This document shows positions 1 to 64,000 of a stretch of 64,000 nucleotides of DNA, piece by piece. Location of the stretch: positions 45,014-109,013 of IMG/VR virus record IMGVR_UViG_3300027833_001604; one strand, 5' to 3'. The notes under the pieces are model-generated. The model was not told the DNA's origin and did not search any database. It saw only the letters and a list, made by a program, of their open reading frames with translations. The first letter of the stretch is position 1. Each line of letters begins with the position of its first letter. The translations under genes and the position numbers were made by a program. The stretch comes from a virus.

Positions 1-551
1 ACCGTAAAGTATATGGAGTTGCACAATCAATACTAAGCCCAGGTAGAGCAATACCAGGTTGGGATGGTGTAGGATTAGCAGTTGGCTCCAGACAAGCAAA
101 ACGTAGCATGGATTATATTCTATCTGATGCATACGCAGAAAAAGGTTATGTTCCATATTCAGACTTATTGTTTAATACAAAAAACTTTGAAATAAAAAGT
201 GTTATCGACACTAAACGCGAAGATAGACACATGTCATACTTTAATATACTAGAACCTGATCTAGATGTAAAAGCACCAACTATGGAAGTTGAACCAGTAA
301 AACTAAATGCAGGACAGATTGCCGGAATGCAAGAAGGTGATATCATACTAGAGTTAAACGGTAAAAGTGTTTATACAGCATTTAAAATATTCATCGAAAC
401 TATGTATGCAATACCAGGCGACACAGCAACGATTAAAGTATTACGTGGCGAAGAAGAATTAGAGTTTACTTTAGTTTACCAAGAAATAGACTTTCAAAAA
501 CTAAAAAAATCTATCGAAGACCGTAATAAGTTGCAAAGAGGCGGCAAATAA
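1..551 (+). CDS. HtrA/DegP-like serine protease with PDZ domain, 5'-truncated by window edge
   Basis: Frame is open from position 3 (KVYGVAQSILSPG...GWDGVGLAV, like the end of the HtrA protease domain), followed by PDZ-like AGMQEGDIILELNG...VLRG. Confidence 0.75.
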   Translation, partial: RKVYGVAQSILSPGRAIPGWDGVGLAVGSRQAKRSMDYILSDAYAEKGYVPYSDLLFNTKNFEIKSVIDTKREDRHMSYFNILEPDLDVKAPTMEVEPVKLNAGQIAGMQEGDIILELNGKSVYTAFKIFIETMYAIPGDTATIKVLRGEEELEFTLVYQEIDFQKLKKSIEDRNKLQRGGK

Positions 552-555
552 TAGG

Positions 556-584
556 TTGACATAACCAAGAGTTCTTGTTATAAT
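556..584 (+). promoter_or_regulatory. sigma70-type promoter with AAGA-N2-TCTT spacer palindrome
   Basis: TTGACA-17bp-TATAAT; AAGAGTTCTT at 567-576. Confidence 0.85.
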
Positions 585-606
585 ATAGTTTATATACAAT
601 ATAACT

Positions 607-2010
607 ATGGAGAACAAGATGAAATACCTATCGCTATTGCTAGTGTTCATGACATCAGCATGCGTTGTAGCTGAAACAACCCCTCAGTTACGACCAGCTT
701 CTTTTCAAACTACACAAAATACACTGCCGCTGATGCAATCATCAGGTGCAATTGACCATTCTTATTACGCAAAATCAGATTTTGTAAATTTAACAATTCC
801 TGAAGACTTTCAATTTGTTAACACAGTAAAACTTAAATATTTACTATCAACTGGTAAATGGCGAGATTATGCATTATTCAGTCACCAAGTAAGAAAGTTT
901 AAAACTAGTTACAACTGTAAGGCTAGATTAAAAGATTTTGGTATTACATCTCAGACTAAAATGGTTGAGACTAGAAAAGAAGATTATGCAGATGCTGCCA
1001 AAGCCGGATTTCGAAAGATAATAATATGTGCTGAAGACGTGGGTGGATTGATTCATTTAGATTATCCATGGATAACCGAACAAATGGCAGAGATTATCTT
1101 ATATCATGCAACAGAACGTAATGTTATTGAAGATGGCGTAACACATATGCCTAGTCAAGTGCAATATGCAAAGTATATGGTAATGGCACAGGACGCTGAG
1201 TTCTACGCTTATTTCAAGGATTTGATGCCTTTAACCCCACCAGAACATGCGACTATTACTGCATACTTTGATGAAATATTCATGGGTAATATATTCCATC
1301 CACAACAACGCAGACAACAGTGTAATGTAAACTATCCAAGCCTAATTGCATCAACTGGTGAACATGGACAACACGGTTGCGGCACCAATGGAACAGCCAT
1401 GCTTCAGGCCTCATTAGCGTATGCATTGTCTACAAATAACAATAAACTATTTGAACGTGCAAAAGCAAACTTAACATATTGGTTAGGCACATTTGACAAT
1501 GACGGAATACATGTATTACAAGCATCACGTGGAGCGGCATTAGGATATCATAAAGATATTAGTATTCGTTTAGGGTCTATAACTGAAGTTATGCAAACAA
1601 TAGATTATGATTTCTTAGAACACACAATGCCACGTAGTGGAATTAAAGTTCATGAAGTATTAGATACACATTTCGAAATTCTAAACAATCATAAACTAGT
1701 TGGAAAGTATGCAAAATATAATAATGGAGTATGGGATAAATGGTCGTCAATTTCAAACTTATCAACTGAAGCGGCAAACCGTAAAATCAGTGGATTTGGT
1801 TGGTGGCATATTGCAAACGCTAATAGACGTTATGTAATAAACTACAGAAAACAACCCACTATGATGCGAGGTAAACTTATAGATTGGCAAGAATGGATTA
1901 AGAAAGATCTAAATACAGGACCACAAGATAGATGGGATGCAGCAGGTGAATTTTGGAAACATGCACTAATACCTGCTCAATATATGTATGAAATTAACGA
2001 ATCTAGGTAG
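607..2010 (+). CDS. secreted/lipoprotein with alginate-lyase-like (alpha/alpha toroid) domain
   Basis: N-terminal signal peptide (LLLVFMTSAC); ASRGAALGYH resembles the E..RG..AL.YH motif of PL5-type lyases. Confidence 0.45.
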   Translation: MENKMKYLSLLLVFMTSACVVAETTPQLRPASFQTTQNTLPLMQSSGAIDHSYYAKSDFVNLTIPEDFQFVNTVKLKYLLSTGKWRDYALFSHQVRKFKTSYNCKARLKDFGITSQTKMVETRKEDYADAAKAGFRKIIICAEDVGGLIHLDYPWITEQMAEIILYHATERNVIEDGVTHMPSQVQYAKYMVMAQDAEFYAYFKDLMPLTPPEHATITAYFDEIFMGNIFHPQQRRQQCNVNYPSLIASTGEHGQHGCGTNGTAMLQASLAYALSTNNNKLFERAKANLTYWLGTFDNDGIHVLQASRGAALGYHKDISIRLGSITEVMQTIDYDFLEHTMPRSGIKVHEVLDTHFEILNNHKLVGKYAKYNNGVWDKWSSISNLSTEAANRKISGFGWWHIANANRRYVINYRKQPTMMRGKLIDWQEWIKKDLNTGPQDRWDAAGEFWKHALIPAQYMYEINESR

Positions 2011-2021
2011 TTAACATACAC

Positions 2022-2068
2022 TATATAGTGCCATTAAACGCTAACTAATTGGTGATTGGCACTATATA
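2022..2068. repeat. 12-bp inverted repeat (possible terminator or operator)
   Basis: TATATAGTGCCA (2022-2033) / TGGCACTATATA (2057-2068). Confidence 0.6.
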
Positions 2069-2079
2069 TTGTTAAAAGG

Positions 2080-2108
2080 TTGACAATATCAACTAAATAT
2101 CTTATAAT
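2080..2108 (+). promoter_or_regulatory. sigma70-type promoter
   Basis: TTGACA-17bp-TATAAT. Confidence 0.85.
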
Positions 2109-2131
2109 AGTGTAGTAATAAAAAAATTAAG

Positions 2132-2199
2132 GTTAGTGAAAGGGATGGGATCAGTTGTGACCGCTGAAGCTCACACTAACATAACAAAATCGGTCACGA
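2132..2199 (+). ncRNA. candidate cis-regulatory pseudoknotted 5' leader RNA
   Basis: GTTAGTG/CACTAAC outer stem, TGGG/CTCA and TCAG/CTGA inner stems; loop GTGACCG is complementary to CGGTCAC at 2191-2197, just before the AGGAG RBS. Confidence 0.5.
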
Positions 2200-2218
2200 A
2201 AACGTAGGAGAAATAACT

Positions 2219-2440
2219 ATGTTAGATAAAATCAAAGGTGTAGTAGCTGGCGGTGTTGATATTGGTGTAATGCTAATTGGACTTGCTATCGTGCTACAAA
2301 TAGTATTTGGTGGATCTGTGCCTTTCTTAGGTGGAGATGTTATCGGAACTGTTATTGGAATAGTTGGACAACTTGGTTCAGCTGGACTAACTGGTCTTAT
2401 TGCCGCAGCAGTTTTGTGGAAACTATTTGATCGTGACTAA
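2219..2440 (+). CDS. small Gly-rich membrane protein
   Basis: 73 aa, hydrophobic helices, AGGAG RBS. Confidence 0.85.
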   Translation: MLDKIKGVVAGGVDIGVMLIGLAIVLQIVFGGSVPFLGGDVIGTVIGIVGQLGSAGLTGLIAAAVLWKLFDRD

Positions 2441-2467
2441 GATATATTACTAGTAATATATTTACTT

Positions 2468-2499
2468 AAAACCCATGTATTTTTTACATGGGTTTTTTT
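2468..2499 (+). terminator. intrinsic terminator
   Basis: AAAACCCATGTA-loop-TACATGGGTTTT followed by T tract. Confidence 0.85.
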
Positions 2500-2580
2500 A
2501 TGACTAATGTAAATAAAGGTAGACCTTAGTATGTAATAAATGTTATAATAGCTACATACATTAAAACGAAGAGAAAGATT

Positions 2581-2832
2581 ATGATTAAATATAAAATTGC
2601 AGTATTAGAGCGTATGATCGAGCATTACACAAAGAACATTGAGATGTTTTCAACCCTTCCCCCAACTAATACAGTGCTTGACAGTATGGCAGAAATGGTT
2701 GCTGCTCGCAGAGTAGTAGCAAGTTTTATTGAAAACGATGGTGTGCCTACAATTCCGCCAGGTTGGCACAATGGTAATGTTCACTTTGATGGTATGGTAA
2801 ATGCCGCTGCAAGTGGAGTAGAAATATTTTAA
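2581..2832 (+). CDS. hypothetical protein
   Basis: ORF with GAGA RBS, preceded by extended -10 TGTTATAAT (2541-2549). Confidence 0.7.
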   Translation: MIKYKIAVLERMIEHYTKNIEMFSTLPPTNTVLDSMAEMVAARRVVASFIENDGVPTIPPGWHNGNVHFDGMVNAAASGVEIF

Positions 2833-2850
2833 AAAAGATGCATTATTCGG

Positions 2851-2879
2851 TTGACAACCAAGACATCTTACTGTATACT
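2851..2879 (+). promoter_or_regulatory. sigma70-type promoter with AAGACATCTT palindrome
   Basis: TTGACA-17bp-TATACT. Confidence 0.85.
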
Positions 2880-2913
2880 GTATGTATAAGTTAATAAAAA
2901 GTAGGAGTAATAC

Positions 2914-3117
2914 ATGAATATAAAATTTAATGATGTAACAAACATAGAACTAGGTGGCGTTGATATGAACGACTATCCAGATTTTTGTGATGCATATGTA
3001 GAAAGTGCAGAAAAGTTAGATGGAACACCACTAACTGATGTTGAACTAGAAGCGTTTAGCGAACTAGACGAAACAGCATCTTATATTAATGAGAATGCAT
3101 ACGAAAGTTTATTTTAA
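2914..3117 (+). CDS. hypothetical acidic phage protein
   Basis: AGGAG RBS; DYPDFCDAY motif. Confidence 0.75.
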   Translation: MNIKFNDVTNIELGGVDMNDYPDFCDAYVESAEKLDGTPLTDVELEAFSELDETASYINENAYESLF

Positions 3118-3130
3118 AAAGGACTACATT

Positions 3131-3310
3131 ATGAAAACATTTACATTTGAAAATCATTTAGGTGAAACGTTTACTGCAAAAGCAGAAAAAGGTTTAGACG
3201 TAATGGAAGATGCAAACAAGGCTATATTGTGGCCTACTTGGAAAGACGGAATGTGGCAACAAGTAAGCGATACAAAATTTGTTTGGGTTTTAGGTAACTT
3301 TTTTAATTAA
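3131..3310 (+). CDS. hypothetical protein (start reassigned to MKTFTF)
   Basis: AAGGA RBS before ATG at 3131. Confidence 0.7.
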   Translation: MKTFTFENHLGETFTAKAEKGLDVMEDANKAILWPTWKDGMWQQVSDTKFVWVLGNFFN

Positions 3311-3315
3311 AAAGG

Positions 3316-3344
3316 TTGACAAGTAAGACATCTTGCCGTATAAT
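3316..3344 (+). promoter_or_regulatory. sigma70-type promoter with AAGACATCTT palindrome
   Basis: TTGACA-17bp-TATAAT; identical to the minus-strand promoter at 34300-34328. Confidence 0.9.
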
Positions 3345-3384
3345 ATAAGTATAAACACTAAAAAATTAACTACTGGAGAATAAT

Positions 3385-3732
3385 ATGAATTTAGAATATG
3401 ATGTAAATGAACTTAAAACAATTGTTGCTCAAGCTAAGAAGGCAGCATATGAGGCCGCTAGTGATTACTTTATGGAAAAACTAGATGGTAAAGACAATTA
3501 TCCTTGTGGATTTGCATGGGTTAAGATTCATGGTATTAAAGGTAATACTAAATTAGGTCGTGCTATGAAACAAGCTGGTATTGAACAAGACTATACTAAA
3601 GCATTTCAAATTTACAACCCTTCAGGTGTTAACGTGCAAAACGTTGATGTTAAAGAAGTTGGCGCAATGGCGGCAGCTAATGTTTTTGAATCGTTTGGTT
3701 TCAAAGCATATGCAGGAAGTAGGTTAGACTAA
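3385..3732 (+). CDS. phage hypothetical protein (CGFAWV motif)
   Basis: GGAG RBS; CGFAWV...AYAGSRLD pattern seen in myovirus hypotheticals. Confidence 0.8.
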   Translation: MNLEYDVNELKTIVAQAKKAAYEAASDYFMEKLDGKDNYPCGFAWVKIHGIKGNTKLGRAMKQAGIEQDYTKAFQIYNPSGVNVQNVDVKEVGAMAAANVFESFGFKAYAGSRLD

Positions 3733-3899
3733 TGGTAGATGTTTTAAAAGATATCGAAGTGCTAGAATCTGCACTTATTAATATCCAAGAAGGTGCAAGC
3801 GATGAAGTATACGCTGCACTATGGAGCTTGGAAAAGCTCTTACTAGAAAAGAAAGACATGGTTGCTGCGTTTGAAGATGACATGGCACCAAAGTTATAA
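3732..3899 (+). CDS. hypothetical 55-aa protein (below ORF-track cutoff)
   Basis: TAATG coupling to the upstream gene; MVDVLKDIEVLESAL...MAPKL. Confidence 0.65.
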   Translation: MVDVLKDIEVLESALINIQEGASDEVYAALWSLEKLLLEKKDMVAAFEDDMAPKL

Positions 3900-3902
3900 A
3901 TA
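3895..3902 (+). promoter_or_regulatory. T4-late-like promoter
   Basis: TATAAATA upstream of the GGAGG RBS of the nuclease gene. Confidence 0.55.
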
Positions 3903-3924
3903 CTCTAACGGGAGGTTAGACTAC

Positions 3925-4392
3925 ATGAGAAATAATGAAAACGTTGGCAGAGGATTAATTGTTATAGCAATTTTACTTGTTGGCTTTATAATTGCAAATC
4001 CAATATTTGCTAAAGACGTAGATATGGAAGTCTATGACTTTCCTATTACACGAATTATCGACGGCGACACAGTTGCCTTTGAAGCAGAATTTTTACCAGA
4101 TCCACTTAAAAAAGAATTAAGCATTCGTGTATACGGTGTTGATACTCCAGAAAAAAGTTGGAGAGGTGAATGCGACAGTGAAAAAGAACTAGGAGAAAAA
4201 GCTAGTAAGTTCACTAAAAAACTAATCGATGAAGCAGTTGACGTTCAGGTTGCAATTTACAAATGGGATAAGTTTGGCGGGCGTGTATTGGGTGATATAA
4301 TTATTGATGGGAAGAGTTTGAGATATGCTCTTATCGAAAAAGGTTATGCACGTGAATATTACGGTGATAAAAAGGAGAGCTGGTGTGAATAA
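3925..4392 (+). CDS. thermonuclease (SNase-like) with N-terminal membrane anchor
   Basis: RIIDGDT, IRVYGVDTPE, DKFGGRVLG, GYAREY motifs; GGAGG RBS. Confidence 0.9.
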   Translation: MRNNENVGRGLIVIAILLVGFIIANPIFAKDVDMEVYDFPITRIIDGDTVAFEAEFLPDPLKKELSIRVYGVDTPEKSWRGECDSEKELGEKASKFTKKLIDEAVDVQVAIYKWDKFGGRVLGDIIIDGKSLRYALIEKGYAREYYGDKKESWCE

Positions 4393-4438
4393 CGCTAGTT
4401 AATGGTAGGCAGAGAAACGCCTTAACTGGCGTTTTTTT
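4391..4438. terminator. terminator between convergent transcription units
   Basis: AACGCTAGTTAA...TTAACTGGCGTT stem followed by T tract. Confidence 0.7.
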
Positions 4439-4442
4439 GTGA

Positions 4443-4799
4443 CTAATTATTGCTACAGTTGTTAACACATACCTTAGGCGGCATGTCACTTTTCCAACCT
4501 TCGTAGTAAACATGAGTTTGAAATATTTCATGTGCAATGATTTCTTCAAGGCTATGATGTTCTAAATTATTCCAATTTGGATCATTTTCCATTAGTGTCA
4601 TTATGCGTGTATCTTCTTTTAAGTCTTTGGTATCTTTTTCTACAAGTTGACCACTACCATCTTTTTTGTATACATTTCGCATATCCCATGCATTACTAAA
4701 GAAGCAACAAGGCCACACTATGCCTTCGGGTGTTACTTCCCAACGTCTTACATCATTGTGATAATCAATTGCTTTACATTTAATATCACACTTAGGCAT
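4443..4799 (-). CDS. stand-alone SPASM/twitch Fe-S domain protein
   Basis: C...EVTPEGIVWPCC...CVNNC; resembles the C-terminus of 20173-21237. Confidence 0.75.
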   Translation of the reverse strand: MPKCDIKCKAIDYHNDVRRWEVTPEGIVWPCCFFSNAWDMRNVYKKDGSGQLVEKDTKDLKEDTRIMTLMENDPNWNNLEHHSLEEIIAHEIFQTHVYYEGWKSDMPPKVCVNNCSNN

Positions 4800-5445
4800 A
4801 ATTGTAACCTATATTAATCTCATTGTCGGCACATAGTTTATCACATGCTTGCATATTTGTATCTGTAATTAATCCATAAGAACGATCATTGTAACGGAAT
4901 ATAATATTAACATTCATGTCATCTGCTAGTTGTTTAGCTAATGTAACCTGTTGCCAATTCCAATCAAATATTAGATATAACCAATTAGTATTGCCACCGT
5001 TACTAGAAAATGCTTTCATATTATCAATTGCTCGGTCAAAGTCAACGCCTTCTCTATACAACCAGTTAACATCATGTGTGGCGCCATCTATTGCAAAGTC
5101 TATCTTTAATCTTTGCTTATACTTTTGTGCAATTGTTTCATACCAATCTGGTGTGCGTAGTCCACCGTTTGTTGATATACTAACCATTGGAGCATAATCC
5201 AATGCAGTTTGTATAAAGGTATCAACTTGTGGATGCATCATAGGATCGCCAAACTCTCCACAAAATTCAATGTCGTCAAGTTCTACAGTTTTAAGATTTG
5301 ATAGTCTGCGTTTAAATACTTCTAGGTCCATGTGCTTTAATTTGACCCATTCATTCTTTTCGCCAGTTTCTTCATTGGTTCTAGCACAACTACGACATTT
5401 GGCTTGACAATAAGTTGTAAGTGCAAAGTCAAAAGAATGTTTCAT
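4792..5445 (-). CDS. radical SAM protein (core domain only)
   Basis: CQAKCRSC, GEFGDP, STNG, FAIDG. Confidence 0.9.
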   Translation of the reverse strand: MKHSFDFALTTYCQAKCRSCARTNEETGEKNEWVKLKHMDLEVFKRRLSNLKTVELDDIEFCGEFGDPMMHPQVDTFIQTALDYAPMVSISTNGGLRTPDWYETIAQKYKQRLKIDFAIDGATHDVNWLYREGVDFDRAIDNMKAFSSNGGNTNWLYLIFDWNWQQVTLAKQLADDMNVNIIFRYNDRSYGLITDTNMQACDKLCADNEINIGYNYA

Positions 5446-6077
5446 CTCTCTCGTAACCGCTCTTGTATAAATCTAATGCTATCGTCTGTTACTTGTGCAT
5501 TAACTACTAACCAAATGCTATCGTGTGATGTGCTGCAATTAAATAATGTGTGTTGCTTTGTTGTATTGACTACATAACACTCGCCATAATCAAAGTGAAG
5601 TGTGTTATTTTCTAACATGAATCTACAATGAGGTGCGTTACAATTTTCTAATGCCCATATAAGTCTAAAACTAGTTTGCTCACCCCATACATGATCTCTA
5701 TGTGGTGGAAAGTATCCACCTGGTGGTAGTCTTAGGAAGTGTGATCTAACACTCCAGTCTAACATAGGTCCTACTACTCGTTGTAACTCAGAGCTGGTAT
5801 GATATAATTCTGTAGGAACATTAAAATCTTCTTCTTGGAAGTTTGTTCCATACTCTCTATTCCATTCACCTAAACTATCTAGTGCTGGTCCTGGGCCACA
5901 CTTACCACTTTCATTAATAATACACAAGCCGTGACGTTTAATCCAATCTTTGCGTGGATTATACTTTGCCCACTTGTCATCATGCACTGAGACTTCGCCA
6001 AGCAATTTGTCTATATCAAATTCGGCGCCAATCTGATAAAAGTCACCGAACTGCGTAATTTTTGAAATATCATTCAA
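5442..6077 (-). CDS. AspH/LpxO-like 2OG-Fe(II) oxygenase
   Basis: LPPGGYFPPHRD (HxD) ... NTTKQH distal His. Confidence 0.75.
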   Translation of the reverse strand: MNDISKITQFGDFYQIGAEFDIDKLLGEVSVHDDKWAKYNPRKDWIKRHGLCIINESGKCGPGPALDSLGEWNREYGTNFQEEDFNVPTELYHTSSELQRVVGPMLDWSVRSHFLRLPPGGYFPPHRDHVWGEQTSFRLIWALENCNAPHCRFMLENNTLHFDYGECYVVNTTKQHTLFNCSTSHDSIWLVVNAQVTDDSIRFIQERLRER

Positions 6078-6086
6078 TTTGATTTC

Positions 6087-6923
6087 CTACTCGTCGTGTG
6101 TGTTGACATAGTTCTGTTTGAACGATGTCTGCGGATTCTCTCCGCCATTTACACGGTTGTTTAGATGTTTTACATATTGGACCATGTTATGATCGGAAAA
6201 TGAATCTAATTTACCTTTAAACAATCCTCTAATAATACCACGCCACACATCTTTGACTCGTTGCCATCCTGTTAAGTTTCTAAGGTTACCATAGTGATTA
6301 AAGTATTGGCATTGTCCATGATGAACATAACCAAATATTATAAATGGAACTCTAGCTACTATGTCTGCGTTGTTAAGCCAACGATAATGTGTAAAAGGAA
6401 AATTGTCAAGGTAAGTTCTCCAACCTACTCTTGGTGATCCAAATGTATGTAATTCTTTAGGATTATATAATGCACTGTCGCCTCTGCAACGACTTGCTAC
6501 TATAGTTGACATAGCTGCACCAAGTGAATGTCCACATAACCAAATGTGACGTTTTGCTTGTTCTCTAACTAGGTCTTCTTTGATTAAATCCCATAGTTTG
6601 TCTACTTCACCTTTAAACCCACCATGCACTCTGCCCACTGTTTCTGCAACAACTGGAAATGCTCTGGCGTCTGCTTTAATATCATTGTATTGTGTTGGCT
6701 GTGTGCCTCTGCATGCAATCACTAAATCATGTTTATTCATAAAGCGATATGCTTCTGCACCATCTATGTTATAAAACTCAACAGTAGTGAATCCTAATTT
6801 CCTTGCTAGTTTTTTAACCTCACTTGCTTCATAATAAGCAATTTGGGCCAGTTCTGCAAATAATAAGGCTCGTTCATTACCTGATAGTAATTCTATTTTA
6901 GTTTTTAGTTTTGTGCTAAACAT
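6087..6923 (-). CDS. class 3 lipase
   Basis: IACRGT, VHGGF, GHSLG, TFGSPRVG, DIVARVP, DH. Confidence 0.92.
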   Translation of the reverse strand: MFSTKLKTKIELLSGNERALLFAELAQIAYYEASEVKKLARKLGFTTVEFYNIDGAEAYRFMNKHDLVIACRGTQPTQYNDIKADARAFPVVAETVGRVHGGFKGEVDKLWDLIKEDLVREQAKRHIWLCGHSLGAAMSTIVASRCRGDSALYNPKELHTFGSPRVGWRTYLDNFPFTHYRWLNNADIVARVPFIIFGYVHHGQCQYFNHYGNLRNLTGWQRVKDVWRGIIRGLFKGKLDSFSDHNMVQYVKHLNNRVNGGENPQTSFKQNYVNTHDE

Positions 6924-6928
6924 AGTTG

Positions 6929-6936
6929 TATTTATA
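6929..6936 (-). promoter_or_regulatory. T4-late-like promoter
   Basis: TATAAATA on the minus strand, 5 nt before the lipase ATG. Confidence 0.55.
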
Positions 6937-8062
6937 CCTTACGTTTAGGTATCTTACTATCTGCACTTGAAACACATGCTTTTGTTGTGCATATTGTAGG
7001 TTTATCAAACAATTTAAACCCTGTTTCAATATTACCTAACGGTTGATCACCACAACTATAACTACGTTTTATACTTCCGTCTGGCTCACGTATGATAATA
7101 CCTTGGTATCCACTGTTACACATCCAGCCTTTGAAGTTATTAAACTCAAATGCATTAAAACGTTCCGCTTGGTCCATATACCATTTTTTGCCTTTAGAGT
7201 CTGTAAACTCTACTTGCATGTTCCACGGAACACTAGCATCGTTTCTACCAATAGTATACTCTGGCATTTCAAAACTTGGCTTAGGACGTTCAACTACTCT
7301 TGCTTCTGCAGCTTTTTGTTCTGTATAACTACGCTGTGGCATTCCATTGTGTAATTTCTTTTTCATCTCAGGTGTATAACCATCTACTACTCTACTTGCA
7401 GTTGGATCTGACTGAGGTTTTAGTGTAACGTTAATACCTTGTTTATGAAAGAACAATGCATTATCATAATATGTATCAAACAGCTCAGGCACCATAACCA
7501 TGTTAATAGTTATTTGCACATCATGTTCTTGACAAAGTATTAGTTTATCTGCAAGGTCTTGCATCTTCTCTGGTGTGTCAACATGCTCGATATGTAAACT
7601 ACATGTAATACTAGCTCTATGAAAATGCTTTACGTAATCAACATACGTTTCAAACCATTTCATTGGCCTACTACAATTGCTTGTCATATGCACACTTGTA
7701 TAGTTTGTGTTATGCACATCATCTGCTAGATGTTTTAACATATCTAAGTAACCAGGATGGAATGTAGGCTCGCCTCCACTTAAACTAAAATGGAAACTAT
7801 TGAATCCGTTTTGTCTTGCTTGGCGTTTTATCTCGTCTATTGTTTTTAAGTTAAGTTCAGTAGGACGATGGTCCTTGCGATCACTACGAGCATAAGGCCA
7901 GCAATAAGAACATCTGTAGTTACAGAATCTTCCTAGTAACCAACTAACTGTAAATAAATCACGATACAATAAAGTCCGTTGACCAACTTGAACTAAATCA
8001 TCAAATGGTATTTTTGTAAAATCATAATTTGACCACTTTAAGTCGTCTGTATCATTGCTCAT
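6932..8062 (-). CDS. radical SAM protein with C-terminal Cys-rich domain
   Basis: CNYRCSYC, SGGEP, C-terminal C...SC...CTTKAC. Confidence 0.92.
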   Translation of the reverse strand: MSNDTDDLKWSNYDFTKIPFDDLVQVGQRTLLYRDLFTVSWLLGRFCNYRCSYCWPYARSDRKDHRPTELNLKTIDEIKRQARQNGFNSFHFSLSGGEPTFHPGYLDMLKHLADDVHNTNYTSVHMTSNCSRPMKWFETYVDYVKHFHRASITCSLHIEHVDTPEKMQDLADKLILCQEHDVQITINMVMVPELFDTYYDNALFFHKQGINVTLKPQSDPTASRVVDGYTPEMKKKLHNGMPQRSYTEQKAAEARVVERPKPSFEMPEYTIGRNDASVPWNMQVEFTDSKGKKWYMDQAERFNAFEFNNFKGWMCNSGYQGIIIREPDGSIKRSYSCGDQPLGNIETGFKLFDKPTICTTKACVSSADSKIPKRKV

Positions 8063-8624
8063 CTTTGTTTCCTATTTGTAATGGATCCACGCTTAGTTCA
8101 TTAACTGATAAATGCTCTGGCATATTAATTACGTATTCAATTAAGTCTACGGCTTCGTCTAGTGTCATTGTTTTACGTCCTGGGTGCTTGTGTGCATTGT
8201 TCTCTAATGTGCCAAATGTAACATAACTTACCTTAGGACCACCTGACCAAATGCTTTTTAGACCCATTGCATTGCTTGTGCTACGTAGGGCCTTCTTTTC
8301 TTGTTGATAAAGCCAATCGCTACCCTTTGTAGCTCTGTCAGTTGTGGAGCCTAAATTAACTATATGTAGTCGTTTAAGGTGTCTTAAAGCGTCTTTATAG
8401 ACTACATCTAGCACCAGTGTTTGATTGAAGCGCCATAATGCACTAGAGTTAATAAAAACGTCAAAGTTAAGAGCCTTTTCTGCAAGCTTCTCTCTATAGC
8501 CATTTTCAGTTAAATCGTAGCCCCATGTAGTTCTACCAACAAATACTGTATCAGGCCATCTTTTGGCAATAGCACTTGCTAAACCTTTTTCTGGATTACC
8601 TGTGCATAGTATTGTTTTAGACAT
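8052..8624 (-). CDS. short-chain dehydrogenase/reductase-like protein (start reassigned to MSKTIL)
   Basis: TGNPEKGLA Rossmann motif, FINSS, IVNLGS, YQQEK (YxxxK). Confidence 0.8.
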   Translation of the reverse strand: MSKTILCTGNPEKGLASAIAKRWPDTVFVGRTTWGYDLTENGYREKLAEKALNFDVFINSSALWRFNQTLVLDVVYKDALRHLKRLHIVNLGSTTDRATKGSDWLYQQEKKALRSTSNAMGLKSIWSGGPKVSYVTFGTLENNAHKHPGRKTMTLDEAVDLIEYVINMPEHLSVNELSVDPLQIGNKDEQ

Positions 8625-9843
8625 CAATGTATCCTTCAAACTCAGGACATGCTTCAAGTAGTTTACCACGTTGCAGTTCATCCATTTTGAGATTGTAATC
8701 AACAAACTGTTGCCATAAATCTTCGTGCCAATCTTCAGCTGTCATATACTTTAGTGTGTCCATTACTTTAGGCCACTTTTGGTATGGTAGTAAATTTAAT
8801 GCTGCTTTTTCTTTTAATGCCACAGGTAATACACGTATGTTCATACAATCTGGATGATTAAGAATATTAAGATACACTTGATCACCTTCCAATCCACGTG
8901 ACTCTGCAAAGTCCAATAGTTCATGTAATGCACATATGTTAAGTGCTTGAACTGTGCAATGTATTTGAATATCTACATTATCAAACGTGCTTAATTCATC
9001 AAAGTTTTTCTCTACTTTTTCCCAACTACTTGGATAACGAATATATCTATCACGATGTCCAACTGCATCAATACTACAGTTAAGTTGCACACGTTTAAAC
9101 TTACTCCAGTATTCAATCATCTTAGGTGGAATATTAGTTAGGTTAGTATTATATTTTAGTTTAATTCCACCTGCTAAATCATTTTCAATACAATAGTCAA
9201 GTAATTTATATTGTGATGTAGCTAGTGTAGGCTCACCACCTGTTAAGTATATCTCTTGAACTGTATGTGCAATGTCTTGGAAGTTTAGCCCTGTCTTTTT
9301 AAAGTCTGGCCATTCAGTCATTACGTTCATAAACTTTAAAGTCTCACCTGTAAGTTCTACTGGTGGATCTAATTTCGCTGTTGGAACTACTGCATTCCAA
9401 TCTTTAACCCACATGCTACTTGCCCAAGGATTACACATTCTGCATTTTAAATTACATAGGTTGCCTAAACGTAAATCAACATAACGCACATCCACTGGAA
9501 TCTTAGTATCTACTTTAACATCATCTGTCCACCACTTTTCATTAAAGCCTGCACGTGGGCTACGAATGCCTGCGTCTTCTTCACGGAAACAACGAACACA
9601 CATCTCTGGCTTTTCACCATTGAGAAACTCTTCTCTGATTTTTGTGTATGTAGGACTGTTCCATACTTCTTCTAAGTCATGTTTATAAATTTTAAACGGC
9701 TTGTCTGTTTCAGGGTTTACAATTTGATTTGTATTAGGATTACTGTTACAACACACCCTAAAGCTACCCGCAGCATTTGTTGCCACATGCATAAACGGTA
9801 GCACACAAAATGTCTTACTTGGTAATGGTTTATCTGTTTTCAT
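8617..9843 (-). CDS. N-terminal twitch-domain radical SAM protein
   Basis: CVLPF...VCC...CVRC then CNLKCRMC, TGGEP. Confidence 0.92.
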   Translation of the reverse strand: MKTDKPLPSKTFCVLPFMHVATNAAGSFRVCCNSNPNTNQIVNPETDKPFKIYKHDLEEVWNSPTYTKIREEFLNGEKPEMCVRCFREEDAGIRSPRAGFNEKWWTDDVKVDTKIPVDVRYVDLRLGNLCNLKCRMCNPWASSMWVKDWNAVVPTAKLDPPVELTGETLKFMNVMTEWPDFKKTGLNFQDIAHTVQEIYLTGGEPTLATSQYKLLDYCIENDLAGGIKLKYNTNLTNIPPKMIEYWSKFKRVQLNCSIDAVGHRDRYIRYPSSWEKVEKNFDELSTFDNVDIQIHCTVQALNICALHELLDFAESRGLEGDQVYLNILNHPDCMNIRVLPVALKEKAALNLLPYQKWPKVMDTLKYMTAEDWHEDLWQQFVDYNLKMDELQRGKLLEACPEFEGYIDV

Positions 9844-9845
9844 TA

Positions 9846-9962
9846 TTATTCTCGTTTTGATAGTTTGGATTGTTTGTTTTTACCTGACAGGTAACGGACC
9901 TCATCTGGCTCTCCAAACAGTTTTGTCCACCACTTTGTGATTAAGGCTTCCAGTTTTTTCAT
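9846..9962 (-). CDS. small basic 38-aa protein
   Basis: MKKLEALITKWWTKLFGEP..., GAGA RBS, fills the intergenic gap. Confidence 0.5.
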   Translation of the reverse strand: MKKLEALITKWWTKLFGEPDEVRYLSGKNKQSKLSKRE

Positions 9963-9989
9963 ATGTTTCTCATAACGTTACTATTTATT

Positions 9990-10961
9990 TTAAATAAAGT
10001 CTTGGTAGTTAGTACCATGTATCTCATCCATAATTTCGCTTTGTTCTATTAATATCTTTCTTAGTATTCCATCTTGCATTGCGTCAGGCGACATAAATGC
10101 TGGTTTTATTACAGGAGTTGATTGAAAGTAGTTTATTTTATTACTGTCACACCAATCTATTATTTCATCTAAGTTGTTTCTATTAAACACCATAGGAAGT
10201 ATAGTCACAGTCATATGTGTGTTCTTAGGTTTTTGCTTATTAAATATAACAGCATTTTCACTAGTTGTCAACCAGCTAGAACCAGGGCGTATGTATTCAT
10301 AACGTTCACCTACTGCTTCTATGCTTATGTTTATTTCTACTCTTCTAAACTTCTCAAACAAATGATTCCATGCTGTCATGTCATAGCTTCCATTTGTTAT
10401 TAAGTGTAATTCAATTGCAGATGCAACATCTTCGTCAATTAGACGTTGTATTATTTTCTTTACTTGTGGTATCATAAATGGTTCACCACCTGTAAATTTT
10501 ACAATCTTTGCATCTAACATAAGATGACTGAACTCTACTGCCTGCTTTGCCCAACGTGTATTAGGTTTATTATCATATTGCTTAGACCAATTTTTATCTT
10601 GGTTATCTCTAACTATATTTGCCCATGTGCTACTGCTTGTCATATTACACATTCTACAAGCAAAATTACAAGTGTTGTTTATCTTTAAATCCCAATGCTT
10701 AATTCCTACTTCGTTTTCAAATTGCTTGTTATATGTTGTGCGTAAACTATCTCCTGTGAGTTCTTCACTTAGTTTACATTCAGCACATTCATCTAGCCAT
10801 TCAGTTTCACTACGCTTTCCCCATTCAGCATGACGTGTTTGCCAGTCGTCGGTCCAGAACAGGTTTTGTGTTCCTTGTTTTACTTCAAATGCACAACATG
10901 GCCTTACTGCTCCAGTAGGTCCTATTGTTACACCGTTTTTAAATATCGAACATCTTGGCAT
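9990..10961 (-). CDS. N-terminal twitch-domain radical SAM protein
   Basis: CSIF...PCC...CAEC then CNFACRMC, TGGEP. Confidence 0.92.
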   Translation of the reverse strand: MPRCSIFKNGVTIGPTGAVRPCCAFEVKQGTQNLFWTDDWQTRHAEWGKRSETEWLDECAECKLSEELTGDSLRTTYNKQFENEVGIKHWDLKINNTCNFACRMCNMTSSSTWANIVRDNQDKNWSKQYDNKPNTRWAKQAVEFSHLMLDAKIVKFTGGEPFMIPQVKKIIQRLIDEDVASAIELHLITNGSYDMTAWNHLFEKFRRVEINISIEAVGERYEYIRPGSSWLTTSENAVIFNKQKPKNTHMTVTILPMVFNRNNLDEIIDWCDSNKINYFQSTPVIKPAFMSPDAMQDGILRKILIEQSEIMDEIHGTNYQDFI

Positions 10962-11694
10962 AATTTTTGTTTACTATTCTCTTAAAATCGTCAGTTGGTC
11001 CACCATCGAATATCATATGTATACGTGGCTCTTCGCTACGATTCCATACTGCATGATAATGGCCAGTGTTAATCTTCATTGCCAGTCCAGGCTCAAATGG
11101 CATAGTGCCGTAATCTTGTATAACTAGTTTGCACCCATCTGGATTATTAATGGCTACATTAGTTGCACCTAGTCCTGTCATTCGTTCTCTGTCTTGATGT
11201 GGTCTAATCCAACCGCCTGGTAGTAGTGCCATAAATCTAACACGACTAAAGTTTTCGTATAGCATTTCATCTTGCATCCATTCTTTAGTAATTGGTGTAA
11301 ATTTACTAATGTCTGTCCAGTCACTTAATTCATGTTCTGCTTCGTCTGGCATTCCGTAATCTTCTGGACAATTAGTATGCACACTACTCATACCATGCAC
11401 ACATAAACTTAACCAGCCACCGCCGCTGTTTGCTCTGTGTAAACTAAAGCATTCAGTTTCTAGCAAGTGTATTGCTTCTGCATGTATTTCTTTCCATGGC
11501 ACATTAATATCTGGTAATGCTACCCATGGGACTCTTGTGTTATCACCAACGTCATTTAAATCTTCTGGTATAATTTGTTCTTTGTCAGCACTACCGGGCG
11601 AGCGTTGTGAATGTTTACGTTCGTTAGCGTAGAACCACTCCTTTGACTCTTCGTCAATTTCTTCCCAATATGCTAAACGTTTATAATCTTTCAT
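10939..11694 (-). CDS. AspH/LpxO-like 2OG-Fe(II) oxygenase
   Basis: LLPGGWIRPHQD ... HYHAVWN...PRIHMI. Confidence 0.8.
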   Translation of the reverse strand: MKDYKRLAYWEEIDEESKEWFYANERKHSQRSPGSADKEQIIPEDLNDVGDNTRVPWVALPDINVPWKEIHAEAIHLLETECFSLHRANSGGGWLSLCVHGMSSVHTNCPEDYGMPDEAEHELSDWTDISKFTPITKEWMQDEMLYENFSRVRFMALLPGGWIRPHQDRERMTGLGATNVAINNPDGCKLVIQDYGTMPFEPGLAMKINTGHYHAVWNRSEEPRIHMIFDGGPTDDFKRIVNKNYAKMFDI

Positions 11695-13172
11695 TATATT
11701 ATTCCTGGTAACAATCTCATGTTTTGATACTCGTAGTATTCACCACCTGGTGTATCACCTGAGAAATATATAGTTTTGTTATTTTGCAATAACTCGTTGA
11801 ATAGATCAACGAATGCCGCTTGTGCATTAAAGTTTGGTGAGTTAATATAATTGATTTCATATTGCCAGATATTACTTAGTTGTAACAATGCTATACGATC
11901 TTTTCCAATTAGACTTGATAAACGTTTCCATTCTTTTACTATGTCAATTTTAATAAATTGATGATCCAGTGTTCTAATAAAATCCCAATGCTCTAACCAA
12001 TCTTCTTCGCTGTCATAACTTTCAATAAAGGCTAATGCATTTTCTTTGTCATACCAGATAAACTCATCACTTGGTAATCCCAAGTCAGTAATCACATGGA
12101 AGTTATCTTTATAGAACTTATCAAAGTCTAATCCATCCCAATGTTTTAATAGATGTTCTGTCCAGCCAATACCAAACGGACTAAAGTCTGTCCATAATAT
12201 ACGCTTGAGTGTATCACGTTGATGACTGATGTGCTTAAACTGATGTAACCCACTACACGGAACTACAAGTGTATCAATGCCCAGTGGGTCACCACCTGGA
12301 ACATGTTCTGTATTAGTAACATACATAATATGTGTGTCCATTACTTTATATTGAAATAGTTCACGCTTGTCATCATTTACTAAATTATATCCGTAACTAC
12401 GACTTTCGTCAAGGCTAAGTCTTGTGTTAAAGTCATAATCAAAAAACCATTCTTTTGTAAATTCTAAATCATCTTCTACATAGCAACATATCTTATGATT
12501 ACGTATATCGTAATCTAAGTTATGTATTGTTAAACCATTTAAAAATGCTAACGGAAATAACGTATTAAAAAAGTCATCATTAAAATCTTCTGGCTTATCA
12601 ATTATTTCGCTGTCACCGTCAAACACTGCATCTTTGGCAGATACCCATGTAGGGGTGTAGTTATCATGCATATGTTCAGTTGATGATCTATAGCTTGGAT
12701 GTTGTTGTAACTGATCACCAATATTCTCTAAACTTTCAAACTGTGATAATAAAGGTTCAAATGCTTTAAGGTTAAGAACAATGCATTGCTCATGCCACTT
12801 AGGAGCCTGTCCTACATAGTCTATAATATGACCAGCTGCTAACCAATCAGTTTTGTTCCACTTGTTATCTATTGCATTTATTACTTCCTCGTCAAACTCT
12901 GTTTCGCCTGGCCAATTCCCATCAAACCAAATCACAGCATTTTGATATCCAAGAATACATAGATGTCTAATAGCATCTCCAAAAAATCCTTCACGATATC
13001 TATCACAATGCAAGAAAGAATATTCTGTGCTGTTGTTAATATTGATTTGCATAAGTTTTTTTAGTTTGCCTGCATAAGCATCTTCTTCTTTTAAAGCAGG
13101 ATGCAATACTTCATTGAAGAACACATGAACTATCTTATTATCTTTTAACTCTGGTTTTATTTTTAAATACAT
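11694..13172 (-). CDS. hypothetical two-domain protein, paralog of 13172-14623
   Basis: Shared motifs LGY..A..WF.G.W, Y..NTE, W.DF, W.G.DF, SNI..Y. Confidence 0.8.
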   Translation of the reverse strand: MYLKIKPELKDNKIVHVFFNEVLHPALKEEDAYAGKLKKLMQININNSTEYSFLHCDRYREGFFGDAIRHLCILGYQNAVIWFDGNWPGETEFDEEVINAIDNKWNKTDWLAAGHIIDYVGQAPKWHEQCIVLNLKAFEPLLSQFESLENIGDQLQQHPSYRSSTEHMHDNYTPTWVSAKDAVFDGDSEIIDKPEDFNDDFFNTLFPLAFLNGLTIHNLDYDIRNHKICCYVEDDLEFTKEWFFDYDFNTRLSLDESRSYGYNLVNDDKRELFQYKVMDTHIMYVTNTEHVPGGDPLGIDTLVVPCSGLHQFKHISHQRDTLKRILWTDFSPFGIGWTEHLLKHWDGLDFDKFYKDNFHVITDLGLPSDEFIWYDKENALAFIESYDSEEDWLEHWDFIRTLDHQFIKIDIVKEWKRLSSLIGKDRIALLQLSNIWQYEINYINSPNFNAQAAFVDLFNELLQNNKTIYFSGDTPGGEYYEYQNMRLLPGII

Positions 13173-14623
13173 TATTCGAATCCTATTCCTCTATTATCTG
13201 TTGCACTAAGAATTGCACTAGCAGGACACATTAAATCATTATCATTTATATCTGTTCCACTAAACCAACTATCTTCGTGTGTGTTACATACTCGTTCTAT
13301 CATTTGTGTAAAACTTGTTTCAAGTGCAAACGGCTTTGCCATTAGTTTTGGTGTGATATAGCTATATATGTTACTACTCCAAAATAATGTTTTGCTGTCA
13401 TCCATTTGTTTAAACATATCATCGTGGTCGTATATTAGATCAATGTTAAAATATTGATGATTACACTGCTTTACTTTATTCCAAAACTCTAACCACTTTA
13501 CTGGGCCATCAAAGTAATCAATTACTCTCGACCAACGTTCGTGTGCCATTGCTACTAAACGGTCATTACAACCTGGGTGTGCGTGAACCCACATGTCTAC
13601 CCATTTTGGAAAGTCTTCTCCGTTCCAATGCTTTATTGTATCACGTTTAAACTGAACACTATCAGCGTCAAAGTCAAACCATACAAAACGTGTATTCTCT
13701 GTCATTCCATACTTGTAAGCATAGTATAGAAGCTTAAAACCAGCCGTAGCGCCTACGTATTGCTCAAAGTTAGTATCTAGTGCTTGTTGTGAAATACTTG
13801 GGCTACTAGGCTCTGTATTAACGAAATAGATAGGGCTAGTTGGCCCATGTATTCTACTGATTAATCTATTGCCTTGATTAGATACAACGCTATTATTGTA
13901 TTCTTGTCCTGTAATACCCTTTTCAAATTCTGTTGTTCCCATGTGTGCTTTAGGCGTAAAAACATGTTCCATTAGGTTATCTGATAATCCCCACACTGTA
14001 AGATTTTGAATGAAACTAAGTTGCATCCAATTGGAACCAAAGTTATGTTGATTTGAAAAATGCTCAGGACGAGGATCTGTAAACTTCCAATCAGGGTGAA
14101 CATTAAGTCTGTAGTCACTGTCCTCGTAATTTAAACTTGTATCATAGTTTATACATTCTGGGTGATGTTCTGATTCCCAATATGGACTTATGCTGTTATG
14201 TTTAATCCATTGTGGTATGTTTATTACTAGTAAAGTTCTTTCAAAGTAAGGATACTTGTCATTACCAGTTCGAAGTTGTCCACTAATGATCCAATTTGGA
14301 TCTTCTTTATTATTACGATCTATTTCATTTAGTAATGTTAAATTAAAATCCATTGTATCAGGCCATACACCTTCAAACCACAAACATGCATATTTGTATC
14401 CTAATTTGTTCATAGCTGTTAGCCATGTTGCATCATATTGATTGTATACATTAACAATACCACCACGTAAATGATTGTTACATTCTACATCTTGCAATAC
14501 ACTAAGTTTTTGTTTTAATATAGGTGTGTCATTGAGTTCTTTGTCAAGTGGCAAAAATGCATTAACGATAGGCCAGCTACCATCCACATGATTATATTCC
14601 CAACTTTGTTGACCTTGCTTCAT
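13172..14623 (-). CDS. hypothetical two-domain protein, paralog of 11694-13172
   Basis: Same motif series; translationally coupled. Confidence 0.8.
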   Translation of the reverse strand: MKQGQQSWEYNHVDGSWPIVNAFLPLDKELNDTPILKQKLSVLQDVECNNHLRGGIVNVYNQYDATWLTAMNKLGYKYACLWFEGVWPDTMDFNLTLLNEIDRNNKEDPNWIISGQLRTGNDKYPYFERTLLVINIPQWIKHNSISPYWESEHHPECINYDTSLNYEDSDYRLNVHPDWKFTDPRPEHFSNQHNFGSNWMQLSFIQNLTVWGLSDNLMEHVFTPKAHMGTTEFEKGITGQEYNNSVVSNQGNRLISRIHGPTSPIYFVNTEPSSPSISQQALDTNFEQYVGATAGFKLLYYAYKYGMTENTRFVWFDFDADSVQFKRDTIKHWNGEDFPKWVDMWVHAHPGCNDRLVAMAHERWSRVIDYFDGPVKWLEFWNKVKQCNHQYFNIDLIYDHDDMFKQMDDSKTLFWSSNIYSYITPKLMAKPFALETSFTQMIERVCNTHEDSWFSGTDINDNDLMCPASAILSATDNRGIGFE

Positions 14624-14754
14624 TTAGCTGCTTGCTCCAACAGTTGATTTAATTTAATTCGTAACTTGTCTAAATGCTTGTCGCTAATTTTTTCAGCCTC
14701 GCATACACTTATACGTTCTTTTATGATTTCAATTTCTTTTAGAATATCTTTCAT
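14620..14754 (-). CDS. small 44-aa coiled-coil protein
   Basis: MKDILKEIEIIKERI...; GGAGG RBS; ATGA overlaps at both ends. Confidence 0.6.
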   Translation of the reverse strand: MKDILKEIEIIKERISVCEAEKISDKHLDKLRIKLNQLLEQAAK

Positions 14755-14930
14755 TCAATTTTCCTCCAATGATGTGTGTCTTGTTCAGTTGGCAGTTGGC
14801 CAATATATTCTTCACCTGTTTCCATATCTATTAGTTTCCATTTGCTTGGACATTTAGTCTTTACTTTTAATGTTATTGCTACATCATAAGCAGGCACTTC
14901 TGCACCACTGACTCTTAACTTACGGTTCAT
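14751..14930 (-). CDS. small 59-aa hypothetical protein
   Basis: MNRKLRVSG...KTKCPSKWKLIDMETGEEYIG; overlaps both neighbours. Confidence 0.65.
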   Translation of the reverse strand: MNRKLRVSGAEVPAYDVAITLKVKTKCPSKWKLIDMETGEEYIGQLPTEQDTHHWRKIE

Positions 14931-16162
14931 TTACTTTGTCTTTCGTTTTCCTGTGCTACAATGTCCATACCCTCAAGTGGCATATTCAAATAAGTCTTAA
15001 CCATTTTCTTTAGGTTTATATCTTGTTTATAACGTTCTTCTATATCACGTGTATACTTTCGCATACGAGCATATATCATATAATCGCTTTGATTGTTTTC
15101 CATGTAGGTTGCAAACCTTTTCATCTCTGGATGTTCGTGTTGGTTAGCTCGTAACTTTCTAATAATAGCATCTCTGTAGTCGCCTTGCCAGATTGCTGGA
15201 GACAAATACTTAGGGGTATGTAGTATGTTGGCTGTAATAAACTTTAGGTCAACTGGGCTGTCTTTCCAAAACTGAAAGAACTCTGGCATTTGATATATGT
15301 TGTGTGCTTGCACTGTAATACCAGCGGCAACATCAATTCCAGGTTCATTGTTTAGTGCCATCATGTTAGCGTAAACTGTATCCCAATTGCCGTCTTGTCT
15401 AATGTAATTGTATACATCATCAATACCGTCCATACTTACTTTAATGTTTACGTGTTTAAATTCATTCCATATTTTAATTAAGTCATACTTCTTAAACTTA
15501 ATATAACTTAGATTAGTAGCATAACGTAATTTTATTTTCTTCTTAAGATCCTGTGGTATTCCAGCTAACAAGTCGTAGTGTTCTTTATTAATGATAGGCT
15601 CACCGCCAGTAAACTGTAGTGTATGCACTGTGTCCCATAGTTCAGGCCATTCATTTAAACTAGCAAACAAATCAGTTGGACGCAACAAACGTGTTTCATA
15701 TCCATCTTTAGTATACTTGCTAATGATGTCTAAGTCTGCTACACGCTTGTAAGAACTGTGTGTGCTACACATAATACACTTTAGGTTACAGAAGTTACTT
15801 ACTTTAAGTTCCACCCAGTAAGGCGGGTTGTTGACGCTGTAATCGTCATTTACGCTTATCTTATCTGCAAATGTATCCCAATTATCTTTTTCCCATTGTA
15901 TGCGGTTGCTAACGATTCCACTGTCCTCGTTGTGCCAGCACACTTCACAGCGTTCTGGTCTTTCGTCATTTGCTAAGGCCCGTCTTAGCTCTTTATAGTT
16001 GTCGTTATTCCAGCTCTCAAGTGCTGACTCGCCTGGGTTATTCAATGGGACTTCTTGTGCTTCGCAACATGGAACCATGTCACCACCAGCACTGCCATAG
16101 ATATGCATATACGGTAGCATGCAAAAACTTTTGCTATTTTTGAGTTTGTCTTTGTTAATCAT
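14927..16162 (-). CDS. N-terminal twitch-domain radical SAM protein
   Basis: CMLPY...PCC...CEVC then CNLKCIMC, TGGEP. Confidence 0.92.
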   Translation of the reverse strand: MINKDKLKNSKSFCMLPYMHIYGSAGGDMVPCCEAQEVPLNNPGESALESWNNDNYKELRRALANDERPERCEVCWHNEDSGIVSNRIQWEKDNWDTFADKISVNDDYSVNNPPYWVELKVSNFCNLKCIMCSTHSSYKRVADLDIISKYTKDGYETRLLRPTDLFASLNEWPELWDTVHTLQFTGGEPIINKEHYDLLAGIPQDLKKKIKLRYATNLSYIKFKKYDLIKIWNEFKHVNIKVSMDGIDDVYNYIRQDGNWDTVYANMMALNNEPGIDVAAGITVQAHNIYQMPEFFQFWKDSPVDLKFITANILHTPKYLSPAIWQGDYRDAIIRKLRANQHEHPEMKRFATYMENNQSDYMIYARMRKYTRDIEERYKQDINLKKMVKTYLNMPLEGMDIVAQENERQSK

Positions 16163-17370
16163 TAGTAAGGTATATACTCTATTTTATCTTTATACTCTGC
16201 TTCACACAAAGTTTTTAATCTGCGTATGCATGGCTCGTTAAAATCAAAGCCACGTATTTTCCAAATATGTTTTAGGTTAGCCAAATAAGCTGCACTGAAA
16301 TCTTCAGCACCGTTTGGCTTACACATATCTTCTACTAGTTTTTTCATCTTGTTAACACGGTTAGGATTGATAACCGTTTCATTATACTGATAACGAAATG
16401 CGTCTAGTAGTTTTTCTTTAAACCAATCAGGCCAGTGTGTAACACTAAGGTTGTTTGGTTCGTATACTGTTTGTAGTATAACATTATTTACTTTCTTTAC
16501 ACTGCGGGCCCAAACAACAAAGTCAAACAAGTATAGTATATTCATAATACTAATTGTGCATGCTATATTAACTTTAACTTTGTCTGGATACTCTTGCTTA
16601 AATGCCAGCCACTTGTCTAGTGTATCTTCTATCTTTTCCCACTTGCTAGGATAACGTATCATGTCATTAAGTTTACCATGTGCGTCAATACTCATGCTAA
16701 GTGTAAGTTCTTTGAATTGAAACAATGCATCATATTCTGCTTTCTTTGGCCAAAATGTGCAATTGCTAAAAATTTCCATATGTATCTGTGGAGCCAATCC
16801 TGCGTCTGCAAGTCTTAAAACAAACTTCATAAACTGTGGATGCAAGAATGGTTCACCACCTGTAACTTTCATATGCTTTAGATGTTTTAATGCATCCAAG
16901 TCAATTGAATCAAAATCTACAACTTGATTCTTTTTTAGTTTAGTAATCAAGTCAATTGCTGCTTGTGAGTTTTTGTTAAACTTCAAGTAGTCGTCATCCC
17001 AATTGTGACTAAACTCTGGTCCACATGTTTGACATGTTAAGTTGCATAATCTACCCACTGTAATTTCTAAATACTCTAAACGCACCTCATCAGTAAAGTC
17101 TGTAAAGAACTCATCTGCTTCAGTTCTCATACTGCTACCTTTGGTTTCCTCATCAGCTTTACATTTGTAGCAACCAGGGTGCCATTCATTACGCATCATA
17201 GTTTCACGTATGTCAGTGAACATCTCACCATACACGTTAACATGTTCCTTGTCGCTTTCTTCTAGAAACCTATCATGGAATCTACAACAAGGTGTAGTTG
17301 GAACACCATGCATAATCATACCCGCTTTAAACGGATATGCACATGCGTTTTTAGGTAGTTGTTTAGACAT
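16162..17370 (-). CDS. N-terminal twitch-domain radical SAM protein
   Basis: CAYPF...PCC...CYKC then CNLTCQTC, TGGEP. Confidence 0.92.
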   Translation of the reverse strand: MSKQLPKNACAYPFKAGMIMHGVPTTPCCRFHDRFLEESDKEHVNVYGEMFTDIRETMMRNEWHPGCYKCKADEETKGSSMRTEADEFFTDFTDEVRLEYLEITVGRLCNLTCQTCGPEFSHNWDDDYLKFNKNSQAAIDLITKLKKNQVVDFDSIDLDALKHLKHMKVTGGEPFLHPQFMKFVLRLADAGLAPQIHMEIFSNCTFWPKKAEYDALFQFKELTLSMSIDAHGKLNDMIRYPSKWEKIEDTLDKWLAFKQEYPDKVKVNIACTISIMNILYLFDFVVWARSVKKVNNVILQTVYEPNNLSVTHWPDWFKEKLLDAFRYQYNETVINPNRVNKMKKLVEDMCKPNGAEDFSAAYLANLKHIWKIRGFDFNEPCIRRLKTLCEAEYKDKIEYIPY

Positions 17371-18356
17371 TAAAGCCAGGTACCCTTTTGTTTGTAGTTT
17401 TTAAGTGCATGTCTAATGTTTACTCTATTATACACGCCATCTTTTTTAAATCGTTTCCATTGTTCCGCCTCTGGTGCTTGTGCAATGTGTATTGTATTAG
17501 TTGGCTCAAGTCCGTAGTGTTCACATAGTTCTACGTGTTCTTTCATATACTTCTTAGGCATAGTGTCAGGGCTAAAATTTCTCATAAGCTCGTTTGCAAT
17601 GCATACGTTTAAGTGAATACCATGCTTCCATTCTGTTTGCACTGCTAATGCGCCTTCGTTTAGTTTACTGAATACGATACCTGCACGCCAGTTACCACAG
17701 CTAAGACCTTTTGTAGTGCTGAATGCAACCATCTTAATACACTTTCTATCAAGGTTAATTTCAATACCGTGACATGTTCCAAACCAAGCCATGTCTACAA
17801 ATACAGGAATGTCGTTTGCATCACAGAAGTCTAACGACTCTTCCATCTTGCTATGCTTTGCACCAGTGCCACTAAATGGCAAACTAATAAGCAATGCATC
17901 GCCTTTTTGCAATGGAGTGTCATCAATGTAACGATGGCTTAACCATTCTTCGCCTAGGATTGCGTCTCTATTGTATGGATACTCTCCACGGAACATACGG
18001 AACTCACGTCCATTTTGTAAACACCAGTAGTGCCACCAATCCATTCCTTGTGTAGTTCCTAGGCTTACAAACCTATTTGGATAACTACGTAAGCCTTCAA
18101 TTTTATTTAACTTACTGCTTTCAATCCAATCTGGATACAATTCTAAATATGCATCACATTCGTCTTGCATACTAAAGATATCCATGTTGCCAAACACATG
18201 TTCAACTACATGATCATAAAACGGCATATTCCAAATACTGTTGCCGTTTGTTTCAAAAATTTCAGTTAGCTTTTTTGCTTCTTCTACATTAAGATGATCG
18301 AACGGACTATAGTGCGGTGTCATCTCGGTTCTGCTTGTTACTTTTTCATTCTTCAT
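17370..18356 (-). CDS. fold-type I PLP-dependent enzyme (aminotransferase-like)
   Basis: VFVDMAW (PLP Asp), FSTTKGL (Schiff-base Lys), WRAG. Confidence 0.75.
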   Translation of the reverse strand: MKNEKVTSRTEMTPHYSPFDHLNVEEAKKLTEIFETNGNSIWNMPFYDHVVEHVFGNMDIFSMQDECDAYLELYPDWIESSKLNKIEGLRSYPNRFVSLGTTQGMDWWHYWCLQNGREFRMFRGEYPYNRDAILGEEWLSHRYIDDTPLQKGDALLISLPFSGTGAKHSKMEESLDFCDANDIPVFVDMAWFGTCHGIEINLDRKCIKMVAFSTTKGLSCGNWRAGIVFSKLNEGALAVQTEWKHGIHLNVCIANELMRNFSPDTMPKKYMKEHVELCEHYGLEPTNTIHIAQAPEAEQWKRFKKDGVYNRVNIRHALKNYKQKGTWL

Positions 18357-18933
18357 AATCTAAATCCCTTAATAAAACTTCTTTCCAACGCTCACCGTCA
18401 AAGAATAATAATTTTGCACGAGTTGAATTGACTTCCATATAAGAAGCTAGTGTTCCTGCTCCTACGGAATGATCCATTTTATCAGCATTGTATATGTTAT
18501 GTAATCGCACCGGTGCATTAATATCTACCTGTTTTGCGGATGCATTAACAACTACTTTAACATCTCTGTCGTTAAGTGATTTTGGAGTTCCAACCACAAG
18601 TTGAGCTTCGTGATATTTACTTGTTCTATATACACCTCTAAAAGCTGCGGTTGTAACTGTAATACTTTTCTCATTGTCTACTTCAAGTGAGTTTGATATA
18701 CCAAAGTATATTTGTTGTCCTACATTATCTTCAAAGTTTCCGTTAATTGCTGAATAGTCATGTAATATTCCTCTAAACAAATCTTCATTGTTTTCACTTG
18801 GAATTTTATCCCATCGCATATTTGTTTGTAATGGGTAATCAAACGAGTTAAAATCGGTTTTATGGTTCTCAAACTTTTCTATATCAACTGGCTTAATTTT
18901 TTTGTGTGTGTGACGTGCTGGTGTAAAATTCAT
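18346..18933 (-). CDS. hypothetical protein
   Basis: Coupled ORF with no recognised motif. Confidence 0.7.
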   Translation of the reverse strand: MNFTPARHTHKKIKPVDIEKFENHKTDFNSFDYPLQTNMRWDKIPSENNEDLFRGILHDYSAINGNFEDNVGQQIYFGISNSLEVDNEKSITVTTAAFRGVYRTSKYHEAQLVVGTPKSLNDRDVKVVVNASAKQVDINAPVRLHNIYNADKMDHSVGAGTLASYMEVNSTRAKLLFFDGERWKEVLLRDLDYEE

Positions 18934-29118: not shown

Positions 29119-29778
29119 TTAGTTCTCCGGGATTTTACAAGTTGCGATGTAGACATCGTTCCAATTGTTGTCCATGTATTTAGCCTCTGATTTATCAAAG
29201 CCTTTTATATCTTTAAATGTAGTTTCTGGATTATACAGTTGCCATTGCATATCTTTACGCATTGCAAAGTCTGTTATCTTTGCATTTTCGTTCCAAATAT
29301 GTTTACGCATGTTATTATAGTCTGTGTAGCCTGGACGATAGTCTGGATAATGTCCTTCACTAAAGTCCATTACTTCACTCCACCATGCAAAGCTCTTTTG
29401 ATTTTCTCTATAACACAACACAATATAATCACCCGGAAAGTGATTATACAAATAGTCTAAGTTGAAGTGTCTTGCAAAGAAGTGACTTTTAATTACACGT
29501 GGGCCTTTACCAGAGAATACATTATCAATATCGTCTTGTAGTTTGTGAGGTTCAACAAAATTGAAGTCTACCCAGTCTTCGCCACAACCCATACCAGGAC
29601 CCCAATAGCTACCACGGTGGCCATTGTTTGTGTCTGTTGGGTTTCTGGGTCTATGGTATTGTGTTCTGTCAGGTGTCTCGTCTGTAGTGTCTGCTCCTAC
29701 AACTTTACGAAGTTGAAGATCTATTCCACTCCATTTACTACCTGGAACTCCTGCAAACCATATATTTGTATTATTCAT
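29119..29778 (-). CDS. sulfotransferase-like P-loop protein
   Basis: GVPGSKWS (5'-PSB-like), IKSH, FPGDYIVLCYR. Confidence 0.55.
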   Translation of the reverse strand: MNNTNIWFAGVPGSKWSGIDLQLRKVVGADTTDETPDRTQYHRPRNPTDTNNGHRGSYWGPGMGCGEDWVDFNFVEPHKLQDDIDNVFSGKGPRVIKSHFFARHFNLDYLYNHFPGDYIVLCYRENQKSFAWWSEVMDFSEGHYPDYRPGYTDYNNMRKHIWNENAKITDFAMRKDMQWQLYNPETTFKDIKGFDKSEAKYMDNNWNDVYIATCKIPEN

Positions 29779-29823
29779 TATGCACCTTCCAATCTAGGAA
29801 AAGAGGACCTAAGCCCTCTTTGT

Positions 29824-30138
29824 CTATTTAAAATACTTTCCTAGAAATCCGCCTACGCCATTTAATACATCTGACTTAACTCGTTCAAAATCAATCTTAA
29901 CTTGAATATCTTTAATGTCGTCTTGCATAATATGATTAACGACATCTTGTCCTGATTTTTCAATTCTTGCAAGATCTTCTTTTGTCATAGTTAACTGTTT
30001 ACCATCAACTAAATCAATGATGATTTCCAGTATGTATTCCGCTGGCACATGATCTAGTGAAACCTGATCGAATATTATGTCAAACGATCTATCTTTACGC
30101 TCTATTGGCATCCCACTAATCCTCTTATAAAATGACAT
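29824..30138 (-). CDS. hypothetical protein
   Basis: ORF. Confidence 0.7.
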   Translation of the reverse strand: MSFYKRISGMPIERKDRSFDIIFDQVSLDHVPAEYILEIIIDLVDGKQLTMTKEDLARIEKSGQDVVNHIMQDDIKDIQVKIDFERVKSDVLNGVGGFLGKYFK

Positions 30139-30166
30139 TACTTAGTGGTATTTACCACGTTTTGGT

Positions 30167-30769
30167 TTATTCAGCAGTTACTTTAGCTGGTCTTCCACGT
30201 TTTGGTTTTAGTGAAGGATCTAAATCATATGCTTGTGCTTTTAAAGTTTCTGCTTCAGCTAAAAACCCTTCAGCTTGTGCTAGCATATTCTTTGCAAGAT
30301 CTCCATCTGCCATAACAGGTGCATCTGCTTGAGCACCCATTGGTGGAACATCACCTAAGTCACGTGCTGCTGGTTGGATTTGTGTATTATCAGGTGATAC
30401 AACTGGCTTCCCATCAGTATCTTCTCTAATAATGTCATTCAGTTCTTTTAAGTTAACTGACACACTATTATTAGGAGTCATTGCTACATTCTCTGTTGGG
30501 TGCTTATTTAAACGCCCAGCGCCATGTAATGTTTGTAACATATTAGTTCCATCAGTAAAGACGGTTCTTTCAGCATACTCATAAAAGTTTGCACTTGATT
30601 GTGCTCCAGGTGCCTCAACTGCTTTCATTAGATCATCATGCATCCAATCTGGACATGCATCTGTATCTACTACTAAGCAATGTGATGGATCATCTGGTAG
30701 TTCACGGAAGACTACAATACACTTTTTCTGTGTATTAATAATCTGCCCTACGTGTTTTATATTTGCCAT
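30167..30769 (-). CDS. phage hypothetical protein with AT-hook-like C-terminus
   Basis: KHVG...VVFRE; ends PKRGRP. Confidence 0.8.
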   Translation of the reverse strand: MANIKHVGQIINTQKKCIVVFRELPDDPSHCLVVDTDACPDWMHDDLMKAVEAPGAQSSANFYEYAERTVFTDGTNMLQTLHGAGRLNKHPTENVAMTPNNSVSVNLKELNDIIREDTDGKPVVSPDNTQIQPAARDLGDVPPMGAQADAPVMADGDLAKNMLAQAEGFLAEAETLKAQAYDLDPSLKPKRGRPAKVTAE

Positions 30770-30772
30770 AAT

Positions 30773-30997
30773 TTACTTCTCCTCAGTTGTCTCTTCTACA
30801 ACTTCTTCTGGTGTATTAGCCTTAACAAAGGCTACTAGTTTTTCAAAGCATGCGCCAACTTGGCTCGCTTCTGCGGCTTTGAATGCCCCTCGCTGTGTCG
30901 CAAGATCGATAATATTGCAGGCTACTACGATATCTGCAATTTGAATTTGTGCTGATACTACTGCATCTTCTACTTTTGGTGTTTCTTTTTTGCTCAT
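30773..30997 (-). CDS. hypothetical protein
   Basis: GAGGAG RBS; IIDLATQRGAFKA; upstream GATAAATA at 31039-31046. Confidence 0.8.
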   Translation of the reverse strand: MSKKETPKVEDAVVSAQIQIADIVVACNIIDLATQRGAFKAAEASQVGACFEKLVAFVKANTPEEVVEETTEEK

Positions 30998-31046
30998 TTG
31001 TTATTCTCCTCGAGTTAAAAATAATTATATACTATGTTTATTTATC

Positions 31047-31343
31047 CTACGCTGATGCGAGTTTATTTAACATAAGTTTTTTCTCAAATTTATCTAAGTC
31101 TTTTAATGACTCAAACCATATTTGAAATACCATATTGGACTTGTCGACGGGCCTAATATGGTAGAACGCCCTTACTTCTTCTGTTAACCCGTCCCAATCA
31201 ATCGATGTTTTGGGATCGTTAGCAACAAGTAATACCCTGTTACGCATCATGTTAACGATGATGTCAGTGTCTGATAAAAGTTGTAAATCACTTTCACTTA
31301 GACTACCACTGTTCTTTATTAACTTTAAGTTACTACTGTTCAT
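31047..31343 (-). CDS. hypothetical protein
   Basis: Probable start MNSSNL overlapping the upstream stop. Confidence 0.65.
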   Translation of the reverse strand: MNSSNLKLIKNSGSLSESDLQLLSDTDIIVNMMRNRVLLVANDPKTSIDWDGLTEEVRAFYHIRPVDKSNMVFQIWFESLKDLDKFEKKLMLNKLASA

Positions 31344-32565
31344 AATGTATAGTAACTCCAAATGGTGCTTCAATCTTTCTTTGTTTATCACCGTGAATAA
31401 CATGTAGCACATCACAGTAATCTGGGTTACCCCAACTACCCCAAGGATAGCCGTCTGTAAACATTACCATTTGATCTGGTTCAATTCCTTCTTGTGCCAT
31501 GTAGTTATACACAACTTCAAAGTCTGTTCCACCACCACCTGTGATTTCGTATTCGTTCATTGAACGCCCATCATCACTAGTAAAAGTGTCTGGAGCATAT
31601 ACATTTGTATCAAATTGTGCAATATGAATCTTGTAACTTTGATACTGGTCCATAATGCCTTGCACTTCACTTAAGAAATCACGTAGCATATCTTTACTAA
31701 TACTTCCACTTGTGTCTAAAAATACTGCAATATTTAGTTCTTCGTCTTTGTTCATACCTGGAAAAATAACTTCTCCTGAACGTTTGCTAGGACGCATAAA
31801 TGTAAAGTCACTACGTAGACTACTTTCTAATTGTGTTCTAAGAACATCACGCCAATCCATACGAGGTGAAATAAGTTCACTAATCATACGCTTAACTGAT
31901 TCAGGAACATCAGGTCCAGCACTTTGAGCCGCTTGTATTACAGCCTGTTTAATTTCGTCCTTGAGTGCTTTCTTTTCTTCTTCTGACATTTGAACTTTTT
32001 GATTACCACCTTGTCCACCTTGTCCATCAGCATCATCATTTGAATCGCCAACTTCTAAGTGAACATCCATGCCACCACTTTGTCCAGCACCATCTTCAAT
32101 TAGTTTATCATAAATCTCATAAGAGTTTAGTCCACGGTATTTCCAGTCTAAACACATTTGTCCACCATCAAGTGATTCTTGCTTAATTGGTTCACCAATA
32201 TGATGTTCAACTAGTGTCATGTTAATGTTATAGTCAGCTGCTGCATTGTATACCATTTTGTCACGTTCTCCACGTGCTTCCATATGATCATATACAACAT
32301 GCAATACCTCATGTCCAACTAAAAAGTCAAGTTCTGGATCTGACAAACGATTAATAAAATCTATGTTATATAAAAACCTACGACCATCAGTTGCGGCAGT
32401 AGGAATATAATCACTAGCATCTTCAATTCGTAAACGTGTTGCTAGTTGTCCAAAGAAAGGCTTAGTAAGTAATAGTCTAACACGTGATTGTGTAATACGT
32501 TCTACTGCTGATTTTTGCATTTCTGTAATCTCCGTAGCTTGTGTTTTTTCAATTGTTTCTAACAT
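31333..32565 (-). CDS. metallopeptidase plus vWA domain protein (DUF2201 type)
   Basis: TAATDG, HEVLH, DTSGS MIDAS, GGGGTDF, FTDG. Confidence 0.9.
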   Translation of the reverse strand: MLETIEKTQATEITEMQKSAVERITQSRVRLLLTKPFFGQLATRLRIEDASDYIPTAATDGRRFLYNIDFINRLSDPELDFLVGHEVLHVVYDHMEARGERDKMVYNAAADYNINMTLVEHHIGEPIKQESLDGGQMCLDWKYRGLNSYEIYDKLIEDGAGQSGGMDVHLEVGDSNDDADGQGGQGGNQKVQMSEEEKKALKDEIKQAVIQAAQSAGPDVPESVKRMISELISPRMDWRDVLRTQLESSLRSDFTFMRPSKRSGEVIFPGMNKDEELNIAVFLDTSGSISKDMLRDFLSEVQGIMDQYQSYKIHIAQFDTNVYAPDTFTSDDGRSMNEYEITGGGGTDFEVVYNYMAQEGIEPDQMVMFTDGYPWGSWGNPDYCDVLHVIHGDKQRKIEAPFGVTIHYEQ

Positions 32566-32574
32566 TATAGTAGT

Positions 32575-32603
32575 ATTATAGCATTTATGGTTGTTATAGT
32601 CAA
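32575..32603 (-). promoter_or_regulatory. sigma70-type promoter (near-leaderless)
   Basis: TTGACT-17bp-TATAAT, 9 nt before the ATG. Confidence 0.75.
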
Positions 32604-32610
32604 CCTTTAA

Positions 32611-32940
32611 TTAATGTGAAAGCCTAAAAAGCATAGCTTCTTCTGGGTTTTTAAAGTAAACTGCATGTGAATCATCTGGATTAGCATATTTTTTAATTAT
32701 AAAATCTTGGTGATAACAGTTTGTTCTACACCATCTTGTGGCTTTATCTAACTGGCCTCTAATAGTAATTTCAGTTGCATTTTTGCGCCATTTTATTTTG
32801 TATTCGGATATATCTGCTGGAATGGCGTCTTTAAAATCTAATCCGTATAAACGAATGTTTGTCCTTTCTCGAGGTGAGTAAAGGGAGAGGTCAACTGTCT
32901 CTCCCTCCCTCAGCTTGGGCGTAATGTATGTATTACGCAT
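32611..32940 (-). CDS. hypothetical protein
   Basis: WC...F..PEEAMLFRL phage-like motif; start uncertain. Confidence 0.6.
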   Translation of the reverse strand: MRNTYITPKLREGETVDLSLYSPRERTNIRLYGLDFKDAIPADISEYKIKWRKNATEITIRGQLDKATRWCRTNCYHQDFIIKKYANPDDSHAVYFKNPEEAMLFRLSH

Positions 32941-34042
32941 CAAGCACCAAACGTCCGTACCTTGAGAAATACTCCTCAAAACGTTCGATTTTGTCTTGCT
33001 TAGGCACTAGTTTATATTGTTGCATTGCAACTCTACTAGCCATGATAACCATTTCAGTTTCAAAGTTATCCATCATAAACCCAAGCATGTTACTAAAGCT
33101 CTTGTGATAGTTGTCCATCTTACCTGACTTCTCACCATTAATACTACGATCACGTAGTTCATAACACATTGAAGTAGCTAGTGCATACTTGGCACTAATT
33201 TCTGTAGACTTCATTGTCTTAACTTTACCATCCAATACTTCAACTGGATCTGGTAAGTCACCTGCAATCTTACGGTGTGCCATAAACTTAACAGCAACTC
33301 CTTCGCCAACACAACCTGCAACCAAATCTGTTTGCAAGCCTTCTGCAAGGTCATCTGCATCTTCAATTAGTTCTGAAGTAAATGTCCATGCACGTGGTGT
33401 AGCAAATCCACGTGAACTTGACGCTGGATCAAAGTTGTAAAGATCGCCTTTAGCGAATGAAAGGTAACCAACAACATCTGCGTCTACCTTATTCATTACA
33501 GCCCATGACAACCAATCTTGGAAATCAACACGTAGTTCAAAGTGAACAAAGCGATTCTCAAGTGGCTTAGGCATTCTGTAAGTAACACCTTTGTCAGTTT
33601 CTCTATTACCTGCGGCAATCATTACTACATTGTCTGGTAGCTTGTATTGTCCAATGCGTCGATTAAGAATCAACTGATAACCTGCAGCTTGCACACTAGG
33701 GGCTGCTGAGTTCATCTCGTCTAGGAATACAATAACTGTATCGTATTGTGCGGCAAGTTCTTCACTTGGCAAGTCTGCTGGTGGTAGCCATTGCATAACA
33801 CCTGTTTCCATATTTGGCACAGGATAACCACGCAAATCAGTTGGCTCAAACAATGCAAGACGCATGTCAATAACATGTGTTTTACCAAGTGCACCTGAGT
33901 CACCAATTTGTTTAACTAGTTCTGATTTTCCAATTCCTGGAGGACCCCATAAAAACACAGGACGCTTCTTTTTAAAAGCTCGTGTAATAAGGGTAGTTGC
34001 TTCACTAATCTTAACGGTACGTGTTTCTGATATAGTTGACAT
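32933..34042 (-). CDS. MoxR-like AAA+ ATPase
   Basis: GPPGIGKS Walker A, FLDEMN Walker B, AAGN, NRF, TPRAW. Confidence 0.9.
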   Translation of the reverse strand: MSTISETRTVKISEATTLITRAFKKKRPVFLWGPPGIGKSELVKQIGDSGALGKTHVIDMRLALFEPTDLRGYPVPNMETGVMQWLPPADLPSEELAAQYDTVIVFLDEMNSAAPSVQAAGYQLILNRRIGQYKLPDNVVMIAAGNRETDKGVTYRMPKPLENRFVHFELRVDFQDWLSWAVMNKVDADVVGYLSFAKGDLYNFDPASSSRGFATPRAWTFTSELIEDADDLAEGLQTDLVAGCVGEGVAVKFMAHRKIAGDLPDPVEVLDGKVKTMKSTEISAKYALATSMCYELRDRSINGEKSGKMDNYHKSFSNMLGFMMDNFETEMVIMASRVAMQQYKLVPKQDKIERFEEYFSRYGRLVLDA

Positions 34043-34076
34043 TTTTTACTTCCTTTATAGTTGACTTATGTTATAC

Positions 34077-34105
34077 ATGTTACAGTAAATATTTCTACTT
34101 GTCAA
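34077..34105 (-). promoter_or_regulatory. sigma70-type promoter
   Basis: TTGACA-17bp-TAACAT. Confidence 0.65.
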
Positions 34106-34109
34106 GTCT

Positions 34110-34268
34110 TTATTGACCCATTAAGTAAATTAAATTCCACCAAGTATACTGTTGGCTGTTTTCTACACCAAACATCCAAAGTGTATCAATCCATCCTAGA
34201 GCAAATAGTGTGATTAAAGTTCCACCAATTACGTCAGTTACTTTAAGGTCTTTAATTTCTTGTAACAT
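34110..34268 (-). CDS. small 52-aa membrane protein
   Basis: MLQEIKDLKVTDVIGGTLITLFALGW...; AAGGA RBS directly after the promoter. Confidence 0.65.
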   Translation of the reverse strand: MLQEIKDLKVTDVIGGTLITLFALGWIDTLWMFGVENSQQYTWWNLIYLMGQ

Positions 34269-34299
34269 GCTTTATTCCTTTTGTTTAACTTATACTACT

Positions 34300-34328
34300 A
34301 TTATACGGCAAGATGTCTTACTTGTCAA
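34300..34328 (-). promoter_or_regulatory. sigma70-type promoter with AAGACATCTT palindrome
   Basis: TTGACAAGTAAGACATCTTGCCGTATAAT, identical to 3316-3344. Confidence 0.9.
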
Positions 34329-34342
34329 CCTTTTTAGTCAAG

Positions 34343-34366
34343 AAAAAACCCTTGTATTACAAGGGT
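34343..34366 (-). terminator. intrinsic terminator
   Basis: ACCCTTG-TAATA-CAAGGGT followed by TTTTT on the minus strand. Confidence 0.75.
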
Positions 34367-34397
34367 ATGTAATTTTATTTGAATTTATTTTAGGGTA

Positions 34398-34715
34398 TTA
34401 AGTGTTAAATTTTGCAACTAACTTAGCTAAATCATCTGCTGTTGCCAATCTACTTGGTTTTGGAGCAGATGTATGCTGTTGTTGTTGATTTTTCTTTAAC
34501 TTAACTATAAAAGATCCTGTGTTCTGTCCATCTTGTTCAACTGCTACTGTCAATGGATTTCCGTTAACCCAGCCTTTGATTTCTTCTGACATTTTACCAT
34601 GTCCTGTAATTACAATAATCTTTTTAAATCCTTTTGCGTATGATAACTCAACATTATCATTAAATTGTTTCCATGCATCGTGGACTTTATATCCGTGTAA
34701 GTCTAATTTTCTCAT
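34398..34715 (-). CDS. Smr/MutS2 domain endonuclease-like protein
   Basis: KLDLHG, VITGHG, N.GSFIV. Confidence 0.85.
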   Translation of the reverse strand: MRKLDLHGYKVHDAWKQFNDNVELSYAKGFKKIIVITGHGKMSEEIKGWVNGNPLTVAVEQDGQNTGSFIVKLKKNQQQQHTSAPKPSRLATADDLAKLVAKFNT

Positions 34716-34936
34716 ATTTCTCTTTTGTTAAATTGTTTAAAAACTACACCGGTCTTTATTACAAATTCCATGCCGTGTGCGTTTCCAACATATACTCCGG
34801 TTTTAGTTCTACTAAACCAAAGTGGAACTCCATTGAGTAATACTCTAATGGAGTCTTTGTTAATGCCAACGATTGTTCCGTCAGCAGTGCTTTCGTGATC
34901 TGTGCAATAAACTTCTACTACATCATCTAATTTCAT
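34712..34936 (-). CDS. hypothetical protein
   Basis: Coupled ORF. Confidence 0.7.
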   Translation of the reverse strand: MKLDDVVEVYCTDHESTADGTIVGINKDSIRVLLNGVPLWFSRTKTGVYVGNAHGMEFVIKTGVVFKQFNKREI

Positions 34937-35595
34937 TTTGTTAACCAGTTAATATATACACTTTGATCTGGTCGTAGTGCATTTGCACGTTCATTAGTTG
35001 GGAATATTTTTTGTTTATTAGTTCTTGGATCAAGGTATGTAGTTGCTTCATTGTCGCTATATCCAATACCTAATAATACTGTAGGCTCAGTTGGATCTTC
35101 AACTCCAGGATTCAATATTGCTGCAATTTTCCTTTTGCTGCCTTCTATTTCGTTCATACAACCACAGTAGCCTGTGCTGAGTCCACGTGATGCTGCACTC
35201 CATACCATAAAGCTACTTGCAATACCTATTTCTAAGTTAGACATTCTATGAAAAAAGCCTTGTGCATGTGCTCCTTCATATTGAGTGTATTCTTCATCTT
35301 CAACAGGCGGTCTAGGCGTAAACGCTAACAACCATGGAGCCAAAGTCTGTGGATTACCAAAGTCTGTAGCTACAGTTCTTTCACTGTCGCGGTGTGTGTT
35401 TTCAAATATTGCATGCCTTGCCTCTGGATCGCTCCAGTCTAATATTTTAATAGTGTATGGCATTGTTGATTGTTTACTTGGCGCATGTTTGTGCAAGTCA
35501 TCTATCATAGATTGTATGGTTTCTTTTGTTACTTCTTTGTCGGCCCAAGCAAACGTTGTGCTTCGGTTTTCTAACATTTCATTCCACTGTGTCAT
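34933..35595 (-). CDS. nitroreductase family protein
   Basis: NRST, APSKQ, GLSTGYCG, LLGIGY. Confidence 0.8.
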   Translation of the reverse strand: MTQWNEMLENRSTTFAWADKEVTKETIQSMIDDLHKHAPSKQSTMPYTIKILDWSDPEARHAIFENTHRDSERTVATDFGNPQTLAPWLLAFTPRPPVEDEEYTQYEGAHAQGFFHRMSNLEIGIASSFMVWSAASRGLSTGYCGCMNEIEGSKRKIAAILNPGVEDPTEPTVLLGIGYSDNEATTYLDPRTNKQKIFPTNERANALRPDQSVYINWLTK

Positions 35596-35669
35596 TGTAG
35601 TTCTCCTTATATCGAACCTTATATTACACTCTCTAAATAAGTGTGCAATATTGTTATATTCTATAGTAT

Positions 35670-36002
35670 TTAGCCTTTTCCTTTAAGCCAACCCTCGGTT
35701 CCTGCTAATCTTGCCATAAAGGCATCTTTTTCGCTGAACAATACCATATCCTTTTTGTCTATATAATAAGGATGCTTCATTTTGCTTTGTAAATCCATTA
35801 GGTTTCCTGCTAGTTTTCCAGGTGTTTCAACTGTCCAACTTCTGCATTTCTTTTTTAATAGGTTGACACCTTTTTTTGTTAACCTAAGAGAGCTCGGCGT
35901 TTGAAATAAAAGTCTAGCACTATTACCTACTATTGTTACGTTGGGTAATAACTTTGCTAATATTTCATTTTGTATCGATTTGATCTCTGGTAACTTTTTC
36001 AC
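35670..36002 (-). CDS. hypothetical protein
   Basis: SLRLTKKG...PYYI; start uncertain. Confidence 0.65.
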   Translation of the reverse strand: MKKLPEIKSIQNEILAKLLPNVTIVGNSARLLFQTPSSLRLTKKGVNLLKKKCRSWTVETPGKLAGNLMDLQSKMKHPYYIDKKDMVLFSEKDAFMARLAGTEGWLKGKG

Positions 36003-36267
36003 CTTCTAATAACCTTACTACAGTAAATGATTCCGTATTGAATTTCTTATTCAATCTATCTGCTAAATTAAAAGCATGGCCACTGTTACTAAAGCTAACT
36101 TTTTTATACTTAGGTCCTGGATAGTTCACCAGTGTATTCATTGTTCTGAGGTTAATTGGTTTATTGTTATGGTAAACTGCATATATTGCCTGGGCGTCTA
36201 AGATTTGTTCTGTATTATAATTCTTATCAACTATTTCTAACATAATGTTTGGTTTAGGTCTTGCCAT
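35965..36267 (-). CDS. phage hypothetical protein
   Basis: MARPKP...GPKYKKVSFSNSGHA; upstream TATAAATA at 36291-36298. Confidence 0.8.
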   Translation of the reverse strand: MARPKPNIMLEIVDKNYNTEQILDAQAIYAVYHNNKPINLRTMNTLVNYPGPKYKKVSFSNSGHAFNLADRLNKKFNTESFTVVRLLEGEKVTRDQIDTK

Positions 36268-36322
36268 ATGATTTAATTCTCCGTTGTATGTATTTATACA
36301 ATTAGGCGAATTAAGTGCTGTT

Positions 36323-36706
36323 TTATTGATTAATTAACCTAAAATTGACTCCTGAGTAAATGTTACAGGTTATATTGTTTTCCTGGTTAACAATAACAAT
36401 ACTGAACTCTCCTGTATCGTCATTTAATGCCAAAACTATCTCACTAAACACTTCTGTTCCCATTGCTGCCGTGCCTTGTGCAATAGGCAGTTGTCCACGT
36501 TGGTAAAGTATAGCTTGAACCATAGCAGTATCTGTGCATGGCACATCTCTATTAATTCTATAGATTTGAGGTAGAGTAGGTTCTTCTGGTAGAGTTTCAA
36601 TTTGCTCTGCTGAAAGGGATAGTTCGTGTCCTGCTTTAGTATTTGATGCGAATACCATTAATGTGATAATCATTGCTATTGATACTAGTGTTCCTTTAAT
36701 TGTCAT
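36323..36706 (-). CDS. secreted hypothetical protein
   Basis: N-terminal signal peptide, two Cys. Confidence 0.7.
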   Translation of the reverse strand: MTIKGTLVSIAMIITLMVFASNTKAGHELSLSAEQIETLPEEPTLPQIYRINRDVPCTDTAMVQAILYQRGQLPIAQGTAAMGTEVFSEIVLALNDDTGEFSIVIVNQENNITCNIYSGVNFRLINQ

Positions 36707-37148
36707 CTTTTTTTGCCTTTTTTAATTGTAAGTTCATATCCCATTCTGTAAAGTATGGGCCTTGATATTCATATTTGTCTACTGTCTCTAATTTAGGACA
36801 ATATGCGTGTTGCCATCCCATGCCGTGATATCTTAGTATGTAGTAGCCTGCTGCATAAACAACTTTACCATTGTCTGTCTTACGAAACAATGGTAGTGTT
36901 TCATGCTCAACTGGTATTACTACACTACTATTAGTAGGATATCCGTTAAGTGATTGGCTTTCAGCTTTACTTTCTATGTTACGTTCTGCGGTTTTAAATC
37001 CATCTAACGTATCAAGTGTGGTTGTGCTTTTGTCACGTTGATCAAAGAATTCATATAAGTTGCCGTGTTTTCGTATAGTTCCTATTTTATTAGAACTAGC
37101 CTCCACAATCCAGAACTTATCTTTAACTAACTCTTTGGTTGTAAACAT
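36696..37148 (-). CDS. phage hypothetical protein
   Basis: MFTTKELVKDKFWIV...YAAGYY...CPKL. Confidence 0.75.
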   Translation of the reverse strand: MFTTKELVKDKFWIVEASSNKIGTIRKHGNLYEFFDQRDKSTTTLDTLDGFKTAERNIESKAESQSLNGYPTNSSVVIPVEHETLPLFRKTDNGKVVYAAGYYILRYHGMGWQHAYCPKLETVDKYEYQGPYFTEWDMNLQLKKAKKDDN

Positions 37149-37153
37149 TTTAT

Positions 37154-37492
37154 TTACAGACTCTTGTGTGTGTTGTCGCAAATTGGATGTTCATTACTTT
37201 TCCCACACCAACATGCACTTCCTACTCGTTTAACTTCAGTGATATTTGCCATACGAAAACTTCTAAAGCCATTAGCTTTTGTATCCCATACACTCATTAC
37301 TTCTTCGTTAATCTTACGAATCTTTTCTTGTGTCATTGGTTCTTTTTTAGTAGCAGGTGGCAATACACTTATACTAAGTGTGCAATTCATAACACGCTGA
37401 TCGCCATTAATTTTATTAAATGTAACTTCCATAATGTTATTTTTTAGTTTACGCTCTAACTCATCACGTTCAATAATTAACTCAGATGACAT
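37154..37492 (-). CDS. WYL-like (T4 DUF2693-type) domain fused to CDGSH [2Fe-2S] motif
   Basis: VTFNKINGDQRVMNCTL...WD....GFRSFR plus C-terminal CWCGKSNEHPICDNTH. Confidence 0.7.
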   Translation of the reverse strand: MSSELIIERDELERKLKNNIMEVTFNKINGDQRVMNCTLSISVLPPATKKEPMTQEKIRKINEEVMSVWDTKANGFRSFRMANITEVKRVGSACWCGKSNEHPICDNTHKSL

Positions 37493-37664
37493 GTCCTGCC
37501 TCCCTAATTCTACGTTTCCATGCACCACCTTGTTTTTGCTCTTCGAGCTGTAGCCTAACCCATTGTAGTGTTGGCTCCTTGATGTGTGGTTCGATGGTAG
37601 GGTTAACTTCCATTGATTGGATTAGTTGTGAAATTTGTGTTTCTGTTAAACCATTTAATGTCAT
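37482..37664 (-). CDS. hypothetical protein
   Basis: GAGGA RBS. Confidence 0.6.
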   Translation of the reverse strand: MTLNGLTETQISQLIQSMEVNPTIEPHIKEPTLQWVRLQLEEQKQGGAWKRRIREAGHVI

Positions 37665-37679
37665 ATTATTATCCTCTTG

Positions 37680-38222
37680 TTAAAGTATGTGTGCATGTTC
37701 CAATGCTTCATAGCCAAACCATGCAGCAAAAATTAAGAAAGCATATCGTGTTATTGTAAATAGCTCTCTGGTGTGTTTATATTTTTCTAATACCTTGTAT
37801 AATGACGCTACTACAATTACTGCAATACCGGCACCTGTCCAACTTACTTGCTCACTTGGTGAGAACATGAATGTAAATATTTCCATGCTTTCTCTAAAGA
37901 ATATAAACCATACAGTAAACATTCCTGCCCAAAATGTAGCAGTATTATCTGCAATTGCTTGAACATGTCCTTTGATATGTGCTGGTAAATTATTACTTGT
38001 AAAAAACAAGTAAAGCATTAATCCACTTAATATGGCATACATTGCCACTTCGTAGTCTTCTAGGAATTCACCTAGTAGCATTCCACCTGCTAGTCCACTT
38101 ACTAGACCAATTGCTCCTGCTGAAATCATTTTTTTATTTACTGATACTGTTGCTGTAATCATAAACAGTAAAAACATCATTTCGAGAGCTTCTCGCCCTA
38201 CATATACAAAACTTGCTAACAT
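37680..38222 (-). CDS. FTR1/EfeU-type iron permease (compact)
   Basis: Two RExxE motifs (REALE, RESME) in a multi-TM protein. Confidence 0.8.
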   Translation of the reverse strand: MLASFVYVGREALEMMFLLFMITATVSVNKKMISAGAIGLVSGLAGGMLLGEFLEDYEVAMYAILSGLMLYLFFTSNNLPAHIKGHVQAIADNTATFWAGMFTVWFIFFRESMEIFTFMFSPSEQVSWTGAGIAVIVVASLYKVLEKYKHTRELFTITRYAFLIFAAWFGYEALEHAHIL

Positions 38223-38225
38223 ATA

Positions 38226-39218
38226 TTATCCTCCATATGATTTGTTTAGATACTCTGCATGATCAGTTGCTCGTTCGCTTAGTCTCACCATATCCCATTT
38301 ACCACATAGTTTCATAAAGTGTATGCCTACTTGTGACTTGCTTTCCTTTTGCACTTGCTCAACAATAGCATTATCAAGCTCTGTTTTAATATAGTCAGGT
38401 TGTGCTGTAAGATCAATAATGTGCATGTTACGTTGATAGTCTTCCAACACACGATGCTCTTCACCATTATGATCAGTCCAACGCTGTAGCATAAAGTTAT
38501 TCCAGTTATAGCCTTTGTTGTCTTTATCAGCAAATGCTTCTAACATACCTACTTTGTTCTTAGTGCCTTTCTTACGAGCACCTGGACATGCACTAAACAC
38601 ATTGTCACTAGTGTCGCCTCGTATACACTTCTCAAACAACAACCACTGTGGGTCGCCTAGTTGTTTAGGCTCTTTAGTTTTCTTGTCCATAACAACTTTG
38701 CCGTTATCATCAAAGATACCTTCAGTTGTAATAAGATTACCTGTAATGCCATTATATTGTGTTACGTTTTCATTAAGCAATTGATAAAAGTCACTGTCAC
38801 TACTTACAATGCAATGCTTGTCATTAGGATGATTCTGTATCCAACGTGCAATAAAGTCATCTGCTTCGCACTGTTTGTTTTGCAACACTGTGCAATTAGT
38901 TCGCTTCTCAAAGAATACCTTCAGTTCATCAAATGCTTCCCAAAACATACGATCTTCTTCTTGCTCATGAACAGTAAGTGCCGCACGTGCAGCCGCTCTA
39001 TTCTTCTTGTAGGGTTCGTATGCGTCTTTACGCCAGCTACGACCTTCTAAGCATAGCACAATATGACTACCATTCTGGTTACGCCATACTTTATTAATGC
39101 TATTAAACATAATATGGAATGCCATACCTACTTTATCTTTTGGGTCTGCTCCACGCTGAACTACGTGCCTAGCACGAAAAAACATATTCGCTGCGTCTAC
39201 TAAAATATAACTCAACAT
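38226..39218 (-). CDS. rnh: T4-type RNase H / 5'-3' exonuclease
   Basis: ILVDAAN, YKKNR, EADD, SSDSDFYQL, GDTSDN; start reassigned using AAGGAG RBS. Confidence 0.88.
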   Translation of the reverse strand: MLSYILVDAANMFFRARHVVQRGADPKDKVGMAFHIMFNSINKVWRNQNGSHIVLCLEGRSWRKDAYEPYKKNRAAARAALTVHEQEEDRMFWEAFDELKVFFEKRTNCTVLQNKQCEADDFIARWIQNHPNDKHCIVSSDSDFYQLLNENVTQYNGITGNLITTEGIFDDNGKVVMDKKTKEPKQLGDPQWLLFEKCIRGDTSDNVFSACPGARKKGTKNKVGMLEAFADKDNKGYNWNNFMLQRWTDHNGEEHRVLEDYQRNMHIIDLTAQPDYIKTELDNAIVEQVQKESKSQVGIHFMKLCGKWDMVRLSERATDHAEYLNKSYGG

Positions 39219-39225
39219 ATTCTCC

Positions 39226-39489
39226 TTAGATGTCTTCTGATATTTGTTTGCAAAGTGTTGTAAACCATAAGTCAACAATCTCTTCTTCGTTGTCGCCTGT
39301 ATAGCCTGCTTCAAGTAGTTGCTTAACAAATAAGTTATTCCACTCAAGTTCAAAGTATCCATCACCTGGGTTCTCTTTATCAAACTTTACTTCTAATACT
39401 TTAACATACGGCTTGCCTTTAGCAGTAGCTTTATCTTTATCAGACATTGTTTCTGCTTTTTTAAACAAGTTCTTAATCTTATTAATCAT
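39226..39489 (-). CDS. phage hypothetical protein
   Basis: GGAG RBS; GYFELEWN...GYTG..EEEIVD.WF. Confidence 0.75.
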   Translation of the reverse strand: MINKIKNLFKKAETMSDKDKATAKGKPYVKVLEVKFDKENPGDGYFELEWNNLFVKQLLEAGYTGDNEEEIVDLWFTTLCKQISEDI

Positions 39490-40136
39490 AATTTTCTCCA
39501 ATTACTGTGTATATTATAAGACATCTTGAGTAGTTTGTCAAGTGATAGTTTTCTAAAGTTTAAGTCGTTACCTTTTCGATTATACCACATGTCAAACGTA
39601 TCTGTTTCCCAGAGTGCTTGTCTATTATTACTTTTCTTTGGGGCCATACTATACCATATATTCCAATAGTATTCTGCACGTTCTTTATTACCCATGCGTT
39701 TATGATAAAAGAAATTCATCCTAGGGTGTGCTCGTTGTTTAGTAGTTTCCCAAGTTTCAGCATGTTTCTGCTTATCTAATTGTTTGTATAGTTCAGGGTT
39801 ATCTGTGCGTCCTGAATACTTTCCAGTCTTGTAATTAGGGTTAGCATTGCCACCAAGAGAACCTCCATGCTCGGGTCGTTGGTTAAAGTATTCACTATTA
39901 TTCACAACATCAAACTTTTTACTATAGAATTTACACATATCTTTAAATCTTTTTTCATTATTAGATTCAAAAAGTATTTCAGTATCATAATCGTATCCAT
40001 GTAGATCTAAATGTTTTAACCAACCTACGCTTGATCCGTTATAAACATTTAAATCTCTAGTGGTTTGTCCTAAGTATTTCTTTCCAGTTTTTCTGTGTGT
40101 GAAATGATATAGTTTTACCAACCAATTTTCTCCCAA
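39486..40136 (-). CDS. GIY-YIG (Seg-like) free-standing homing endonuclease
   Basis: LYHFTH...KYLGQT...YNGSS..W..HL, YFN; overlaps the metK stop; start uncertain. Confidence 0.7.
   Translation of the reverse strand: MGENWLVKLYHFTHRKTGKKYLGQTTRDLNVYNGSSVGWLKHLDLHGYDYDTEILFESNNEKRFKDMCKFYSKKFDVVNNSEYFNQRPEHGGSLGGNANPNYKTGKYSGRTDNPELYKQLDKQKHAETWETTKQRAHPRMNFFYHKRMGNKERAEYYWNIWYSMAPKKSNNRQALWETDTFDMWYNRKGNDLNFRKLSLDKLLKMSYNIHSNWRKL
39513..39541 (-). promoter_or_regulatory. sigma70-type promoter inside the 3' end of the endonuclease gene
   Basis: TTGACA-17bp-TATAAT with AAGATGTCTT abutting the -10. Confidence 0.75.
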
Positions 40137-41206
40137 GGAACGTCTTTATTACCAAAGTGTCCATATACACAATTTTCACTATAACCATAGAAGTTATACA
40201 TATCAAATCTATCAATAATAGCCTTTGGCGTTAAATCAATGTTTTCTTCAATAAACTTTTGAATAGTGCGATTGTGTCCGTTTGAATCTATGTAAATACT
40301 TGTTGGTTCTTTTACACCAATAGCATACGACAATTGAATTTGACACCAATCAGCCATATTATCTGCTACAATATTCTTTGCTAACCAACGTGCCATATAA
40401 GCTGCACTTCTATCTACTTTTGTGGGGTCTTTTCCACTAAATGCGCCGCCGCCGTGAGGAGCAAAGCCACCATAAGTGTCCACGATAATCTTTCGCCCAG
40501 TAAGTCCGGTATCACCATCAGGTCCACCAATAACAAAGTTACCAGTAGGATTAATATGCCATACAGTATTTTCATCAATTAAATCTCCCATTACGCTATT
40601 GACTGCATCTTTTACTGGTGCTTTAAGACTATGCTGAAAGCCTTCTTTATGTTGTGTGCTTACAACGATTTGGTCTGCACGTTGAACTCGTCCGCCAACG
40701 TATTGAATACTTACTTGAGATTTTGCATCTGGTAGTAAGAAGTCATAACCGTCATTGACTCGTAAATCTTTTAGCTTCTTTAGAATTTCATGTGAGTAAT
40801 GAATTGGTGCTGGTAGCATTGCATCATTTTCATTAGTTGCATAGCCAAACATAATACCTTGGTCACCTGCACCAAAGTCATCTGTTCCCAATCCAATGTC
40901 ACCTGATTGTGAATGAATCTCGTTATAGATGTTTAGTTTATCCCAATGGAATCCATCTTGTTCGTATCCAATTTCTTTAACTTTGTCAATTACGATTTGT
41001 TTTACTTCATCTTTGCTTACATTAAAGTTCTTTACTTCACCCGCCAACGTTACATGGTTAGTGGTTACAAGTGTTTCAATTGCGACACGTGTAGTTTCAT
41101 CACCGTTCTTTAGTCCGGCATCAACTAATGCGTCAGAGATTTGATCTGATACTTTATCAGGATGTCCATCACTTACACTTTCGCTTGTAAAAATATAATT
41201 ATTCAT
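40115..41206 (-). CDS. metK: S-adenosylmethionine synthetase
   Basis: FTSESVSDGHPDK, GAGDQG, GGGAFSGKDPTKVDRSAAY. Confidence 0.98.
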   Translation of the reverse strand: MNNYIFTSESVSDGHPDKVSDQISDALVDAGLKNGDETTRVAIETLVTTNHVTLAGEVKNFNVSKDEVKQIVIDKVKEIGYEQDGFHWDKLNIYNEIHSQSGDIGLGTDDFGAGDQGIMFGYATNENDAMLPAPIHYSHEILKKLKDLRVNDGYDFLLPDAKSQVSIQYVGGRVQRADQIVVSTQHKEGFQHSLKAPVKDAVNSVMGDLIDENTVWHINPTGNFVIGGPDGDTGLTGRKIIVDTYGGFAPHGGGAFSGKDPTKVDRSAAYMARWLAKNIVADNMADWCQIQLSYAIGVKEPTSIYIDSNGHNRTIQKFIEENIDLTPKAIIDRFDMYNFYGYSENCVYGHFGNKDVPWEKIGW

Positions 41207-41221
41207 AGTTTGTTTTTTCCT

Positions 41222-42334
41222 TTAGTTTTTAGTAAAGACATATATGCCTTCCCACTTTTCTCGACCTTCTTTTTTATCGTTGCCAACACCAGGTCTAGTG
41301 TTTAGCATCATTTTGATTGTTATATCGTGTTTAAAGCCCAACTTTTCAGCAAGCTCAATCCAACGATCCACAACAAAGAATTCCTGCTTACCATACGATT
41401 TGTAGTCTGCAATGTTTGTTGCAAAGATTCCATCACTGTTAAGTCCTTTGTGTATTTGTTGCATTGTTGGTGCGACATACCCATCAAACCAATCATCCAT
41501 TGTAGTGTGTTTAACCATACATTGTGTAGGCTCGTCACTATACTTTTCTAAATTAAAGTATGGTGGACTACTAAATGCTAAGTCAATATTCTCGCATTGA
41601 TAATCTTCACTAGGACTGCAAATAAGTTCTGCATCGTTAGTCAGCAAACTATCCAAATACTTTAGATACTCAAATGTTTGTGTGTTAGGGTCTGTGCCTA
41701 TGTATTTATAGTTCATATTACTACTGGTTATCCCAAGTAGCCTTCCACCGTAACCACAGCTATAATCGTAAATACGACCCCATAGCACCGGGCATAAACG
41801 CTCCGCAATAGCTCTAGCATGTTGTGGCTTAAAGTTTTGCACGTTCTCGCCTGTAACAAGCTCTAAGCTTCTACGCATTGCTGTAGGGTATACTAACTTG
41901 TTTCCTTCTCTAAATTCAAAACAAATGCGTATAGCACGTTTGAGTTTAGCATCGTCACGAAACCTATCCATTAAACTGTTTGAGCCTCGTCCTTTTGGCT
42001 CCGCTGTCTGCATGTTTGTGAATACAAAACGATTAATTGTTTGTCCTTGATTGTTGCCAAGTCCCAATACGTTTTGTTCAACTTTGTTATATGATGTGCG
42101 TTTAAACTTCTTTAATGCTTCTTGTAGTCCTGCTTCTGTGTAGTATATAATAGGAACAATATCTCGCTTACGATAGATATCAAATACTTTGTCTATTGTT
42201 CCAGGTCCATCAGCTTCGTATACCTCTGTGGTAAACGTATCTAATTCTTCGTATAGGTCTTCATAGCCAGTAAACTCATCTGCAAAGATGTATTCTGGCT
42301 TAATGTTCCAAAACTTGTGTATACGATCGATCAA
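41222..42334 (-). CDS. amino (N4-C/N6-A) DNA methyltransferase
   Basis: DYSCGYGGRLLG motif I, FSSPPYF motif IV. Confidence 0.8.
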   Translation of the reverse strand: MIDRIHKFWNIKPEYIFADEFTGYEDLYEELDTFTTEVYEADGPGTIDKVFDIYRKRDIVPIIYYTEAGLQEALKKFKRTSYNKVEQNVLGLGNNQGQTINRFVFTNMQTAEPKGRGSNSLMDRFRDDAKLKRAIRICFEFREGNKLVYPTAMRRSLELVTGENVQNFKPQHARAIAERLCPVLWGRIYDYSCGYGGRLLGITSSNMNYKYIGTDPNTQTFEYLKYLDSLLTNDAELICSPSEDYQCENIDLAFSSPPYFNLEKYSDEPTQCMVKHTTMDDWFDGYVAPTMQQIHKGLNSDGIFATNIADYKSYGKQEFFVVDRWIELAEKLGFKHDITIKMMLNTRPGVGNDKKEGREKWEGIYVFTKN

Positions 42335-42336
42335 TA

Positions 42337-42651
42337 TTAAACTCCAAAGTAATAGTTTAATAATCCAGTAAAGATTAATGTAACTAGCACACCATTTAAT
42401 AAGATGAGAGCTCTATCATGCCACATATACCCAACCCAGAACCAACCTATAGTTCCAAATAATCCAAACCATAAATCAATATGTGGCAGTGTTCCTGTAG
42501 CTCTAGCCGATGTTGCCACTAGTATCAGAACAACTGAAATCCATTTAACCCACCAAGATAATCCACCCTTGGGTGTTATCTTCTTAAAGACCCTGGTTGA
42601 ATCCAATGCCTTAATTTTGTCATTTAATTTTAGTCGTTTATTTTCGCTCAT
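42337..42651 (-). CDS. small membrane protein
   Basis: Three hydrophobic segments; WHDRALILLN. Confidence 0.75.
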   Translation of the reverse strand: MSENKRLKLNDKIKALDSTRVFKKITPKGGLSWWVKWISVVLILVATSARATGTLPHIDLWFGLFGTIGWFWVGYMWHDRALILLNGVLVTLIFTGLLNYYFGV

Positions 42652-42872
42652 TAGTGTAGTTGAGGTCCTGGGCCTTGGTCAACATTAATATCATCTTTAG
42701 AATTAATAATGTGATTTGTTAAATTATCAAAATCTTGTGGGGTTAACATAATTTTATAAATCCTAAGAGCTTGTGCCATCATTACACCAGCAGCCGCTAA
42801 TGGATCCTCACCTAGTGTTATTGCTTCAATTTTTCTATATAGTATATCTAATTCGTTATTTTCCATTACCAT
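42651..42872 (-). CDS. hypothetical protein
   Basis: Coupled ORF. Confidence 0.7.
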   Translation of the reverse strand: MVMENNELDILYRKIEAITLGEDPLAAAGVMMAQALRIYKIMLTPQDFDNLTNHIINSKDDINVDQGPGPQLH

Positions 42873-42941
42873 CCTGCTCTTCTTATTTTGTCTTCGTTAA
42901 TAGGCGACTTCATTGCCTTTTTGTGTTGTGCATTTTTATAC

Positions 42942-43838
42942 TTAGGTTCCCCATGCATTTCCGAATAATGAGATGTGTAGTCTTGGGGTAAAACGCCATC
43001 CCCTTTCCATACAGATTTCTGCGACTTCTTGGACGTTAAGATTGTATTCTTCACTGCGACCACCCATCGGCATAAGATACACAGGACACTCCAAACCTTC
43101 TTTACGATATGCTGCAACAGCTCTATCAACATCAGCAATATCATCGCTATCAGCGACAACAAATTTAAGATAGATATCGCTGTCATCCACGAGACTGTAA
43201 CAATAAGCGACATCAGGCTTGATAGCATCTTCCCAAGATTCTCCCGATACTGTGAGCTTGGGTGAACAACTCCATGTGACTTTAATTCTGTCACTGTCGT
43301 GGAGATAGTTGAATAAATCGTCATGTAAGTGTTGCGTAGTGTTTGTTTCAAATGTAACATTTTTTAAGTCCTTCATACGTGGATGTTCAAATAGTTCTAC
43401 ATAAAGTCGTTGCCACGCTAACAACGGCTCACCGCCTGTCATAATTAAATGAATGTCTTGTCCGTTATCGCAAGTCCACTTGCCTTCGGGTGTTAAACTT
43501 AACAAATGATTTACTACTTCGTCTACTTCTGCAAGTTTGTTAAAGTCTTTAAATTCAGGATAGATACTTGCATAAGTGTCGCAACCTGTGTGTATAATAG
43601 GTAAGTCTGTAAATTCAGTTACAGTATCTGTAATGCCACTATCAATTAATTCTTTAACTTCATCATTGTAACGATTACCTGCTTCATGCTTCTCAGCTCT
43701 GCTTGGTTCGTTTCTTGGTAAACCAAAATTCATACAACGAAAGTTGCAACCAAATGTGCGTAAAAATACGCTAGGAACACCTACGTATTGTCCTTCACCT
43801 TGCACACTATAAAATGCTTCTGAATATCTAAGTTTCAT
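42942..43838 (-). CDS. queE: 7-carboxy-7-deazaguanine synthase (radical SAM)
   Basis: YSEAFYSVQGEG, FLRTFGCNFRC...GCDT, TGGEP, FETN, SPKL, RLH. Confidence 0.92.
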   Translation of the reverse strand: MKLRYSEAFYSVQGEGQYVGVPSVFLRTFGCNFRCMNFGLPRNEPSRAEKHEAGNRYNDEVKELIDSGITDTVTEFTDLPIIHTGCDTYASIYPEFKDFNKLAEVDEVVNHLLSLTPEGKWTCDNGQDIHLIMTGGEPLLAWQRLYVELFEHPRMKDLKNVTFETNTTQHLHDDLFNYLHDSDRIKVTWSCSPKLTVSGESWEDAIKPDVAYCYSLVDDSDIYLKFVVADSDDIADVDRAVAAYRKEGLECPVYLMPMGGRSEEYNLNVQEVAEICMERGWRFTPRLHISLFGNAWGT

Positions 43839-44271
43839 TTATTAAGTTACTCCATTTCTTTAATTTGTTTCTTTTGACTAATGCACGTTTGTTTAGATCA
43901 TCCATAGTAAACATACCATGTTCAATCATTAATTCTAACATACAAAATACATCGCCTGCTTCTTCGATTAACTTTGTGCGATTAGTTGTTGCATTATTTT
44001 TCTTACTAGTTGCTTCTTCAATTGTATTAAATTTTCTAACTGTTTTACTGCATAGTTGTGTTAGTTCACCACATTCTTCTGCTGTAATAATCATTAGTTG
44101 TTGCAATGTATTAAGTGGATGCGTTTCACGTGCTTGAGCTTCTTCATGCTTCTGTGCTTTGTTATTAAATAAATCTATTGGATATTCTTCATTCATTCTG
44201 CGCCTCATATAATCATCATAGCTTTCACGTTGACCTTCGCCGTTTAACGGATTGCCTTTGCTATATTCCAT
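43828..44271 (-). CDS. MazG-like NTP pyrophosphohydrolase
   Basis: EECGEL...EEAGDV. Confidence 0.75.
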   Translation of the reverse strand: MEYSKGNPLNGEGQRESYDDYMRRRMNEEYPIDLFNNKAQKHEEAQARETHPLNTLQQLMIITAEECGELTQLCSKTVRKFNTIEEATSKKNNATTNRTKLIEEAGDVFCMLELMIEHGMFTMDDLNKRALVKRNKLKKWSNLINET

Positions 44272-44492
44272 TAATGTATTGTCCTATTATTAATTGGTGT
44301 TAAGTTGTCTGTTATCTGATCACCGTATATCATACCTAATATAACTAGTATTGTTTCTGGCACTTGATCGAAATCCTCTATTTCAAACGGAGCAAATAAC
44401 CCTTGAAACGATCCATCAGATTTAATCACTATTGCATACTCATCATCTTCGAGCCAATCATTAATCTTACCTTCTCGTTTCTCTTCTGCCAT
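44271..44492 (-). CDS. hypothetical protein
   Basis: ORF downstream of promoter. Confidence 0.7.
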   Translation of the reverse strand: MAEEKREGKINDWLEDDEYAIVIKSDGSFQGLFAPFEIEDFDQVPETILVILGMIYGDQITDNLTPINNRTIH

Positions 44493-44516
44493 ACTTTGCC
44501 TTTTTTATTATATACA

Positions 44517-44545
44517 ATTATATACGATTTTATATGATTAGTCAA
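44517..44545 (-). promoter_or_regulatory. sigma70-type promoter
   Basis: TTGACT-17bp-TATAAT. Confidence 0.75.
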
Positions 44546-44770
44546 CTATTCTTTTTTCTTTAGTTTAAATGTTGGCACACCTGCTACAGTATCTTCTTCC
44601 CATAACAAAGTATCACCAAGATCCCAACCCATTTGATTTAACATATCAGTTGGCAATTGAATAACTAATTCTTCTGTCTTGCCATCTTTAATGACTTCTA
44701 CAGTCCATGTTTGTTGTTTGTTCATTTCTTTTTCTTTCTTATCTCTAACTAGTTTATTCCACCATCCCAT
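44546..44770 (-). CDS. AbrB/MazE-like DNA-binding domain protein
   Basis: LVIQLPTDMLNQMGWDLGDTLLW. Confidence 0.65.
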   Translation of the reverse strand: MGWWNKLVRDKKEKEMNKQQTWTVEVIKDGKTEELVIQLPTDMLNQMGWDLGDTLLWEEDTVAGVPTFKLKKKE

Positions 44771-44772
44771 AG

Positions 44773-45732
44773 TTAAATCTTCTGTGCAAATAAACTGCTT
44801 ACACTTTCTTCATTGTTTACCCTTCTTAGAGCTTCTCCAAACATTTGTGATACGCTTACTACTCTTACTTTAGTAATTTTGTCTGGACATTTATATTCAA
44901 TACTGTCTGTGATTACTAGTTCTTTTAGCACACTTTTCTCAACCTTTTGACATGCTTGGCCAGTAAGAACTCCGTGTGTAATATATGCTCTAACACTTAA
45001 TGCGCCGGCGTCCATAATAGCCTTTGCAGCATTACATAGTGTTCCACCACTGTCAATAATGTCATCAACTAGAATAGCGTGGGCGCCTTTTACTTCACCA
45101 ATTAGATTCATTACTTCACTAACACCTGCTTTAGGTCTACGCTTGTCTACAATAGCAATATCGCCGCCAAACATATCAGCAAACTTTCTAGCTCTTACAG
45201 TTCCGCCTGCGTCTGGTGAAACAAATACTGTTTCTACTTCATGCACATCACTGTTTTCTTTGTAGAACTGCTTCTTAATATCTCTTGCAAATGCTATACG
45301 ACTTGTTAAATCATCTACAGGAATATCAAAGAAGCCCTGTATTTGTCCTGCGTGTAGATCCATTGTAAGGATTCTATCAGCACCGGATTCGGTTAGCAGG
45401 TTCGCAACAAGTTTAGCTGTAATAGGAGTACGACTAGCACTCTTACGATCCTGCCTTGCATAACCGAAATAAGGTATGACTGCGGTAATACGTTTAGCAC
45501 TGCTACGCTTGGCCGCATCAATCATAATCATTAATTCCATTAAATTATCGTTAACTGGTGTGCTTGTGCTTTGTATAATAAACACATCCTCACCTCTAAC
45601 ATTTTCCATAAACTCTACACGACTTTCACCGTCAGCAAATGCTTTAATGTCTGCTGGCACTAATGCAGCAAAGCAATGTTCTGCAATCTTTTGTGCTAAG
45701 TCAATATTACTGTTTCCTGCGATGATTTTCAT
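44773..45732 (-). CDS. prs: ribose-phosphate pyrophosphokinase
   Basis: [44 protein letters not shown]. Confidence 0.98.
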
Positions 45733-46010
45733 TTAGAGTCTCCTGGGTTGGGCATTGGATGCCATTGTGTGTTGTATTGCGTTGCAACTTCATTTCTTGC
45801 ATTGCTGGCTGCGACTGCTTTTGCTCTTAGTTTGTCTGCTTGATCTTTTTGCTTAGGACGTTCTAGTTTATTAATAAGTCCTAGTATTGAAGTTGCAAAC
45901 TCTTTGCGTCCTTCAAATATATCTTCAGTTCCATCTGTTAAGCTAGTTACTTTATCGTCAAGTTCTTCTTGGCAAACTTGACGTAAAATATCTATTGTAT
46001 GATCTGTCAT
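45729..46010 (-). CDS. hypothetical protein
   Basis: Coupled ORF. Confidence 0.65.
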
Positions 46011-46567
46011 TATTTACTCTCCCAATGTTCATGGCAACGTGGTTCATATGTCTCTGCGCCGCCTACGTTTACTCTGCCACCACTTTTTCTAAGTCGTTGC
46101 GTCTTACTGCATGGTTGTCCACATACATTACAAAATGCAGTAATCTTCATAATACTGTCTGCTAGTGCTAGCAAACGCCCTGTTGTATCAAATGGTATTC
46201 CTCTGCTGTCTTGATCTAATCCTGCACATACAAAGTTACAACCATTTCGTAATCCTTCTTCAACAAACCACAATGCTTCTTTAGGATCAAAGAACTGAAT
46301 CTCATCAATGAATACTGTGTGAAAGTTATAAGGTTTAATTGTGTAATTGTCTTTTACTAATTCTAAATCAATAACACTAATAGCAGGGTGACTAAGTTTG
46401 TTGTGTGTAACAATCCTATTTGGGTCATATCTGTCGTCTACTAATGGTTTTAGGACTAATGCTTTATGTCCTGAATGCTCTAGAAAGAGCAGTCGTTTTA
46501 ACAACTCACTGCTCTTTCCTGCAAACATTGGGCCTGCAATGACCTCTAGTTCACCTCTTTTATACAT
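46010..46567 (-). CDS. tdk: thymidine kinase
   Basis: GPMFAGKS, FIDEIQF, GLDQD, C..C...YEPRC..H. Confidence 0.96.
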   Translation of the reverse strand: MYKRGELEVIAGPMFAGKSSELLKRLLFLEHSGHKALVLKPLVDDRYDPNRIVTHNKLSHPAISVIDLELVKDNYTIKPYNFHTVFIDEIQFFDPKEALWFVEEGLRNGCNFVCAGLDQDSRGIPFDTTGRLLALADSIMKITAFCNVCGQPCSKTQRLRKSGGRVNVGGAETYEPRCHEHWESK

Positions 46568-46570
46568 TTA

Positions 46571-49381
46571 TTAAAAGCTCCATGTTAAGTTAATACCTGC
46601 TGTCGTAACTGTTTCGTTTGTGCCTGCATAGTTCAAACGTGCTTCTGCATGTGCTTTTACAAACATGTTGTCTGTTACTTGGAAGTTACGGAACACACCT
46701 AAGTCTACTTCACGCTTTGTAGCACTTAAATCACTGCTACTAGTTAAGTAATCTAGCTCGCCTGTTGAACTAACTGTGCTTGCTGTATTAAACGTTGCAG
46801 TGCCATTTGTAATTGCTACTGGCACACTTGCTACAAATCCAAAGTCGCCGTTGCTAACGTTACGTTTGATACCAAGTGTTGCACTATTACTTAGCAAGTT
46901 ACTTGCTGATGTCATCATGCTGTCGCCTACGTTTACTTTAGTAACACCAAACATTGCATTACCAAATAGTGTAACATCTTCTGTTAGTGCTTTATCTAAG
47001 TTGTAGCCTGCATAGAATGTTGTAGCACCGTTAACGTCCATTAATGGATTGTCTGCAACATTACCAAGGAAACTATTACCTTCTGTTACTGCGCCAAACA
47101 TAAATTGGTCTACTGTAGTTGCAATTGCTACACTATCTTCATTAATATTTAGTGCGCCAGCTTCCATTGGAATAACTGTGCCTGCACCATATCCAAAGTA
47201 ATAGTCTGGAGCAAATCCCATATTAGCTGCTTGTGTTGGATCTGCACTACGGGTATCTGCTACGCCAATCATGTCGTTACCATCTACATAAAAGTTACGA
47301 TCATAATCATCAACTACCATTGTGCTACTAATACTACTAATATGCACACCGCCACTCAATGCAAACGCACCCGAGTCTAAACTACTACGAGCACCATCGA
47401 TACGTCCACTAGTTGGAATACCTACAACACCTTGTGGATTAGTTGCTTCATCTAAATCAAGCAAACCTTGTCCGTGTGTGTTTACATCGTAGCCCCAAAT
47501 ATCTTTGTCGGCAGTGTTAAGCAATAGTTTAACAATGTTATCGCCTTTCATGTATGGCCACATTTGATGCACAATACCTACTGCGCCTGTTACTGCCGGA
47601 GCTGCCATTGACGTTCCGCCTAGTGTTCTGTATTCACTATCAACACTTGTAGATGCTACATTGTCACCTGGTGCTAGTATATAGAAATCACTAATTCTAG
47701 CATCACTTACACACTCGCCGTCTGTGCCGTAACACATTGTTCCAGCTCGGTTACTTCTACGTGACATACTTCCTGATTTAAGATTCCATGAACCAACTAC
47801 AATTGCTTTACCACCTAGCAACAATTCTCCATCTTTGCTAGTTGCTACTGCATAATGAGCCGGGAAGGTTGGAACATCCAATCCTTGGTTACCTGCAGCA
47901 AATACAAGAACTGCTTCGTTGCCTGACATTGCATCTGTAAGTTGTGGCAACATATAATTGTCATCTACTGCTAATCCTGAATAGCCTTCAAGTGCATATG
48001 CTCCATCGTAACGTGAGTCTGTGCTATAAAATACACCATTGCCTGCACTTTGTATACTACGCTTGTATGTCAAGTCTACGTTATAGTTACCAGATACGTT
48101 TATTGCATCTGCACCATTGTTAACTGCCCATTCAATACCTCTACCTAATGCATTAAATTGATAGTATCCATTGTCCCATGCTGTTTTACCAATAAGTAGT
48201 TTGGCATCTGGAGCAACACCAGTAGTTCCTACACCATCTAAACTAGCGGCCGCAATACCTGCCACGTGTGTTCCGTGTGAATACTTATTTTTATCGTCTA
48301 CTGTTTCGTTTGTGCCTTTGTCAATCAAACGTTGATCGGTGCACATATCTATAAAACATTTGCTGGCAATAATCTTATTAGCAAACTCTGGGTGATCTAA
48401 ATCAATACCAGTATCAAGTATTGCTAACACACTGCCTTTACCTGTCCAACCTTTTGCCCAGGCTTCTGGTGCACCAATGGCTTCTAGGTTGTTTCCATAT
48501 CGATACATTCCACTTTCGCGTGTAATATAATCTATACCAACATTAGAATTTACATTATGCACTGCATCAATATATGTTTGTGTAGCACCTAACGACACAT
48601 CTTCCATTGCTAAGTATTCTTCTACAGTTAATACACCTTCTGTTTTAATACCCATACCATCGCTTACAACGATCACTGGTTCGTCAACTACGTCAACGAC
48701 AACGACCTCCTCTACAACGACAACGGGTTCTTCTTCAACGACTTCAACAATTTCAACAGGGCGTTCAAGTTCATATGTTCTAACAAACTTATGATCAGCT
48801 TCGGTTCGAACTACATCTTCTACAACTGTGCTAACTAGCTCAGTGCTGACTTCTGTAGTATTAGCACCATCACTCCAATGTTGTGTAGTGAATGTGCCTT
48901 TGTATGTTTTTGTTGTGACTGTTTTTGTGTATGTGATTGTAATATCTTCATGCACTGAAACTACATAATCTTCTGTAGTTTCTACTTCAGTAGATGATCG
49001 TGAAACAACTTCAGGTGTTTCAGTAACTACTTCGTGTTGATTGTATTTGTATGTTGTATTGATTACAGTTGCTTTTGCGTCAAGAGATTCGCCGATTAAG
49101 TCTGCGAACTTTTTAATCTCATTCTCGTAAAAGGTTACTGTTTCAACTAGTGTTGCAGCCCAACTGTATTGGCTGTATTTTTCTGCTAGTGGCTTTAATG
49201 TTTTAAGCCCATTTGAGTATGATTTCATCATACTTTTTGCAAAAGTATTCCGAGACTCAATATTTGTTATGTTTGACACCATATCATAGTAACTGAATGG
49301 TGCCGCATATGTTGGCAACGCAACAAACGACAATGATATTACTGCAATAACAGTAACTATCGCTTTTCTCACAGTATTCAT
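46571..49381 (-). CDS. secreted S8 subtilase with probable C-terminal beta-barrel
   Basis: Signal peptide; ILDTG, HGTHVAG, AAGN, GTSMAAP; ends LTWSF. Confidence 0.9.
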   Translation of the reverse strand: MNTVRKAIVTVIAVISLSFVALPTYAAPFSYYDMVSNITNIESRNTFAKSMMKSYSNGLKTLKPLAEKYSQYSWAATLVETVTFYENEIKKFADLIGESLDAKATVINTTYKYNQHEVVTETPEVVSRSSTEVETTEDYVVSVHEDITITYTKTVTTKTYKGTFTTQHWSDGANTTEVSTELVSTVVEDVVRTEADHKFVRTYELERPVEIVEVVEEEPVVVVEEVVVVDVVDEPVIVVSDGMGIKTEGVLTVEEYLAMEDVSLGATQTYIDAVHNVNSNVGIDYITRESGMYRYGNNLEAIGAPEAWAKGWTGKGSVLAILDTGIDLDHPEFANKIIASKCFIDMCTDQRLIDKGTNETVDDKNKYSHGTHVAGIAAASLDGVGTTGVAPDAKLLIGKTAWDNGYYQFNALGRGIEWAVNNGADAINVSGNYNVDLTYKRSIQSAGNGVFYSTDSRYDGAYALEGYSGLAVDDNYMLPQLTDAMSGNEAVLVFAAGNQGLDVPTFPAHYAVATSKDGELLLGGKAIVVGSWNLKSGSMSRRSNRAGTMCYGTDGECVSDARISDFYILAPGDNVASTSVDSEYRTLGGTSMAAPAVTGAVGIVHQMWPYMKGDNIVKLLLNTADKDIWGYDVNTHGQGLLDLDEATNPQGVVGIPTSGRIDGARSSLDSGAFALSGGVHISSISSTMVVDDYDRNFYVDGNDMIGVADTRSADPTQAANMGFAPDYYFGYGAGTVIPMEAGALNINEDSVAIATTVDQFMFGAVTEGNSFLGNVADNPLMDVNGATTFYAGYNLDKALTEDVTLFGNAMFGVTKVNVGDSMMTSASNLLSNSATLGIKRNVSNGDFGFVASVPVAITNGTATFNTASTVSSTGELDYLTSSSDLSATKREVDLGVFRNFQVTDNMFVKAHAEARLNYAGTNETVTTAGINLTWSF

Positions 49382-49419
49382 AACTACACTCCTATTGTAT
49401 TTTTATGATTTATACTTAT

Positions 49420-49448
49420 AGTATACAGTAAGACGTCTTGGCTGTCAA
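49420..49448 (-). promoter_or_regulatory. sigma70-type promoter with perfect AAGACGTCTT palindrome
   Basis: TTGACA-17bp-TATACT. Confidence 0.88.
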
Positions 49449-49456
49449 CCTTTTAT

Positions 49457-50020
49457 TTACATATTATCGTAAAAATCAAACTTTTCGCTAACAATACCAG
49501 TATCTTCTAGTTCATTTTCTAGTGTCTTACGACCATATTCTACACGATATAACAGTTTATCTCCATCAATTTCAACTAATGCTAGGTTTAGTAAGTGATG
49601 GCTAAAATCTTCTTCTTCTAAATATCCTGTGAAGAATGTGCCTTTGCACTCTCGAACACCTTTTAAGTAATGTCCTTTACCTAATGAATTGCAATCCATT
49701 GTAAATCTTACTGATTCGTCAATTACACTAGATGAGTATACTGTATTATCATCTTCATCGAATACATGCACATGTATGTGACTTGGACGTGGTCCAAACA
49801 CTTCTATAAGCCTGTCTTTTCTATTCTTTGCCATACCTAGAAATAAAGGGTCTTCATAGTCTGTAATTGGATTACCATTTAAATCAGTTTCTGGATCTTC
49901 AAACAAATGACTACGTGTTGCTTCTGCATCTTGCTTGTTCCAAAATTCATATAGTTCTGGGGTGATGCGTCTGATATGTAGGTGGGCACCATATCCATTT
50001 ACTATTACTTTATACTTCAT
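49457..50020 (-). CDS. hypothetical protein, paralog of 50017-50580
   Basis: Shared YE.W, GNPITD..LFLG, KG.F, DGD. Confidence 0.75.
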   Translation of the reverse strand: MKYKVIVNGYGAHLHIRRITPELYEFWNKQDAEATRSHLFEDPETDLNGNPITDYEDPLFLGMAKNRKDRLIEVFGPRPSHIHVHVFDEDDNTVYSSSVIDESVRFTMDCNSLGKGHYLKGVRECKGTFFTGYLEEEDFSHHLLNLALVEIDGDKLLYRVEYGRKTLENELEDTGIVSEKFDFYDNM

Positions 50021-50580
50021 ACGACCTCTCTAAATTCGCAACCTGACGCTTTCCCACGGGTATCTCCGCCGTCATTGTCAAGTTCGTTTCCGTTATATTC
50101 AACAGACACTATAATCACATCGCCGTCCATATTAACTGCATGATACTTTAATAGTTTAGGATCAAAGTTATCAGTTTCTATCTCAGCGGAATAAAAGTTT
50201 CCTTTTTCTAGTGTCCAGCCTTTAAAATAAAACCCAGGGTCCTGATCTTCTATGTGGAGTGTGTCCACTAATACATTGTCAGGGTCTTCAGTTTCGTATA
50301 CTACTTTACCATCTTCGTCTGTTACTGTTACTTCTAGCATATCTAATTGAGCACCATTGCAATGTTCAATATCATCTAGTTCATACCATGGACCCAAGAA
50401 CAATTCATTCTCTGGATCAGTTATTGGATTGCCATCATCTTCTTCGTATGCATCCCAGAATAGATGACTGAGTGTTCCCTCATCATCTTCTTTATCTGCC
50501 CAATATTCATACTGTGACTTTGTTAGTGTTCCTATTACGGCTTCACCACCTTGTCCTACAATATTAAATTCATATACCAC
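50017..50580 (-). CDS. hypothetical acidic protein
   Basis: GQGGE...EKGNF...FDPKLL...GGDTRGK. Confidence 0.75.
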   Translation of the reverse strand: MVYEFNIVGQGGEAVIGTLTKSQYEYWADKEDDEGTLSHLFWDAYEEDDGNPITDPENELFLGPWYELDDIEHCNGAQLDMLEVTVTDEDGKVVYETEDPDNVLVDTLHIEDQDPGFYFKGWTLEKGNFYSAEIETDNFDPKLLKYHAVNMDGDVIIVSVEYNGNELDNDGGDTRGKASGCEFREVV

Positions 50581-50887
50581 TTGGGTTCTCTCCTAGTTTC
50601 TTAAGAAACTTTTTCTGCTCAACTCTTTTTTCAATATCTAATTCTACATCGAAGTTTTTAGTTTTTACCATTTCTTTAATGATATCTGTTAGTGCTTCAA
50701 TTTCATATGTTTGTTGGCGTATGGTAGCGGCGACTTTTAATCTATCGCCATTACCTTGTTCTATTGTGATTTCGTTGTGAATTTCCGAAGATGCGTATAT
50801 AGTTGATGCACTAACATCAAATACATTGTCGTCGTCCCAAGTAGGGACCATAACATCATAGTTTATTCCAAAATCATCTGGATTCAT
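50570..50887 (-). CDS. hypothetical protein
   Basis: AAGGAG RBS. Confidence 0.7.
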   Translation of the reverse strand: MNPDDFGINYDVMVPTWDDDNVFDVSASTIYASSEIHNEITIEQGNGDRLKVAATIRQQTYEIEALTDIIKEMVKTKNFDVELDIEKRVEQKKFLKKLGENPSGI

Positions 50888-50897
50888 ACTGCTCTCC

Positions 50898-51101
50898 TTA
50901 GTCGTTAAAGTAAGTTTCTAACATTTCTAACCGATCATGTGCTGATGCCATTTTATCAAGTTCTATTTGAATAGTTTCCATAATATCACTATGTTCACCA
51001 ATACCAGCTGGGTTATGTAGATAAACATCTACATTTGTTTTGTGCAATTGAATTTCAGCTTTTGCATGTGCTACTGCTGTTGCTAACAATTGTTCTCTCA
51101 T
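50898..51101 (-). CDS. T4-like phage hypothetical protein (NPAGIGEHSD motif)
   Basis: Start MREQLL after AAAGGA RBS. Confidence 0.8.
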   Translation of the reverse strand: MREQLLATAVAHAKAEIQLHKTNVDVYLHNPAGIGEHSDIMETIQIELDKMASAHDRLEMLETYFND

Positions 51102-51115
51102 TTGACTAATCCTTT

Positions 51116-51631
51116 CTAAAAGTTTCCATAGTCTCGTTCGCCTTCCCAAGGAAAGACTACCCATACATCTTTTTCCATCTTATTGATTTCCATAGCTGTA
51201 TAGTCTACTTCGCCAAAGTTGCTTGCTTGATTGTCAAGCAATGATGCAAACCTAACGTTATTACCCCATACATTATTCCAAGTTTGATCACTTGGGTATG
51301 CACTTTGAGGCCAATCATTTTTGATCCATTGCATAGTCTTGCCGCTGTCGTTGATGTCATCAAACACAAGAATATTTTTACCTGCATGTGCATCTTCGGC
51401 CATCCAAGTATTACTTTCAGGTCCATGATCAGTATTGATATCCCTGAACCTTACATCCAATGCATGCATTGTAATTCCAGTAATGTTAGACATCATAACG
51501 GCTGGAACTAGTCCACCACGTGTCATTCCAACAATATAGTCTGGACGCCAATTGTCTGCAAACATAAGATTGTTAACAGTGTTAACCATATGCTCAATGT
51601 CTTTCCATGTGTAGTATACTTTATTAACCAT
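51116..51631 (-). CDS. type I phosphoribosyltransferase (Gpt-like)
   Basis: GMTRGGLVPA, ILVFDDINDSGKT, WVVFPWE. Confidence 0.9.
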   Translation of the reverse strand: MVNKVYYTWKDIEHMVNTVNNLMFADNWRPDYIVGMTRGGLVPAVMMSNITGITMHALDVRFRDINTDHGPESNTWMAEDAHAGKNILVFDDINDSGKTMQWIKNDWPQSAYPSDQTWNNVWGNNVRFASLLDNQASNFGEVDYTAMEINKMEKDVWVVFPWEGERDYGNF

Positions 51632-51657
51632 GTTACTCTCCTGTAGTGGCTGCTATG

Positions 51658-51837
51658 TTACATTGCGTTCTTGCGTTCTTGGATTTCCTTACGTCTTTCT
51701 TTTGTAAGTTTACCCAATTCGCCAAGTGCTTTACGGGCTCTTGAAGCAGCCGCTTTAATTGGCTTTTCAGCTTCCCATGATTCATGCTCTTTAACATATG
51801 TTTCATATGCTTCTATAATTTTATCGTGATTTGTCAT
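51658..51837 (-). CDS. Hc1 histone-H1-like small protein (59 aa)
   Basis: KAAASRARKALGELGKLTKERRKEIQE; AGGAG RBS; below ORF-track cutoff. Confidence 0.75.
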   Translation of the reverse strand: MTNHDKIIEAYETYVKEHESWEAEKPIKAAASRARKALGELGKLTKERRKEIQERKNAM

Positions 51838-51847
51838 TTTTTTTCTC

Positions 51848-52378
51848 CTATAGTGATTTTAATACGTTGTCTGGTGTTGTTTCGCTGTATGGATCTGGAT
51901 CAGCTGATGTGCTGTCAGGCTCAATAAACATTTTTGTTACAGTGCCGTTATCAACAATCATTGCATAACGTCTGCTACGCTTGTTGAATCCTACAACACT
52001 CATGTCAATTAGTTGACCCATGCCTTCTGTAAATGTTCCATTACCATCTGGTAGCACTTTAACATTCTTAAGGTTGTTTGCATCTCGCCATGCGTTCATT
52101 ACAAATGCATCATTAACTGAACAGCAATAGATATCATCTACACCTTTGTCATAAAATTGTTGTGCGCCTTCTTCAAAACCTGGCAGTTGATATGTTGAGC
52201 ATGTGGGTGTAAATGCACCTGGCAAACTAAACACTACAACTTTCTTGTTTGCAAATATCTCATCTGTAGTTAAGTCTCCCCAAGTTGATGGGAAGATTTC
52301 ACACGAGTTAGCTTCAGCATTATCATCTAATACTCTAACTTTAAATGTTACATTTGGTATTTTAGTCTCGAATCTCAT
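51848..52378 (-). CDS. peroxiredoxin (Prx5 type)
   Basis: LPGAFTPTCS, SVNDAFVMNAW, RSRRYAM. Confidence 0.95.
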   Translation of the reverse strand: MRFETKIPNVTFKVRVLDDNAEANSCEIFPSTWGDLTTDEIFANKKVVVFSLPGAFTPTCSTYQLPGFEEGAQQFYDKGVDDIYCCSVNDAFVMNAWRDANNLKNVKVLPDGNGTFTEGMGQLIDMSVVGFNKRSRRYAMIVDNGTVTKMFIEPDSTSADPDPYSETTPDNVLKSL

Positions 52379-52392
52379 TCTAATTTAATTTC

Positions 52393-53091
52393 CTATCGTG
52401 ATGCAAAGTCTGTTTGCAGTTTAATGTTATCCATAAATTCTTCTTTAGTGCCTGCATCATCTTTAAATGCGCCTTTAAGCACTGTAGTCTGTGTTAAACT
52501 ACTTGTTGCCATAATACCTCTGTTCTCACAACAACCATGTGTTGCTTGAATGTAAACTCCTACATCACCTGAACCTGTTGCGTTCATAATCTCACGTGAG
52601 ATATCCATAGCAAGTTCTTCTTGTAGTGTTCCACGTCTAGCACACCATTGTGCAATACGTGTATATTTGCTTAGTCCAATAAGTGTATCAGCTGCAATAA
52701 TACCAATGTATGCAATACCTGTTACTGGCTGATGATGATGTGAACAAACACTTTTAAGTTCACTACGCACAACCAACATACCATCATACTTTTCGTTAGT
52801 TACGTTGTCTGGTTCATTAGGAAATGCTGTTGCCGGTGGCGCTGTTTCATAGCGGCCTGCCATTAATTCATTATAATACATTTTAGCTAAACGCTTTGCA
52901 GTATCCATACTGTTAGGATCTGTTTTTGTATCAATTACAAGTTTCTGTAATACATTCTCAAATGCTAGTGCGGCTTCATCAATTAGTTGTTCTTTGTCAC
53001 CATCTTGTAGGACTTCGGATATGTTATCACCTGCCCAATAACGAATGCCTGCTTCGTCTAATTTGTTTTTAATTTGTTCTGCTTTACCCAT
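52393..53091 (-). CDS. folE: GTP cyclohydrolase I
   Basis: SVCSHHHQP, GLSKYTRI, LQEEL, HGCCENRG. Confidence 0.95.
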   Translation of the reverse strand: MGKAEQIKNKLDEAGIRYWAGDNISEVLQDGDKEQLIDEAALAFENVLQKLVIDTKTDPNSMDTAKRLAKMYYNELMAGRYETAPPATAFPNEPDNVTNEKYDGMLVVRSELKSVCSHHHQPVTGIAYIGIIAADTLIGLSKYTRIAQWCARRGTLQEELAMDISREIMNATGSGDVGVYIQATHGCCENRGIMATSSLTQTTVLKGAFKDDAGTKEEFMDNIKLQTDFASR

Positions 53092-53105
53092 TTTCTTCTC
53101 CGAGT

Positions 53106-54107
53106 TTATGACGTGGATGTCGTTGTGCTGTGTAAGTATGCATCTCTTACCTCATTGGGCGTTGATGCTTTTTTAGTTTTCATATACCAATTATACGCGG
53201 TATATACGATACTGTCAAGTCCATGTTCTGGAACCCAACCTAATTTTTCAGTTGCTTTTGTATCTGCTACAAGAATTGCAGGATCACCTGCTCTTGCTTC
53301 AGCAAAAGCTGTTTTAACCATTAGTGGTGTTTGCAATGCTACTGCATCAACAATTTCTTTATTACTGTTACCTTGCCCACTACCTAAATTAAATATGTGT
53401 GCGCCTGTGTTATCTTTTAAAAAGTCTAGTGAACATTTAATGCCACTAGCAATGTCTTCTACGTGTATGTAATCTCTAATACATGTTCCGTCTGGTGTAG
53501 GATAGTTGTTGCCAAAGAATGTAAATGTTTCTTCAGCTATTGCACTTTCCATTACCCGTGCAATAATATGAGTTGCAGCTTTTTCTTGTCCCATCTCACC
53601 ATCCGAGTCTGCTCCAGCTACATTAAAGAAACGTAAACTGACGCTGTTCATTCCGTATGCACGAGCAAAGTCATTTAACATAACTTCTGTCATTCGCTTG
53701 CTGTATCCGTATGGATTAGTAGGTTCGTTTTTATCTGTGACTCTACATATTCCATCTTCTACTTCGCCATAACAGGCGGCTGAACTTGCAAATACAAATG
53801 TATTAACATTTTGTATCTTACAGTCATGCATTAATGCTAAAGTTCCTTGAGTATTATTTTGATAATAACCAAAAGGATCTGTCATGCTAGGACCCACTAA
53901 ACTAGTGGCTGCTATATGAACACAGGCATCAACACCAAGCAATAGGTCTTGGATGTCGTTGTAGTCACGATTATCGTGGAATACTGTGTAGTAATCGTGA
54001 CGTGGTTTGTGCCTGTCAACTCCGATAACTTCGTGTCCTGCTAACATTAATGTCTTACATGTTTGACTGCCAATGTATCCAGCCGCTCCTGTTACAACTA
54101 CCTTCAT
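53106..54107 (-). CDS. galE: UDP-glucose 4-epimerase-like
   Basis: TGAAGYIGS, ASSAACYG, PYGYSK, LRFFNVAGA, DGTCIRDYIHV; ATGA overlap with the glycosyltransferase stop. Confidence 0.88.
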   Translation of the reverse strand: MKVVVTGAAGYIGSQTCKTLMLAGHEVIGVDRHKPRHDYYTVFHDNRDYNDIQDLLLGVDACVHIAATSLVGPSMTDPFGYYQNNTQGTLALMHDCKIQNVNTFVFASSAACYGEVEDGICRVTDKNEPTNPYGYSKRMTEVMLNDFARAYGMNSVSLRFFNVAGADSDGEMGQEKAATHIIARVMESAIAEETFTFFGNNYPTPDGTCIRDYIHVEDIASGIKCSLDFLKDNTGAHIFNLGSGQGNSNKEIVDAVALQTPLMVKTAFAEARAGDPAILVADTKATEKLGWVPEHGLDSIVYTAYNWYMKTKKASTPNEVRDAYLHSTTTSTS

Positions 54108-55276
54108 GCGTATTTTGCCTCCGCAACGTGGTCTCTGTAACGGTTTCCATTGCGTAGCCATTGTTCACCATTTCCTTGCATAATATCAATCATACGATCG
54201 ATAGTGCCGTTATTCCAATCACTAATCTTACCCATGTTCTCAGAAGGTGCATCAAGTCCTGAAAGGATCTTTTCAACTGCATGTTCTTTACTCCATGGTG
54301 AATATAGACGTGTGTGATCGTTTGCAAACGTTTCAGGAAAGCTACGATATGCAGGGTAAACTACATTACAACCTAATGCATCTGCTTCACTAACGGTATT
54401 AGATACCCAGTCTTGCAATGCACAATTGAACATTACTTTGCTATCATTAACGATATCATAGTATTGATTCTTTTTTAGGTCTTCGTATATTTTCAACTTA
54501 CCTTCGTCTTGCATTTTATAAGCACGATCCAAATACTTCTGGTTGTTGCTACGTAATGGCCCGCCACTAAGCACTGCAAACTCTGTATCAGGTCTTTGTT
54601 GCAATACCATTTCAATAACATCCATGTAGAAGTCAGGTTGTTTTTCCTGATCAAATCGGGCAGCAAAAACTACACGGTTGTTACGTTGATCAAATGGTTT
54701 AATATTATCGACACGACTTTGCACTTCTTCTTTACCAAAGCTAAGTCCTGATATATTATAAAGAGGTGCCTCCCAATTTGCAATTCTCATGTGTGCTACC
54801 ATTTCTTCGTTTGTTGCTAACACTGTTGCAAACTGATTAACCATTTGCTCATACAAGCTCATCCATTTACCCATGCCCCAAACGTGGACAAAGTCATCTG
54901 GATCGACTGCTTGTGCCAAGCACCTTACATAAACTGTAGGGCGTTGTTCTTTTGGAATTTGATTCATAATGTATGGAAGTGACTCAATTCCAGGTTGAAA
55001 CATGTCTTCAAATAAGACTGCATCTTCTCCTGTGCATTCGCCATTACGCATCATTTGAACTAAATTCATTAGTTGTGACATTCCAAAATAACTACGACCA
55101 TGTGCGTCTAGCACTTGTCCAACACTAATAGCTTTAGTGTCATCAATAGTTTCTCCTGGAACAATAGTATAGTCTATTCCTCGTTTTTGGAATACCGCTT
55201 CAGCCCAGTCTTGCAACTGTAGTGTGTAGCGGCCTTCGTATGGCTCGAGGCCCATATAAAATAGTTTACGAAACAT
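54104..55276 (-). CDS. GT-B (GT4-like) glycosyltransferase
   Basis: FAARFDQEKQP, NCALQDWVSNTVSEADALG, SFPE. Confidence 0.8.
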   Translation of the reverse strand: MFRKLFYMGLEPYEGRYTLQLQDWAEAVFQKRGIDYTIVPGETIDDTKAISVGQVLDAHGRSYFGMSQLMNLVQMMRNGECTGEDAVLFEDMFQPGIESLPYIMNQIPKEQRPTVYVRCLAQAVDPDDFVHVWGMGKWMSLYEQMVNQFATVLATNEEMVAHMRIANWEAPLYNISGLSFGKEEVQSRVDNIKPFDQRNNRVVFAARFDQEKQPDFYMDVIEMVLQQRPDTEFAVLSGGPLRSNNQKYLDRAYKMQDEGKLKIYEDLKKNQYYDIVNDSKVMFNCALQDWVSNTVSEADALGCNVVYPAYRSFPETFANDHTRLYSPWSKEHAVEKILSGLDAPSENMGKISDWNNGTIDRMIDIMQGNGEQWLRNGNRYRDHVAEAKYA

Positions 55277-55613
55277 CTTTTACCTCAGGTTTGTAAACTA
55301 GTTTGCCAACATGTATCTTTAGCTTCTTAGGGCTACGTTCTCGATGCATCTGCACTTGAACATCAAATGTAAACGCATTATCTTTTTCAACGTTTTCCAC
55401 ATTGAAACTAAAGATCTTCCAAGAATGTTTTAAGTCATTCAAGTAAGAGATGAATAAAGAACGAATAATAGTTACGTCTTTTTCATTATTCATCAACCCA
55501 TCATAAGGTTGAATAATTTTTAGTAGATCGTATTTCACGTCATTAATATTATATTGTCCTGAAATGCGATACCGGTTAGCATGGCTAGTTTTGTTTGTAG
55601 TAGTGTTTGACAT
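55266..55613 (-). CDS. hypothetical protein
   Basis: Coupled ORF with AAGGA RBS. Confidence 0.7.
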   Translation of the reverse strand: MSNTTTNKTSHANRYRISGQYNINDVKYDLLKIIQPYDGLMNNEKDVTIIRSLFISYLNDLKHSWKIFSFNVENVEKDNAFTFDVQVQMHRERSPKKLKIHVGKLVYKPEVKDVS

Positions 55614-55647
55614 GTTTCATGTTCCTTCTGTCAAATTAGTTACGTTT

Positions 55648-56031
55648 TTAGTCATCTGTAAAATGCATGTTAGCACCATTCTCATTATCTTCAGCGACAC
55701 TAATTTTAAGTTCACGCTTTGGATATTTGTTAAGAATGAGTTCTGCTAATTCTTCTGCAATCATTTCACAACTGCGATGGTTTAGTTCTAGTGTTCCATC
55801 ACTATAAAGTGATTCTAACCAACGTTTGAATTGAATGAATTCAATATCTCTGTCGTTATGTGTTACACTAATTTCTACACGAAAGTGAAAGATATGCCTG
55901 TGTGCATACCCTAAGAATGAAACATCATCCCACTTACCTGTTGCTAATGCTGGGTCGTTGTTAGCAGCAGGATATAAATGCACACCCTCTTTGCTAAACG
56001 TTACCCAAATATTACGAGATGCTATTTGCAT
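55648..56031 (-). CDS. T-fold QueD paralog, DpdL-like (CDG decarboxylase candidate)
   Basis: LGYAHRHIF (LxxxHRHxF), DRDIEFI, SCEMIAE, EDNENGA. Confidence 0.7.
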   Translation of the reverse strand: MQIASRNIWVTFSKEGVHLYPAANNDPALATGKWDDVSFLGYAHRHIFHFRVEISVTHNDRDIEFIQFKRWLESLYSDGTLELNHRSCEMIAEELAELILNKYPKRELKISVAEDNENGANMHFTDD

Positions 56032-56220
56032 TTACTTAGTCTCAACGCCAGCTTTAGCACGTTCAAGTTTAAGTAATTCCCATAGCTTCCAATCGATAGC
56101 TTCAAGGAACTTCATTAACTTTTCAGTATCAAGCTCAGTTGTAGTATTAGTTGTTGATGTTACTTCTTCAGCAACCGCTGTAGTAGTATCTTCATCTAGT
56201 AGTCTTACTTTTTTAACCAT
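56032..56220 (-). CDS. hypothetical protein
   Basis: AGGAG RBS; IDWKLWE. Confidence 0.7.
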   Translation of the reverse strand: MVKKVRLLDEDTTTAVAEEVTSTTNTTTELDTEKLMKFLEAIDWKLWELLKLERAKAGVETK

Positions 56221-56229
56221 AATATTCTC

Positions 56230-56766
56230 CTATTTGATTATATGATCTTGTGTGTATTGATCCCAATCTGTAAACACAGACCGGTCCATTAAGTTATGAA
56301 GGCTATGAACCCATACACCTTCGTTGGTAGCATCAAAATCGATATCGTCGATCTTAATACATGCATTATATCCCAACTGATCAATGTAAGGAATTCTTAC
56401 GCTTATCATTGGAATAAATCTACGATACTCAGTGAACCCACATTCAAGGACCCAATCAGTATATTTGGTTTCAAAGTCTAGTGTAACCCAAAAGTCTGCT
56501 TTAAGCAAACCCATTACTAAGTTATCCCATACTTTGTTTTCTTCGTCGGTTCCATTTGGTAACTCAACATTAAATGACATGTTTGCACCCAAGTAAATAT
56601 GTGTGCATTCATGATGCGTTGCATGTTCTATGATCTCTGCCAATGAAGTCTCTGTTCCTACTACAAAGAGTGTCTTCATACCATATGCTGGTGTGCGTTC
56701 TATTTCTTTGCCTACAAACAATGTGATATCAGTTACACCACTTGCTTTATCATAGTTTCTTTTCAT
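56230..56766 (-). CDS. conserved hypothetical protein in the deazaguanine operon
   Basis: G.EIERTPAYGMKTLFV, HIYLGAN, KIDD.DF.ATN.GVW.H. Confidence 0.8.
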   Translation of the reverse strand: MKRNYDKASGVTDITLFVGKEIERTPAYGMKTLFVVGTETSLAEIIEHATHHECTHIYLGANMSFNVELPNGTDEENKVWDNLVMGLLKADFWVTLDFETKYTDWVLECGFTEYRRFIPMISVRIPYIDQLGYNACIKIDDIDFDATNEGVWVHSLHNLMDRSVFTDWDQYTQDHIIK

Positions 56767-56967
56767 TTAATGTGTTCTCTCTTCTAAAGTTGCTTCAATT
56801 TTAACAATTTCTTCTTTTAATGAAAGTTTAGCTTTTTTCATTTTATGAATCTCAATGTCATCAATATGATTAGTATACGCTTCTTTAATATCTTTGTCAA
56901 GTGTTTTATGCTTAATAATTAAAGCATCTTTGTGTCTTGTTAAACTGTTAACTGTGCCTAGTCCCAT
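56767..56967 (-). CDS. DUF465/YdcH-like coiled-coil protein
   Basis: L..KH..LD..I...MKK.KL.LKEEI. Confidence 0.7.
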   Translation of the reverse strand: MGLGTVNSLTRHKDALIIKHKTLDKDIKEAYTNHIDDIEIHKMKKAKLSLKEEIVKIEATLEERTH

Positions 56968-56981
56968 TTGCTTTCTCCTTA

Positions 56982-58481
56982 TTAGTTTAGACCCATTAGG
57001 AATTTTTCAGCATCTACTGTTTCATTCTCTGTAAAGTCATCGTCTCCTTGGTCTCCCCAACTTGCGTCAAACAAGTTATCAAATGCACTTGCACTAGTCT
57101 TAATGCTCTTCTGGTTACTAAAGTCAGCTAGCATTGGTTGAGCCTCATCTAACATTTGCATAGGAGTTTCACTTTTAAATAGTTCATTGATAAAGTTGAT
57201 TACATAGATTGTGTTGCGTGGAATCCATGTATCAAACTCATCAATCTTCTTACCAGCTTTGACTTTCTGCCAATGCTTGTGACTAGGAGTATATCTAGTC
57301 GAGGCAACATCTGCTAATGCATTTGCGTTTTGAATACTATCAATATGCATATAAACATTGTGTGCCATCATTAAGAAGTAACTAAAGCTATCCCAACTTG
57401 TCTTGCCTTCTTTACCTATTTTGTTTAACATACCTGGTTTATACCAACATATATCACCCATTGTAAGTCTGTCTGCAATTGGGCCATTAAACGGAAACTT
57501 CATGTCATAGTTTCCTGCAAATAGCTTGTCGTCGATAGCGCCTTCCATTACATAACCAAACTTGTCATTACGCATATTATTAGTTGTATACATCTGACCT
57601 TTGGCTGTAGTGATAAAAGGACTTGCAGCATCATATGTAACCATCATGTTCTCATTTACAGTTTCACGTAGATTACGTTGAATAGCTGTAAACACACAAC
57701 TCCAATCAAGTTTTGCTGTTCCAAGATAGTGAATTAAATCTCTACCTGGGTCCAACATCTTTTCATCACGCATAACAATAAGTCTGCGTAACATTAGATG
57801 CAACTGTTTCATATTGTAACCAGCCATAGCCCAACCTTCAAATGGATAGTGCTTGACTGCTTCATACCAAATGTCAGCAGTGTGTTCATCATTGCCTTGA
57901 AGAACATTCATAAACTTAGTTTTGCCTTGCCTATTACGAACAAAGTAATCATTGTTAAACATTGTATAGTCTAAACAATCTCCAAAGCTCTTTAGTCCAG
58001 TCTTTTCACTAAGTGGTGGAAGTGCTGCCAGTGTTGGAATATCTAACACCATACTATAATCTGCTGTGTGTTCTAGCCAATTAAGAATAGTGCTACGCAA
58101 CTTGTCCTCAGTTTTAAAGTTAGCCCAATCCATTTGAATTACGCCTTTGGCAATCTGGAAACCTCCACTATCGCCTAAGATAAAACTTTTGTTTCTGTCA
58201 CGTTTTTGTATCATACATTCTTGCACATCACTTTTAGCTGTGTCAAGTGTAGCATGTCCTGCCGAGTATAAACCCCACTTGTAATTATAGTAAGTGTCAA
58301 TGTCTTTAAGAAAGTCACAACCATCAATGCCGTGTTCGAAACCATTAGGCATACGTTCATTGCTTAGATAGTTAGGATCTCTCCGTTGATTACTGATCAG
58401 TTTACTGTAGAAGCTACTAATACTAGGCAAAAATACTGCATAGTCTTTGTTCTTCGTTGTGAGATCTACACTTGGAATCAT
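56982..58481 (-). CDS. dpdA: TGT-fold transglycosylase, DpdA-like (DNA 7-deazaguanine insertion)
   Basis: GDSGGFQ, LDIP, VLQG, HYLG, TYDAAS, AHN; co-located with folE, the QueD-like gene and queE. Confidence 0.8.
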   Translation of the reverse strand: MIPSVDLTTKNKDYAVFLPSISSFYSKLISNQRRDPNYLSNERMPNGFEHGIDGCDFLKDIDTYYNYKWGLYSAGHATLDTAKSDVQECMIQKRDRNKSFILGDSGGFQIAKGVIQMDWANFKTEDKLRSTILNWLEHTADYSMVLDIPTLAALPPLSEKTGLKSFGDCLDYTMFNNDYFVRNRQGKTKFMNVLQGNDEHTADIWYEAVKHYPFEGWAMAGYNMKQLHLMLRRLIVMRDEKMLDPGRDLIHYLGTAKLDWSCVFTAIQRNLRETVNENMMVTYDAASPFITTAKGQMYTTNNMRNDKFGYVMEGAIDDKLFAGNYDMKFPFNGPIADRLTMGDICWYKPGMLNKIGKEGKTSWDSFSYFLMMAHNVYMHIDSIQNANALADVASTRYTPSHKHWQKVKAGKKIDEFDTWIPRNTIYVINFINELFKSETPMQMLDEAQPMLADFSNQKSIKTSASAFDNLFDASWGDQGDDDFTENETVDAEKFLMGLN

Positions 58482-58485
58482 ATGC

Positions 58486-59235
58486 TTATACCGTTAATGC
58501 TGGAAGAATGTAATCGTATTTGCCAATGCCTGAATCTACACTAATTTGTAGAGCTCCACGGGCACTAATTTGCATTACACATGCACCTGACATTCCTAGT
58601 TTTAGGATTGCTAATACTTGTGCTAGTGGCCATGCATAACCTTCGTTTAGTTCTCCGCTAATGTTTGTAGCAAATGTTCGCTTACCTGTAAATGATCCAT
58701 CTGGTGCACCTACTGTAATAATTAAGTCCGTGCCTTCTGTTTTAACAGTAAAGTTTGGTTCGATACCACCGTAAATACCTGCAATAGCATTTAGTTCTGC
58801 TACTTTGGTTTTAGTTGGCTCAAATGCAACATCCCAATCAGCACCTTTAAACTTAACAGTTTGTAGTGTCTGCTCAATGATTTCTTTTGACATAAAACGA
58901 TATTGATCTGTGTTACCATCTGCATCTTTAAACATTAAATGGTCTGGCATTTGCACTCCATTACGTTCTCGAGAAACAACTTCAACTGAAGCTGTGTCTT
59001 CTTGATAGTTTGATAGTGCTGTAACACCTGCTAGAAAACCTAAGTTTCCTAGTCCAAACTCGCCTTTAAAATCTGCTACTGCATTATGTAATGTTGCATG
59101 CAAAATAACTGTGCGATCGGCATCCATTGCATCTAGCTCTGTTGCCTCGTCTGTGCCTGTTACTTTAACATTTGTAATAAAACCAAGACCTGCTGTATGT
59201 TTTACGATGTCTTGAACTACGTCACGTGTGCTCAT
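58486..59235 (-). CDS. probable DNA polymerase sliding clamp (gp45/PCNA-like)
   Basis: About 250 aa with a repeating beta/alpha pattern, ending YDYILPA as in clamps; fold inferred. Confidence 0.5.
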   Translation of the reverse strand: MSTRDVVQDIVKHTAGLGFITNVKVTGTDEATELDAMDADRTVILHATLHNAVADFKGEFGLGNLGFLAGVTALSNYQEDTASVEVVSRERNGVQMPDHLMFKDADGNTDQYRFMSKEIIEQTLQTVKFKGADWDVAFEPTKTKVAELNAIAGIYGGIEPNFTVKTEGTDLIITVGAPDGSFTGKRTFATNISGELNEGYAWPLAQVLAILKLGMSGACVMQISARGALQISVDSGIGKYDYILPALTV

Positions 59236-59274
59236 GTGTTTCTCCTATTGATAAAAATTTAATCTAACTATGTT

Positions 59275-59303
59275 ATTGTATAATAGTATTTAGAATTTGT
59301 CAA
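59275..59303 (-). promoter_or_regulatory. sigma70-type promoter of the clamp-dpdA operon
   Basis: TTGACA-17bp-TACAAT. Confidence 0.75.
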
Positions 59304-59384
59304 GTAAAAAGGCCATTTATGGCATTAAAATTGATGTTTTTATTATACAAGGTTTAGTTGAGTTTTGTGTTGTTTCATATTACT

Positions 59385-59413
59385 ATTATACAACATAAAT
59401 TGAAAGGTGTCAA
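59385..59413 (-). promoter_or_regulatory. sigma70-type promoter
   Basis: TTGACA-17bp-TATAAT. Confidence 0.8.
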
Positions 59414-59424
59414 CCTAAGTGATT

Positions 59425-59501
59425 TGGCCCGCTCTACAGGATTCGAACCTGTGACCTACTGCTTAGAAGGCAGTTGCTCTATCCAGCTGAGCTAAGAGCG
59501 G
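59425..59501 (-). tRNA. tRNA-Arg(UCU), CCA encoded
   Basis: Acceptor CCGCTCT/AGAGCGG, D arm GCTC/GAGC, anticodon arm ACTGC-CTTCTAA-GCAGT, T loop TTCGAAT, 3' GCCA. Confidence 0.97.
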
Positions 59502-59517
59502 GCAATGTTATTAACGC

Positions 59518-59652
59518 TTATCCGAAATGCTTTGTTATAGCATTTGGTAATTTTGATTTGATAGGGTTCCATATGGCTGCTTCTGCTTTGCCTATAAACT
59601 TAGGTCTTGGCACTAGCCAACCAATTAGAACTCCTAGTAAAAAATACCCCAT
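59518..59652 (-). CDS. small 44-aa membrane protein
   Basis: MGYFLLGVLIGWLVPRP; GGAG RBS; TAATG coupling. Confidence 0.6.
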   Translation of the reverse strand: MGYFLLGVLIGWLVPRPKFIGKAEAAIWNPIKSKLPNAITKHFG

Positions 59653-60023
59653 TATAGTTCTCCGTTATCTCTCATTTGTTTTCTAATATTTGTTGCACTT
59701 ATCTCATGTATTGTAACACCTAGATCGTGTTGTGTCAAGCTATAACCTACGCCTCGGCCATAACTAATATCAACAATGTTAGGAACTGTCATAATGATAA
59801 AGTCCTCGTCATATGTAAAGCCTTCCATTGAAAGTGCCTGTCTAATGCTAAGTTCAACTTTGTTTGCACTAAATGGATTATCATCGATACCTTGCACATT
59901 ACGAACCATGATACAAACTTGTCCAGTTTTTTCTAGTGCTTTTTTAAATAATTCTGTGTGTCCTTTGTGCCACGGTTGCCATCTGCCAAGCATTTGGACT
60001 GTGGGTTTTTTACTATCAAACAT
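59652..60023 (-). CDS. cytidylyltransferase-like (HxGH) nucleotidyltransferase
   Basis: GRWQPWHKGH, ISATNIR. Confidence 0.85.
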   Translation of the reverse strand: MFDSKKPTVQMLGRWQPWHKGHTELFKKALEKTGQVCIMVRNVQGIDDNPFSANKVELSIRQALSMEGFTYDEDFIIMTVPNIVDISYGRGVGYSLTQHDLGVTIHEISATNIRKQMRDNGEL

Positions 60024-60441
60024 TATTAATCTCCATCCAACGTTGCACTACTGGCATTAGTTGTTCATGGGCATTGTCAAACCATTTCTCAATATGATAG
60101 TCTACGTTCTCAGGTGGTTCAAACATATCGTTTGTGTCTTCAAATCTACCTCGAGAAATAGTATCCATCCATATTGTAAAGTCTGGATTAAAGTTTAGTC
60201 TTGCTTCTTCTGTAGGACAAATGAAATCACACACTGCAATCTTACCTGCCATAACCACACCATCTGCTAAGTGTTTCATACGAACCGATTGTCTAATGCG
60301 ACCAGACAAACTAAAGTCCCAATCGTTATAACTTGTTCTAACTACGTCAGCATTAATCCATACACCATTAACTAGTTTAGCAAATGGTTCTGCTAGTGTT
60401 GACTTACCGCTACCCGGAAGTCCGCATATTAATATTTTCAA
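60016..60441 (-). CDS. cysC: adenylylsulfate kinase-like
   Basis: GLPGSGKST, NADVVR, DFS..GR, FEPP. Confidence 0.8.
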   Translation of the reverse strand: MKILICGLPGSGKSTLAEPFAKLVNGVWINADVVRTSYNDWDFSLSGRIRQSVRMKHLADGVVMAGKIAVCDFICPTEEARLNFNPDFTIWMDTISRGRFEDTNDMFEPPENVDYHIEKWFDNAHEQLMPVVQRWMEINNV

Positions 60442-60551
60442 TCTAAATTCTCCTCATGCCAGCTTGGGCATCCATCGTCTGTGCAATTGTTTTCTATGTG
60501 GTTAGCATTGTATATGAACAACGCTGTAATCATTACTATTATATATTCCAT
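60438..60551 (-). CDS. small 37-aa protein
   Basis: MEYIIVMITALFIY...; stop overlaps the cysC start. Confidence 0.45.
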   Translation of the reverse strand: MEYIIVMITALFIYNANHIENNCTDDGCPSWHEENLD

Positions 60552-60565
60552 TGTTATATAATAGA

Positions 60566-61726
60566 TTATGTTATAGGCTTTGTCAACCTATTTAGTAATT
60601 CTTTTCTGTTGATTTTACCTTGACCTTTACGTTCTATAGTATCTACATAGGTAATATGGTCTGGTATTTCGTATGACATTAGGTTATTTTGTAATGTTTT
60701 TTCGTCTATTGTTCCTACTATTAATGCATGTATTTCACTTTCGCCAAACACAACACAATCGTTTGCACCTGCTGTTAGTAATGCACGTTCAACTATATAA
60801 GGCATTATCTTTGCGCCGCCTTTTATGATCATATCTTTCTTGCGTCCATTAATGAATAAGAATCCATCATTGTCTATATATCCTAAATCTCCAGTAGAGA
60901 ATCCATCTACTATTAATTCATTATCATCTGCAAACTCAACATGCATTTTGTCTAGCACATATCCCACACTGTTATATTTCTGTGGGTAATGCATAATACT
61001 TACTGTGCCTAGTTCATTTAATCCATACGAATCTGTTGTTGCAACATTAAAGAAGTTTTCAGTTCTTATTTTAAATTCTTTATGCATTGGTGCACCAGTT
61101 GTTCTTATGTGTTTTATAGAATTAGAATAGGATTGTTGTGTGTCCATCATCAGATCAAGTATAGCCGGTGATGCTATAATAAATGTAGGATTAACTGTTG
61201 GCCATTCATCATACACATCTTCTAACACATAATAAGTTGCTCCTGTTTTATAGCATAAGCAAAATGTTTGAAAGCCTATTCCAACCCATAATGCTAATAC
61301 GTTAACTGTAGAGTCTTGTTCTGTTATGTTGCCGTGTGTTTGTATGTTGTTATCAAGTCCAGTTATATTATATTGCTGTTCATTATACGATATAATTTTA
61401 GGAGTTTCAGTGCTACCGCTAGAGCAAAGTCCTATTACTTCATCTGGTTTGCATTGATTGTAGCGTGGTGCAGGTAATACATCTTCCCACATGTCTACAT
61501 CATAATATTGTTGTTCTATTATCGGCATATACTGATTAATAATAACTGGGCTACACACTTGCATTGCTCCAAATATCTTAAACACATTACCAATACCACT
61601 GTAGACACCTATACGACATGTGTTGTCATACCCAGCTGCTCTTAATTCATCAGCGTATAGTTTTGCTTTTTCATCAAAGTCTGCTTTAGATGTTTCAGAT
61701 CCATCCGCCCAAACAATTAGTGCCAT
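60566..61726 (-). CDS. AMP-binding (acyl-CoA synthetase/adenylation) enzyme
   Basis: SSGSTETPK, SYGLNE, TGDLG, GRKKDMI, GK. Confidence 0.88.
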   Translation of the reverse strand: MALIVWADGSETSKADFDEKAKLYADELRAAGYDNTCRIGVYSGIGNVFKIFGAMQVCSPVIINQYMPIIEQQYYDVDMWEDVLPAPRYNQCKPDEVIGLCSSGSTETPKIISYNEQQYNITGLDNNIQTHGNITEQDSTVNVLALWVGIGFQTFCLCYKTGATYYVLEDVYDEWPTVNPTFIIASPAILDLMMDTQQSYSNSIKHIRTTGAPMHKEFKIRTENFFNVATTDSYGLNELGTVSIMHYPQKYNSVGYVLDKMHVEFADDNELIVDGFSTGDLGYIDNDGFLFINGRKKDMIIKGGAKIMPYIVERALLTAGANDCVVFGESEIHALIVGTIDEKTLQNNLMSYEIPDHITYVDTIERKGQGKINRKELLNRLTKPIT

Positions 61727-62328
61727 TATTTTATTAACCTATGTTCTCTTACCATAAAACTTGGTCTATAAAAGTCTATTTCTTTTACTTTGTGCCATGT
61801 ATTTTCGTGTGCTGTAAAACACCAAGCATGGTTAGGTTTGTATGGCACCTGTGCTTGTGCCACAGTAGGCTTGCGTGATACTAACACCCCACTATCTGTA
61901 TGGGTATTATCTTGTGCCATGTATACTTGAAAGGTAGTAATTTCTTTGTCTGGATATGCATCAACATCATTGTGCCACCCTTGATCAAATCCTGGATAAT
62001 CTAAATGCCACATACAACTATAATGATTAAACTCTACACCAGTTGCTTTAAATATATGTGCTGTAAGTTCGTCTGTCCATAACCAATCGTAGAACTCACG
62101 TAAGAATCCACTAGCACTTTCACGTGCTTCTTCATCTATCATTACAACTTGTCCTTCTGGATAAGCAGGGTCACTGCCATCGTCATTGTATATGTTCCAA
62201 TTTTTTACTGCATCAGAATATAGTATGTTCGTAAGATTCTCATATACTTCTGGAGTAAAGAAACCATTGTCGGCTTGCACATAATTCCATGGGTGCATGT
62301 ATTTGCTGTATGATGTGTTAGCTAGCAT
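61726..62328 (-). CDS. 2OG-Fe(II) oxygenase
   Basis: WHND, TFQVYM, YKPNHAW, TWHKV, R.S. Confidence 0.75.
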   Translation of the reverse strand: MLANTSYSKYMHPWNYVQADNGFFTPEVYENLTNILYSDAVKNWNIYNDDGSDPAYPEGQVVMIDEEARESASGFLREFYDWLWTDELTAHIFKATGVEFNHYSCMWHLDYPGFDQGWHNDVDAYPDKEITTFQVYMAQDNTHTDSGVLVSRKPTVAQAQVPYKPNHAWCFTAHENTWHKVKEIDFYRPSFMVREHRLIK

Positions 62329-62980
62329 CTTCTGATTTCCAATCATCTGTGTATGTATGTTCTTGTCTGTGAACAATTGCACCAGGCACATCTTTGTATT
62401 TGTTGTAGCTTTGTTTTACAAGTGCTTTTTGTTTTTCAATGTCCATACGTCCATGACAGAACAATATGTATCTGTCGTCTACATATCTTGTATTGCCATG
62501 TGGTGTTCCGGTATGACTAATATTATACCAATCAGTATCTTCAGGTAGCACTGGCATTTTAATAACTTGATCGTCTGTTATAATTGCTAGGTCTCCATGC
62601 CTGCTTCCTTGTATTACCATTCTATATCCACAAGGTTCGTTTTCTTTATTGTGTTGATATAGTTCTGGATTGGCTTCTGGTTCTACCATATCAATATGTA
62701 TACTACCTTGCCTACGCATATGATGTAGTTTAATATTAATTAAATCACTAAAGGGTAGATACTTATTAACATAATCAATCACTGCGGTTTGACTTTCAGT
62801 TAAATCATCTCTTGGTTCTGATGTAGCATAGTTTTTTGTTGTCTTTAACAATCTCTGCGATTCAAATGCTTGTGCTGTATGTGGAGTAAACTCTTTATGA
62901 AAGTCTGCAATAAGTTCTTGCTTCATGTGGAACTTAGGTATGTCCACTGGCATATATAATATTGTATGGTTAAATGCCAT
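62318..62980 (-). CDS. putative cupin/2OG-Fe(II) oxygenase-like protein
   Basis: IHID...PHG...DRYILF. Confidence 0.55.
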   Translation of the reverse strand: MAFNHTILYMPVDIPKFHMKQELIADFHKEFTPHTAQAFESQRLLKTTKNYATSEPRDDLTESQTAVIDYVNKYLPFSDLINIKLHHMRRQGSIHIDMVEPEANPELYQHNKENEPCGYRMVIQGSRHGDLAIITDDQVIKMPVLPEDTDWYNISHTGTPHGNTRYVDDRYILFCHGRMDIEKQKALVKQSYNKYKDVPGAIVHRQEHTYTDDWKSEDAS

Positions 62981-62983
62981 CTA

Positions 62984-63838
62984 TCAACATCCCGTTTCTA
63001 TTGTGATATAGTTTGCGATACTAGTGCTATTTACTCCTGGAATGTTGTCTACGTTTTCTACAACAATGTTAGAAAACTGTTCTGAATTAGTATAAATTGC
63101 TTGGCAATTTTTATTAGGTTGTTCAATAACTTTAAGTAATTTAACATCTGGTCTTACAACATTTGTATTGTTGCCAAATTCTTCTACTATTGTTATAACT
63201 GAATCGTTATTATTACGAATCCAATCATATAAAAATTGATCATCTAGGATTGCATCTTCTCTGTTTAATTGCCAGACATGTATTTCATATCCACTGCGTT
63301 TGACAGCCCCGTCAGGCCACATTGCAATTGGCAATATATCTGTTTCATCTTTACGATTAGGCCAAAACGAATCTAATATTTCAAAATACTTTTGTTTAAT
63401 CATGTTTGAGTCTTTAGGTTGGTCTCTGCCTAAGTTTTGTGGCATGCATCCAATTACAATTTTATATTTGTTGCAGCATGAAAATACATGTAGCTTTCCT
63501 GGTTGTCCTCCATCCCACTGTTTCTTACTGCTAGGCAAGTTTAAAGATGCGTGGCTTAGGGTATCACTAGCTGCCTTGCAATATATTGCAATGCTTCCAC
63601 CAACTACATGATTACCATCTGTAGTGCTGGTTATAAACTCTGTTCGGTATGTGTTTTTATCAATAGCATAGTAAAAAGCATTATAATAGGCTTGACTGAC
63701 ACGTTCGATAATACATAAATCAATGCCGCTACGTTTTTTAAATTCAAAGTCTATCTTATCAGTTAATGACTTCATATCTATTTTATCATCCGCTGTATAA
63801 CACCAATTAATCATTTCAATCTTTAATATTTTTAACAT
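62984..63838 (-). CDS. hypothetical protein
   Basis: AGGGGAG RBS before MLKILK. Confidence 0.7.
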   Translation of the reverse strand: MLKILKIEMINWCYTADDKIDMKSLTDKIDFEFKKRSGIDLCIIERVSQAYYNAFYYAIDKNTYRTEFITSTTDGNHVVGGSIAIYCKAASDTLSHASLNLPSSKKQWDGGQPGKLHVFSCCNKYKIVIGCMPQNLGRDQPKDSNMIKQKYFEILDSFWPNRKDETDILPIAMWPDGAVKRSGYEIHVWQLNREDAILDDQFLYDWIRNNNDSVITIVEEFGNNTNVVRPDVKLLKVIEQPNKNCQAIYTNSEQFSNIVVENVDNIPGVNSTSIANYITIETGC

Positions 63839-63915
63839 TAGTTTATCTCCCCTAACCAATTAATCATTTCAATCTTTAATATTTTTAACATTAGTTTATC
63901 TCCCCTAACCAATTA
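63802..63915. repeat. perfect 53-bp tandem duplication
   Basis: 63802-63854 is identical to 63855-63907, followed by a third ACCAATTA. Confidence 0.95.
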
Positions 63916-64000
63916 CCTATTGCACTGTTTTTTATATAGATTTGATATAATAACTTGTTACCTTCTCTATTTAAATGTCCTGGATCATCTTTATCTACTC

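Follow-up and report, generated by a model that had tools for sequence, protein, structure and literature searches.

Gene content of the cluster

The window, the whole stretch of 64,000 nucleotides that was analysed, comes from an IMG/VR virus contig of 109 kb whose estimated completeness is ~30%. At positions 52393-59303 it carries a cluster of ten genes that had been listed in an earlier note; all ten are present where that note had placed them, on the minus strand. They are given here in the direction of transcription, together with promoter-like sites and two genes further downstream.

59275..59413, minus: sigma-70-like promoter matches (consensus match only) ahead of the first gene, one at 59413-59385 (TTGACA-17-TATAAT) and one at 59303-59275 (TTGACA-17-TACAAT)
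58486..59235, minus: conserved 249-aa protein (phrog_12062), upstream of DpdA
56982..58481, minus: DpdA-like guanine transglycosylase, 499 aa, with a TGT fold and a GDSGGFQ motif
56767..56967, minus: DUF465 small protein (E 1.9e-8)
56230..56766, minus: conserved 178-aa protein, no family or fold identified
56032..56220, minus: small acidic ORF of 62 aa, its conservation limited to closer relatives
55648..56031, minus: DpdL, a QueD-paralogous T-fold protein of 127 aa with the motif LGYAHRHIF
55266..55613, minus: basic protein of 115 aa, function unknown, shared by part of the clade
54104..55276, minus: GT4-type GT-B glycosyltransferase (Glycos_transf_1, 30.4 bits; cut-off 26.4)
53106-54161 (ORF; likely start ATG 54107), minus: GalE, UDP-hexose 4-epimerase (TIGR01179, 295 bits; cut-off 262)
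53218-53190, minus: promoter-like site with a perfect consensus match, just upstream of FolE
52393..53091, minus: FolE, GTP cyclohydrolase I (PF01227, E 1.8e-37)
51116..51631, minus: phosphoribosyltransferase, conserved downstream of FolE in many relatives
42942..43838, minus: QueE-like radical SAM enzyme (7-carboxy-7-deazaguanine synthase; QueE NCBIfam models)

Counted over the whole region, promoter-like sites are no more numerous than expected from shuffled sequence. The QueE-like gene lies ~9 kb downstream of the operon, as had been proposed, and its product is matched by five QueE NCBIfam models (E 1e-8 to 1e-11), all below the model cut-offs. A QueD-like gene is encoded on the same contig outside the window. 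QueC was found neither on the contig nor in the records of the five largest relatives; because the contig and most of the relatives are incomplete, such absences are provisional. A role for the phosphoribosyltransferase in salvage of the released guanine is an inference; in phage BUCT-ZZ01 an XGPRT is located inside the deazaguanine cluster.

The earlier gene assignments were verified with one exception, the description of the 249-aa protein as clamp-like, for which a profile search of PDB sequences returned no match. Its homologues are annotated as 'structural protein' in Pseudomonas phage PA5oct and as 'sliding clamp beta' in phage Phosso. The protein is encoded upstream of DpdA in the window clade, in PA5oct and in Vibrio phage 2.275.O; in Phosso and in loci L110-L114 its gene lies close to DpdL. 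Family and fold searches with the 178-aa protein likewise gave nothing; it is present in most of the 80 loci of the clade, with a homologue between FolE and DpdA in Acidovorax phage ACP17 and weaker matches in 5/12 loci of a distant glycosyltransferase (GT) branch. Conservation of the DUF465 protein is limited to closer relatives.

The motif of the window DpdL fits LxxxHRHxF, which stands in place of CxxxHGH, and the founding member of the DpdL family, CGPG_00067 of Cellulophaga phage phiST, is a homologue of it. The assignment of LxxxHRHxF to DpdL in the earlier note is correct and matches the published signature (Cui et al. 2023, PMC10516641). In the same work DpdL was proposed, without proof, to be a CDG decarboxylase giving 7-deazaguanine. 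When dpdL and dpdA of ACP17 or phiST were expressed alone in E. coli no dDG was formed, and the authors suggested that additional enzymes may be required (PMC10516641).

The DpdA-like protein has no Pfam or NCBIfam match, and no Pfam TGT match reaches E 0.01. Its AlphaFold model (pLDDT 87) finds only tRNA-guanine transglycosylases among its top 50 PDB matches (E 6e-9). The protein belongs to a divergent subfamily common to PA5oct, Phosso and Vibrio phage 2.275.O, and hhalign aligns its profile to DpdA3-like proteins, among them those of ACP17 and BUDD, with a probability of 92%. Taken together, the cluster is very probably a jumbo-phage gene set for replacing DNA guanine with a 7-deazaguanine.

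The glycosyltransferase and its genomic linkage

The GT model (pLDDT 95) has a GT4-type GT-B fold, with structure matches at Z 22-27. The closest folds are BshA, MshA, SenB, LmbT and a BH4 glucosyltransferase, whose acceptors are mostly small molecules and not DNA; in structure the window GT resembles the GT4 small-molecule enzymes, BGluT included, most closely, with Z 23-27 across 300-340 residues. The window GT has in common with them R/K and EX7E-like donor-site residues, which are conserved across its own family as R207, K212 and [D/E]289-x7-E297, and judged by sequence the donor side looks intact. It differs from them in sequence (6-14% identity), in genomic context, which for this family is phage deazaguanine clusters (apart from the P0232 branch, with no DpdL nearby), and in the N-terminal acceptor domain, where E11, R16, Y17, T18, Q68, D91, D125, D128, W138 and E143 are invariant and family-specific. 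The family is acidic (median pI 5.8), which is only weak evidence against a DNA acceptor since the window DpdA is acidic too. Clustering at 90% identity gives this family at least 8000 metagenomic clusters, and clustering at 50% identity gives 833. Within the 80-locus clade no gene of the cluster is better conserved than the GT, at 73-96% identity compared with only 38-45% for DpdA.

The likely start codon of GalE overlaps the GT stop codon as ATGA at 54107, the coupling that the earlier note had described. Between GT and FolE the relatives encode an SDR epimerase/dehydratase (56 loci), a DegT aminotransferase (22 loci) or a UDP-Glc/GDP-Man dehydrogenase (5 loci). These varying sugar genes look like diversification of a final exposed product and not of a transient intermediate.

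The GT family stands beside DpdL in 97/97 of the IMG/VR viral loci examined, which represent three deep branches. All 80 loci of the window clade have the order 249-aa protein, DpdA, DpdL, GT, SDR, FolE wherever the contig extends that far. The P0166 branch (~32% identical) has QueD-QueE-FolE-DpdL-(178-aa protein)-GT-DpdA in 12/12 loci, with a different type of DpdA (phrog_887), and the P0138 branch, on contigs some of which reach 435 kb, has adjacent DpdL and GT with FolE and QueE nearby in 5/5. In cultured phages of seven lineages (PA5oct group, Phosso, ACP17, BUDD/X1, BCSR5, BUCT-ZZ01) the GT, of which BCSR5 carries a family member, lies beside DpdL or within ~3 kb of it. These clusters include three different DpdA subfamilies, with DpdA adjacent to the GT-DpdL pair in most lineages, and several gene orders: DpdA-GT-DpdL-QueE in ACP17, DpdA-GT-DpdL in PA5oct, GT-DpdA-DpdL-QueE in BUDD, DpdL-GT in Phosso and DpdA-DpdL-GT in BUCT-ZZ01, where the GT is 73% identical to that of the window. 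The adjacency is found in T4-like, jumbo and 80-90 kb phages.

Vibrio phage 2.275.O is a natural control for this linkage. It encodes the same DpdA subfamily and the 249-aa neighbour, uses QueC/QueF/Gat (a preQ0/preQ1 route) and is without DpdL; no GT-family member was found in it by a search that recovered four positive controls. The linkage has limits in both directions: five DpdL phages, phiST among them, have no GT-family member, and in the P0232 branch (five short metagenome contigs) the GT adjoins a non-QueE radical SAM gene with no DpdL found within 6 kb. A GT unlinked to dpdA in relatives had been set out beforehand as grounds for refutation; the 97 viral loci and seven cultured lineages strongly favour linkage instead. 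Since the family sits beside DpdL across branches, DpdA subfamilies and gene orders, the GT is probably a member of the pathway and not a passenger.

Relation to characterized phage systems

The DNA of phiST contains 2'-deoxy-7-deazaguanosine, for which the phage encodes FolE, QueD, QueE, DpdL and DpdA3 (Cui et al. 2023, PMC10516641). Both systems have FolE, a QueD-like protein, QueE, an LxxxHRHxF DpdL and a TGT-fold DpdA, and QueC was found in neither. phiST differs in having no glycosyltransferase or sugar epimerase; the window DpdA is of another, longer subfamily (499 aa versus 259 aa) that the phiST DpdA3 sequence does not detect, and the window cluster additionally has the 178-aa and 249-aa proteins.

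The same architecture, including the 249-aa protein, DpdA, GT, DpdL and QueE, is found in the jumbo phage PA5oct (Wroclawvirus; EST35_0314-0322), where DpdA is 38% and DpdL 59% identical to those of the window. Its GT (EST35_0317, 353 aa) belongs to the family but is distant (profile E 1e-40) and has no GalE beside it, and the modified base of the phage is unidentified. All of these PA5oct genes are annotated as hypothetical in the record. PA5oct DNA is resistant to restriction enzymes with G in their recognition sites (bioRxiv 10.1101/2025.03.31.646159). ACP17 shares the DpdA-GT-DpdL trio and the 178-aa protein, in a cluster of QueD, FolE, the 178-aa homologue, DpdA3-like, GT, DpdL and QueE. 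It is, however, a T4-like phage of 156 kb with a DpdA of the DpdA3-like type, no adjacent sugar epimerase and a GT only ~24% identical to that of the window.

The alpha- and beta-glucosyltransferases of T-even phages are GT-B enzymes that transfer sugar from a UDP-sugar onto 5-hydroxymethylcytosine in phage DNA as an anti-restriction measure. As GT-B enzymes decorating a modified base they provide a working analogy for the window GT, although no specific relationship is apparent (in the ranking of viral structure matches the 'DNA alpha-GT' entries come only 23rd and 31st, on a par with generic GT-B proteins) and the acceptor here would be a purine analogue without a hydroxymethyl group.

Proposed pathway and alternative explanations

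The explanation that we favour, at a probability of roughly 0.55, is a DpdL-branch 7-deazaguanine DNA-hypermodification cluster extended by a glycosylation module, with the acceptor atom and the order of steps undetermined. From family assignments and the established pathway, FolE and QueE, together with the QueD-like enzyme from outside the window, would convert GTP to 7-carboxy-7-deazaguanine. DpdL would then process this compound, the decarboxylation to 7-deazaguanine being a published but unproven proposal (Cui et al. 2023), and the divergent DpdA-like enzyme is inferred to exchange guanine in phage DNA for the deazaguanine. The GT would take a UDP-hexose, its C4 configuration presumably set by the translationally coupled GalE, and may transfer the sugar to an acceptor derived from deazaguanine, which could be the free base prior to insertion or the base once it is in DNA.

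The earlier suggestion that GT and GalE produce a glycosylated deazaguanine thus gains support from the GT/DpdL/DpdA linkage, while the base itself remains an inference and its acceptor has not been demonstrated. That virion DNA carries such an end product has about an even chance of being right, without chemical evidence for a sugar on any deazaguanine; no paper describing a sugar-decorated deazaguanine base or a GT-extended system was found. 7-Deazaguanine has no hydroxyl to carry a sugar, so a retaining GT4 enzyme would have to use an N-, C- or carboxylate acceptor, unless the product of DpdL is something other than DG.

It is also possible, although unlikely, that the GT acts in the pathway without the sugar ending up on DNA. 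A CDG glycosyl ester or free-base glycoside could activate, solubilize or channel the base for DpdL/DpdA, or the GT could glycosylate a deazapurine or pterin that never enters DNA. The small-molecule acceptors of the nearest GT4 folds and the failure of DpdL and DpdA alone to yield dDG in E. coli (PMC10516641) agree with this, as do the invariant N-domain acids (E11, D91, D125, D128, E143), which by inference could read the 2-amino-4-oxo face of guanine or pterin. Against it, the sugar-tailoring genes vary as expected for a final exposed product, and the GT is dispensable for the core pathway, because phiST DNA holds plain dDG without one and four other DpdL phages are also GT-free.

That the GT and GalE serve some other target (hydroxymethyl-pyrimidines in DNA, a phage or host protein, the host envelope), clustering merely as gathered defence-evasion genes, is improbable. 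GT4 acceptor ranges are very wide, the P0232 branch is not adjacent to DpdL and the contig has a thymidylate-synthase-family gene; the last, however, scores 341 bits over the full thymidylate-synthase model, a sequence score that suggests an ordinary enzyme, and the neighbourhood of the cluster showed no TET/JBP or 5-hmdU kinase genes. Such a target would also leave unexplained why the GT adjoins DpdL in >100 loci differing in DpdA subfamily, gene order and virus family, and is missing from the QueC/QueF phage with the same type of DpdA.

Still harder to sustain is a pterin glycoside made by FolE, the PTPS-like T-fold protein, the SDR and the GT, as in cyanobacterial biopterin glucoside synthesis. 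The four enzyme classes do parallel the GTPCH-I, PTPS, reductase and pteridine glycosyltransferase route, and the BH4 glucosyltransferases of known structure, likewise GT4 enzymes and similar in size, align with the window GT at Z 24. Dozens of other GT4 enzymes align equally well, however; the cysteine that is catalytic in PTPS/QueD is missing from DpdL, the SDR is a GalE equivalog of the extended-SDR type and not a sepiapterin reductase, and QueE and DpdA belong to the same clusters. Only the fold speaks for queuosine-type modification of tRNA, a very remote prospect given that all phages whose DNA contains 7-deazaguanine have a DpdA-family TGT homologue (PMC10516641), that the PA5oct homologue accompanies G-specific restriction resistance (bioRxiv 10.1101/2025.03.31.646159), and that the protein aligns with the ACP17 and BUDD DpdA3-like proteins and has no significant Pfam TGT match.

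Glycosylated 7-deazaguanine in the DNA of these phages, if true, would block restriction and other DNA-targeting defences.

Organization of the cluster and supply of the deazaguanine precursor

The parent IMG/VR virus contig, of which the window is positions 45014-109013, is 109 kb in length with a G+C content of ~36%. It is estimated to be 30% complete and is therefore a fragment of a jumbo-phage genome. A megablast search of the region against cultured phages gave zero matches. All of the cluster genes are on the minus strand.

Genes and sites of the cluster and its surroundings (window coordinates unless a contig is named)
59413-59385 and 59303-59275, minus strand: promoter-like sites before the first gene (consensus match only)
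58486-59235, minus strand: 249-aa protein of unknown function (PHROG match, phrog_12062)
56982-58481, minus strand: 499-aa DpdA-like protein (fold, GDSGGFQ motif and context)
56767-56967, minus strand: DUF465 protein
56230-56766, minus strand: 178-aa protein (no family match)
56032-56220, minus strand: 62-aa protein
55648-56031, minus strand: 127-aa DpdL, phrog_17812 (LGYAHRHIF and homology)
55266-55613, minus strand: 115-aa protein
54104-55276, minus strand: glycosyltransferase (GT), a 390-aa Glycos_transf_1 protein (PF00534)
53218-53190, minus strand: promoter-like site upstream of FolE (consensus match only)
53106-54161, minus strand: GalE ORF, probable start ATG 54107 (TIGR01179 above cut-off)
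52393-53091, minus strand: FolE (PF01227)
51116-51631: phosphoribosyltransferase, near FolE and QueE
46571-49381: protein of 936 aa containing an S8 (subtilase) domain, lying between the part with FolE and the part with QueE
46010-46567: thymidine kinase, near FolE and QueE
44773-45732: PRPP synthetase, near FolE and QueE
42942-43838, minus strand: QueE-like radical SAM enzyme
40115-41206: SAM synthetase, near FolE and QueE
Contig G000:C1:24579-25028, outside the window and ~76 kb from the cluster: PTPS/QueD-family gene

The 127-aa protein carries LGYAHRHIF, which fits the motif LxxxHRHxF. The earlier note had given this motif as the mark of DpdL, and the source bears this out: DpdL is defined there by the change of the QueD motif CxxxHGH to LxxxHRHxF (Cui et al., 2023; PMC10516641). 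The window protein is homologous to the DpdL of Cellulophaga phage phiST, a founding member, with E-values of 2e-24 and 4.5e-22 for the DpdL family HMM against the phiST protein. In tblastn it is 55% identical to the ACP17 protein and 41% identical to phiST CGPG_00067 over 54% of the length; its identity to the ACP17, PA5oct and Phosso proteins is 55-62%. Searched as a regular expression, the pattern L...HRH.F is present in 50 of the 62 family members, and it also occurs in distant loci. The decarboxylation of 7-carboxy-7-deazaguanine (CDG) to 7-deazaguanine by DpdL is a proposal that remains unproven even for the founding members, and 2'-deoxy-7-deazaguanosine was not produced in Escherichia coli carrying dpdL and dpdA of ACP17 and phiST (PMC10516641). 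In Vibrio phage Bakedbeans the DpdL domain forms the C-terminal part of a 383-aa ORF (gp176, L106:6182-7363), which suggests a fusion of DpdL with an unknown N-terminal domain of ~260 residues.

FolE, QueE and DpdA accompany DpdL within the window, and a QueD-like gene of the PTPS family is found elsewhere on the contig. The FolE that had been read in the cluster scores 129 bits against PF01227 (cut-off 27); NCBIfam equivalog models match with an E-value of 5e-38 yet remain under their curated cut-offs, which indicates a divergent phage FolE. A QueE-like radical SAM enzyme is likewise present downstream, where the earlier note had placed QueE. QueC was not found on this contig or in four larger relatives, all of these records being incomplete. 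The presence of the enzymes leading from GTP to CDG, together with DpdL and a TGT-fold enzyme, is well founded. The sole PTPS/QueD-family gene of the contig has CHLLHGY in place of CxxxHGH, so that the cysteine is kept and the last zinc-binding histidine is a tyrosine.

Downstream of the cluster lie genes for a peroxiredoxin, the phosphoribosyltransferase, the S8 protease, thymidine kinase, PRPP synthetase and a MazG-like protein, followed by the QueE-like gene. The phage's own SAM synthetase, PRPP synthetase, thymidine kinase and phosphoribosyltransferase seem to supply the radical SAM step and to salvage the guanine released in base exchange; by inference, guanine set free by DpdA may be recycled through the phosphoribosyltransferase and PRPP synthetase. 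A homologous XGPRT lies within the cluster of Synechococcus phage BUCT-ZZ01.

The 249-aa and 178-aa proteins have no assigned function. A PDB sequence search with the 249-aa protein, previously described as clamp-like, gave no significant match. For the 178-aa protein the Pfam, PHROG, NCBIfam and PDB profile searches were all empty, a scan of 29 homologues against Pfam gave nothing exceeding noise and the ESM Atlas scores (≤0.84) were uninformative. Directly upstream of the cluster promoter region is a four-gene group (59652-62391, minus strand). Its products, of 123, 141, 386 and 221 aa, are respectively a cytidylyltransferase-like protein, an APS kinase-like P-loop kinase, an adenylate-forming enzyme of the AMP-binding type and a protein weakly matching 2OG-Fe(II) oxygenases. 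These could form a further small-molecule or nucleotide-modifying module.

The transglycosylase, the glycosyltransferase and its sugar-nucleotide partner

The 499-aa protein, proposed earlier to be a TGT/DpdA enzyme, matched no Pfam (including PF01702), NCBIfam or PHROG family at E ≤0.01, and the PDB phmmer and PDB profile searches were also empty; only the fold search settled its identity. An AlphaFold model built from 35 homologues (pLDDT of 87) has the TIM-barrel TGT fold, and its top 50 PDB matches are all tRNA-guanine transglycosylases (E-value of 6e-9, probability of 1.00). The motif GDSGGFQ occupies residues 103-109, in which Asp104, Ser105, Gly107 and Gln109 are invariant among the 35 homologues. 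Its assignment to the family accordingly depends on fold, motif and context, and the protein belongs to a divergent subfamily. Homologues occur within groups of 7-deazaguanine genes in PA5oct-like Pseudomonas jumbo phages, in Sinorhizobium phage Phosso and in Vibrio phage 2.275.O. The motif DSGG[LF]Q is also found in the DpdA3-like proteins of ACP17, BUDD, BCSR5 and BUCT-ZZ01, which adjoin DpdL, and hhalign relates the profile of the 499-aa protein to these proteins with a probability of 92% (E-value of 5e-7). The phiST DpdA3 as a query detects none of the other DpdA types, and a kinship between it and the ACP17 type was not shown. We call the 499-aa protein a putative divergent DpdA-like enzyme, with a DNA substrate that is inferred and not shown.

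The assignment of a GT-B glycosyltransferase to the cluster holds. The protein scores 30.4 bits against PF00534 (gathering cut-off 26.4), and its model (pLDDT of 95) has the two Rossmann domains of a GT-B fold of the GT4 type. It aligns with Z-scores of 22-27 to BshA, MshA, PimA, SenB, LmbT, sucrose-phosphate synthase and tetrahydrobiopterin glucosyltransferases, which are roughly tied. Arg207, Lys212 and [D/E]289-x7-E297, which we take to be the donor-site Arg/Lys pair and the EX7E-like motif of GT4 enzymes, are kept in at least 92% of 133 family members, in which the family-specific N-domain residues Glu11, Arg16, Tyr17, Thr18, Gln68, Asp91, Asp125, Asp128, Trp138 and Glu143 are also conserved. 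Judged from these conserved residues the GT looks catalytically competent. Phage DNA alpha-glucosyltransferases come no nearer to it than generic GT-B proteins do, their entries appearing only at ranks 23 and 31 in BFVD. A ThyA-family gene is present on the contig (341 bits), for which synthase and hydroxymethylase were not distinguished. The isoelectric point was considered as a clue to DNA binding and rejected as non-discriminating, the whole cluster being acidic.

In the window the donor-side partner of the GT is GalE (295.3 bits against TIGR01179, cut-off 262.3; PF01370 E-value of 1e-50). Its most likely start, the ATG at 54107, overlaps the TGA stop codon of the GT as ATGA, in agreement with the coupling seen previously. 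The presence in the cluster of a GT4 enzyme that looks competent, translationally coupled to a UDP-hexose epimerase, is well founded. In relatives the interval between GT and FolE holds an NAD-dependent epimerase/dehydratase in 56 loci and, in subsets, also a UDP-glucose/GDP-mannose dehydrogenase (five loci) and a DegT/DnrJ/EryC1 aminotransferase (22 loci). A constant GT with varying sugar-nucleotide tailoring enzymes suggests, by inference, that the transferred sugar differs among lineages, as would be expected if a decoration exposed on DNA were the object of an arms race.

Co-occurrence of the glycosyltransferase with DpdL

In the clade of the window (80 IMG/VR loci) the order 249-aa protein, DpdA, (178-aa protein), DpdL, GT, SDR and FolE is kept wherever the contig extends. 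The GT is by far the best conserved of these proteins (73-96% identity), the identity of DpdA falling to 38-45%. The linkage extends to deep branches of the GT family. In the branch represented by P0166, the GT of which is only ~32% identical to that of the window, all 12 of the loci have QueD-QueE-FolE-DpdL-(178-aa homologue)-GT; these phages are 50-100 kb in size and two are complete with terminal repeats. In the P0138 branch, with contigs of up to 435 kb, DpdL and GT are adjacent in five of five loci, and FolE, QueE and the 249-aa protein lie close by. Profile searches located GT-family members in cultured phages as follows.

Position of the GT-family member in cultured phages
PA5oct: EST35_0317, between DpdA and DpdL
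Phosso: directly after DpdL, annotated 'glycosyltransferase'
ACP17: between DpdA and DpdL
BUDD and X1: directly before DpdA and DpdL
BCSR5: adjoining DpdA, ~3 kb from DpdL
Synechococcus phage BUCT-ZZ01: after DpdL (388 aa, 73% identical to the window GT)

A DpdA-less pathway was considered for the P0166-branch genomes, where DpdA was missed by the Pfam TGT model, by profiles A2 and A3 and by phiST DpdA3, and where the hhalign comparison of profile A4 with A3 was negative. It was rejected: the ORF following the GT matches phrog_887, 'queuine tRNA-ribosyltransferase', in nine of nine loci and represents a third DpdA type. BUCT-ZZ01 encodes a second, 447-aa glycosyltransferase of an unrelated family (L088:6007-7350) between FolE and DpdA, which hints at two sugar transfers. 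In the 80-90 kb phages of the distant GT branch, a gene lying shortly past DpdL-GT-DpdA, at a distance of a few genes (L103:12428-15067), specifies a family A DNA polymerase that is joined to a uracil-DNA glycosylase domain; this architecture has recently been reported for phages with T-modified genomes (PMC13697223).

Vibrio phage 2.275.O provides a natural control. It has the same DpdA subfamily and the 249-aa neighbour, but it carries QueC, QueF and a Gat domain and no DpdL. No GT-family member was found in this phage by a search that recovered four positive controls, and the GT thus tracks DpdL and not DpdA. The co-occurrence of GT and dpdA that the earlier note put forward as a check is observed: GT, DpdA and DpdL cluster together across lineages, the GT following DpdL rather than DpdA. 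The reverse does not apply: phiST, RHph_I1_18, Bakedbeans, Ahp1 and D479 have DpdL without a GT anywhere in the genome. In 2.275.O the place of the GT after DpdA is taken by a protein of 370 aa (L004:11729-12841) that weakly matches an amidoligase and may carry out a different tailoring step on preQ1.

The exception is the P0232 branch, in which five short metagenome contigs (L115-L119) have the GT beside a CxxxCxxC radical SAM gene distinct from QueE, and DpdL is absent within 6 kb. In one of these (L116) a homologue of the 178-aa protein immediately follows the GT. Context searches for other deep branches returned nothing for P0268, P0228, P0202 and P0187 (viral contigs), P0228 (metagenomes) or P0202 and P0149 (genomes). 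Most contigs are fragments, several deep GT branches lie outside the linkage survey and the counts include many related loci; the independent evidence amounts to about ten distinct lineages and three DpdA subfamilies. The co-occurrence of GT and DpdL over unrelated phages is well founded.

Proposed product and its significance

Everything concerning the product is inference. DpdL would give 7-deazaguanine or a related base, DpdA would place it in DNA and the GT would glycosylate the base before or after insertion. 7-Deazaguanine has no hydroxyl group, and this is the main chemical difficulty of a glycosylated deazaguanine. The sugar would accordingly need to be attached through an N-glycosidic bond, through a C-glycosidic bond at the electron-rich C7 or as an ester on CDG, unless the product of DpdL differs from that proposed. 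The DNA of PA5oct resists restriction at G-containing sites and its base is unidentified (bioRxiv 10.1101/2025.03.31.646159). Both this resistance and the failed dpdL and dpdA reconstitution in E. coli are compatible with a missing step.

We give roughly even odds (about 0.5) to the reading that a large group of phages, abundant in the environment and including this marine jumbo clade with PA5oct, ACP17, BUDD/X1, BCSR5, Phosso and BUCT-ZZ01, carries an undescribed glycosylated 7-deazaguanine in its DNA. The base would be made by a dedicated GT4-family enzyme that co-evolved with DpdL, with a lineage-dependent sugar (hexose, amino sugar or uronic acid) in an unusual N-, C- or acyl-glycosidic linkage, the base having no hydroxyl.

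Four other explanations were weighed. The GT might act within the pathway but on a small molecule that is only an intermediate and is not retained in DNA, a possibility that we regard as unlikely. An unrelated target, the position of the GT reflecting only the clustering of defence-evasion genes, is improbable and hard to reconcile with more than 100 loci across differing virus types. A module making a pterin glycoside is very improbable: the pteridine glycosyltransferases BGluT/PGT align with the GT (Z-scores of 24.4 for 9v0l and 24.1 for 5zes), tied with many other GT4 enzymes and below the top Z-score of 26.6, but DpdL has no catalytic cysteine, the SDR is GalE, and QueE and DpdA occur in the same clusters. 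Finally, that the TGT-fold enzyme acts on tRNA is also very improbable. The support for DNA as its inferred substrate is only indirect, namely its genomic association with FolE, QueE and DpdL and the resistance of PA5oct DNA to restriction at G-containing sites.

With regard to the preferred reading of a glycosylated deazaguanine in DNA, the DNA glycosylations known to us (glucosyl-hmC and base J) are all on pyrimidines, and none of the 7-deazaguanine DNA bases that we know of (preQ0, preQ1, ADG, G+, CDG, DG, methyl-preQ1 and formyl-preQ1) bears a sugar. Full-text literature searches turned up neither a glycosylated 7-deazaguanine nor a DpdL-linked GT; a 2024 MMBR review was outside their coverage, and a mention there is not excluded. 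The main text of the paper defining DpdL does not mention a glycosyltransferase (PMC10516641; supplements not covered). The cluster belongs to a known kind of system and leads to a prediction that can be tested, namely a DNA base of a new class.

The conserved trio of DpdA, GT and DpdL predicts a new class of hypermodified purine; if real, it would have no known precedent in any DNA as a glycosylated purine analogue. The GT could account for the failed DpdL and DpdA reconstitution, and the trio offers a candidate for the G modification, so far unidentified, in therapeutic phages of the PA5oct type. Several cultured phages have the trio, so the prediction is directly testable. The GT family comprises at least 8000 clusters at 90% identity (833 at 50%) in metagenomes, and the modification, if real, would therefore be common in nature, with relevance to restriction, CRISPR and glycosylase-based defences, to nanopore and other sequencing artefacts and to enzyme tools.
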